A stretch of DNA of 59,724 nt from Chara braunii (Eukaryota; Plantae; Charophyceae): positions 4,568,848-4,628,571 of the forward strand of contig BFEA01000031.1 of assembly GCA_003427395.1 (NCBI GenBank), in the 5' to 3' direction. The translations under genes and the position numbers were made by a program. This document shows, piece after piece, positions 1 through 59,724 of this stretch. The notes beneath the pieces were generated by a model. That model was not told where the DNA came from. It was given only the letters and a program-made list of their open reading frames with translations, and searched no databases. Every line of letters begins with the position of its first letter. Within the stretch, counting starts at the first letter, position 1.

Positions 1-1107
1 GGGGAACAACCGGATCAACACACTCGTACTCCTAAGCAGACGGTCCCCCAGTTCAGTTTCCCCGTCCCCGCCCGGACGAGTACATACACACATACATGCA
101 TGCAATCAACAAACTTTGACAGGACATCTAATCATCCATGGACCTTCGACATCATTCGTGCGCACCACCAGCTCCCATCACTCGGGGCTTCACACACACG
201 ACATGCATAGACCAAGCAGCAATGGAGATAAAAGCGAGTCCTTCTTGTACACAAAAATTTCAATTAACTGCCGCCCCCAGGTGCAGCCTTCAAAACTCCC
301 CAAGACCACCGACCACCATAGCCACAAGGCCCTTCCGCGGCCGGCGTCCAATCCCCACCACTGCTCAGTCCCTCCGACTGCTTCGCCCCGAGACTACCGC
401 GGGTCCACCCCACGTCGTCACTCCGCCCGTCCTTGGGCTCGTCGAGCCTGTTCGGCGCCGCGGACTCTTGCGGAGCATTGCAGCCGAGATCAAAGAGAGA
501 GAGAGGAGAGGGTTGGGCAAATTTATAGCGCGGGAGGCGGCCGGTTGTTAGCGCAAGGTGCGGGCAGCGCAGGTTGTAGATGAGAAGGACAGGAGGAAGG
601 TGGGGAGTTAAAGGGTTCGACCCGCGGGATGGCATGGTCCTACGTGATTGGGGTGTCCGTTCAAGTGGCGCATGGTTTCCCGCTCTCCACATTGATCCGA
701 GCATCCCAACTACGCGGCCAATCACTTCGCGGGGTAAGAAACGAGCTGGGCGGAGGGGAAGACGAAGAGTCCGGTCATGGGAAAAATGCACGCAGCAAGG
801 AGGGAAGATAGCGCGAGGATGCAAAGCAAGAAACGGGGATGCGAGACGCGCGAAGAAATCGGAGCTTGGGCGCGCGCGCGCAAAAATTCAAAAGTCCCAA
901 CCGCACCCGTTTGTTGGCTTTCATGTCGCGGCCGCTATTCGCCCGCGGAAGTTATTAACCAAACAAAATGAAAAAGCCGTTTCATAAAGAAAACAAAAGC
1001 AAAAAGAAAGAAACCCCCTTTCTATCCACGTCCGTAGTTCGGGACTCCCGCGGGATTTTTCCTCAGGGATACGGCAAGCCGCGCGGTACGGATCTGAGCT
1101 TATCACA
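1..1107 (-). repeat. 3' LTR of element 1 (partial)
   Basis: Aligns to 9277-10370 at offset 9276 with scattered substitutions and an indel near 975-990; starts TGTGATA on the minus strand; TATAAA on the minus strand at ~521-526. Confidence 0.88.
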
Positions 1108-1572
1108 TCTGTGATACGCAGGGGGTTCCAAAAAATTAGCAGTCTCCCGACTGCTGATGTCATCATATCTTGGATGATCGGGCGGCCTCTCCATCGTCAG
1201 CTGGCCCGATCATCTTCCTAATCTACGTGGATGCATCTTGCATCCTCCATCGCCTCCTCCCATAGTATACATCCGATCGGGCAGCCCCTTCATNNNNNNN
1301 NNNNNNNNNNNNNNNNNNNNNNNNNNNNNNNNNNNNNNNNNNNNNNNNNNNNNNNNNNNNNNNNNNNNNNNNNNNNNNNNNNNNNNNNTATATATACAGC
1401 GCGTCTCGACGCGCAAATAGGAGAAGAAGAAGAAGGGAGGCATTTAGTACGGGACAGGGGGAATAGCTTGGAAGTTGAGAGGAGCAGCGGGAGGGAGAAG
1501 CGCGGGGAGCTGCGACACCAACACAATCGGTTTGTCCTCTGCCCTACGCAGCAGCACCTCGTGGGCTGTGAA

Positions 1573-2007
1573 TCAGTGTCCCCCTCGTCCTTGCAATCTG
1601 GCCGCTTCCACCGCGTATTCGCGCACAAAGCTGCGCGCCGGCTCCCGATTCGGCTGCGGTAGGATCGTCAAGTCTCCGATGAAGGTGGCGACGCTGTGCA
1701 CGAAATTGGGTGCCACCTGGAGAGCGCGGAGCTCAATGAATACTCGGGTCGTCTCCCGGCCAGGCAACAGCGTCACGTCCACGTACACCCCCGCATACGT
1801 CAGCCGATCGCAAAGCAACGAGTACGCCGCCAAATCCGCAACCCCGGGCGCCGGCACATTCACTTGCTGAATGTCGTACCGCAACTGCCTCTCCTCATTG
1901 AACCGATGCCGCAACAGGCGATCTGCAAGTGGCGTCTGGAAATGCTCGAGGGGCTCATGCTCCGGCTGGCGATGGTTCATCCTGCTCCGTGAAACTCTCA
2001 GTACCAA
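1573..2007 (-). CDS. Extra ORF 3' of integrase, unknown function
   Basis: 144-aa globular-looking ORF overlapping the integrase end, same strand, inside the element. Confidence 0.4.
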   Translation of the reverse strand: MVLRVSRSRMNHRQPEHEPLEHFQTPLADRLLRHRFNEERQLRYDIQQVNVPAPGVADLAAYSLLCDRLTYAGVYVDVTLLPGRETTRVFIELRALQVAPNFVHSVATFIGDLTILPQPNREPARSFVREYAVEAARLQGRGGH

Positions 2008-3718
2008 TGGACGAGGCAGATCGGGAAGAGGAGGAGGAGGAGGATGAAGAAGGAGAGGGTGATCTCACAGGAGCGGGGGTCCGTAGGGGACCTAGCGATG
2101 GCTGGAAAGGCCGGAGCGCGGCCGTGTGCCGTGTCAGCGGTCGGGCCTGGGAGTTGTGACGGGGAATCAGCTTCACGGAGTGTTGTCCCTGTGCGCAAAC
2201 TTTCGTGACCTCGTAAATGCCTGTATAGCTTGGGTGGATCTTGGAGTAGCGCGCAGATTTCCGTACCTGCACCAAGTCACCAACTTTATAGCGGGGTAGT
2301 GGTCCCGCCGACGTGTGTCGATTCTCGTAATCACGGATTTGCCGTTGATGTGTCCGATCTACGGCCTGCTGTCGACGGCGAGCTAACGGGGGATAGGCCC
2401 TAGCCATTAAGTCCATGTAGTGGCGGGCCTTGTCTCGATTCTGGGCCCGCGTTGCTCTAACTTTCGTACCTACTAAGGGGGACAATTGCACCCGAGGGAC
2501 ACTATTGGTTCTCAGTTGAAAGGGGGACACCCCAGTAATACTGTGTGGGGTAGCCCGATAAACGGCCAAAATGTGGTCGACAATGACCGGCCAGGGTCGG
2601 GTGTCTCCCGCAGTGATATTACATCTAAGGGCCGTCTTAATCAGTCGGTTGGTATTTTCTACCAGGCCATTGGCTTGAGGCCAATGCCCCGACGAGTAGA
2701 TAATCTTAACGTCCGCCTTGACTAGGTGACGTTCTACTTCGCCTTGAAATTCCGACCCATTGTCCATGTGTACCTCTTCTACGTCTAGATGCATGCACAA
2801 AAATCGATTTACGTACCAGGCTACTTCCTGCGAATTCCAGTTGGTCATAGGGTACGCCTCGATCCATTTTGAAAAATGATCGACGGCCACTAAAAGAACA
2901 TTGAGTTCTCCCTGATCGACGGGCCCTCTCGGAACGTTGATATCCGTCGTATCGATGCTAACCCTCTTAAGGGGGCGCTCTACACGAGTGGGCACCATCG
3001 TCCGAGGCATCTGTACCGGCGCTTTGTCCGCCGCGCAGGCCGGGCAATTTTCAACGATGTATTTCACATCTTCCCGGATTCCCGACCAGTACCATCCGTT
3101 CTTTTCTAAGGCTTTTTCCGTATACTTGACCGCGAAATGGACCGCATCCTCTTCATGAGCGGCTCGTGTCCAATCGAACCTAGCGAGAGGGTGTGGAACC
3201 GTCAACCAGCTAGACCCTCCCTCATCATCGACTTTTCGTTTTTGTAACGTCAGTCCCTGCCAACGATAGTCCTTTGCCCGCTCCGTAAGTCTCCGCCTCT
3301 CAGCTTTACTAAGTTCTGACAGCGAGTCGCCTGACAGCCTCCGTAGCAACAGAAGGTCCGTCCAGGCTTCTGCCCAGCGGGCACTTCGCGCAAATCCGTC
3401 GGTTGTTCTGGCGTCCAGATACCGCTTCTCGGTAGGGACTTGGTCCGTTCTATAGTTGGGACAGACCCATGTCTTTTCACTTCGGTACCTAACGCACTGT
3501 CCGTGAGATTTGACCGCATGACACCGACTACATTGTACCCATAAAACAAAACTGGGCCCTCCCAGATGTGACCCTTCTTGGTCCGGGACCATAGGCAAAG
3601 TACATAAGAAATAGGGACTTAGATGCGTTTCAGGGGACGAGTAGGGACTAGACGAGAGAGCGAGGGAGTTGGATGAGGGCAAAGAGATCGCGTCTGCCAT
3701 CTCCGGCGAAACCTCCAT
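1955..3718 (-). CDS. PHD finger plus DDE integrase (pol C-terminus)
   Basis: PHD-like FLC...WVQCSRC...HGQC...WVCPN; HHCC (HEEDAVH...CPAC); D (SIDTTD), D (MDNGSEF), E (ANGLVEN); GPY/F-like YTGIYEV. Confidence 0.9.
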   Translation of the reverse strand: MEVSPEMADAISLPSSNSLALSSSPYSSPETHLSPYFLCTLPMVPDQEGSHLGGPSFVLWVQCSRCHAVKSHGQCVRYRSEKTWVCPNYRTDQVPTEKRYLDARTTDGFARSARWAEAWTDLLLLRRLSGDSLSELSKAERRRLTERAKDYRWQGLTLQKRKVDDEGGSSWLTVPHPLARFDWTRAAHEEDAVHFAVKYTEKALEKNGWYWSGIREDVKYIVENCPACAADKAPVQMPRTMVPTRVERPLKRVSIDTTDINVPRGPVDQGELNVLLVAVDHFSKWIEAYPMTNWNSQEVAWYVNRFLCMHLDVEEVHMDNGSEFQGEVERHLVKADVKIIYSSGHWPQANGLVENTNRLIKTALRCNITAGDTRPWPVIVDHILAVYRATPHSITGVSPFQLRTNSVPRVQLSPLVGTKVRATRAQNRDKARHYMDLMARAYPPLARRRQQAVDRTHQRQIRDYENRHTSAGPLPRYKVGDLVQVRKSARYSKIHPSYTGIYEVTKVCAQGQHSVKLIPRHNSQARPLTRHTAALRPFQPSLGPLRTPAPVRSPSPSSSSSSSSSRSASSIGTESFTEQDEPSPAGA

Positions 3719-3719
3719 T

Positions 3720-5180
3720 CCAGACTAAGGCGTCGTTCTTGCACAACACGTGTAGCTCTCCGTAGTGCGGTTTCATCGCCGCGACTTCTGGCCTCCACGG
3801 AATGAGTCGCTCGTTGGCGGGACACTTGTTGGGTGGCAGGAGGCGTGTTAATCCATCGGCGTTCCCATGCTGCCGCGTGGCACGGTGGCGGATGTCGAAG
3901 TCATAGTCTTGCAGACACACCGCCCACCTGCCCTGCGTCCCCGTGTAGTCCGAGTTGTTGTGTAAGGACAACAGCGACTGATAATCTGTTACCAACACAA
4001 ATTTCTGGCCATAAAGATACGGTCAGAAATGCTGGATCCCCCACACCACCGCCATGCATTCACCTTTGCACGCTTCGTAATTAGCATGCGCCTGGCTCAG
4101 CGTCTTGGACGCATACTCAATGACGTGTTCCCTTCCGTCCGCCCCGTGCTGAGTCAGCACCGCCGATATCGCCTGAGGCTGTCAGTCTGATAACAGTGCG
4201 AACGGTCTTGTCGGGTCGGGGCGCACCAACACAGGAGCAGATGTCTGAGCCTCCTTCAACGCTTGAAACGCCGCCTCGCATTCCGGCGTCCAGATCAGCT
4301 GTTCCTCTTTCTTCAGCAGGTTCGTGAGGGGCTTCGCTATACCGGCGAACCCCTTGATGAAGCGTCGGTAATAGGATGCGAGCCCTAGAAAAGCCCGAAC
4401 CTGGGTGAGTGTGATCGGCGCTGGGGCTTCTAGAACTGCTGCCACCTTCCTCGGATCCGGTCTTAGTCCCTCGACCGTGACGATGTACCCCAAGAAGAAG
4501 ATCTCCAACAAGAAGAACTCGCTTTTCTCCAAGGTCACTTTGAACCCTTCATCTTTTAGTGCATGCAAAACCCACTCAATGTGTTCCACGTGGTACTCGT
4601 GTATTTTTGAAAAGACCAAAATATCATCCATGTACACAATCACGGAAAAATTGATCAGGGGATGGGTCAGTCGGGTTTTGTTAACGAACTCAGCGAAGGC
4701 CATATTCATGGCTCGCTGAAACGTTGCAGGGGCGTTACAAATTCCCATGGGACACCGGACCCATTGCCACGTGCCTTCAAATAGGACAAAAGCGGGTTTG
4801 GGTCGGTCCTCCGGTCGGACTGCGACATGGTGAAAACCGTGTCGGATATCGAACTTGGAAAAGACTCGAGCGGCCCCGATAGTATCCAACAAATCGTCGA
4901 TTCGCGGCAAGGGATACACATCTTTGGTAGTGATAGCGTTCAATTTTCGGTAGTCGATACATACCCGGACCGAACCATTTCGTTTTGGCACGAGGACCAC
5001 GGGAAAAGACCACGGTCCTAGCGATGGTTCGACCCACCCCAACCGCTCGAATTCCCGTACCCTTTCCAACGCCAGCTGTCTTTCTTTGAGGGAATATCGG
5101 TACGGTCAGCAATGTATCGGGGCGTGATCCCCGATATCAATCGCGTGCTGTATCAAAGGGGTTAACCCTATGTTTTGGTC
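3720..5180 (-). pseudogene. pol: Reverse transcriptase and RNase H of pol (interrupted)
   Basis: RVCIDYRKLN, DVYPLPRIDDLL, PMGICNAPATFQR, VYMDDILVFS, FLGLASYYRRFI; RNase H tail LVTDYQSL...RWAVCLQDYDF...NADGLTR; stops at ~5106, ~4182 and ~4023. Confidence 0.92.
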
Positions 5181-5885
5181 GTGAATACTGACGGCCTCAG
5201 GATAGGCCCGTATAACTGCCAGGAGGATGTGTCGGTATTCATCCGGAACACGGGCTGGTAACTGAACTTCTACGGTTCCCCCAGGAAGGGAGACCGTCGT
5301 CGTAACCGTGGGGACTGCCGCGTTGGCATCGGGCGAGGCCTCAAACAAAGAGTTGTCGGTTTTCGCCAAAAGGACAGTCGCAATCAGTTGACTGTCCGCC
5401 GGGCTCATCGGCTCGCTTTCCATGTCACTGTTACTATCCAGTTCGGGTTCGGCCGAGGGTTCGACCGAAAAGGCCTGCGCCAGTTCCCTCGGTCCCCACC
5501 GATACTCCCTTGTTCGGGGTTGAAACGACACCCCCTCTTTCAGGAGTATCGCGGCTTTTTCATTCGTGAGTAGGGGCCGTGGGGGTNGAAAAGATAAANC
5601 NCACAGCCCCCTCAGCTCGGTAAATCTTTCAGGTAGGGGGTCCGTCCTGAGATACAAGGACGCAGGGGGTTCCGATAGGTCAGCTATTCGGGACACCCTC
5701 AGCAGGGGTTCCCCCTGCACCACGGAGGAGAACGCGTGCGACCAATTGGACTCGATCCGAACTATTTCCAGTGGTTCTCGCCGCCAAGAATGGCGCCACC
5801 GATCCTAAGCTCGGATCGGATATCGGTCGGGTACATCAGTCTTGTCAGTTTCCGTCGAGGGTTCATTTTCGTCTGGTGACAGGCG

Positions 5886-7226
5886 TCAGATCATGTTGAT
5901 TTGATAGGCTTTCGTGGTGAGGCGAGGCGCCAGCTGGGTACACGTGCGCACCGCCAGTCTCATTGGTATCGTTTGGGGTTTGGGGTGGGCCGATGTGAGC
6001 ACCACCTTACAGTTGTCAAAGTGCATTCGCGCTCCGACCGCCGCCTGCCACGGAATGCCTAGCAGAACATCATACGCCTGTACATCCAGCACGATCACGT
6101 CACACAAACAATGCACCCGCCCCACCCGTATAGGCATGTTCATTATTCGCCCTTTACAATGAATATTGTCTTCCGTAGCGGATATATACAACTCATCCGG
6201 TCAGAGGGGATGAACCTGTCCTTCCCTTCCCAACCTTTTCGTCAATCTCCAAGAAATGGCGACCGCCGACGATCCGGAGTCTAGGATGGCGGCCGAGGGG
6301 TTTCTCCAGACCTCGCAGTCACACTCAACGCTTTTCCAGGTTATAGGATAGGCTCGGAGGAATACATCGGGTTTTTCCGAGGCAGAGTCTACGGTCTGGA
6401 TCATTCCTATCCGGTCGGCTTCGTGCACCTTTGAGGTCGAGGGCGGCGACTCCTCGTTTGTGGGTAGGTCCCGTAGGACCGACTTTTTGCCCTTTCGACT
6501 TTCCTCGAATCGGCGCCTGTTTTTGGGGCACCGTTCGATCAACTTTTCGTTAGCCGCTTCGGAAATGGTTAGCAGATAGGGAATAGGGACGGGGATCCGA
6601 AGATCCAGAGCCTTCAAGGCATCCAATACGTCGATATGGCCATCCTTGCATTCAGGGCCAGGTGCTGCAAGGTCTTCGAACCCTGGTCGCCACGGCCCGA
6701 GGTCGCTTTGCTTGGTAATTCGTTGGACGTGACGTATCACTCCAATGGTCCCGGGTTCGAACAAAGCCGCAACCATGTATTCATCGGGCCCTATCTCGGT
6801 GGCCGCAGGGGTCACCATTTCCGTTGCCTCGGTATCCATCACCGTGGCCACCCTCCCCTGTCCTGCAACGGTTGGAGCAGCCAGCGGGATTTGGGAAGGC
6901 CCAGCAGGCCCACCCTGAGCTCGAGGTTTCGGGCAATCTTTCGCAAGGTGACCTGGATGATTGCAGTTATAACAGCGTAGGGACTGGACAGCCCCGACCG
7001 CGACCGGTCTTATCATAGGGGCCCCGGCGGCCATAGCCGCTTGTTGCCGTTGTGTGGCAGCTAGGCGTTGCCGCTGCAGGCCCTGAACAAACTCCGTCAA
7101 CGGGGCCACTACCGTAACTAATTGGGCCGCGACCTCCTTCATGGACACTTCTTCTTCACCCCGGCCTCCTTGTGCTTGACTAGGGCGACAGGAGGCCGAA
7201 GCAGAGGAAGACGCTCTCTGATCCAC
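5886..7226 (-). pseudogene. Gag zinc knuckle plus aspartic protease (frame change from gag, in-frame stop at ~6201)
   Basis: CYNCNHPGHLAKDC (CCHC knuckle); AILDSGSS protease active site; C-terminal YDVLLGIPW in ORF 5886-6191. Confidence 0.85.
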
Positions 7227-7975
7227 ACCTTTTTTGTTGGACCCAACTCGAAGCGATCTTCGAACATTCGTGTCGTAGCGGAGTTGCTATTGCGTCGAAC
7301 ACCCGAAGGGTCATCTTCGTCGGATTCTGAGTCTAGGCCCACATCGTAATTTTCTTTCCCGTACTTAATTGCATATTGAATTAGCTCCGTCAGGGTATGT
7401 TTTATAAGGTTGCATTTCTTGCGGATCTTTTTCCGCAGACGAGAATCTGACAGTCCTCTGATGAAATCAATCCGTACCATTTTCTCGTCCACCCCGGAGC
7501 GTTCGGCTAAGTACGTAAAACGTTCAGCATATCTGGCCAAGGTCTCCCGAGGCTGCTGCGTGTTATCCTTTATTAAACGAAGGCATTGACCTGGTGCGAT
7601 CTGATCAAACCTATCGAGGAATTTCCTCTGGAAGGCTGCCCAATTGGTGAAGAGGTTATGTCCATACCACTCCAACGCGGTTCCGGCTAACCTTCCGGGA
7701 ATTCGTTCTCGGAGCAACTGATCCGACCAGCCCTGGGCTTTCAAGGCAGCTAGCCAGGTGCGAGGGTCGGTGTCGTCTTCGGAGAAAATAGGAACTTCGG
7801 AACGAGGAGGTACAAAGTACAGGGGATAATTCGCCATCCCCGCGTGGTTGTCGCCGTCATTTTCACCCCCAATTCCGGGTTCCACCATCCCGGGAGGTGG
7901 GTTTCGAGCCCGGCCTCTCGCTCGGTTTTGATTGCTATTCGCGGGTCTCCGTCGACGGGGAGCCAGCCTACTCAA
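7139..7975 (-). CDS. gag: Gag (capsid-like region)
   Basis: Retrotransposon-gag motifs LAGTALEWY, WAAFQRKFLDRF, QQPRETLARYAERF, FIRGL. Confidence 0.85.
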   Translation of the reverse strand: MSRLAPRRRRPANSNQNRARGRARNPPPGMVEPGIGGENDGDNHAGMANYPLYFVPPRSEVPIFSEDDTDPRTWLAALKAQGWSDQLLRERIPGRLAGTALEWYGHNLFTNWAAFQRKFLDRFDQIAPGQCLRLIKDNTQQPRETLARYAERFTYLAERSGVDEKMVRIDFIRGLSDSRLRKKIRKKCNLIKHTLTELIQYAIKYGKENYDVGLDSESDEDDPSGVRRNSNSATTRMFEDRFELGPTKKVWIRERLPLLRPPVALVKHKEAGVKKKCP

Positions 7976-8073
7976 AATGTGAAAAATATAATGAAAAGAT
8001 CAAAAAGAAAAAAAGGAGAAACTTTAAAACAGGGTAATCGTCCTAGGAAAACCTCGGAGCCGAAACGAACCTC

Positions 8074-8085
8074 GCTCCGATACCA
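8074..8085 (-). promoter_or_regulatory. PBS-like motif (tRNA-iMet type)
   Basis: Minus strand reads TGGTATCGGAGC versus the canonical plant iMet PBS TGGTATCAGAGC; lies ~100 nt upstream of gag. Confidence 0.7.
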
Positions 8086-10370
8086 ACCTCACGCCCCCTC
8101 GCGGCTTCCCGTACGGGGTCGCCGATCAGAGTTCTAGGAGCGGCGTGGCCGAGGATTTTTGGCCATAAGGGTTGAGTCTCCCGGAGGGAACGGGAGGCCC
8201 TCGTTTCGTGCCAGAGGTTTTCCCCAGAGTCAAACTGTCGTCGCGGAGTCCCGTGGGGGTCGGATCACTTCGAAACGATAAAATCAAAAAAGGTTCCGCA
8301 AAAATGAACTGTCGTCATGCATCGGGACGGAAAAAGGCATCAAGCGGGGGGAGGGCCATGGCGACGGAGGACAAAACTTCGGCCGTCAGGGGTTTGGGGG
8401 ATAGGTGGCGGGTTCGAAGCCTTCAGGCCTCATCATCGGCCTCACAAAGTGGCCAAACCCTCAGGTCTTTGTTGTGGAGGTGGTTGGTTCGAGGCCTTCA
8501 AGCCTCGGCGTCGGACTCACAGAGTCCGCGCGAAAGTTTCCGGGAGGGTAAAGCGGCGGGAGGACTCGCCGACATCTGAATTCGAAATTGCGTGGGCAGC
8601 GCCCCCGCACTACGGGAAAGCTCGGGGAAACGTGTCGCTCCCTCGTAACCCAAGACCAGCCGTCGCCAAGAACACGAGTCCCCCTGGCGACACCAACGAC
8701 AATCAAACTGCGGCCGCCACACGACGTGAGCGGCCGACCATGGCAACACCGTCAAACCTGTATATGGCAATATTTAAGTTAGAGTCGGGGAATCAAAACG
8801 ATCAATCAAAACAAACCCGTTCCCCCTTATCTCACAAACCCGAGGCGGGTCTTGCCAACACACTTACTCCGTCCGCCTCAGCGCGCGCCGTACGTCCGCA
8901 TCGCAATAGACGCTGTCGTCATCTGCGATGGGGAAGGTCGGTAGCGAGATGAGACGATCGGAGGTACGTGATGAACACGGCAAGGTCCCGTGTTCTCGTT
9001 CATCCAAACCAACACCGAATCCATACAACAATCGTCGCAACTCTTCTCTCTCTAAGGTGGGTGCGTCGAGGGAAGACGACGAAGTCTAAGCTCTCTCCCC
9101 TTGCGGGGGCGTCGACCGTTCACGCGGATGCAAGCGATTGACGTCACCGGTACGGGGGCGAGAAGCTAAAAAAGCGATGACTATTAGTTCAAAAAGGAAA
9201 GCAATCGAGAGGGAGAGAGAGAGAGAGTGAGTTACGCCGAGACCGCGCACCAGCGCAGGAAAGACCACTGAGGGGAGGGGAACAACCGGATCAACACACT
9301 CGTACTCCTAAGCAGACGGTCCCCCAGTTCAGTTTCCCCGTCCCCGCCCGGACGAGTACATACACACATACGTGCATGCAATCAACAAACTTTGACAGGA
9401 CATCTAATCATCCATGGACCTTCGACATCACTCGTGCGCACCACCAGCTCCCATCACTCGGGTCTTCACACACACGACATGCATAGACAAAGCAGCAATG
9501 GAGATAAAAGCAAGTCCTTCTTGTACACAAAAATTTCAATTAACTGCCGCCCCCAAGCGCAGCCTTCAAAACTCCCCAAGACCACCGACCACCATAGCCA
9601 CAAGGCCCTGCCGCGGCTGGCGTCCAATCCCCACTACTGCTCAGTCCCTCCGACTGCTTCGCCCCGAGACAACCGCGGGTCCACCCCACGTCGTCACTCC
9701 GCCCGTCCTTGGGCTTGTCGAGCCTCTTCGGTGCCGCGGACTCTCGCGCAGCATTGCAGCCGAGATCAAAGAGAGAGAGAGGAGAGGGTTGCGCAAATTT
9801 ATAGCGAGGGAGGCGGCGGGTTGTTAGCACGAGGTGCGGGCAGCGCAGGTTGTAGATGAGCAGGACAGGAGGAAGGTGGGGAGTTAGAGGGCTCGACCCG
9901 CGGGATAACATGGTCCTACGTGATTGGGGTGTCCGTTCAAGTGGCGCGTGGTTTCCCGCTCTCCACATTGATCCAAGCATCCCAACTACGCGGCCAATCA
10001 CTTCGCGGGGTAAGGATCGAGTTGGGCGGAGGGAAAGACGAAGAGTCCGGTCATGGGGAAAATGCGCACAGCAAGCAGGGAAGATGGCGCGAGAATGCAA
10101 AGCAAGAAACGGGGATGCGAGACGCGCAAAGAAATCGGAGCTTGGGCGCACGCGCGCAAAAATTCAAAAGTTCCAACCGCACCCGTTTGTTGGCTTTCAT
10201 GCCGCGGCCGCTATTTGCCCGCGGAAGTTAATAACCAAACAAAATGGAAAAGAAAACAAAAGCAAAAAGATAGAAAACCCCTTTCTATCCGCGTCTGTAC
10301 TTTGGGACTTCCGCGGGATTTTTCCTCAGGGATATGGCAAGCCGCGCGGTACGGATCTGAGCTTATCACA
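8086..10370 (-). repeat. 5' LTR of element 1 (~2.3 kb)
   Basis: Right end TATCACA at 10370; left end placed next to the PBS-like motif at 8074-8085 (boundary approximate). Confidence 0.8.
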
Positions 10371-11479
10371 AGCCCCCTGGGAGGGTGCCTGAAAGCCTCC
10401 AGGCATCTGTCCAAGCAAAAACTACTCTTGTGATCTTTACCCAATGGGGTTTCCAACTTTCCACCATTGTTGGAGACTGTCTACTAAAGGGCAGTACAAC
10501 CAAATATGGATCATATTCTCCCAGCCACAATTGCATCGCGGACATAAGGTGGAGATGTCCATTCCTCTTGATGATAGCCACACAAACGTGGCTGTCACCA
10601 GGAGCGACTGCAGCCACATTATGCTAGCCTGTTTTTGGACTCCCAGTCTTGTCAATGTCGTCCAAAATTGGGACAGACTTTGTTTTGTGACCTCCCTTAA
10701 TTGATGTGACTCCCCTCGTTTCAGGGCCACTGAAGTAGGAGATCTCTTCAAGCGTGTTGGGACTGTATTTCAATAGTTCATGGGTGTACTGTTTCTCGAT
10801 TGATGCGTGGTGCGTGGCTTCCCTTGCGGAGGGGACACGCATATCTTCTCTCACAACCGGATGTCCGGAAGGACTGTTCATGGGTGTAGCAAAGCAACTG
10901 CGTTTGTTGTAATTTGCTTTCAATATCTGAATCTATCAAACACACAACCGCTATATGTATTGACTAGCTTCAGGCCAGTTAGGGCCTCGCTCCACTACTG
11001 TCGACATGGATAAAAGACAAATTAGACAATTTAGACAAAAAAAATCAATGGGGGTGTATCTTTCCATATTCTAGCGAAAGATTCACTCTCCTTTTGCACG
11101 TTTTGAGAGTAGTGGGGCGATTTCCTTAGTCCCCCAGCGTCTTCACTGAAGGGCACAGAGACCTCGATATTGTCGTCGCCGACGTCGTTGCCACCGAACA
11201 GCCGCCAGAAACGACTTCGCCCTCGGAAACTCAAATGCATGTAACCGCAGCAGTGGTCTAGTTGCTGAATCGTAGGGCGATAGCCAGCGGCATGTCTTAC
11301 GTGCGAGTTAGCTAAGGGTCATTCTTCTAACCCGTCAATCTAGTGTAGTCAACCCGGCCAATCTAGTGTAGTCAACCCGGTCATCAAGTGTAGTTGACGA
11401 GCGCGAAAGGTGATGATGGCATACTAGATCCTGCTGCTTCCTGGACTTCACGGTGCACGCTGCATGCAGAGTGGCTGGC

Positions 11480-12660
11480 TGGGGATGCATCAGGTTAGTG
11501 CTACTTGGTTCTTTCTCGTTCTGTTTGCCTTGGGCCTTATCTCTGTACTACAATTTTGCCCCGACTAGAACGCAAATGCGTTGTAATCGAATACAAGTCA
11601 TTGGTCGTTTTCAATTCAAATACAACACCCGGGCATACAGTTAAAACAGCCCTTCTAACCGAATCTTTCACTTTTTTGGCTGTTTGAATCATCTAATTCC
11701 CGCGCCCCCCCCCCCCCCCCCCCAAACCCCCACCCCAAACCCCCACCCCAACGCATATGAGTTATGTTTGCGGGAAAGCGGTAGGGATGTGTGAGTTTGC
11801 TACAGGGTTCATTATTATCATCACCATTTCGCTCACTTTCCGACCTTGATATTGCCGTCATGGGTATCGTTGCCGTTGAGGCTGCGTGGGGCACTTGCTG
11901 GCGATGCATCATTAGGTTAGTGTGGCTCCTTCTTTTCTCCTTCTGTTTGCGTTGGGGGGCCTTATCTCTGTACCAGCCTGCTACGGATGGAGGTGCGAGT
12001 TTACTACACGCTTCAGGATCCATCATCAATGTTGACCATTTCTTTTTCAATCTGTTCCTACCGTCTTCACCGGATACAACGTACGGTCATTGGGCCTGTA
12101 TTTGGGGCAACTTTCAGTCTAGATACAACAATTATATTGATCATACATTGTATTGGGGTGAAGACGGAAGTTGTCATCATTCCCTTCCGCTATTGTTCGA
12201 ATGGTATATCATGTTCATATGATGATCGCTGTAGCAATCGGAGAACATCATAATCTTATATGATGGCTTCGCTCTTAAATGGAAACGTTTATGTAACTAG
12301 GGGCAAATTGGAGATATACGGCTTTCGAAACATACGCAGTCAGGAGAGTCTGCCTCCTTCTTTCTCGGTCTGTTTGCGTTGGGCCTTATATCTCTGTACA
12401 CTACCTACCTATCTACCTACCTACCTAGGGATGTGCGAGTTTGCTACACGGTTCAGTATTCATTGTCACTTGCACTGTTTCTTTCTTGCATGTGTTGCTA
12501 GCTGTCGTTCCCTTCTCCTGTGGTTCACTTTTTTTGTTCGCTATGTGCTCATATCATGTTATGAGCGCTGTAACAATAGGGGAACGTATATACGATGGCT
12601 TCGCTCTAAAAGGAACAGTTTCTTACGGGCAAATTGCAAATATACCGCTTCCAAACCGTA
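11480..12660. repeat. Old degenerate tandem duplication (300-450 bp units)
   Basis: Motif ttctttctc.ttctgtttgc.ttgggccttatctctgtac at ~11509, ~11930 and ~12358; segment ~12205-12330 resembles ~12548-12655. Confidence 0.7.
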
Positions 12661-12694
12661 GTCTAGAAATGTAAGTTTCAAAAAACCCTCGTTC

Positions 12695-14612
12695 AGAATA
12701 GGAAAAAAGAGCTCGGAGGGGGGGCCGCGCGAGGGAGCGCTAACGCGGCAGCAACAGTGGCGGTGGCGGCGCTAGGTCGTGGTTAGTCGCGGCTGTGTAG
12801 GTGTGGCGGGTGAGCTTCGCGTTCTATCATTCTTACGTGGCACCTACCCTGCCAGGCACCATAGCTGTGTGAGAGCTATGGCGACAGTGCCCTGGCGTAG
12901 CCTAGCCCTTGAGTGGGTAGGGAGTGTCGTTGCACTCTTACGCCTTGGCATCCTGGCAGTCCCTCTTTCAACCCTCATACCAACCTATACACCTACAAGA
13001 CTTTGATATCGGAGGAGCTGCCTTCCCCTTGAGCCTTCTGCTGGAAAAGGGGGGGTCCTTTTTCAATACCTAACGACCGCACGCTGCGCGACACGATAGC
13101 TTGATCGCCCTATTCACTAAAAGCGGAGCGGCGCATCTGGACGCAGTGGGAGAGCGTGCGGCTGCGGTGGCAGCGTTCCGGTGCATTGAAGGGTGGCGGC
13201 AAGTCTCGTTTGCTTATCCTCGGTGCAAGACAGTACGTTGTTCGTTTGTCCCAGGTTCGGGGTTCTTGTTTGACCAGATTGGCCACAGGTCACTCAAGTC
13301 TTGAGTAGTACGGGGAGTGTTCTTCGATTGACCTACGGTCATCATGGAATTCTGCGTGTAATGTGCTATGTTTATACCTATGGTAGCCTCCGGGGAATTA
13401 ATACGAGGAAGATACGAGTTCTCTGCTGGGTCTCGTAGCCCTATGGAATTTAGACTTGGTTATGTAGTGGAAGTTGGGATTTGCCTTTTAAGGTTGTTCT
13501 CTTCATTTGATATCGTGTAGTTTTATAGAAGTCTGTTTGGTTGTCGTGGTCTGAATTTGGTCGAAATTTGTTGTCTCCGTGCATTTCGGTATTTGTTGAG
13601 TTGTTCTCTGGAAACTACCGAAGTGACAAGGCTGATACCTTGGTTGGTGGAGTCGTCTTTTCGCTCGATCAATTCGCGTTTGTCCTGCAATCAGGCCATC
13701 GGCTGGTTTCTTGATTTGGTTGTGGAACTGAGCTCTACTGACGCCAGCTTTCAGAGTGTACTGGCGGGTGTTGACCGAGGTCAGTGCTCGTTTGACGTTC
13801 CTTAATGATGGCTTCACGAATGCTTTTGAGGTAGTCGTTTGTCTCGAAGCCCAGCTTGTGTTTTAAAGTCTTTCATCACTGTGAATGTCTCTGTTGTTGT
13901 CTGTGGCATTTTGTTTGGCTGGGTTGACAGCTGGCTGAAGTATCATGTTCCGCTTGCTGGGCGAGGTCATTTCATGACGTCCTTTTGTTGGGAGTTTTGA
14001 CGTGTTGTGTCCGGGATCTGCTTCAACTCTTCCGAGTCCGCTTGGTTTTATCATGTCTAATTTTGTTTTCTCTGCATGGTTTAGTCTTGTTTGGTTGATT
14101 TTTCCTCCCCTGGTTGGTGATATGCCATTTCGACTGGTTAAAAAGTTCGTGGTTGGATTGATGAAGCTCCGAAGTCCTCTGGGTTGGCGGCACCATTAGT
14201 GTGTGTGGGAAACTTGCGTGTGGTGGTGGGAACGTTGCCCGGGGAAGTGGACCTTCTATACGTGGCTGCTCTAAGCTCCGAAACCCTATGCAATTTAGAG
14301 TTGTCCACGCAGTTGTTTTTTGAACTGTTTTGTAGTTACTATCGATTCCTATATTGGAATAGTGGGGATTTCTCGAAGGTTGTTTACCGTCGTTTTTGTT
14401 TTAGAATCATGCAGATCTTTCGAAGTAAATTTTAATTTCTTGTGAATTGCCTTGCACATTCTTGAGTTTTGCAGTTTACAACTTGTAGCCTTTGCCAATA
14501 GTGTTTCGACTTTAGAAACATGCCGGCGTTGTATTTTGTCTCCTGCGCTGCAAGGTTATTATGTTATAGGCTGACAGATTTATAATTAAAAAAAAAAAAA
14601 AAAAAAAAAAAA
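12695..14612 (+). mobile_element. 1.9-kb non-coding retroposed insert (non-autonomous non-LTR element or RNA retrocopy)
   Basis: Poly(A) at 14588-14612; 15-bp TSD aaaaaaccctcgttc (12680-12694) / aaaaaaccctccttc (14607-14621); no ORF over ~105 aa. Confidence 0.72.
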
Positions 14613-14973
14613 CCCTCCTTCGCTGTAGTTTCATAGCAAAAGTAGTGGTGGGCTCCAAGTTTTGTTGCAAAAATATATATGATCTTTCGTTGCAGCTTTA
14701 CAGGTCCCGCTAGGTGGTCCCACTTGCACGAATTAAGAGATACTGACCGTAGATAGCAAAGATCAACGGCCAAAATTTCCTAATCTGTGCAAGTGGAACC
14801 TTGCCCCCGGGGTCGTTTCACAGCAAAAATGTTTGCAGGAGGGGTCGCACTTTCATTCCACAAAAAAGAAAAAAAAAACATCTTTCAGACCCCCACATCA
14901 TTTCCGCGAGGAAACTTCGAAAACGCGCCAAACTATACTACCTGTCCGCGTAGGTATTGAAAAAAAGTGCGCG

Positions 14974-14991
14974 GTCCTTCTGGACATCCGT

Positions 14992-15023
<32 letters not shown>

Positions 15024-15076
15024 GGCCCCTGCTCAAGGATGACACGCATAAAAAAAAAAAAAAAAAAAAAAAAAAA
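14974..15076 (+). pseudogene. U6: U6 snRNA retrocopy, 3'-truncated, poly(A), TSD
   Basis: AAAATTGGAACGATACAGAGAAGATTAGCATGGCCCCTG.CAAGGATGACACGCATA with intact ACAGAGA box; TSD aaaaaaagtgcgc at 14960-14972 and 15070-15082. Confidence 0.95.
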
Positions 15077-15310
15077 GTGCGCAACAGCTATTTCGGCTTT
15101 GCTATCCTCTTAAGCAGCTATACTTCGACTTTGCTATTGAATTTTGACTTTGTGTTACGCTGCCATTCTCGTTTCTTTTTTCCGTGAAAAAAAACATTAA
15201 ACAATGGAAGTCTGTTTTTCTTGCATCAAAGACAATTCGGAGGACATTCTCGTTCTTGGTGGTTGAGTGTATGTGCAATTTTGTATTCCAGGTAGTCGGA
15301 CTGATGGGTA

Positions 15311-15443
15311 ATGGGACCTCGCTCCGCTACTCTTGACATGACATCGTGCAAAACGAAAGTGAATCTTCCGCTAGAACATGGAAAGATACACCGCCATGAC
15401 TTTTGTCTTTTGTGCATGTCGACAGTAGTGGAGCGAGGCTCAT
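15311..15443. repeat. Fold-back/MITE-like element with conserved core
   Basis: Arms cctcgctccgctactcttgacatg / catgtcgacagtagtggagcgagg around core gtgaatcttccgctagaacatggaaagatacaccgcca. Confidence 0.75.
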
Positions 15444-16093
15444 GCTCGATGAGTTCCCTCGTATGTTGTGGGTCATGTGCATATTATATATTTTGCGACA
15501 AATTAGCGAAATATTTGACGTGAGGGTATTATTAATCAATCGAACTGTTCTTAGGTGCCCTTACTATGAAGCCCGGTATCGTATTGGTTAAGTTTATTTT
15601 ATTCTTCCTTGTTACATTTAATGCATTGCCATAAATTTCTGTTGTTACACCTTTGACCCAACAAAATTTTAATTATTATTATTATGTTTTGAACTGATCA
15701 GAACAGACGCTGCACTCGCTCTTGAAATTTCTGTTGTTAATCATTCGGCCCAGCAAATTTCGCGAATCTGGAAAACCCATAATTTAGCAAAAATGGACCA
15801 CCAATATCGCGCCTGTTGAATTCTCGTAGCGATCGACTGGACTTTGCACAAGAGCGTGAACGATTTTTGTAATTTTTATTTTTTCCTGCCGTGAAGTTGT
15901 TGAATTTTTATTTTTTCGAAGCAGATGTGAAAACGCAAAAAAGTTCGGGAGCACTCCCGAATGCGGGAGATGTGAAAAAAACTTTCAGGGGGGAGTGCGG
16001 GGAGGGGGGGAAAGAGAGACCGAGAAAAGTTGTGACGCGTGTCTGACACGGCACATGGCGCCACGTGTCAATGCATACACTCCACCTTCAGCC

Positions 16094-16142
16094 CACCGAA
16101 TAGAACACCGAATAGAACACCGAATAGAATACCGAATAGAAC
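16094..16142 (+). repeat. 12-bp tandem repeat (caccgaatagaa) x4 in the LINE 5' UTR
   Basis: Seen directly. Confidence 0.85.
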
Positions 16143-16757
16143 GCCCACCCAAAATAGTCCCACCAGGGCGCTTGGCGCACAACAAGTCTAGGGCAGGAGT
16201 TAGCGCCTTTAGGCGATGGTAGTAGTGCATGTGGCAAAACGATGCTGATACTTCGATGTCTTCCTCAGCATGTCCAAGGGAGACTCTACTCAAAACCGTG
16301 CATGCAGGGGTATGAGGTGTCTGACCAGGTGAAGGCCAGGTAGAGAGGCCTGCCATAGTAAGGTCGAGATTAAGGGGAAGTTCGTTGACAAGGAAGGGAG
16401 GAAGGTCGAAGGAGGGTAGACCTAAATGAAGAAGGTCGCGGCCTTTTTGCCATGTCGACGTCCTAATCATACGACCAGCATGGAGATAGACCCCTGCTTC
16501 ACAAGTCGGAGATGATGTGCGGCTTCAAGAACCCCCGAAGGTAATATCTCCCGCATCTCACAGGGTGGACTTTGTAAGCCGACTATCCCCGACTATTGAG
16601 GCTATATCCGAATGTTTGGGATTGGTTATGATAGATTTATGTAGGAATAGTAATAAGTTCAATATTTAGAGATAAACGAGCGGTCTCCGGTTTTGCATGT
16701 GTGTTGACTGTTTGTTTTTTACTATTGTATTGTACGAGCTTGGTTTCAACCGCCACT

Positions 16758-19469
16758 ATGGCGGCCTCGTCGTCAAAGCAGGGCCCAAAGACACCGACAC
16801 AACCGACCTCCAATTCGGAGAGAGAACGGTTAGGAGAAATTATCGAAAAATGCTACCTCGATGGAATCATCGCGGTAGACCTGGCGACAGGCACTGTGGA
16901 AAGGGGGGAAGACTTTGTTCGCGTCACAGTGAACAAAGATGTATATCGCATTCAAGAAGAATGGCTGCGCGAAAACGCTGTCTCCATCTTCTTTGGTGAC
17001 GATGCCTCTTCCTTGCCGGGAGAAGTTAAGAGTCGGTTAGTACATATTTATGAAGAAGGGTGGGCCAACGGGGGGGAAATCAATGCCCCACCGAAAAGAG
17101 GATTAATGCATAATGAAGGACGAAACCTAGTAACTTATGTTGCCTCATCGAAGGAAATTGGTCATTGGATGTTGATAAAAAGCAGTCTAAGGTGGAGTTA
17201 GATGGAAAAATGTACGTGGTCAACTTTCGCCCATGGATGACAGAAATGGAATTATATGAATGGCGAGAGGCGATGACATACACATTATTCTGGATTAGGT
17301 GTCAGCATGTCCCGGTAGGGGCGGTCCTCCATGTCGCAGCAGCTGTTAGATTGGCCTTTGGGGCAGTTCTCAAAAGCTATCCAGCCTATTTGGACCTGTT
17401 GTCACCAGATTTGAGAAATATAAGATTTGACCTCGAACCGATTGCCAAAACCAGGTTCAAACGGTGGTTAGTAGTCAATTTAGAGGCAGGGGGTATGTGG
17501 ACATCGAACTGGTGTGCGCTTCAACCCCCTGGTGCAGAAAATGTAGGGTACACTACCACGACGAATCTGATGAGGCTTGCCCTGCCAAGAGTGGGGGGGA
17601 AAGCTGGGGCAAAAGGGAGGAGGAACAACGAAAACTGCACGGATAAAGGGGGGAACCCCCCAACTCAGCAGGACCTCAAAATGAAGGGCAAGCTCTCGGA
17701 TGCGGAGGCGGAGGCGGGGGGAAAAGGATCAGAAAGGGAAAATGGAAAAGATGGGAAAACCGAAGAGGAGAAGGAGGGGAGGGGAGATCCAGCTCAAGGA
17801 AAGGGGGAGGCCTCTCAAAAAATCCCCCCCCCCCCCTTCATCATCATCACCATCAGCACCCGTTCAACCCAAGAAGGGGAAAGAGAAGAGGTTTCAAGCA
17901 AAACGAAAGGCCAGGGAAAAGAAGAAGACTAGTAAGACTAGTAAGTCAGCTCAGGGTCTGCAAAAACCGCAGTGGGTACCGGCTCCTGTTCCTGAATCCA
18001 AACAGGTGAAAGAGAAAGAACCCGTTTCCTCCTCCACGGACGCCGAGAAGATTAAGAAAGGAACTGTGGAGGAGGGAGGGAAGGAAGGTGGGACGAAAGT
18101 GGATCAGGAAGGTGGGATGAAAGCGGATCATGAAGGTGGGACGAAAGTGGATCAGGAAACAGAGAAGACAAGGAACTTGGAGCCAGGGAAGCTGACAGAG
18201 AAGGAGCAGGAGACGAGGGAGCAGGAAACTCAGAAGGATGTGGAAATGAAAAATGTAGATGAGGTTCAAGGAGAAATCCGTGACCTCGGTCCTAAGGAGG
18301 GAAATGAGGAAGTTGAAGGGGAACTAAATCGGGGCTCAGTGGAAGGAGGAACAGTGCTGACGATTGATACAGAGGGACTTATCCAAGCGGGGGAAAAAAA
18401 TTCCCACGCTATTTCTGACCCCCCACCTCCATCACCTGAAGCGGATCAGGACTGGGGCATCAGTAGGTTATTTCATAACGGGGAGGAAGGGATCATCATC
18501 TCCCCAAAAAGAAACCAGCTGGACCTTGGACCAAAGCCCCCCCCCCGGTTTTGTTCCCAGGGGGAGGGGAAAAACAGATCGGGAAAAGTAAGTGAACTTG
18601 TTCTGAACAGGGATTATATCCATCCTGAGGGTCGAGCGACTGTTTTGGAATTTGCGGTGCTAGGAATAATTAATGGAGGGGAGTTCTCCTTCGATTCATA
18701 CCATCTAGATCCAGTGTTTAGCTCCCCAGCTAAAATGCTGCGTTCCAACGAAAACAGGAGAATCGGCAAAGGGCGAAACGGGCATGATGAGAGAGGTTCG
18801 CTGGTTCTGACAGGGGAAGGGACTAACAGAAAGAGAGGTACGGTCGATAAATCCCCGCTCCCTAGTACCCAGCCCATGACTACTCTTACGAGAGCAGATA
18901 GGAAGAAAGGTTCGGTTCCACAATTTTTGGTCCCACTGATTATTTCTGATACTCCACAGGGACTAACATATATGACATGGAAAAGGGATGACTTCCTGGA
19001 ACTGTCATCGATCCGAGTGTCTTTTCCTGCTTCAGAAGAGCAAATCTTGGAGTTAACAGCAGAACAGGTAGTTAACCATACATTCAAATGTGGAATTCTG
19101 CGAGCTCCCAAAATGGGGCGCCACATAGTAAACCATGTAGACGGTTCTAAAGTGGCTCTGCATTGTGTAACGTTGGGCATTGTGTCAATGTCAGATGACT
19201 TTTGCAAGTGGTGTACAGTGGGAGCACACTGGGCCCTATTGGAGGATTCGTTGTCCCCAGGAAATGGCTCGGCTTGTAGTATCAGTCTGGCTGGAAGCCT
19301 TTCGGCTATTGAGGCAGCAAGATGGTTGGCGAAGTCCGACCCTCAGGCATTGTCCTCGGATAGTTTCCGAAACCAGCTAAGAGCATTGTGTGCCCCTACG
19401 CCGGAGGATCCCTCCACCCGTATCCAACAGACCAACGGGATCGACCACGTACATGGTCTTTCCACATAA
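16758..19469 (+). pseudogene. LINE ORF1 (frameshifted at ~17190, ~17490 and ~17700-17830)
   Basis: Plant-L1-like segments NFRPW and FWIRCQHVP; knuckle WCRKCRVHYHDESDEACP; charged linker; extra C-terminal globular region. Confidence 0.75.
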
Positions 19470-22400
19470 GATCCGGCTGGCAAGTTGGAACATAAGAGGA
19501 CTGGGTGACACAACTGAAAGAGAGAAAAATTCAAGACTATTATAATGGATACATAATCAAGGGGTGCAGATCATTTGCCTACAGGAAACGAAACTACATG
19601 CTGACAGACTGTAGGAATTTCAAAAGAAATGGAAAGACCCGCAGGTTTGGTCCCCAGCAGATGGGACCAAAGGTGGGGTATGCATATTAATACATAAGGA
19701 TTTAGAAGTAAATGTCATAGACCACTATGCAGATCAAGAAGGGCGCTGGGCCTGGGTAAAACTTGAGGTGGACCAGGAGGATTGGGCGGTCATGACAGTC
19801 TACACCCCGGTGAATTATAGGGAAAGAATAAAATTCTTTACGGATCTCCCCGCATGCTTAACAAATGTGGAGAACTTGATAATCATGGGGGACTGGAATA
19901 CAGTCCTCAGCCTAGGGCTAGACACCCCTTCCCCTAAACCACTGAGAGAAGACACGATAAGGCTTCTTTCACTACTGGAATCTCAAGGTTTGACGGATGT
20001 GTACAGGATAATGAACCCGGATTCAAATAGATACACTTGGTATGGTCCTAAGCAAGCTTCTAAGACCCCTCAACCTCGAAAGAGGTTAGACTTTATTCTG
20101 GCCAGGTGTGCAGTTTGGGACAGATGTATAGGGGCTGACTATTTCATCTCATCCCTCTCTGATCATTACCCGGTTCTAATGGATGTCATATCTAAGGACA
20201 TAATTGACAGAGTAAGACCACCCTTTAGGTTGAATGTCATGATCCTGAAAGATAAGGGTATACGAGAATGGGTAAAAGACCAAATGAAAACCTGGTCCAA
20301 GGCAAAGTTTCTGTTTGATAACGAGGATAGGTGGGTGGAAGTGGGTCTGGGTATAGTACAGGCAGCCTTGAAAGTCTTTCCCAGGATGAAAGTGGCTAAT
20401 CTCACTTGGAAAAAGAAGACCTTAATCAGGGAAGTTGAACAGGCGGAAGAAAAGATGGGGAAAAACCTATTTTCGGATTATTACTGGGCAGCAAAGAGAA
20501 AAGAAAGCCTAGCTAATCTCGAGGCCTTGGAGCTGCAAAAACAAAATGAGTGGCTAGAATGGCTTAGGGTAAGGGGAATGGTGGACTTTGATAGGATGAC
20601 GAAGATGACATTCAGATCCCTCCTTCTGAGTCAAAGTAGGCAACCCATCACGGAGTTGGTCCACCCCTTTGCCTGGAACGCCCCAGTGGCAACCACCACA
20701 GAGCAGATGTGTGGCTACACAATGAAATACTTTCAAGATATTGTTTCTACACGAAGACCCTTTGACTCCCTGGATTCTGATCTGTCAGAAAGCTCAGATT
20801 TCTGGTCTTGTTCACACTCAAGGTTATCAGCCACAGACCGTGCAAACCTAGAACAACCCTTGACAGCAAATGAACTATGGAAAGCAGCAAAACAGATGGC
20901 CCTAGGAAAGTGCCCAGGAATAGATGGAATGCCAATTGAAGTGTTCCTATGTACTTGGGAGGTTTTTGCCCCTTTCCTGGTGTCCATCTACAACAAGGCC
21001 TTGGATACGGGTACACTTCCAAAGACCATTTCTCTAAGTGTTATCTCCTTGTTGTACAAAAAAGGGGATAAACAAGAAGTAAGAAACTATAGACCCATAT
21101 CGGTATTGAATGTGGTGTACAAACTCCTCGCCAAGGCCTTAGCATTACGTCTTGCGGACCTCCTTCCGAATCTAATAGGGTGGGAACAGGGAGCGTTTGT
21201 AAAAGGGACGTCGGTCTTTGACAATATCCTATCGACGATACAAGCGCTGGAAGTGATCAGCAAGGAAAAAAGGGAGGTGGCGGTATTACTCCTGGATATG
21301 GAGAAGGCCTACGACAAAGTAGGGTGGGCCTTTGTCTTCACTACCCTGAGGAAACTCGGATTTGGTCAAGGTTCCTGCAGATGGGTGAAGGCAATGTATG
21401 CAGAAGCATCCTCCATGGTCATAGTAAATGGTAAGCTCTCAGGGGAGTTTAGATTGTCTCGTTCGCTCCGCCAAGGGTGCCCTTTGGCCCCACTGCAGTT
21501 TGTGATCCAACTGGATACATTGCTAGAAAATTTAAGAACAAATTCTAAGATTAAAGGTCTATCAATTTCCCCCTCCCTCCAATGGAAGGGAGGGGCGCTA
21601 GCGGACGACCTGACAGTTGCTGTAGAGAATACTCCTATAGTACTGCATGAGTTGCGTGTGGTTTTGGATGATTATTGTTTATTATCGAAAGCCTCGATAA
21701 ACTGGGATAAGTCTGCTTACTTTCTTCCTTCACCCTATGGATAAGTCTGCTTACTTTTTTCCTTCACCCTATGAGCTCTGTGTAGACTGGGGATTAAAAC
21801 AGGTCCCTTCGGGCACATCTGAACGGTTCCTGGGTATTCAAGTTTCCCTGTCTAATAGTGGTGCAGTGCAGGACTCTCTTCTTAGTGACAAAGTGGCGGC
21901 AAGAATTAGCGGATGAGTCCGCAATTTCAAGTTGTCATTGTTTGGAAGGGCCTTGGTACTCTCAACGACGGCTTTCTCGATCTTGTGGTTCCCTCTAACG
22001 ATCCACCTGTTGGGAGATGAGGCTTACACTAAGATAAAGAGAGCAGGCTCCAGATATCTTTGGAAACCTGCAGCAGGCGAAGAAGAGAACTTCATTTCTA
22101 AGGTGGAATGGGATGCTGTGGCAATGCCTCGAGAGCAGGGTGGTTTGGGCATTCTGGACCCAAAACGCCAAAACATAGCCTTATTGGCCAAATGGCCAGT
22201 CCAAGGGATGATGGAAAGCTCAAACAAAATGTGGATGCAACTTGCGGAGTATATATTGCAAAAGGAATGGGACCTGTCCCATAGCTCACATGTATGGCTC
22301 TGTATGTTAGTGCATTCTTACTCCACGAAGCATCCCAAATCAAGAACATGGAAGAACATCTTATTTGCATGGAACAAGGTGCGTCCACATTTATTGAAAG

Positions 22401-23734
22401 AACCAGTCACGTGCACGGAAGTCTGTAATGAACTCTTATTTGACAATGTCTTTATTAAACAAGACAATGGGGTAGTTTTTCCAGCAGATGGCTCAGCTTG
22501 CTCCTTTGGCTAGGCGTGGATCAAGAAAGGAATACTGCAGGTCAGAGATTTATGGGACTTTGAGCTGGACCAATAATTAACGAAGCAAGAAATCAGAAGA
22601 AAGCTCCCAAGGTTACGTCTGGTAGAAGCCAATGTGGAGAAAATAACAAGTGCGGTCCCTGCACACTGGATCTCCCTGCTGAAGAGTGCACAATCGAAAA
22701 CCAAGGATACCTGGCTCAGATCCCCATATGGTTCCAGAATATGGAAGGTGGAGAACCAGGAAGGAATATCGGGCTATAGAGTTCAAACGTGGATCGAAAG
22801 TATCAGAGCGAGAGGTCAAGTTTCCCTGCGATTTGAAGGTGAAAGAGTGGTGCATGACCTGGATGACCTTACTGAGTTGAGAGTACTCGAACAAGTAGGC
22901 ACGAAGAAACTGCCTACGGTTTCACTGTTGGGCGAAGCAGAGAAATTCAAGGTGGAACCTTTAATGTTTGGTTGGGAAAAAAACAGGTCCCAACTACCGA
23001 AGGATACTGCGCTGATTAATTATAAACCAAGAGTGGGTGTGGCAGTTCTGAGGGTGCTGATACCGGATCCTCAATCTACTAAAGCAGAAAGGAGATATCA
23101 AGACGAGAGAAGGTTGATGCCACAATGGAACAAGTTATGAAAGGCATTGAAGAAGCTACCTTCGCAGAAACAGGCGAGCCTGATTAAGCAACAGACCCTA
23201 CAGGTTGTCCCAGTGGCTACATGGTTGGCAGGTAAAGGGATGAATATTGAGGAAAATTGCAAAAGATGCGGTCACAACAAGGAAACCGCACAGCACCTCT
23301 GGTTACGATGCCCGCGGTCTATTCTAGTTTGGGAATGGTGGAAGACCAAGTGGAAGAGCATGGAAGAGAACACATTAGAATTGTCAGATGAATGGATTCT
23401 GCACAGTTCAGCGTCTCAGACTACAGGCTTCACGGAGGGATGGGGCTATGTAGCCCTGGTATGCAGAGGAGTAATCATGGAAGCCATTTGGACTTCAAGA
23501 AATGCAATGGTGTTCTGCAAGGAAGATACGATGATTCATAAGCAAAAACACCAAATCAGGAAGAAAATTCGCCTGACCATGCATGCGGATTGGGAAAGAT
23601 GCCGCATGTCCAAAGGCAAGGGCACTAGTTGGTTTCGCAGAACCTGGACACTTGGTAATACGTTAGCCATGATTACTGTGGATGATAAATTGAAGGTTGG
23701 ACCATGGCTCCTGCGAGGGGAGGAGGGGCGATAG
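19470..23734 (+). pseudogene. LINE ORF2: APE endonuclease, RT and C-terminal zinc finger
   Basis: IRLASWNIRGLG, MGDWN, RLDFIL, SDH (APE); KCPGIDG, NYRPISVLN, LDMEKAYDKV, LRQGCPLAP, LADD (RT); CKRC...ETAQHLWLRC. A 34-bp tandem duplication at ~21706-21773 and several stops disrupt it. Confidence 0.93.
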
Positions 23735-24259
23735 GGAAATACCGACTGTATGAAGTGTCGAATTAGACCCGATGGTACAAAAGGGTCAGCTCCCACGAAC
23801 CTCAAAGGAGCAAAGGTTGTCAAAATGCTGGCTACGTTGTAGGTCTCACGAGAGGAATATAATGTACTGAGTTCACTGAGATGTCAATTACTCATGGAGC
23901 TAAGAGGCGTTCTGTCTATGAGATTTTTAGCCTAGGCTCCTGGAGCTCCTTTTATCTGTGCTTTAACGTTTTTTTTTGGGAAGCGTAAAGACTGGGATGC
24001 TGGACCCGGTTTCCAGCTGTAGCTGGGTAAGAAGTGCACTTAAGGTGAAAAGCGAGCACAAGCTCGTAAGCTAAACTAGCTGAGGCTGCCAGGATAACTC
24101 CGGGTCGATTTGTGAGGTCCCCGGCCTCGTTCCAGTGTTTTGTAATGAATTGTCTAAGCTTTCCAAAAAAAAAAAAAAAACCTTTCGAGAGGGCTCGTCG
24201 CCACACTGCGCTTTCCAAGGCGGCAGTCTCCAATTCGTCAGAGGCGGAGCGCAGACCAC

Positions 24260-24770
24260 GGGCCTCGCCACACCACTCTCGAAATGTGCAAAATGAGAAT
24301 GAACTTCCCGCTAGAACATGGCCAGATGCACCCGCCAAATTTTTGTCTTTTTCACATTTCGAGAGTGGTGTGGCGAACCCAGACAAAACGGTGGCAACAG
24401 ATGGTTGTCGGCCGAGGCGCACTCTCCAGTTTGGGGCCGAAATCGGAGGAGCCTCGGACCACTCCTCAAATCCGGTGCTTTGCAGGCGGGGCAATCCACA
24501 AAGTTCGAGAGCACTCCCCAGAACCGCATTCTGACCGCTCTCCAAATTCTTTCTGAATGCGATTTTGGGAGTTGGTCTGGCGATGCCACCTCTCTCCAAA
24601 TAGCTGTTTTGGAGATAGGTGTGGCGAGGCCCACTAATTAAAAACTTTGGAGATAGGTGTGGCGAGGCCCACTAATTAAAATCTTTGGAGATAGGTGTGG
24701 CGAGGCCCACTAATTAAAATATTTGGAGATAGGTGTGGCGAGGCCGAGACTGGTATATGGGCCGCCTATA

Positions 24771-24802
<32 letters not shown>

Positions 24803-25680
24803 CACTTGATGAAAGCTCGGTTTTTCTCCTCAGTAGGAGGGCAGCAGAAAGAGGGATGTGGGGTAAGGAGTGAGCGTCATTTTGTTATAGGGAGCCTGGG
24901 ATCTTCTAGCCTGCATTAGGGACGGATCACAAGACCCTCAGGGCATCGCCACACCACTCTCGAAATGTGCAAAATGAGAATGAACTTTCCGCTCGAACGC
25001 GACCAGATGCACCCTCCACATTTTTGTCTTTTTCACATTTCGAGAGTGGTGTGGCGAGGCCCTCAGACAGGACCCTCAGCCAACCGAGTAGGTCTGAGTC
25101 TACTGAATGACATTGTAGTGCGTTCGTTGTTGCAGCTCTTTTATCCAGGAGGTTGATCCCCTCGGGGTGTGGTCCCCCGTCGTAAGCGAAAGTGGGTAAC
25201 GCCCCCAGCCTCAAGATATTTATTAGAAATATAAGCCTTGGGCACTGGGGTCTGGTCCCACCTACGGCCGTTGAGTTGAGAAACCTCAACGGTGTGACAC
25301 CATTTACCGTATTTTTTAAATCTGAAAAATGCATTTCAGATTTATTCGTAGCAGTTTTTATTCATTTTAAGAAAATGATGCGAAAATAGTGGTTTCTGTG
25401 GAGGATTCTGCGTATCTTGAAGTACCATATGGCCTCGCTGCACTACTCTCGAAATGTGCAAAACGAGAGTGAATCTTCCCCTAGAATATGGAAAGATGCA
25501 CTGCCATGATTTTTGCCTTTTGTGCATGTCGAGAGTAGTGCAGCGAGGCCCCATGATGTGGAAAAACGAGGACGTGAAATTGGGTCCAAAGAGCAATGAA
25601 TATAGGCAAGAACACGGAAACATACATCGACTTTCTTTTTTTTTTTGTTTGTGCATGTGGTGAGCAACGGAGCGAGGCCT
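24260..25680. repeat. Cluster of fold-back MITE-like units (24260-24380, 24941-25062, 25431-25552) plus a 38-bp tandem array of their terminus (~24609-24745)
   Basis: TIR gggcctcgccacaccactctcgaaatgtg / cacatttcgagagtggtgtggcgaggccc; 3-bp TCA flanks on copy 24941-25062; unit ttggagataggtgtggcgaggcccactaattaaaa... x3.5. Confidence 0.8.
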
Positions 25681-26099
25681 TATAGAGCCCACGCACGACA
25701 GTTACGGCTTTCATTGCACTGACGAAGTGCCTGACACAGTATACGAGAAACGGGGAACAGCAGACGGCGACTAAAAATCCCAAAAATCGCAAACTTTCTC
25801 ATCGACCATGTTGAGAAACCTACCCTCGACCGTGGAGGGTAGCTTTCTCAACTCCGTGGCGCTTGCCCATGCCGCCTTCCCTCCATTGCGGGAGTCCATT
25901 CGAAGTCCTCCTACAAAAAAAAAAATCATTCAAATCACCCGGTAGGACATCAACATTTCGAAATATTTCCAACCGTGGGATCGCAGCCCTGTCGACGGCC
26001 ACATCCTGTCGAACGTTGTCGCTCGTCGTAGAAAACTCCGCGTTGAGTTTTTCAACAACACAGGCGGGACCAGACCCCTGGGCTCCTGATTTNTTNTTG

Positions 26100-26130
<31 letters not shown>

Positions 26131-28388
26131 CTCTGGAAACGAGTGCGCCTCCCGCAGAGAGTGGCAAGATGCATCCGCTACCGTATGAATAGTAACGGCT
26201 GCATCTTGCGATATTCTGCGGAAAATACACTTCTACGTTTTACGTTTCAACACTGGTGTGGCCAGGCCCTGTATGGCGAACGATTTTTTTATTATTTTTT
26301 TTAATCGCGAAGGATTTTACAAGCTCGGCGGGGAGTGATTTTGCGGTTTGGCGGGATGCAATTTTTCCTTTCACCCATTCGCTGACCGATTGCACAGAAT
26401 GTCAAATCGCCGTGGCACCACGCAGCAACCAAGGGCACAGACGCTGTACACGTGGGCCACAGGTGCTCGCTCCACAAGTCACCACATGCGCGAAAGACAA
26501 AAAAAATATGGCGGTGTATCTTCCAATGTTCCAGCGGAAGATTCATTCTCATTTTGTGGAGCGAAGGCGGCCTGCCGATGGCGGCAAACTATGCGCAGGC
26601 GGGCTGTACGTGTGAGTCATCGAGTTATCGCCTGCTGAGCGTCTGGCATACCTTCATTGCCTGCTGACTCTGCTGAGCGTTTGAAAGATTGTCGCGGCCT
26701 TCTTCTGCCAAAGTGTCATCCTCTCCCTCAGGCTCCCTGCTTGACGACTCACACGACACGGCGTAAGATCAGTACAATCCATGATTTGCTCTCGTCGCCC
26801 ACACGGTTTTGCTCTTTTTTCTTATCTCGTGCCTGCACGGCGCACTTGCGCGGATTCTGTGTTTCAAATAGAATTGGAGTACCAGCACCACTAACGCTGT
26901 TGGAGGCGTTTTCAAAAAAAAAAAAAAAAAAAGTACCTCACTACCTCACTCATCTGCTTCACTACCTCACTCATCTGCTTCCAGTGGTGCTTCAACGCGG
27001 GCCGCTATTTCCATAGTCCAGGGGCTTACCAACTGAGCTTACGCCAGTTGGTGGATTCTGTGTTTCTGTCCCTGTACCTTTCTTCTTCTTCTTCTTCTTC
27101 TTCTTCTTCTTCTTCTTCTTCTTCTTTTTAGCAGGAAAAAGGAACATCGGTGCAGGCAACCACTTAGTAATGAGGTGATAGGCGCATCCTGGTTGCGTGT
27201 GGCGCGCTTGCAAGGCTCCAGTTATTGATGGGCAGCTTGACCATCTGGAAAGTGCGTCCGCCGTCCCAGTATTATGCAACATCACATCACGATCTTACAA
27301 GTTTACCTTTCTAATCAATCTATGATCGAGATCGAATGGATGAGTCCAGGCCAGTGCCACTGGGTTCTTGCCCATCATGAAAGAGAGGAGCTTATCGTAT
27401 ACGGCACGGAAGTAGGAGCATGTAAAAGAGGAGCTTATCTTATCCTGTCAGTGAATGAAGAACGCCGTACGGGGTATATCGACAAAGGTAATACGACAGT
27501 GCCTTGCTCTTGCTGAGCTTTCATCCTTCTTCTGTGTCAGTTTCCGTTCAGGGCTTCTGATGTAAACTCTTTTCGGAACATAAGAGCAATCTAAACTCTC
27601 TTTTTGGATCGTAAGTGTAATCTAACAGACATAGAGAATAAGTAGTACTACCTTGCTGAACTTTCCCTCTATTAGCTTACAGATCATTATCGATGAAATA
27701 TGTACAAGACTGCTTAAAGTTTTGGATCATAAGTCTTAAGAGTAATGAATCTACACGCTTTTCAGATCGTAAGAGTAGTCTAATCTCTCTTTGGATCATA
27801 ATTGTTAAGCTACTCTGTTAGTTTTGTAATTATATATCGATGGTGATTTGTGAGCTCAGGTAGTAGAATAGTGCGTTGCTAATGTCGCTGTCTTACGGAT
27901 TAGTTGTCGGTCTCAGGTTTTATGAGGATTCGAAACTTCTTTTTTTTTTTTTTTTTTTTTCGAAACTAGTTTGCATCAGGATCTTCTCTTTCATGTTTGC
28001 CGAGAACGCTGTGTGTGGATGGGACATTGGACCATGCAGACGTAGAGAGACGTGTAAAACTGTGCGGCGCGGCGGACCCCTTCATCGTTCTCCAAAGCGG
28101 TTGGTCAACTCCTTTAAGCTGCCTTTTCTGAATGAGGGCATGTTCAGTCTCGGGACTTTCCAGGATGTATCCGGTGTAAATTTGCGTCCAGATTCAGTTG
28201 GAAAGGGCCAAGTACGAGTCCGGCCGAAGAGAAAAGGCAGGTCATGTAGTTTTCTATCTCAAGTTGCGTTTCGTTTTTGTACTCTGTGAACTGAATCTGA
28301 CGCCCGCTGCAGTGTCTGTCTCTATGCAATGGACGAAGGCTCGATCCCCTTCCCCGGGACTTAGAGACATGTCTCAAGAACAAACTAC

Positions 28389-28422
<34 letters not shown>

Positions 28423-29340
28423 NNNNNNNNNNNNNNNNNNNNNNNNNNNNNNNNNNNNNNNNNNNNNNNNNNNNNNNNNNNNNNNNNNNNNNNNNNNNNN
28501 NNNNNNNNNNNNNNNNNNNNNNNNNNNNNNNNNNNNNNNNNNNNNNNNNNNNNNNNNNNNNNNNNNNNNNNNNNNNNNNNNNNNNNNNNNNNNNNNNNNN
28601 NNNNNNNNNNNNNNNNNNNNNNNNNNNNNNNNNNNNNNNNNNNNNNNNNNNNNNNNNNNNNNNNNNNNNNNNNNNNNNNNNNNNNNNNNNNNNNNNNNNN
28701 NNNNNNNNNNNNNNNNNNNNNNNNNNNNNNNNNNNNNNNNNNNNNNNNNNNNNNNNNNNNNNNNNNNNNNNNNNNNNNNNNNNNNNNNNNNNNNNNNNNN
28801 NNNNNNNNNNNNNNNNNNNNNNNNNNNNNNNNNNNNNNNNNNNNNNNNNNNNNNNNNNNNNNNNNNNNNNNNNNNNNNNNNNNNNNNNNNNNNNNNNNNN
28901 NNNNNNNNNNNNNNNNNNNNNNNNNNNNNNNNNNNNNNNNNNNNNNNNNNNNNNNNNNNNNNNNNNNNNNNNNNNNNNNNNNNNNNNNNNNNNNNNNNNN
29001 NNNNNNNNNNNNNNNNNNNNNNNNNNNNNNNNNNNNNNNNNNNNNNNNNNNNNNNNNNNNNNNNNNNNNNNNNNNNNNNNNNNNNNNNNNNNNNNNNNNN
29101 NNNNNNNNNNNNNNNNNNNNNNNNNNNNNNNNNNNNNNNNNNNNNNNNNNNNNNNNNNNNNNNNNNNNNNNNNNNNNNNNNNNNNNNNNNNNNNNNNNNN
29201 NNNNNNNNNNNNNNNNNNNNNNNNNNNNNNNNNNNNNNNNNNNNNNNNNNNNNNNNNTTTTTTTTTTTTTTTTTTTTTTTTGAGGGGGTTGTTTTTGTGT
29301 GAGTGCGCGTCTTTACGTATCCAAATTATTTCCAACTTAA

Positions 29341-29556
29341 TGGGGAAAAATTATAAATCCCCCCCGCCACAAAACCTTTGTATATATTTCTACCCAAACA
29401 GTCCGGCAGTCCCAAAATCACTTTTCGTGTCAGTCATTTTTGCACCCTTCCTGGACCGGTAAGGCCCGCTGTTCAAAAATGGCGGGAATGTGTTTTACAG
29501 CCATGAGGGCAAATGAATGCAAAGGTTTTGTCGCGGGGGATCTATAACTTTTCCCA
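29341..29556. mobile_element. MITE-like element with ~45-bp imperfect TIRs
   Basis: tggggaaaaattataaatcccccccgccacaaaacctttg is the approximate reverse complement of caaaggttttgtcgcgggggatctataacttttccca. Confidence 0.65.
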
Positions 29557-30016
29557 AACTAATGAGGCCTACATTGACTGCGTTATTTTTCTGAAAACCA
29601 GTCCTGCTATCAGTTTGCGGTTCGAGTGATCTTATCAGTTTGCGGTTCGAGTGATCTTGTCCACATGCATTGTTTCGACGTGCTTGTCAGGCACGAGTAG
29701 CATGCGGAATTACTTTCACGTTTGCATGCGCAAATTATTTTTACGTGATCACGTGTTTGACTCCCGGACCCCTGTTCATGCCATCCGAAGCCAAGCCTCG
29801 CACGTTGACATTGACCACAGGTAAGGAGTCGCAGTTTGTGGGCGCCCCAGTCGTCGTGGCTCGATGAAGACTGCGAAACTGATCGATACACGTGGGTTGT
29901 TGATCGACTGCCACGTGGTAGCGGACCTCTCCCAAGCTCACAGATCGTCTTTCTGCCGTCGTCAGATATCCACATTTCCAAATATGTACGAACTAGTGCC
30001 GCGTGTTTCAAAACTG

Positions 30017-30116
30017 GCTTTCTCGGCCTTTTGGCTAAGATCAAGTGTTGTATCTGTTCTGATCAGTTTAATATCTGATCCGTGGTCCATCGGACCACAT
30101 AAAAAAAAAAAAAAAA
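30017..30116 (+). pseudogene. U2: U2 snRNA 5' fragment retrocopy with poly(A)
   Basis: CTTTCTCGGCCTTTTGGCTAAGATCAAGTG(T)TGTATCTGTTCT.ATCAGTTTAATATCTGAT plus stem IIb gtggtcc-atc-ggaccac; branch-pairing GTAGTA changed to GTTGTA; ends before the Sm site; TSD not clear. Confidence 0.93.
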
Positions 30117-31188
30117 GCCCTGGTCGATGGTCGCGAGATTCCGTGAGTCCAACGGAATTTTTTTTATTTTTATTTTTATTTTAACTTGGGAAGCAAACGG
30201 AGAATAATTGCGAAAAAAGATCTGCAAGCAAATATATATGTATAGACGATCGCGATTCACGAGGATTCTCGACGATAAATGAAAATGTTCAAATGTTTAA
30301 CAACAATCGCTTTTTCTTTTTTTCTTTTTTTTTTCAGGAATCAATCGCTTTTTCAGAAAGAGACAGGAGGAGGTTCTTGTGTGCATGATGATGACGATTC
30401 TTCAGATGGACAACTGTGACAGCTAAGAGAGAGCAAAGAGAAGATGGTTTGTTGCACCCGACACGACGAGCTGGACATGAAAGCACAAGACACACGCACA
30501 GTAAGAGCAGCAAGGTGGAAAGACTGTTCCCGGCTTCACCAGAAATAGAATGGCCGCTGATATAGCTGTATTCGGTGCAACTTGCAAGCTAGATACAGAG
30601 ACAGTGACCGTACGTTCGAGTAGGGGAAAGACGGCTACATGAACTCTCGAACATCAGAGAAAGAGGGAGAGGGGTCCTGTATTGAAGCACTAATTGTCCG
30701 CTGCGGACGCTTGGCTGTGAAAAGGGGATAATCAGCCTATAAAGCCGTAACATATGTGTGTCTGGGTGGTTTTCTTTTTTTGTTCTTTTATTTTGTATTT
30801 TTTTCTTTATTTAGTTGCCGTTCTTACGTCTCTTTGTGTTCAGTGAGGTCTCAATGATCAATACGATACAGTTTCAAAACGTCGTTTTCTCTCCATCTGT
30901 CGAGATCGATCTGACGGACCAGATACGTATCTCAGGCCGTACTTACACTAGCGCTTTCCGCAATGCATCTGACTGCAGTTAGCTCCCACGGAGATGAATG
31001 AATCTGACTGCAATCACGTCCAGAGCCTTGTAGGAAAAGTCCTAATGTGAGTATGCCCTCAGTACCGAATACGATTTCACTGCAGGACGGTGAGTGTACA
31101 CCATGTCGATCGAGCTTTTTTTTTTTTTTTTTTTGATTATTATTGTGAAAGATACTGAGGTAAACGTTAAGTGAAAAACAACGAGGTG

Positions 31189-31270
31189 ATCTTAGCGCTT
31201 GGGGCATAATGACACTGTCCGTGAGGGCTAGCCGAGACGCGTCTATTGCTGGTTGAAAACTATCTTCCAA
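31189..31270 (+). pseudogene. U4: U4 snRNA 5' fragment retrocopy with TSD
   Basis: ATCTT.GCGCTTGGGGCA..ATGAC...TGAGG...CCGAG.CGCGTCTATTGCTGGTTGAAAACTAT.TTCCAA matches plant-type U4; TSD aaaaacaacgaggtg (31174-31188) / aaaaataacgaagtg (31269-31283). Confidence 0.9.
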
Positions 31271-31283
31271 AAATAACGAAGTG

Positions 31284-31333
<50 letters not shown>

Positions 31334-31714
31334 CAAAAAAATAAACAAAACAATTACAAATTTCAACTTGAACGACCGTGGATAGTCACCGTGAGCGAAA
31401 GGGGTGCCTACAATTTTTCCGTGACGAAAGAGTCCAGCATGATGAACTAGGATTGATTTTTTTTTTTTTGGGAAGAAAGAAAGGGCGACGGCCTTGAGAT
31501 ATCATCATGGAACTGGCCCGCCCAGGGAATTTGGAACAATTTTATTCTGGTTATCTGATTGAATCTGGATGCGAACTTGGGTCTAATTCATATTTCAATA
31601 GTTCATAGGTGTACCAATCAGGATATTTTCATTATGGATGTTTCTAGAGTTTCATTGACGCCGATTGATTTCACGCGAGACATTGACGCAGGGGATGTTG
31701 CTCTGAGTAGCGTC

Positions 31715-32193
31715 GGTGATGGCGATGATGATGATGATGATGACGATTAATGGGGATGATACGCATGATGATTATTGACATGGTGATGGATAATAACTAA
31801 ACGCTGATGACGATGAGAACAATATGTTCGTAATCAAGAGTACGATCGCAATGATAATGAGAAGATGAAGATTTCTGTGGTGGCGATGTTGATGTTGATG
31901 ATGATGATGGTGATGATGATGATGATGATGATGATTGTGCTCCTGCTGCTGATGATGATGATGATGGTGACTGTGATGATGAGTATGATGGTGATGATGA
32001 TGATATGATTGTGCTGCTGCTGCTGTGGTGACTGAGATGGTGATGGTGCTGATGATGATGTGTGATGGTGATCATGATGAGTGTGATGGTGATGATATGA
32101 TGACTATGATGATGATGATGATGATGAGCGCAATGATGATGATGATGAGCGCAATGATGATGAGCGCAATGATGATGATATAATGACTGTGCT

Positions 32194-32246
<53 letters not shown>

Positions 32247-32300
32247 CGACGATGATGACGATGATCGAAATGGTAATGATGATGATCATTATGATTATGC
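31715..32300. repeat. Compound (GAT)n/(GCT)n microsatellite tract
   Basis: Seen directly. Confidence 0.9.
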
Positions 32301-32758
32301 ATTAAAACCGACTGTTGGGAAGAGCCTGAAGAGTGCGCTTTTGTACAGTTTGCCTCGCGTTTTACTTTTGTTGACGGCCTTGCTGCGGTAAAGGCAGCGC
32401 GATGGACAACAGAACAGCAGAAGCAGCAGCAGTGACAATTGCGTTAGAAAGAGGTGCACCGACCTCGGGTAAGAAACGCAGGATTGTTTTCACCTGCCTT
32501 TCTCTTTTTTGTGTCTTCCGGTGGAAACTAAGGATTGAGCTATTGTGCAATGCTTTTGATGTTCGACACTGAATCGACAGGTCTTCGCAACGGCAGGCCG
32601 CTTCGTCATAACGACGATCAACTTATTCAGACCTCTACAGCAAAGCCGACAAAGGCACCGTAAACTCATCTGGAGCCTCGGAGCAGCCGAGGTCTCCGAC
32701 AATCGCGCTCATCGAGCTGTGATGAACAAGATGGATTGAATTTCGAAAGAGGGTCAGC

Positions 32759-35407
32759 ATGGCAGAACATCACAACCGAACGATGGCGGGAGATTATTTT
32801 AACCGAGCGATGGCGGGAGATTATTTCAACCGAGTGATGGCGGGAGATCAAAGCCAGATGATAGCGGGAGATCAATGCCAGATGATGGCGGGAGATCACA
32901 ACCGAACGACCAACGCGGTCAGCAGATCTGTGGTAGGTTATGTGCAGATTGCGAAGAAGAGACGGAACTCGAAGAGCGATCATCCAGCTGAGGAAGAGGA
33001 AAACAAGGAGCGAGCGGCATTGGGCTTGGAAACTGTTCTTGAAGATACGAGGGGTACGGAGAAGGAGATGAAGCAGGAGGACAAAGAGGAGGAGAAAGAG
33101 GAGGAGAAAGGAGAGGAAAACGAGGAGGTTGTGTGGCTGCGATGCGGAAGGGCCGTCACTTTCGGGCGTCACTACATGTCCACAGTTCGACTGCGCGACG
33201 TGTACGCCAGTCGTCACCACGCCGCCATCATCGTCACTCCCGAGGGAGTGGTATGGCTGTGCGACACCAGCGCCAATGGGGTGTACGCAAGTCAGATCCG
33301 GCGACGGCGGACAGGCGACGCAAATTTGCGAGGAGACGGTCGTCGGGATCCCTACGAATTGGATGGGCGCGATCGCCGTCGAAGAGATGGCAGCAAGGCG
33401 GAGGTCCAGCTTGACAACAGAGGGCGACTTGAAGGGACATCAAGTTTCAGGAAGGACTCAGATTCGCTGCTTACAGTCTCGTGGCTTGGAGGCGGGGGCA
33501 ACTCCATCGTTCTTCCCCCCTCGACATCATTGTTGGTATTCATGGGATGTAACCTGGATCGAGAGGCTATGGAACACCGACGTGACCGGCTTTGCAAAGA
33601 CGTCCGCGTGGACGTACATCGTGCAGCTGCTGAACAACGTGAAGCTATGGCGGCGTTGCTGAGCCAACGTCCCGCTCCAACGGATTGTTCATGCTTCGAT
33701 ATCGTGGTCTTCTCAGGCAAGAAGAGTTGGAAAGAAGCGGCAGCTGAGCTCGCAATGCGAAGAGGGGGAAATAGTCATAATCCCTCGATCACCATGATGT
33801 GCAAAAAGTCACCATGGTCATCACCTCGTTGTCACGGAGGCGCGAAAGAAGAGCCAATTGTCAAGAGGCGGAGATGCGTTGACGATCACTCTGCTGCTGC
33901 TGCAGCTGCTGCAGCTGACGTGGCAAACATTCCTGCTTCGCGCAGAACACCGGCGGCGGCGGCGGATAAGAAGAGCAAACATGATGAGGAGCGGAAGAGA
34001 CGCGCTTCGTGCGCTCGCAACTCATCACCGACAGACTCGGCGGACCCTCTAGACCGCCGAGGAGGGAAACATGATGTCAGTTGCAGGTGCATCGGCCAGT
34101 CATGTCGCCTACAAGACCTGAGCGGCAATTGCAGGGACCGCATCATCTCGCCTACAGAGAACGATTGCTGCTGTGGCGATAATACTCGAGGTGGAGATGA
34201 TGCCCATCACGACGATGCTCAGCATACGGACTGCACAATGGCACCACCATCACCGATGCTTGTCACTTCGGATCGAATCTCGACACGTTGGGAAGACGGC
34301 ATAAGACGACAGGAAATGGGACAAAGAAGGCGTGACCATGCTGGAAGCCAGGTTGGCAGTCAAACACGGGCGGGTGGGAACATGGAATCCACCTCGTGCT
34401 GCGCTAATGTTTCCGCCCATGGCAGGCACGGCGCTGGCCATGGCGAGCGTGCAGACGATGCAGGGGGTGGCGGCGGTGATGCTGATGAAGCAGATATTGG
34501 CGATGGTTTCCAAGTTGGTGACGAGGAGGATGACGGCAGTCAGGTAAGCAGGGGACTAAGATCACGATCGCCATCTGCTGCCTTGGTCGTGATGGAGTTT
34601 AACCGTCTCCCGCCGTACGTGCGTCGGCAGTTGCAAAACTTGCCCAGCGGCAATGATGCATCATCATCACCATCTAATGGGATTTTCCTGAGTCGCGCTG
34701 CCAGCGGTATCTACAAAATTTATCGGATTGGAAAAGAAGAAGGGGACGGCAAAAGTGCCAGGCTGCCGGATAATGACAAAGTTCCCTCAGGAGCGATTGG
34801 AACTGAAGCAGCTCGTGATCCTGGTCGTGATCCGCGTCACGTTCAAAATATGAAGAACGATGATGACAACAAAGGAGAAGAGAGAGACCGAGACGAGGAA
34901 GCGGCAAACGTGTCTGCGAGAGATGGTGGGTTGCCGTCCTGCGGATGCACGGTGGGGGAAAGGTGCGGAGCGCCCGGAAGCGCTTGCCGAGCCTGCGGGT
35001 TCCGAACGGAAGAGGATGTGCACCATGGTGATGACAGGTTGCCGGCGTTGCAGCGCAGGGAAAAAAGGGGAGCAGATCTGAATCTTAGTCGTCCGTCGAG
35101 ACGTCCGATCCAAGCGTTTTCGCTCTTTCATCTGTACGCACCGAAAGGCCATCTTGTTCATCGCCAGCGCAAGCCGAGCGGTAGAGAGAAGGTTCGGGGC
35201 AAGGTTTCCAAGATAATAATTGTTAAACGGAGGGACAAAATCTATGAGAAGAAGAGAGCATCCAGCCAGAACAGCGCTGCCACTGACAAGAAGAAGAAGA
35301 AGAGCCTCGATATTGACGACAAGAGAACCACCAATTCGCCTCCTTGGCCGTCCAAGCCTGCTGATCTACTGCCGTCTCGGCTGGTCAAAGGGCGTCCTGC
35401 CTGTTAA
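32759..35407 (+). CDS. FHA-domain protein, 882 aa, single exon, mostly low-complexity
   Basis: FHA signature TFGR (33158-33169), ASRHHA, LCDTSANGVY; N-terminal MAGD repeats; uninterrupted 2.65-kb ORF. Confidence 0.72.
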   Translation: MAEHHNRTMAGDYFNRAMAGDYFNRVMAGDQSQMIAGDQCQMMAGDHNRTTNAVSRSVVGYVQIAKKRRNSKSDHPAEEEENKERAALGLETVLEDTRGTEKEMKQEDKEEEKEEEKGEENEEVVWLRCGRAVTFGRHYMSTVRLRDVYASRHHAAIIVTPEGVVWLCDTSANGVYASQIRRRRTGDANLRGDGRRDPYELDGRDRRRRDGSKAEVQLDNRGRLEGTSSFRKDSDSLLTVSWLGGGGNSIVLPPSTSLLVFMGCNLDREAMEHRRDRLCKDVRVDVHRAAAEQREAMAALLSQRPAPTDCSCFDIVVFSGKKSWKEAAAELAMRRGGNSHNPSITMMCKKSPWSSPRCHGGAKEEPIVKRRRCVDDHSAAAAAAAADVANIPASRRTPAAAADKKSKHDEERKRRASCARNSSPTDSADPLDRRGGKHDVSCRCIGQSCRLQDLSGNCRDRIISPTENDCCCGDNTRGGDDAHHDDAQHTDCTMAPPSPMLVTSDRISTRWEDGIRRQEMGQRRRDHAGSQVGSQTRAGGNMESTSCCANVSAHGRHGAGHGERADDAGGGGGDADEADIGDGFQVGDEEDDGSQVSRGLRSRSPSAALVVMEFNRLPPYVRRQLQNLPSGNDASSSPSNGIFLSRAASGIYKIYRIGKEEGDGKSARLPDNDKVPSGAIGTEAARDPGRDPRHVQNMKNDDDNKGEERDRDEEAANVSARDGGLPSCGCTVGERCGAPGSACRACGFRTEEDVHHGDDRLPALQRREKRGADLNLSRPSRRPIQAFSLFHLYAPKGHLVHRQRKPSGREKVRGKVSKIIIVKRRDKIYEKKRASSQNSAATDKKKKKSLDIDDKRTTNSPPWPSKPADLLPSRLVKGRPAC

Positions 35408-35550
35408 CGGCAATGTCCGCAGCGGTAAAAAGACGACGACAATGCTCCTGCCTGTTAACGGCAGTGGCGGCAGCGGTAAGAAGACAACGACAATGCTCCT
35501 GCCTGTTAACGGCAATGGCGGAAGCGGTAAAAAGATAATGACAATGCCGC
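35398..35550 (+). repeat. 51-bp tandem repeat x3, within a larger three-copy module (~35330-35900)
   Basis: gcctgttaacggca.tg...g.agcggtaa.aagac.acgacaatgctcct repeated. Confidence 0.8.
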
Positions 35551-37091
35551 CAGGGGTAAAGACAACGGTAACGGCAGCAGTGGCAACAAAGCAGATTCGC
35601 CTCCCTGGCCATCCAAGAGGGCTGATATACTGCCGTTTCGGGTTCTCAAAGGGCGTGCAGCACGTCCTGCGCAACGGGAAAGAGCGTGGAACGCGTCCTG
35701 CACAAAGTGAAGGCGATGGTAAAGAGAATGGGCCTGAATGACCAGGGCGGTGGCAGTAAAGACAACGGCAATGGCGGCAATAAAGACACGGTAAAGGCAG
35801 CAGTGGCCAAAAGCCAGATTTGCCTCCTTGGCCGTCCAAGCGGGCTGATGTGCTGTTGTTTCGGCTTCTGAAAAAGTGCAACACATGTTGCGCACCGTCA
35901 AGGGGGCGGTAAAGACAACGGCAATGGTGACGGCGGTAAGGACAGCGATGACGGAAGCAATGGTGGTATAAATAACGGCGATACGGCAGCAATGGCGGTC
36001 AGAATAACGGGGATGAAGGCAGCGGTGAAGGCAACGGCAACGGCGGGGGCGAAAACGATAAAGATATAGCACGGGTGGTCGCAACCGACTGGCGAAAACG
36101 ATGGCGGTCATTTACCCGAGCAACACATGCAATCCCAATCCGTCTCCCCGTATCCCGTCATGCAAACCGAGGAGGGAAAGCTTTCGTTGCCATGCGGGGG
36201 GCACTGACAAGAAGTCCCCGTTGGCACACAAAATCGTTTCCTTGCGTATGTCGACGCTGCTCATGGGAGGGAGATAGAGGCTCGCCACACAGGCTGTCGA
36301 AAACCAGGTTTTTGATAATTTTGCATCGCCCACAGACTTGGGAAGAATTGCGGCTCAAAAAAAAGTCAACAGGTGTCAGAATGGTACGCTCCACAGCCAC
36401 CCTTCCCCATTAGTCCTTATTGTTTCCTTCCGCCTGCAGGAGACGGAATTTCGAAAGTGGCCCATCTGCCATTCGAGAATTGCGTTTGAGTTTGCATTGT
36501 CAGGGACTGTTTGCATTGTCAGGGACTGTTCGGTGACAGCCGTGCCCTGTCGAAAGTCGTAGTCCACTTGGCCATGACAAAAAACCTCCCCCTCGACAGC
36601 CTGTGTGGCGAAGGGGGGGGTAAACTGCCTACCACTGACTTTCTTTTTTTTTCTGACAGCTGGCCTCTGTGGCGAGACTCATAGGCGATCTCTCCGGTCG
36701 AGTGAGCGGCCGAAAGAGCCAGAAGAGAAGAATCGAAAGGGACCCCCTCTAAGCCCTCTTCCCTCTGCCTTCCCTCGGCGTCCCCGGCAAATCTATCTTT
36801 GGCACAATGTGGACTGCCGTGAGGAATAGTGTAATGCTCACTGCAGCGAGGAAAAGCATAATATGCACTACGGCGAAGAAAAGAGTAGTACCGCAGATTC
36901 TGAAAAGAAATCAGGAGAGTGGAAGTGTTAAATCTCTCGACTGCAGCCGGCCTTTTTACAAAGACAGTCACATTAGTATGTTTTTGCCTCCAGCTGACTG
37001 TGTACTCATGTTTCGTCTTGTCTGACTCGAGCCTTCTCTCTCATCAATGCGTGTTTGTGTGATTGTGCATGTGCGTGCGTGTCGTGTGCAT

Positions 37092-37352
37092 TATTGCACA
37101 TGCAGGCGCCTGTTCCGTACCTCTCATTGTATATCCAGGTGGCTGTTCTGTGCCTCTAATTGTATATGCAGGCGCCTGTTCTGTGCCTCTCATTGTATAT
37201 GCAGGCGCCTGTTCTGTGCCTCTCATTGTATATGCAGACGCCTGTTCTGTGCCTCTCATTGTATATGCAGGCGCCTGTTCTGTGCCTCTCATTGTATATG
37301 GGGGCGCCTGTTCTGCACCTGACTGTACATGCGCACACCTGTTCTGTGCCTT
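37092..37352. repeat. 33-bp minisatellite, ~8 copies
   Basis: Unit attgtatatgcaggcgcctgttctgtgcctctc, head-to-tail with no spacers. Confidence 0.92.
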
Positions 37353-37875
37353 GACATGCGTCCATGTATCACCGCGGCCGCGGCCGTGGGCTCTAAACTC
37401 GGCGAACGTCCGTGATCACGGCCGCCACGGTTCCGGCCGCGGTTGGGTGCGGCCACGACTTTCGGGAATTTTTTGAGACTTAAAAAAGTTCTCAAGGAAG
37501 AAAATAAAAAATATGATGTTGCAGATCTTTTCAAGATCTACATTGCGTAACTTTATTTTTCTTATTTTTAACTTCGTCTTTCGATTGTAAAAATTCAAAA
37601 ACTAGTGAAAAAACTGCGCCTGTGACCTCTGCACAGTTCAGAATTAGCAGAAATAACAGTCCACTGCAAGATTGGGCCGTGAGCAGTTCCAAACAGCAAG
37701 AAAAACAGTGAACCGCTCGTTATACGGCCTACCGGTTCAATAATCGGCAAAAACGGGACTTGGCCTGGCAAAGCAGGCCCTCCTGTTTTTTCCTTTCTTT
37801 TTTTCTTTTCGTTTCTGGGTTGTGGCGGGAATGGGTTAGGGCAGGAAAAGCCGCCGACCTCGCCCCGTTAACACC

Positions 37876-37928
<53 letters not shown>

Positions 37929-37991
37929 ACCGCCCACTACCGCTCCGGCTCGCGCTCTTTCTGCTGCCCGCTTGCCCACCTGCTCCATCTG

Positions 37992-37999
<8 letters not shown>

Positions 38000-38038
<39 letters not shown>

Positions 38039-38101
38039 TCGCCGCCCACTCCCGCTCCAGCCCGTGCTCTGCTGCCCGCTCGCCCGCCTACTCCAGCTGC
38101 T

Positions 38102-38141
<40 letters not shown>

Positions 38142-38336
38142 GGACACACACACACACCGACACACACACGGACACACACACACATACACACGGAAAAAAA
38201 AAAAATTGGCAGTGTATATTCTTATTTCCTCGGCCAAGATTCATTCCTATTTTGCTCAGCCGATGAAAAATCATCGGAATCCGAATGAATCTTGGCCAAG
38301 AAAATGGAAATGTACACTGCCACTTTTTGTTTTCCC

Positions 38337-38395
<59 letters not shown>

Positions 38396-38458
38396 TAGGC
38401 ATACTAGGCGGGCGAGTGGGCAGCCGAGAGAGCACGGGCTAGAGCCGGAGTGGGTGGC

Positions 38459-38513
<55 letters not shown>
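38000..38513. repeat. Large fold-back palindrome centred at ~38268 with (CT)n(CA)n / (TG)n(AG)n arms
   Basis: Two inverted cores (tggcagtgta...ggccaagattcattc / gaatgaatcttggccaag...tacactgcca); unique arm segment gtcgccgcccactcc / ggagtgggtggcgac; right arm runs into a gap. Confidence 0.85.
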
Positions 38514-40329
38514 NNNNNNNNNNNNNNNNNNNNNNNNNNNNNNNNNNNNNNNNNNNNNNNNNNNNNNNNNNNNNNNNNNNNNNNNNNNNNNNNNNNNNNN
38601 NNNNNNNNNNNNNNNNNNNNNNNNNNNNNNNNNNNNNNNNNNNNNNNNNNNNNNNNNNNNNNNNNNNNNNNNNNNNNNNNNNNNNNNNNNNNNNNNNNNN
38701 NNNNNNNNNNNNNNNNNNNNNNNNNNNNNNNNNNNNNNNNNNNNNNNNNNNNNNNNNNNNNNNNNNNNNNNNNNNNNNNNNNNNNNNNNNNNNNNNNNNN
38801 NNNNNNNNNNNNNNNNNNNNNNNNNNNNNNNNNNNNNNNNNNNNNNNNNNNNNNNNNNNNNNNNNNNNNNNNNNNNNNNNNNNNNNNNNNNNNNNNNNNN
38901 NNNNNNNNNNNNNNNNNNNNNNNNNNNNNNNNNNNNNNNNNNNNNNNNNNNNNNNNNNNNNNNNNNNNNNNNNNNNNNNNNNNNNNNNNNNNNNNNNNNN
39001 NNNNNNNNNNNNNNNNNNNNNNNNNNNNNNNNNNNNNNNNNNNNNNNNNNNNNNNNNNNNNNNNNNNNNNNNNNNNNNNNNNNNNNNNNNNNNNNNNNNN
39101 NNNNNNNNNNNNNNNNNNNNNNNNNNNNNNNNNNNNNNNNNNNNNNNNNNNNNNNNNNNNNNNNNNNNNNNNNNNNNNNNNTGTGTGGGCGGTGGGGGGG
39201 AAGGGGGGCAACCCTCCCCCAACCAACCAACCAACCAATCAATCAATCAATCAATCAATCATCAATCAATCAATAATCAATCAATCTTTTTTTTTTCCCC
39301 CCGAAACCCCAGCACCCTCCAACCCCCAACCAACCCCCGAACGAACAATCTTTTTTACTTCGATGGCGGAGCCCCCGGCGTGCTCAACCCCCCCCCACTG
39401 CAGCATGCCCCCCCCCCACTCCCTCAGGTGTCAGAAGCCCTCTGGGAAGGCTGTCGAAACGGCTTGTACGGCTGTACATACGGCCCGTACGGTCGCATGG
39501 GGGCCCATACGTACGGCCGTATGGACCGTAAGGCCGCCCCGTATTGGTACAGGGTGCAACATAGGAGTACGCCTCACAAACGGTACCAAACGAACGACAG
39601 AACGATCCGGACCCTCAAGGACAATGCTACGCGGTAATTTGGGGAATTCAACGCTTTCATCCTTATTTGTACGGGCAGAAGTTCCTTCTCGTTACGAATC
39701 ACGATCCTCTATTGGCTCTGAAGAGACTCACGAACTACACGGGGATGATTGGGCGATGGGCCGTACGGGCTGCAGGAGTATGACTTCGACATCGCACAGA
39801 GGAAAACCCAGAAGCACGGGAAAGCGGACGGGTTGTTACGACTGCATTGACCAGGCAAGGTAGCCAAAGGGGAAGATATCACTCCATGGAAAGAGCCAGA
39901 GGCCCAGAGCTGGCCAAAGGACCGACGTACGAAAAGGTGACCATCCTCCCCAGAAGAACCAAGAAGTGACACCGTTGACACTTGGGCTCATTGTTGAGGG
40001 CGGAGAAGGTAATAACGGACACCCTCTCTTTCCCATCCCTTCGTCTTTTCTTTCCTTGCCTGACCAATTCTGTTATTTTTGCGAAGCTATCTCACGAGTC
40101 TATTCGGTTTCGATGCACCCACGAGGGGAGGGCTACGCAGAATGGGTAGATTGCTGCAAGTGCGTCTCAAGGGCCCACGGTTCCTGTATCCAGTATAGGA
40201 ACCCGCATAAGCCATGGCTCTACCCCTTGTGCCGTACCGACAAAATCCGGACAAAAGTTCGATTCCTCGAGGCTACATCGGAAGGAATCGAGAAGACGCG
40301 GCGATTTAGAAGAGCGAAAGTGTGGACAG

Positions 40330-40597
40330 CAGTGAAACGGTATGCGCGCGTTTAAGCGCGCTTGGGCGTGCTTGAGCACGCACTTAAAGACTCCTGCGCC
40401 TCGCTCAAAGCGCTTAAAGGCACGTGCGCGCGTCAAAAAATCAGCCCGCGCGCGCCACAGGGTTGAGCGAGGGCAGGGGACGCCTTGGGGCCATTTCCAC
40501 GCAAAAACAAAACAAAAAAATGCGCAGGGTGTATTTTTGGGGGGTCGGGGGTAGGGTCGCCGTCGTCGCCGTCGTGGTCGTCGTCGCCGTCGACGCT

Positions 40598-40633
<36 letters not shown>

Positions 40634-40649
40634 GGCGCGCGCTCATGCG

Positions 40650-40712
<63 letters not shown>

Positions 40713-41309
40713 ATGGCGCGCACTCCGACTGCGCGTGCAGGCTTGGGCGATGGCGGTTTGCTCTAACTCTCTCTCTCTATCTCTCTCTCTCTTATGGCGC
40801 GCGCTCCGACTGCGCGTGCAGGCCTGGGCGATGGTGGCTTGCTCTCTCTCTCGCGCGCGCGCGACTGCGCTTCAATGTTTGAGCGTGCACACACGCGAAT
40901 GAGTGCACGTTCATCTACGCAGCGCTTAATAACGTTTGGTTGGAATTTTTTTTTTTTTTTTTTTTTTTTTAATTGTTCGGTGGTCTTCAGGTCGCTAAAC
41001 CCCCCCNNNNNNNNNNNNNNNNNNNNNNNNNNNNNNNNNNNNNNNNNNNNNNNNNNNNNNNNNNNNNNNNNNNNNNNNNNNNNNNNNNNNNNNNNNNNNN
41101 NNNNNNNNNNNNNNNNNNNNNNNNNNNNNNNNNNNNNNNNNNNNNNNNNNNNNNNNNNNNNNNNNNNNNNNNNNNNNNNNNNCCCCTCCCTGGTATTGAG
41201 TTCACCCGCGAACGAGCTCGAGGTGCTCAAGGCGCGCTCGAGCGCGCTTTTGAACGCGCTCAGAAACATGAGCGTCGGGCCCATGCTCAATCAACGCGCG
41301 TTTTCATTG
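40330..41309. mobile_element. Non-autonomous hAT-like element inserted in element-2 integrase
   Basis: Perfect 8-bp TSD gtggacag (40322-40329 / 41310-41317); ends cagtgaaac / ttttcattg; subterminal (t)tgagcgcgc-type repeats; (CT)n interior; contains a gap. Confidence 0.82.
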
Positions 41310-41959
41310 GTGGACAGATGTCGTTCTGATAGCTGCCGTAGTTGGAAACTCTCTTTGAGAATTCTCTAAGGAGGATCTGAGACGAGCTGACGAAAGGGCT
41401 CGGGATTATAGATAGAACGAAGGACGTTTAGAGAAGCGAAAGACGGATGGGAGTGGGATCGAGATGTTTGTACCTCACCCGTTCATGAGATATGATTGGG
41501 TAAGGTTGGCCCGTGAAGAGACCGCCGCGCATTTCGCTGTCAGGATTACGGAGTCGGCCATCGACAAAAGTAAATGGTATTGGTCTAATATTAGGGACAA
41601 CGTTAAATTCATTGTCAAAAATCGTCCTGCCTGTGCGTCCGGTGTTAGTTCAACCGCCTAGGTCGATAACACCAACAATATTCGAACAGCCGTTCCAAAG
41701 GGTCAGCATGGACAATACGAAAATCATGGTCCCCGCAGGACCCTCTCGGTCCTAATAGTTGCGAATATTCAGTCCTCCTAGTATTCATGGATCTCTTTTC
41801 CAAATGGATCGAGGCCTACCCGTGTAGAACGAGACAGACGACGAAAATTGTGCGGTATGTCAATCGTTTTCTCAGGATGCATTAGGACACCGAGGAAATA
41901 ATGACGGACAACGAAGCAGAATTATGAGGGGAGGTTTTGAGAAGCCTGGTTGTACATGG

Positions 41960-42347
41960 AGAGAATGTTAACAACAGTCGTATTTTTCATCACCACCTCA
42001 GAACACCCTTCACCACTTCAGGATGCAGCCTGCCTAAACAGGTGGTTTTCACGGTCTTCGGACCTTTCACCACTTCAGGACACTCTTCACCACTTCAGGA
42101 TGCTACCTGCCTAAGCAGGTGGTTTTCAGTGTCTTCGGACCTTTCACCACTTCAGGACCATTCAGGATTTTCTGACTGCCTAAGACTCTCGCTTCACCAC
42201 TTCAAGATGCAGCCTGCCTAAACAGGTGGTTTTCAGGGTTTTCGGAGCTTTCACCACTTGAGGAGCATTCAGGATCTTCAGACTGCCCAAAACTCTCACT
42301 TCATAATTTTCATTCCTGAATTTTCAGCTACCTATTAACCGCTTGTG
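41960..42347. mobile_element. Minisatellite-built insertion in element-2 integrase
   Basis: 9-bp direct repeat tgtacatgg (41951-41959 / 42348-42356); repeated ttcaccacttcagga and ctgcctaaacaggtggttttca; integrase resumes after it. Confidence 0.7.
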
Positions 42348-43481
42348 TGTACATGGTGTCTTTATTCGGAACACTCCTCCCCATATGTCGCAATCAAAAT
42401 GACTGGTAGAAAACACAAACCGGGTGATTATGATGGTCATTTAGCATAATATCACGACCAACGACACGAGGCCTTGGCCCGACATCGTGGACCAAATTTT
42501 GGCCATCCGTCGAAGAACGCCTCACGAGTCTACATATTTGTCCCCATTCCAACTGTGGACCAATAGCCTAGCCTGCATAGCCTTGCCCCGACCTCAATGA
42601 TGAAACGGCGCTTAGTCAACGGCCTACGAGGGCAACGACTAGAGATAAAGCCAAATGTTATCAGGAGTTGATGAAAAATGTCCTCCCTTGACTAGCTCGA
42701 AAAAGACAGCGGAAGACCGAAATGACTCATGATCAGCAAGTGCGGAGCTATGAGGCCCGAAATGGGAATGCTCGGCCCCGACCCCCATATAAATTGAAGG
42801 ATATCATGCAAGTAAGGAAATGTGCTCACCACTGAGTCACCAGGGTAAGCAAGCGCCACGATTCTTTGGCCAATTTCACGTAGTCAAGCTAAGACTCAAC
42901 GGTGTGAATACGATGCGCTTTGTTCCGGACGTCTCAGGCAGCCGATCGGCTCACCCCATCATCCGCCACATGTCCTATCTTTGTCCCCTGTCCGCCTCCT
43001 CTCCTCCATCACCACTTGACTCATTCCAGATCTCTGAGTGGGAGGGCGAGGAACCGAAATCTCCTTCTTCCCCCTCCTTCCTTGATTCACCCTCTTTGAC
43101 TCCGGTGTCGCCATGAGCTTCGCAACGGAACAGATTATCAGTCGGCGCATGTTGACGGCACGGGGTTTCCTTTACTCAGTACAACAGGTTCGACATCCCC
43201 GACTCAGCTTGGATCTACTGCGATTTGTGCAGTTTTTCAGCACGACAAGTATTTAAGCGGCGACCGAGTTCAAGTTCGTCCATCTTGGGACTACAGGAGG
43301 GTCGTGGCCGAAGGATCGGTGTTTCTAGGACTCTCTCCTCCGAGGATCAGCCATGTGTCGGTGCTTATCTCGTTTAGCGGGGACATTTCATCATCAAACG
43401 AAGGTTCCCACGACAACTGTATTCTACGATTGCGGGGTTGGGAAGACGAGTTGGCGACTACGTGGAGGAACAGGTTGACGC

Positions 43482-44102
43482 CAAAGGTGGCAACTGGGTA
43501 ACCGTTGCCCGTACCCGACCGTACCCAACTGTAACCGGCAGGTTATGGGCAGGTACGGGTACCCTTCCTGAGGTGGGCATCGGTACGGGCAGACATAAAT
43601 TTTATTTGTGGGTTCCAGGGCAGGCACGGTTGCACTGCGTGGAGATCATGGGCAGGCATGGGCGGGTATTGGCGGTGAAAAGGAAAGAAACGCAGGTATG
43701 GGCGGCCAAGGAAAAAAAAAAGCATGGGTACAGCCGTTATAGGGTGGTGAAAAAAAAAATCAGATGGGTATGGGCGGGTAAGCAATTATGTTGGGTAACC
43801 GTACATAATATGATCCACCTTCCCCCCCCTTCCCCCCTTCCCTTTTTCCCAGGAAATACGCAGACCAGCAGAGCTGTTTTTTTCTTAGTCACAATTTTTT
43901 TTCGTGGCGCGAACGACGAGAAAAATATTTCAGGAAATAGCCTCCTAACTTTGAAATTGGCCTTTCGAAATTGGAAGGCTCCAGCCTCGACCAAGGGAGT
44001 TATGGTTGTATCCGTCGCCCTTCTGTGTGTGCATGCCACTGCATGGCCATCGTCCGCCCCTCGTGGTTGTACCCGCTGCTGTTCTATGTGTGCTGCATGG
44101 CC

Positions 44103-44168
<66 letters not shown>

Positions 44169-44874
44169 AGGTAAGTCTCCAACCCCGTAGTTGGCCTCAC
44201 GCTACTTTTATGGATAGGATGAGCAAAACCGAATAACTCTTCCGCGGAGGGCAGTTAGAAGGGATAGGGGGCGGTTACGGGCGGCTAGGGTCGGTTAGGA
44301 GTAGTTAGGGGTGGTTCGGGACAATTAGGGGCGATAAGGGGCTGTTAGGGGCGGTTGGGGACAATTAGCGACGATTACGGGTGGTTGGGGACAGTTAGGG
44401 ACGGTTGGGGGCGGTTGGGGATAGTTAGGGGTGGTTAGGGGAGGGTGGGTCACAAATGTGGATGGTTAAGGGCGGTTAGGGGTGGCGGTTAGGGACGGTT
44501 GGGGACATTTAGGGGCAGTTAGGGGCGGTTGGGGACAAGTAGGGGTGGTTAAGGGAGGGTGGGTCACAAGTGTGGATGGTTATGGGTGGGAGCATACCAT
44601 TGTGGGTGGGTAAGGGTGGGTAGGGGTGGAAAAAAAAGTTGGTTGGGTACGGTACAGGTGGTTAACGGAAGGTTTGGGTGCTGGCCATGGGTAGTTTTGA
44701 AACGGAAAGTCCATGGGCAGTTATGGGCAGTGTCTGAAGGGGTTCAGGTAGGGCAGGTACGGGTGCACTTTTTTTTTTTTTAAGCAGGTAAGGATGGGTA
44801 AAGGTCCGGTGGGCCATCAATATAGTGGGTATGGGTAGGTAAGGTATTCCAAAAAATCCCAGTTGCCACCTCTG
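43482..44874. mobile_element. Non-autonomous hAT-like element
   Basis: TIR caaaggtggcaactggg / cccagttgccacctctg; TSD gttgacgc / gttggcgc; subterminal gggta/ggtacgg repeats; (GA)n and a degenerate GGTTAGGG array. Confidence 0.85.
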
Positions 44875-46114
44875 GTTGGCGCGGCCCGAGGAGCAAGTTG
44901 TGAGCACGGACAACATTGACACCCACCTGATCCGATTGCATCCTTCGGAGACGAAGGCGATTCTTCAAGAGCTGGTCCCCTTAGAGTGAGATCGATGAGC
45001 CAACACTGACAGTCCACGTTCACACTGCCATCCGACTTTCCGACTCTCTGGCAGTCTCCCACTCGCCCGCATCTGGCGTTTGAGATCAAAGCGCTCCTGG
45101 TGTCTGACTTAGAGGAGGATCGATGGTCAGAGTGGTGGAAAACCTTCACGCGGCTTACTTTTTGCCTACTCAACGTCGAGTTCACGTGGTCCGAGCCGCA
45201 TGACCCGGACAATCTCGATAGGAACATGGAAGTCGAGTAGCTAATCATTCAAGCGTGGAGATCGAACGTGGAAGGGGAGTTGTTGGGGATCATATTTGGG
45301 GACGTGAGCGCTAATCACTTTGCGCTGGTCACATAGGAATTATTGGTGCCTCTCGAGCAGATCCTCGACGATTTGCCCCTCGAATTTCTCCATCACGACG
45401 ACAAGAAGCCTGAGCCAAGGACAATGGAGCGGACACTAACGTCGCATCTGTTGTGGCTACGCCTTGCTCGGTATAATGACGAGAATCGGTATTACCCGTC
45501 GGCATGCCGATACCTTGACCCAGATGAGTTTGTCGACCCGTTCTTCTGGGAGGTAACCACGACACAAAGCGAGAGAGAGTTCAGAGTCGGGACCCAGGGA
45601 GTCCTCGGAAGAAGAGGAAGAGAGGAAGGCGAGGGAGCGGGCTGAAGGAAAGCGGCCCATAACGAAGGCACCAACAGGCGATGCTTTGCGAAACCCAGAG
45701 TTTATGTAACCGATTGAACGCCCTAAACACGCGTTCTCGTTCAAACTCGCACGTTCAATTCCCCTTTGGGAGCGTTCAATCTCGTTCAATTCTGCCACGT
45801 GGCAGGGGACACGAAAGAATTGAACATGAGCCCCCTGGCGGCATGCGCACGTCCGCAGCTACCAGGGGGTGCACTGCATTTAAAAATTAATAACAAGAAA
45901 AAAACTTGTGTGTGTATGTGTGTGTATGTGTGTGTGTGTGTGTGTCCGAGTGTGTGTGACACTGTGTGTGTGTGTGAATGTGTGCGTGTGTGTGTGTGCG
46001 CACGTGTGTATATTTTCATGCTCTAGTGGTAGATTCATTCGATTATTTCCATATTCTAGTGGTAGATTCATTCGATTTCGCTCACTCTATCGATGGAAGT
46101 ACCATGACATCAGC

Positions 46115-46163
<49 letters not shown>

Positions 46164-46200
46164 TCACACACACACACACACATACACACATACATGCATA

Positions 46201-46387
46201 CAAGTGATGAGAAAAGAGGAGGGACGACGGGAGCTGAATATGCAGGCTCACTAGGCCGATGGGCTCTTCGGATGGATGCATGCACTCCTCTCCCTTGTTT
46301 CTGTTCCCCTTCCCCCCCTTTTTTTCCCCCCTTTTTTCCTTTTTATCTTCTTTCCGGTTCCTTTTTTCTTTTTTCTTTTTCCTTTTT

Positions 46388-46467
<80 letters not shown>

Positions 46468-48792
46468 CCTCGATTTAATCAGTAGAGTGGCCGGGTGGCA
46501 CGGTCCTGATCGGATAAAGTTGAACCCTCAGACGCCACAAGAGGATCAAGGGACGATCCTGCTCTCGGATCATGACGAATAACTGGCAGAGTATAGGGAC
46601 CTGTGGGAATGTGGATCAGCCATGCATTGGTCTTGGCTTCGCGGTCCAGTTTTTTGACTGCCCTGTTCTGCCCTTATCTTCTTCTCAGTTAGTTTAGTTT
46701 TTTTATTTTTTCATTTTTTTCATTTTTTTTATTTTTTCATTTTTCCTTTTTCCTTCTTTTCTCTTTTCTTTTTTTTCCCCCTCTTTTTTTTTTCGATTTC
46801 TTCCTTTTTTTTTTTTCCTTTTTCCTTTTTCCTCTTTTCCACTTCCCTCCTTGTCCTTTCCTTTCCTTTTCATTTTTCTCTTTCTCTTTTTCTTTTTTCT
46901 TTTTTTCCGGTACGTAGGATAGGCGTGTATAAGTGGAGGGATAACAGCGATAGCTTGTATCAGAAGGCTGTAGTTTAGGAACACACATCGCAGCTATATC
47001 TTAACTGAACGCAGGGGTTCTATTCATTAGGCCACTAAGCGAACAACGGACGACCAACGGGGTGACCGTGTTTTCCGTGATTGCGAAGGGCGGGTGGATC
47101 GGCGGGCGATATGGACTTCTTCACGGATTGGGATCTGGAAGAGGAGCAACGGGACGAGGAGGAAGTGGTAATGTTGAGGGGGAACAGCACCTCCCCGACT
47201 CTGTGTTCGTACCCCTGTGCCTGAGCACTCCGAAGCCTGGAATCATGCAGACTGCCTCTACCTGCCCTGCCAAACCTACTCTAGCCAGCCTGACCCCAGC
47301 GCCAGCACGAAGCGTCGCCTTCTTGCTTCTCCTCCTCCTCGCCTTGCTCCCCAATCTCGCCAAAGCGTGTGCGCTGTTTGTCGCATGCCTCTCGGAGAGT
47401 GCTTTTCTTCGGCTATCGGCAAGCACTTTGCGTTTTTAGTAGGCTGCACTATTTGCTTTGCGGCCTTCTTCCTCGCTTGATGCTGTTGCCTATTCTTTGT
47501 CATAGGCGCTGGTGGTTGGTTTGAGCGTTAGGCGAACATTGGAGTTAGTGGAGACAGAGCGATGGAGTGTAGATCTCAAGCGGAGGATTCGGCTTGCGCC
47601 TTTCTGGACTTTCTCTCTTTCCTCTCCTTCCTTTCCTTCCTTTACTTCATCCACTCCCTTCCCTACCCCCCTCCGCATGACCCCTCCCTCCCCCNNNNNN
47701 NNNNNNNNNNNNNNNNNNNNNNNNNNNNNNNNNNNNNNNNNNNNNNNNNNNNNNNNNNNNNNNNNNNNNNNNNNNNNNNNNNNNNNNNNNNNNNNNNNNN
47801 NNNNNNNNNNNNNNNNNNNNNNNNNNNNNNNNNNNNNNNNNNNNNNNNNNNNNNNNNNNNNNNNNNNNNNNNNNNNNNNNNNNNNNNNNNNNNNNNNNNN
47901 NNNNNNNNNNNNNNNNNNNNNNNNNNNNNNNNNNNNNNNNNNNNNNNNNNNNNNNNNNNNNNNNNNNNNNNNNNNNNNNNNNNNNNNNNNNNNNNNNNNN
48001 NNNNNNNNNNNNNNNNNNNNNNNNNNNNNNNNNNNNNNNNNNNNNNNNNNNNNNNNNNNNNNNNNNNNNNNNNNNNNNNNNNNNNNNNNNNNNNNNNNNN
48101 NNNNNNNNNNNNNNNNNNNNNNNNNNNNNNNNNNNNNNNNNNNNNNNNNNNNNNNNNNNNNNNNNNNNNNNNNNNNNNNNNNNNNNNNNNNNNNNNNNNN
48201 NNNNNNNNNNNNNNNNNNNNNNNNNNNNNNNNNNNNNNNNNNNNNNNNNNNNNNNNNNNNNNNNNNNTTTTTCTCTCTCTCGCTTTTCCCCCCCCCATTC
48301 CTATCTTATGAAAAGCCTTCCCAATTCTCTCCATTTGTCATTTTTCGCATGGCATCCTGTTGATTGGATAAGGAAAGTACCCCAATGATAGTATATGATC
48401 GTATCCGAGCTTTGCCATGTGTGGGGATATCATCAATGGTTGTGTTGTCTTCGATTCCCCGAGTTGTCGTCCTTTCGTTTTTTTTCGAGTTTTTTCCCCT
48501 CTCTCCTGAATGGATGGTTCGATCGTTGCCCCCTTGCAATACAAAGCACCCCTACCCCGCTTCACTTCGATTCGCTTCTAGCGCAGGTTTGACCGACTTC
48601 GCCCGGTAAACGGCCTCGTGGTTACCCTCACCACAGGATGGACATACCAAGTGGTTTTACCTTGCCGCGTTGGAATATCGCCTCCCGCGTCTTGCTTTTT
48701 GCTCACGATGTGCCGATGCTTTTTAGTTGGAGTAGCATGAGCATGACGTGTCGTGCTCGTGTGAAACGCATGCGACACACACATGCTACACA
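46201..48792 (+). mobile_element. 2.6-kb non-coding repeat, copy A (Penelope-like non-autonomous element or pLTR), bounded by (CA)n
   Basis: Collinear with 49885-52460 on both sides of its gap (47695-48267). Confidence 0.8.
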
Positions 48793-49299
48793 CTCAAGAG
48801 GACGTGTTTCCTCCATCGCTGCCGGGGGGTGCCCTTCCCGACCACACTGTGAAGCGTTTTTGCGTTCCTTATACGCCCCCGCGTGGTAACGAGGTGATGA
48901 TAGTGGCTATGGGGTACGGCGAGGACGTCCGACATTGGTGGGGGGAAGGAGACGGCTGTGTATTGCTTGATTTATGGTGAGATATGATGTGAATTTGGGG
49001 ACAGCTGGTGGGAACCTGCTTTGATGTATCTTTGTTGTCCTCTTGTATGTGGTTCTGTCCCTCTTTCTCTCTCCCCCCTCACTCTTGATCCTCACAAGCT
49101 TTTTCTCTCGATAATCTCCCCTACCTGCCTTCTTTTCGTTTTCTCCAACCACCTGTGTGTACCCAATCCCGCCCTTTTCCCTGACCTCCCCCTTGCCTCT
49201 CTTCCTCTTTTTCGATTCGTTCTTCTTCCTTTTTTACATGCTCCTTTCTTTTGCTGCACAGCCACAGAGGCCCCCCAGGGAATCCTTCTCGGGTGGTTG

Positions 49300-49660
49300 G
49301 TGGAACGAGTTGCTCAGCGTGACCATCGCAATCACCTCTCCGGAGACGGGCGCGTATATTACCTCCAGACATGACAAGCGAGAAGGACTGGGGTTTGCCC
49401 CGTGCAGATTCTTGAAATATAAGTCTAATAGGAGTGTCAAGCAGGCGTTGCAGGTTATCACAGCCCAGGTTGCGCAGATCCTGCTACTATGCTCCGAACC
49501 TAGTGATGCAGCCATGGAGATTAACAAGGTGGTGACCACGATGAGGGACAACGGTTTCGCCAAGGATGTGTGCTGGGGGGTGGTTAGGAAGATTGCGGAA
49601 CGCATATCGCTACCAGCCTGGCAGGGTTTCCGTGCACAAGGTAAGAGAAGCGTTGTCTGA
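49300..49660 (+). pseudogene. Penelope-like RT C-terminal (thumb) fragment
   Basis: LLSVTI...YITSRHDKRE...RFLKYKSN...QILLLCS...EINKVVTTMRDNGF fits the PLE pattern FLD.I...Y.K...S..P...R...cS...L..NGY; stop follows with no C-terminal GIY-YIG; 3' UTR ends in (CA)n at ~49834. Confidence 0.72.
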
Positions 49661-49828
49661 CATGTATGGTTTTACTAACTAATTTTACCTTCCGTCTGAG
49701 TGGATGTGTCTGTGTATGTGCGTATGTGTGTTTGGTGTCCATTGTCCGGGGGACGACAGGGCCGAGAGGATCGGCTGTTCTCCGGGCAACCGCCCCCTCG
49801 GACCTGCTCATCCCCCGAAGGGAGTGGG

Positions 49829-49871
<43 letters not shown>

Positions 49872-49884
49872 ACACACACACATA

Positions 49885-50061
49885 CAGGTGATGAGAAAAG
49901 GGGAGGGACGACGGGAGTTGGATATGCAGGCTCACTAGGCCGATGGGCTCTTCGGATGGATGCATGCACTCCTCTCCCTTGTTTCTGTTCCCCTTCCCCC
50001 CCTTTTTTTCCCCCCTTTTTTCCTTTTTATCTTCTTTCCGGTTCCCTTTTTTTTTTTTTTT

Positions 50062-50125
<64 letters not shown>

Positions 50126-52460
50126 CCTCGATTTTATTAGTAGAGTGGCCGGGTGGCACGACCCTGACCGAATAAAGTTGAACCCTCAGACGCCACTGGA
50201 GGATCAAGGAAGAAGTCCGCTCTCGGATCATGACGAATAACTGGCAGAGTACAGGGACCTGTGGGAACGTGGATCAGCCATGCGTTGGTCTTGGCTTCGC
50301 GGTCCAGTTTTTTTATTACCCTGTTCCACCCCTATCGTCCTCTCGGTTAGTTTAGTTTTTTATTTTTTCATTTTTTTCATTTTTTTCATCTTTTCATTTT
50401 TCCTTTTCCCTTCTTTTCTCTTTTCTCTTTTCTCTTTTTTCCCCCCCTTTTAGTTTCGATTTCTTCCTTCTTTTTTTTTTCCTTCTCCTTTTTCCTTTTT
50501 TTCGCTTCCCTCCTTGTCCTTTCCTTTCCTTTTCCTTTTTCTCTTTCTCTTTTTCTTTTTTTCTTTTTTCTGGTATGTAGGATAGGCATGTATAAGTAGA
50601 TGGATAGCAGCAATAGCTTGTATCGGAAGGCTGTAGTTTAGGAACACACATCGCGGCTATATATAAACAGAACGCAGGGGTTCTATTCATCAGGCCACTA
50701 AGCGAGCAACGGACGACCAACGGGCGACCGTGTTCTCCGTGATTGCGAAGGGCGGGTGGATCGGCGGGCGATATGGACTTCTTCGCGGACTGGGACCTGG
50801 AAGAGGCAACGGGACGAGGAGGAAGTGGTAACGTTGCGGGGGAACAGCACCCCCCCGACTCTGTGTCCGTTCCCCGGTGCCTGAGCACTCCGAAGCCTGG
50901 AATCATGCACACTGCCTCTACCTGCCCTGTCGAACCTACTCTAGCCAGCCTGACCCCAGCTCCAGCACGAAGCGTCGCCTTCTTGCTCCTCCTCCTCCTC
51001 GCCTTGCTCCCCAATCTCGCCATAGCCTGGGTGTTGTTTGTCGCATGCCTCTTGGAGAGTGTTTTTCTTCGGCTATCGACAAAGCGCTTTGCGTTTTTAG
51101 TAGGCTGCACTATTTGCTTTGCGACCTTCTTCCTCGCTTACTGTTGTTGCTTGTTCGTTGTCATAGGCGCCGGGGGTTGGTTTGAGCATTAGGCGAACAT
51201 CGAAGTTAGTGGAGATGGAGCGATGGAGCGTAGATGTGCAGCGGAGGATTCGGCTTGCGCCTTTATGGCCTTTCTCTCTTTCCTCTCCTTCCTTTCCTTC
51301 CTTTCCTTCATCCACTCCCTTCCCTACCCCCCTCCGCATGACCCCTCCCTCCCCCTCCCCCCCACCCCGACCCTCTCCACCCAATCCCACCACCCTTCAC
51401 CCCCCTGTCTCGCAGCTCCCCTCCTCGTAACTCGACTACCCCGCCAACCATCACCCCCCTCCCCCCGCCTTCCAGCGATCGTGGACGATGACCCCCCCTC
51501 TGATGATGCCCCATGTGGCATGGGGCAGAAAAGCGCTTCAGGGAGCTGCCACGCCCTTCCCGCAATTCGGCGAGATGATCCACGCAGCTGCAGGAATGTG
51601 ATGGATTTGGAGGAGAGAGCTGAAGCGGGATATCCCCCTCCCCCCTTCCCCCCTTCCTTTGTTCCCCTTCCCTTCCTGCCCCCTCCCTCTCCATCCCCTG
51701 ACTTTCCTTTCTGGCCCCTTGAAACCATACGACTGTTTGATAGCAGGGGTGCGAGGTGGGCAATGTAATCTTTAATTGTTTTTGTTGATATAAAAACTGA
51801 TCTTACTTTTTTTCAACCTTCTGGAATATTGCTTTCATGGAAGTGCTTGGTTTTTAATGAATGTACTCTCCTTCCCTTCCATTATCTCCCCTCCCTCCCC
51901 TGCAATTTCTTTTCCTTTTTCTTTTTCTTTTTTTTTCTCTCTCTCATTTTTTTCCTCCCCATTCCTATCCTATGAAAAGCCTTCCCACTTCTCTCCATTT
52001 GTCGTTTTTCGCATGGCATCCTATTGATTGGATAAGGAAAGTACCCCAATGATAGTATATGATCGTATCCAAGCTTTATCATGTGTGGGGATATCATCAA
52101 TGGTTGTTTTGTCTTCGATTCCTCGAATTGTTGTCCTTGAGTTTTTTTTCGAGTTTTTTCCCCTCTCTCCTAAATGGGTGGTTCGATCGTTGCCCCCTTG
52201 CAATACGAAGCACCCTACCCCCCTGCACTTCGATTGGCCAGTAGCGCAGGTTTGGCAGACTTCACCCAATAAACGGCCCCGTGGTTACCCTCACCACAGT
52301 ATGGACAAACCAAGTGGTTTTACCTCGCTGCGTTGGAATATCGCCTCCCTCGTCTTGCTTTTTGCTCACGGTGTGTCAACGCTTTTTAGTCGGAGTAGCA
52401 CGAGCATGATGTGTCGTGCTCGTGCGAAACGCATGTGACACACGCATGCTACACACACAC
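49885..52460 (+). mobile_element. 2.6-kb non-coding repeat, copy B, carrying a hammerhead ribozyme, bounded by (CA)n
   Basis: Direct repeat of 46201-48792; (CA)n at 49834-49884 and 52451-52470. Confidence 0.82.
51496..51543 (+). ncRNA. Minimal type-I hammerhead ribozyme
   Basis: ccct-CTGATGA-tgccccatg(tgg)catggggca-GAAA-agcgct-TC-aggg: stem I ccct/aggg, 9-bp stem II, palindromic AAGCGCTT stem III, UUC cleavage triplet. Confidence 0.85.
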
Positions 52461-52469
52461 ACACACGCA

Positions 52470-52513
<44 letters not shown>

Positions 52514-53757
52514 GTCACAGTGTACATTTCCATGTTCGAGCAGACGATCCATTCGATTTTACCGTGGGGTTGGAGACCTAGCCGTTGCGTAGCCCATCTT
52601 GTAGATGGAAAACTCTCTCTCACACACACACGCAGTGTTACACACACACATACATACACACACACACACACACCGGCGCGCGAGCGCCCGCACACGGAGC
52701 TGAAGTGTTTTTTTTTTTAATTTTCTTTTGTTTTTAGTTTGTATCGAGTGACCAAGGGGTGCCGGCAACCCTTCCACACCTCCCATAACCCCCCTTGCTG
52801 AAACACCCACCACCCAATGCGTTTCAGCGCAGCCGCAAACGCGACAAAAACGTTCACCCGTGTTCGATGAACGTGCGTTCAACGCGTTCAAAAACTGAAC
52901 GCGGAACCCATGTTCATTGAACGTGCGGTTACATAGCCTTGAGTTGAAGGAGGAAGAAGAAGGACGCAATGGCGGGCCGACTATAGTATGGTCCAGCAGG
53001 AGAAGAACCCGCAGCCCCTTACCCACCGCTCAGCCCTACGCATACGTACAGATGCAGACGATCGGGCTGCATCCCCGGTCATTTTCTCGCCATCCCCTTG
53101 ACTACCTTTCCTTTCACCAGATCGTGGAGCGCCCGCCCTTCCCTGACACTTGGCACTCGTTCCCCCCCTCTCTATTTTGTCATTTCTATGCCACATGTCT
53201 CGTGTGTGAAGATTTCCCCCACTCGATTACACAATCTCTTGTTTCCTTTTTTTGCCTCCATATCTTCCTCTTTAGCGTGGAATGGCGAGACTTCAATAGT
53301 GTTGAAGTCTATTGCTTGATCATGGGAACAATCCCCGCCCACGCACAATACGAACAGTTTCTGGCTGACCTCCTCTGCACCCTGTGTACCCTTTACCTCG
53401 ACTATCTTGCTTTCCTCCTGTATCGCAATTGTCGCTTCTCATGTGTCCATTGGCTGGTACGGTATGCCACTACCCCCACCGGAGTGCGTCCCATAGCTCT
53501 CTTCATCCTACCGCTTCCTCAATCGCACCCGCCTCCCCCCCCCCCAGTATTGAGACTACCCGCGCCACCAGAAGAGCGGTGATCATCGGTGATATGTAAG
53601 TGGAGATCGGGACAGAAATCGGGCATCAATGGGGGTCCTCCTCTCCTCTTTCTTTTTTCTCTTACTTCTTCCTCCCTTACTTTCCTCTTCGTGTGCAGGG
53701 CATGGAGTATGCAAGTATGAGCGTGCATAGGATTGGAAACCCCTTGGGCGTCACATA

Positions 53758-55151
53758 TGTGACGAATTATTTTCTGTAAACGCTTGACCTTCTGCACGAG
53801 TGTATTTCGGGGTCTAAATGGGAGGGGCCCGCCCAATTACATAAATGTCCCTCTCCTTTGGAGGGATGGTGGTCCGACAATGGTTGGTAATTCATTGTGC
53901 CTTAGGGAGCGTGGAAATAACTGTGGCCATAACGTTTTTTTTTTTCTGTTGAGGGAAGGAAAGTTTTAGCGCAAACACCGTGCACGGAATCCTTTTTTTT
54001 TTTTTTTTTGAACCCACACGAGTTCTCTGGATTTCTTTTCGTAATTAGGATTTTAATTAGGCTAGGAATTTGGGAGCATCGTAATTTTTTTTTGTTGCAA
54101 CTAAATGAGGCTCTGAACTTGTGTGTGCATTCTCGCGTCTTGTTCCACGCTCTGCCCCTGCCGCGCCTAACTTCTAACCGTAATTGTAATCTCTTCTTGC
54201 TCCTTCTTGGCGAGCGTATTTGTTACTGCAATCCTCTCACTTCTTGATCTCCTCCCTTTCTTTTGCCGCACAAAGTTTCTCTGCGCCTTGTTCCTGTGTA
54301 TCTCAATGGCCTACAGGTGCATGACTGCATTGATGCGTGTAGAGTGGCTGCGTCCCCCACTCCGCGACCCCCTAATGCACCGACATGCACTTCCTCTTCC
54401 TTTCTGCTTCTCGCTTCAGCATAATCCAGAGTTATCTTGCGCACCTACTGGCTGCTATAAAGCTCAAGTGCTCGACTAATTCACTCTCTAGTCCACACTT
54501 GGGAGTTAGCGCAGTCGAGAGGATCGGCAAACGAGCGTCGAGTGGAGCCAGAAAGCTGAGTAGGGAGTTAGTATCCGACGAGCTAGTGCCGAGTAGGCCG
54601 GGTTGACGTGTGGCTGCGAACGGCTGTGGCATACAAACGAACCTGGTTTGCCTACCAAGACTAAGCGGGATGACAACTTCGGGATGTTGATAAGTGCGAG
54701 GCGACGGACTGCCCAGATCGAGGGAATTTTGAAAGAGGGAGAAAGAGAAGGTCGCGTGCTGAAGTGGGAAATATTTTATTCAGCAGTTCTCTCCTTCTGC
54801 GTAATTTTGATATCTGGCTTCGACCATTCTTGATTGCAGCACTTATGGACCTTCCTGTCTTGTCTTCGATTGATGTATGAAACATCTTTACCTCCCCCCC
54901 CCGTCCTCCGCTCTCTCCTCTTCGGTTTTACTGTATGAAGGATCATTATTGATCATAGCTAGGTAGCACGACGTACACCCACTTGGGCTCCACATACGTG
55001 CCTACGCGTATGCACGTATGCGCATACGTGTCGCATACGTATGAGCGCGTACTCAAATTTAGGGCCCGCGTACGTGGTCACAACGGGTCGTTTCCCGGGT
55101 TTGTCTTGGCCCGGTAGGGGTTGGGGGGTGGGCGTTGGGATTGGTTGGTGT

Positions 55152-55198
<47 letters not shown>

Positions 55199-55284
55199 TG
55201 TGTGAGAGAGAGAGNNNNNNNNNNNNNNNNNNNNNNNNNNNNNNNNNNNNNNNNNNNNNNNNNNNNNNNNNNNNNNNNNNNNNN

Positions 55285-55357
<73 letters not shown>

Positions 55358-57291
55358 GCCTCCCCCTCTTCCTCCTCCTGCCGATCTTCTTCAGCGTCCT
55401 GCTCCTCGGCCCGTGGTACTGTCTTTTTGTCTGTCTGTCCAGTACGGGCGGAGGAGGAGGGGTAGTAGGAGGAGGAGAAGGACAAACAGACAGACAGAAA
55501 GACAAACAAACAGACAGACAGACAGACACACAGACAGATAGACAGATAGACAGTACGACGGGCGGAGGACAGACAGACAGACAGACAGACCGACCGACAG
55601 ACAGTACGACGGGCGGAGGACAGACAGACAGACAGACTGACAGACAGACAGACAGATAGACAGGAGGGGGAGGACAGACAGACTGACTGACTGACTGACT
55701 GACAGACAGACAGACAAACAAAAAGGAGGGGGAGGACAGACAGACAGACAGACTGACATAGAGACAGACAGTACCACAAGAGAGGTAGGAGGAGGGGTAG
55801 GAGGAGGAGGATGGGTAGGAGGAAGGGTAGGAGGAGGAGGAGGACGAAGATCACGATCGGGAGGAGGAGGAGATATGTGACTAAATACTGACTAATATAT
55901 ATATGATATATACATTATATATATGTGTAAGAAAAAACAAAAAAAAACGCGTACTCGTATGCGGGTTTTTGTGCGTGTACGCATACGCGTGCATGCGTAC
56001 GGGTACGAGCGCATGCGTACGGGTACGCACCGCGTACGCGTACGTGGTGCTACCCAGGATCATAGAAACGAGGGTGCAAGAAATAAACGCCTTCTGATGT
56101 ATGGAGATATGTATGTGCTTCCGCTCACTTTTGAAATGACTATGTCTTTGTGGTGATCAGATGTGTGATCGAGTTGTCCCCCGCAAACCAACCTGAGTCA
56201 GGCGCAGATGCATGTAGAACGGGCATGTTGTGATCTGTGTATTCGCCTGAGTGTGGGTTGGATTTTTCCCATGCATGAATTGCACACAATTGACGTCTGA
56301 TGTATAGGAATGAATGTTCACTTCTCTCCTTATGACTGTCGAATGGCCATCTGGCCTATATGAGTTGGTTTGGATTCGGTGGGAATAGATCAGGTGCACC
56401 CACGTATACGAGCGATCACCAGACGTCAGTCGTCACGTATACGTGTGTCTGCCTGGCTTGGCCACTCCTTCCCTTGCACGACCAAATATACGAATTAAGC
56501 CTCCCTTGTCAAACATGGATGTCGCTGTTCCATTCTAGATCATGAACCTTACCAGTATGAGGAACCCCGAGTACATGGAATACTGGGAGAAAGAACAACT
56601 CCGGCGCCAATCGAACTTACGGCTTCCAGCCTACCCTTGTCAAACGAAGGACGATCGACTGTGTGTTTGGGACTTTCACCAGGCCCTTGGACGAAATCCC
56701 CGAACTCGAGATTGCCCCGACCCCCGTAATTATCAGTACCATCTGGTGTTCGTCGCCATCGAAACCGACTTTCCTCCATTCTATGTCCTTCTATCACCAT
56801 CTGACGATAGTTCCCTGGGATTCGATTGCACACTGCTGGCCCCAGAGGCCGTGTTCTGAGTATTGTTAGTACGACACTCACCAGGCAGCGGGATTCGTGC
56901 GACAAACCCGCTCTAAAGCTGAGCACCAAAAACAGTCTTCGACTGAGGCCGTCCACGTCGGACTTGGAGATCTGTGAAATCCGCCAGCGGCAGGTGTTTG
57001 GACAGGGAGACACCCATTGTGTTCCATCAGTGCACCAGGTGCGAGCCCACCCGAGGCGACGGGCCCAACGAAATTAGTCGCTCGACCATGAGAAAAGGCA
57101 AAACCCAAGACCTGGCCCTGAACAGAAACCGCTTGCATTTCCATCCCCGAAACTTGACACCGGAGATCTCAATTCCGACCTGGGACTCCACCCCACTTTC
57201 CTAAAATCCTNGGCACACCCCTACTACGCACTTTTCNCCCCCTATCACTCCGAAAACAGGAAGTCACGCTGGGCNTGAGTTGGACGTCACA
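53758..57291 (+). repeat. 3' LTR of gypsy element 2 (~2.4 kb excluding the nested insertion)
   Basis: Perfect terminal inverted repeat TGTGACG...CGTCACA; TATAAA at ~54456; patches matching the element-1 LTR (gtgtgatcgagttgtcccc ~56163; aaaatcctnggc ~57203; gggcntgagttgg ~57271). Confidence 0.72.
54959..56057. mobile_element. Non-autonomous hAT-like element inside the element-2 LTR
   Basis: Perfect 8-bp TSD gatcatag (54951-54958 / 56058-56065); TIR ctaggtagcacgacgtac / gtacgtggtgctacccag; subterminal cgtacg/cgtatg repeats; (TG)n, (AG)n, (GACA)n interior. Confidence 0.88.
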
Positions 57292-59610
57292 AGGCNTCCT
57301 TGCGCAGGGATTNACACACGTGGAGGTTNTANAGGAGATGGCTTCACCAGAGGATATCCAACGCCAGGCAGANGGATGGTTGTCTGAGCAGGAAGATACA
57401 CAACAGCGTATTCAACAGATTGTCAGAGTCTTATCCTCCATTATCTAGGCCTGGATGGTGGTGGATTGGGGGGTGTCTACCCTGGCCAAATGGNTGGAGG
57501 ACAAGTGGCAACAACTTTCAACTATCCTCNGNCAGATCGAGGAGGATCCANCACTGGANGCTTTTGTTGATTGGNAGCANGCTGAGACTCTGATAAACAG
57601 TTGTAACATGACTTTCCACCAGCCTGGGTGTAGATTACTACGATGAGCTGAAGGAGAGGCTGGCGACTGAANCTCAGCTGCAGGNTGTTGTCTCCAATCC
57701 TGTNATCACTTATTCTGGNGAATTTGAGTCAACAACAANGACGACGGCTACTACACNAGTGGCGACNTCATNAGACACAAATGTGGTAAGTGGCGAAATA
57801 TCGACAGGTGTTTCATCAATGATACACAAAACAGTGACGGGAATTTCATCACCACCGGCAGGGGCTAAGACAATTATATCCACGCGGTTAATGGAAGGCC
57901 CAAAATTCGGGGTTCTCCGCCGCATCACTACAAGCAATGTCGTCGAAACTTTTGCAAACAAACTATGCAGGCTCATAATTCAAACATCAAAAAAATAAAC
58001 ATACAAAAAAAAAACGAAAAAAAAAATGAACAGCACTATAGAATCCTAATCGAAGTAACTTCCGAAGTTCACCAAAACGTTTCCTGAATTCGGTCTTTAC
58101 GCCAACTTTTCCGTTACTCGTCCAAGTACGCCGAAACATAATACAAATATACCTTAAAGCTTATACATATTAGACAAAAATGAAAAAACAAAAAAAAACA
58201 AAAATTCAGGGAAATATGGCAGTTTCGGTGAAAAATTCGCCGAAAATGACACCACCTATTGACCACGAGTGCTACAGCAGCGACAAACGCTTCAACAACA
58301 GCGTCAGCTTTCACACAACGATGACAACTACAACAACGATAGTCACAACAACAACATCAACATTATCAACGACACCTATGACGACGACATCTGCAACAGT
58401 GACAATCATATCAACAGCAGCAACAATGCTCATGATGATGACATCTACCATTCAACTATGGGCAACAAGTATTTTGCCAACAACGAGTATAGTGGCAAAC
58501 ATGCCAACAACATCTCCCGCTGCAACAGTCGCCAGGGTAAGCACAACTTTGTCTGCCTTGGTTTTCTCTTTGCATGGGCCATTTTCCGAGAATTTTGACT
58601 TCCTGGTGGGACTAAAGGAGGGCGAGGGCTCTTGGTTGGCAGTTTCGTAGTGCTTTCTATCTTTGTAGGCTTTCTATGCAACATGAGATGACGCTGATTT
58701 GGCGCAGGGGTGAGGACAGGCGTGGCGATGAATCTTTCTGTCGCGGGATTCTGGGGGGGGGTAGGGTGGGATATCTGTTGAGCGATGTTGTATCACCTCC
58801 TCGCCTGTTTTATATCTTTTACGGAGGTTAGCAGCAGTTTTCTGTGTTTCACATCGTCTTGTTGTGACCTAGATTGAGTTACCTGTGAGAGGAATGTTGA
58901 GTGTGGTTTTAAATTTTCAACCAACGACTGCTCTCCCCTCAAGATCATTGCTGTGTTGATTCGTGTGCATGAAGGATGGCATGATTTCTGTTGGAAGGGC
59001 TGCTAATTACAGACTAGTCTCTTCAGATTAACGAGTCCTTTCCATTTTGGATCGTCCCTGTGTCAATATGTATGGAGGTATGGAGTCATGGGTTCGGTCG
59101 ATCACTTGTCATAATCACTTAGGGTTTGGTTAGGATTCAGATTGTGTTCGACTTTCTTAGCCTTGCTATAGTCTCCCCTCCTTCCTTGACCTTGTAGGGT
59201 TTATCATCTGCTGGTTGTCTATAGTAGGGCAGAGTTCGGTTTTTGGATGGAGCGGGGTTAATCCTTCCCTGCTGGGGAAGCAATCAATACCCCTTGCTCG
59301 TACTGCACTTTAGTTGTAAAGGGAAGCTCTCTCCACATGAGCAGTGGATGAGGCTCTTCTAGCAGTAATGGGACAAGTGGACCCCCCGCGGCGGACGATG
59401 ACAAAACATTTTGTGAAACAATATAGCCACCAGTTGGATTTCATCTTCGCAATGCACCCCTACTGGGACGCTGCCCGACGTTGCAAAATGGCACGGGCGT
59501 TGCGAAGTTTTTGGACACACACACAAAAAAAATAGAAAAAATGAAAAGTCTATATTTCCAAGTTGTAGCAGTAGATTCATTCGATTTTGCTGATCCTATC
59601 GATGGAAGTA

Positions 59611-59697
<87 letters not shown>

Positions 59698-59724
59698 ACA
59701 CACACACATACAAAAAAAAGAAAA

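Follow-up and report, generated by a model that had tools for sequence, protein, structure and literature searches.

Features of the window

The window analysed here is a 59,724-nt stretch of the Chara braunii genome (contig BFEA01000031.1, positions 4,568,848 to 4,628,571), and an ORF in it is 100% identical to Chara braunii CBR_g31759. Two diverged LTR retrotransposons, element 1 on the minus strand and element 2 on the plus strand, were identified in it (Table 1). Read on the minus strand, element 1 runs from the 5' LTR (10370-8086) through a primer-binding site (PBS), gag, protease, reverse transcriptase, RNase H, integrase, an additional reading frame and an assembly gap to a junction and the 3' LTR. 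The PBS, TGGTATCGGAGC, is presumably of the initiator-Met tRNA type, and reads aligned at its boundary with the 5' LTR revealed no insertion there in other copies of the family. Ahead of the integrase, at the place that a PHD finger takes after RNase H in elements of the Gypsy-7a_cRei type, a Cys/His stretch resembling a degenerate PHD finger can be recognized by eye, with no Pfam match; no Pfam match was seen for the frame that follows the integrase. The 15 best integrase matches are all from Chara, and the one after them has 28% identity. Element 2 has many interruptions, and its integrase is ~55% identical to that of element 1; a ~3.7-kb unit is present within element 2 as two copies in tandem, with ~90% identity.

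Outside the two elements, the window contains a non-LTR (LINE) element with endonuclease and reverse transcriptase domains, an 893-codon frame with an FHA domain that is probably a host gene exon, and a dispersed ~120-bp repeat whose copies, present in both orientations and 73–93% alike, are possibly the ends of DNA transposons. Also present are a 33-nt tandem repeat of ~7 copies and a microsatellite-rich insert between two inverted arms of ~100 nt.

Table 1. Features of the window, with positions counted from its first nucleotide.
Feature	Position	Strand	Remarks
Element 1 3' LTR (A2), first 1107 bp	1..1107	-	94% to 9277-10370; remainder beyond window
Element 1 internal att junction, TATCACA-ga-TGTGATA	1101..1116	-	right att, 2-bp spacer, left att = 3' LTR start at 1107
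Element 1 B1, TG-CGTATCACA	1110..1120	-	segment found again at right end of family copies (loose ends at 8084)
Element 1 conserved box, TTGGAACCCCCT	1120..1131	-	T run before it; 11/12 nt common with element 2
Element 1 assembly gap	1294..1388	.	bridged by single contigs
Element 1 post-integrase extra reading frame	1456..1986	-	tblastn of P0002, 92%; kept in several Chara copies
Element 1 integrase ORF	1955..3724	-	H2C2, rve; D-34-E spacing
Element 1 reverse transcriptase and RNase H	3750..5105	-	disrupted by stops and frameshifts
Element 1 gag and protease	6201..7999	-	Retrotrans_gag, CCHC knuckle; protease motif by eye; two frames
Element 1 PBS	8074..8085	-	adjoins 5' LTR
Element 1 5' LTR (A1), 2285 bp	8086..10370	-	starts TGTGATA, ends ...GGGGGCGTGAGGT; without CA, without B
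~120-bp repeat copies	10982-11120, 15317-15439, 24260-24376, 24941-25062, 25431-25551, 26466-26556		both orientations
LINE element	17117-21744
FHA-domain frame	32726-35407
33-nt tandem repeat and inverted arms	37060-37356 and 37881-38511
Element 2 RNase H and integrase remains	39565..42981	+	broken by insertions and gap
Tandem ~3.7-kb unit within element 2	46148-48796 and 49834-52459
Element 2 box, B1 (TTGGGCGTCACA) and junction, CGTCACA-ta-TGTGACG	53733..53764	+
Element 2 3' LTR	53758..57291	+	gap inside; probable insertion ~54960-56060
Element 2 B2 (TTGGACGTCACA), right end	57280..57291	+	directly after stretch homologous to element 1 U5 end

A palindrome in place of an adjoining purine tract

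An earlier note on this DNA had described a palindrome at the 3' LTR junction of each element in place of the polypurine tract (PPT), and both observations were confirmed. Read on the minus strand from 1131 to 1101, element 1 gives TTGGAACCCCCTG-CG-TATCACA-ga-TGTGATA, and the match between its two LTRs stops exactly at TGTGATA. Element 2 reads TTGGAAACCCCTTGGG-CGTCACA-ta-TGTGACG; the palindrome is as previously given, with the start of the segment at 53733 instead of 53734. Nowhere else does the window contain a CA-nn-TG palindrome whose arms are 7 bp long and whose spacer is 2 nt. Across 200 dimer-block shuffles the mean count was 0.29, with P(>=2)=0.025, a value that gives no credit for the position of both palindromes at an LTR start; a third palindrome with 7-bp arms, at 1229-1245, has a 3-nt spacer. 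In both elements purines make up 7 of the last 15 nt ahead of the 3' LTR, and the upstream purine runs of at least 8 nt amount to one in element 1 (9 nt, 154 nt away) and none within 198 nt in element 2. Apart from the conserved box, the upstream sequence is not alignable between the two elements; the box lies at the predicted end of a plus-strand primer.

Summed contig depth was 13,500–14,200 just inside the junction and 12,100–14,800 across the integrase ORF. The 40 differences with the best support all lie outside 1093-1190 (194 weaker ones were also recorded). Because the depth at the junction equals that of the integrase ORF and no top-40 difference is located there, the junction is a trait of the family, as had been proposed from the two elements. 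The assembly gap, which had been raised as a place where unrelated elements might have been joined, is bridged weakly, by one contig from 1293 to 1391 and another from 1212 to 1391. None of 56 RNA reads from run X9 (~6% of the run examined) spans the junction. In the same run, 12 RNA reads at 600-1107 go from foreign flank into the LTR start in the sense of the element, which is read-through into another copy.

The right end of the family

Reads aligned to the LTR end of element 1 revealed a second type of copy, in which GAGGT-TG is followed by CGTATCACA and then by unrelated flanks. CGTATCACA consists of the left arm of the palindrome and the two bases preceding it. The DNA contigs, from three runs of a single sample that is possibly the assembly's own, end loosely at 8084 with a mixed flank followed by TGTGATACG in 17, 20 and 27 cases (64 in total), and their agreement over 30 letters (0.57–0.60) fits 9 shared letters followed by unrelated flanks. 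Four RNA reads of another study also exhibit the CGTATCACA right end. The extension is found at the end of 3' or solo LTR copies; it is missing from the 5' LTR, which is followed immediately by the tRNA primer site. Among these contigs and reads, no Chara copy with both ends was seen. Within the window, element 2 carries its own B at both places: its B2, ~3.5 kb after the LTR start, is a copy of its own junction arm. The stretch preceding this B2 aligns to the U5 end of element 1 with a score of 59 versus 30±5 (0/500 shuffles), and it is the best of 262 tiles (56), but the next tile scores 54.

The layout of the family is A1-PBS-genes-B1-nn-A2-B2, where nn is ga in element 1. Because B is repeated as the true right end of the element, the palindrome is made up of the two attachment sites for the integrase, the right one and the left one, placed head-to-head with 2 bp between them, and the covariation of its arms is that of two ends. 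The arms do match each family's own LTR terminus, as the earlier note had pointed out in arguing for selection, but this is the ordinary covariation of left and right attachment sites. The same note had suggested that the lineage may define its U3 end in this way; the junction defines both ends of the element, U3 being one of them. The flanks of element 1 and of the loose ends suggest a target preference resembling GGGG-RGCY-CCCC (10371-10390, 57292-57295 and the ends at 8084): the flank consensus ends in GGGGAGCT in two runs, and element 1's own flank in CCAGGGGGCT. The flanks of the RNA reads and of element 2 fit this pattern more poorly.

Classification

The gag-PR-RT-RH-INT domain order (by Pfam, with the protease by eye) and the tRNA PBS after the 5' LTR match the Ty3/Gypsy group (Metaviridae). 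The LTRs are not equal TG...CA repeats, as the 5' LTR ends in GAGGT and other copies add CGTATCACA, and no PPT abuts the 3' LTR. By its proteins the family is Ty3/Gypsy, and it departs from that group in these two structural features. Compared with canonical members (PMC6317226), it shares the domain order, the tRNA PBS, TG...CA at the ends of the element and a DDE integrase, but differs in its unequal LTRs, the lack of an abutting PPT, the internal att junction and the D-34-E spacing.

Integrase spacing could be scored on 92 of 157 proteins (65 had no match); it is D-34-E in 13 of these, namely the Chara elements, P0058 and P0152, and 35 in the other 79, with one Chara model, P0056, also at 35. 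In a quick RH+IN tree of the 108 of 157 proteins having both domains, a set without the Chlamydomonas library sequences, the Chara rows, P0058 and P0152 split from 99 others with an SH-aLRT of 98, a value to be read with a long-branch caveat. P0058 (JGI) and P0152 (ENA) are not from Chara; they have a TDW RNase H, a D-34-E integrase and a PHD finger, and additionally carry an adenine (PF05869) or cytosine (PF00145) methyltransferase domain. A search for the P0058 locus found none, the junction patterns had no match in viral and metagenome contigs, and the RNase H pattern of the clade had none in viral, metagenome and prokaryote contigs. An alignment search returned 5 loci, and the three examined are not of the Chara junction kind. 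Three LTR-retrotransposon-like contigs (L001, L002 and L003) are filed under viral contigs; L001 has an ordinary purine tract ahead of its terminal repeat.

Three known groups were considered and rejected. Chromoviruses (Chlamyvir, Tcn1) do not fit, as no chromodomain was detected by Pfam and the tree, with the same long-branch caveat, sets apart the chromodomain-bearing P0053 and P0157. Troyka elements have CG...CG ends and a CX2CX8-10HX4C motif (PMC12440569), where Chara has TG...CA and CX2CX4HX4C. PAT/Ngaro elements of the DIRS type are excluded by the Pfam rve integrase and the absence of a tyrosine recombinase in 16 ORFs. A possible affinity is with Phygy of Physcomitrium, described as having a tRNA-Trp PBS and a 4-bp NCGN target; the Chara PBS differs, and the Chara flanks look like RGCY. 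In elements of the Gypsy-7a_cRei type from Chlamydomonas, B stands before nn and the LTR at the junction and recurs at the right end but not at the left, and this layout is found in the Chara family.

Relatives in Chlamydomonas

The comparison with Chlamydomonas is based on the curated consensus entries in the supplement of PMC9940879, read by eye and covering all but ~10 of ~76 Gypsy headers. According to the legend of Fig. 6A of that paper, the last 8 bp of the right LTR are missing from the left one in the active Gypsy-7a_cRei, and 86 new insertions of this element are reported in CC-4532 (PMC9940879). Among the entries listed, 16 of the 26 C. reinhardtii Gypsy entries with a readable internal end have CA-gc before the TG of the LTR, and in 15 of these 16 the curated LTR end repeats the 6–51 nt preceding gc; the remaining entries listed have a normal PPT at the LTR (7/26) or another arrangement (3/26) (PMC9940879). 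A G-rich tract ends where B starts in families 3, 6, 7, 8 and 9 and in C. incerta families 1 and 3; in families 2 and 11, what precedes B is a shared non-purine motif and not a purine tract (PMC9940879). In the full-length Gypsy-4_cInc the left LTR continues into TGG and the right LTR has 7 extra nt at its end, and in the canonical control Gypsy-2_cInc the LTR ends are equal (PMC9940879). The spacer is 2 nt in all cases seen in Chara and Chlamydomonas. In Gypsy-5a, 21 and 24_cRei the internal part opens with gc, after which the start of the LTR is repeated, so that the layout is mirrored (PMC9940879).

The earlier note had allowed that the trait might be known from other green-algal gypsy elements, and the layout is indeed present in this library. 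Its claim that the PPT is absent stands for the position at the LTR; in the Chlamydomonas entries available the tract is often displaced upstream of B rather than absent. The Gypsy-7a_cRei group resembles the Chara family in its unequal LTRs, its internal end of B, 2 nt and LTR, and the lack of a PPT at the LTR, and Gypsy-7a_cRei also has a D-34-E integrase (translated by eye) and no chromodomain listed (PMC9940879). The Chara family differs from this group in having the TTGGAAMCCCCT box and no G-rich tract before B, perfect 7-bp arms, a GA or TA spacer rather than GC, a Met-type PBS, and TDW rather than TDF in RNase H (PMC9940879).

A proposed route of integration

From the layout of the sequences, we consider it likely, with a probability of roughly two in three, that the Chara family joins the ends of its cDNA and that the integrase cuts the resulting junction to insert the element. 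The textbook precursor for LTR elements and retroviruses is a linear cDNA with att sites at its ends, and priming of the minus strand by tRNA is established biology. In the proposed route the tRNA would prime the minus strand at the PBS, and the right end of the cDNA would then be the U5 end, without CA. The plus strand would begin just upstream of B, putatively at the TTGGAAMCCCCT box in Chara and at the G-rich tract in most Chlamydomonas families, giving a left end of B-nn-A. Head-to-tail joining of the two ends, by ligation or by a jump of the reverse transcriptase, would produce U5-B-nn-U3, either in a circle (closed or nicked) or in a dimer. The DDE integrase would then cut after each CA with loss of the 2-bp spacer, and the inserted copy would have A on its left and A+B on its right, which matches the integrated layout seen.

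Because priming at the PBS makes U5 the right end of the cDNA, B2 cannot be inherited from the 3' end of the RNA and must be copied from B1 in every cycle. Joining of the ends is supported by the coincidence of the left edge of B with the end of the G tract, a predicted plus-strand start, for B segments of 6 to 51 nt, and this match is the strongest argument for it. Against it, no purine tract that could act as a plus-strand primer precedes B in Chara or in Chlamydomonas families 2 and 11. A circle would hold two junctions, and the Chara data show one of the two possible products; the U5 sequence beside B may select which junction is cut. The mirror layout of Gypsy-5a, 21 and 24_cRei would be expected from cutting the circle's other junction. 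Integrase cleavage at an internal att-like junction, one of the two routes offered in the earlier note, is the best reading. Microhomology at TG was considered as a general rule of joining and rejected, as it holds in Chara and fails in Gypsy-7a and Gypsy-4_cInc.

The first alternative, which we regard as unlikely, is that the cDNA remains linear: in one further short jump the reverse transcriptase would add a copy of B at the right end and then stop, and the integrase would process the ends separately, trimming the long left overhang. The integrated product would be identical, the linear precursor of retroviruses would be retained (PMC11054761), and the jump could be guided in element 1 by the TG shared by the PBS start and B, and in element 2 by a B starting with TTGG. 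This requires, however, a precise stop ~2 nt after B without a signal and the transfer of a B of 49–51 nt as exactly as one of 6–9 nt; the joint shares at most 1 letter in Gypsy-7a and Gypsy-4_cInc, and the fixed 2-nt spacer is better accounted for by a concerted cut.

The other route offered earlier, priming of the plus strand from a hairpin formed by the palindrome, is very unlikely. A 6-bp stem is possible on either strand in both Chara elements, but folding is modest (z -1.5 to -2.2), the arms pair over 3 bp in Gypsy-7a_cRei and 4 bp in Gypsy-3, many relatives have a G-rich, primer-like tract upstream of B, and a hairpin gives no B at the right end. Equally unlikely is the idea that the right-end B was left behind by an atypical primer of the minus strand, namely a fragment that is complementary to B, mimics the tRNA and has its copy kept in the element: the B of element 1 does resemble the PBS (TG-GTATCA versus TGCGTATCA), but the B segments of element 2 and of Chlamydomonas are unlike their PBS-like starts, and Chara copies keep a tRNA-type PBS. 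Gaps in both elements and the heavy interruption of element 2 might point to an assembly join or to an insertion, nested or tandem, that arose by chance. This is scarcely credible given the family-wide depth of the junction and a layout common to two diverged Chara families and two Chlamydomonas species, and the insertion of one LTR element 2 bp from another, which the earlier note had named as a possible undoing, is ruled out because the sequence upstream of the left arm and B1 is not LTR-like (best E 0.56).

Joining of the cDNA ends followed by cutting of the junction recalls a model put forward for retroviruses. Panganiban and Temin proposed in 1984 that the 2-LTR circle junction is used (as described in PMC11054761), a route later set aside for retroviruses in favour of a linear DNA precursor (PMC11054761), and in foamy virus, junctions of this kind are cleaved by the integrase on either strand, after CA (PMC1180852). 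The likeness lies in two head-to-head att sites, a short spacer and a cut after CA, but in retroviruses the junction is confined to circles that have not integrated, and the precursor is linear DNA (PMC11054761, PMC1180852). In the Chara family the junction is encoded by the element, and the cDNA's own right end would, from the layout, lack an att site. PAT/Ngaro elements, which use a tyrosine recombinase, have split direct repeats in an A...BA...B layout and an inferred circular intermediate. The Chara family has the same layout and a putative circle, but differs in its DDE integrase, its tRNA PBS and an A that is a full LTR.

Implications

Part of this is already in print: the 8-bp LTR asymmetry of Gypsy-7a_cRei is given in one legend, and the junction is implicit in the curated library (PMC9940879). 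The available text of that paper offers no mechanism for the asymmetry, and no account of a junction or mechanism is given in the accessible parts of PMC8226300, PMC3350952, the bioRxiv Chlamydomonas v6 paper and the 2026 DAM-LTR preprint; a literature search that covered part of the relevant texts found no account of the junction or the route.

A broader reading, for which we see about even odds, is that an old clade of integrase-encoding LTR elements, present in Chara and Chlamydomonas and without att sites at its cDNA ends, integrates obligately via a self-encoded circle junction, with the Panganiban-Temin route as its natural life cycle; some families would cut one junction and some the other, and in Chara a non-purine plus-strand primer would be read by an altered RNase H. 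As Gypsy-7a_cRei is naturally active in common Chlamydomonas strains (CC-4532 and CC-125), the question is directly testable. The circle-junction route is now treated as a historical error or a side path, and here the layout of a widespread natural family seemingly requires it. Annotation tools that require a PPT and equal LTRs with TG...CA ends would be inclined to overlook such elements or to misplace their boundaries. If true, the proposed route would connect elements that use an integrase with the split-repeat principle known from elements that use a tyrosine recombinase.
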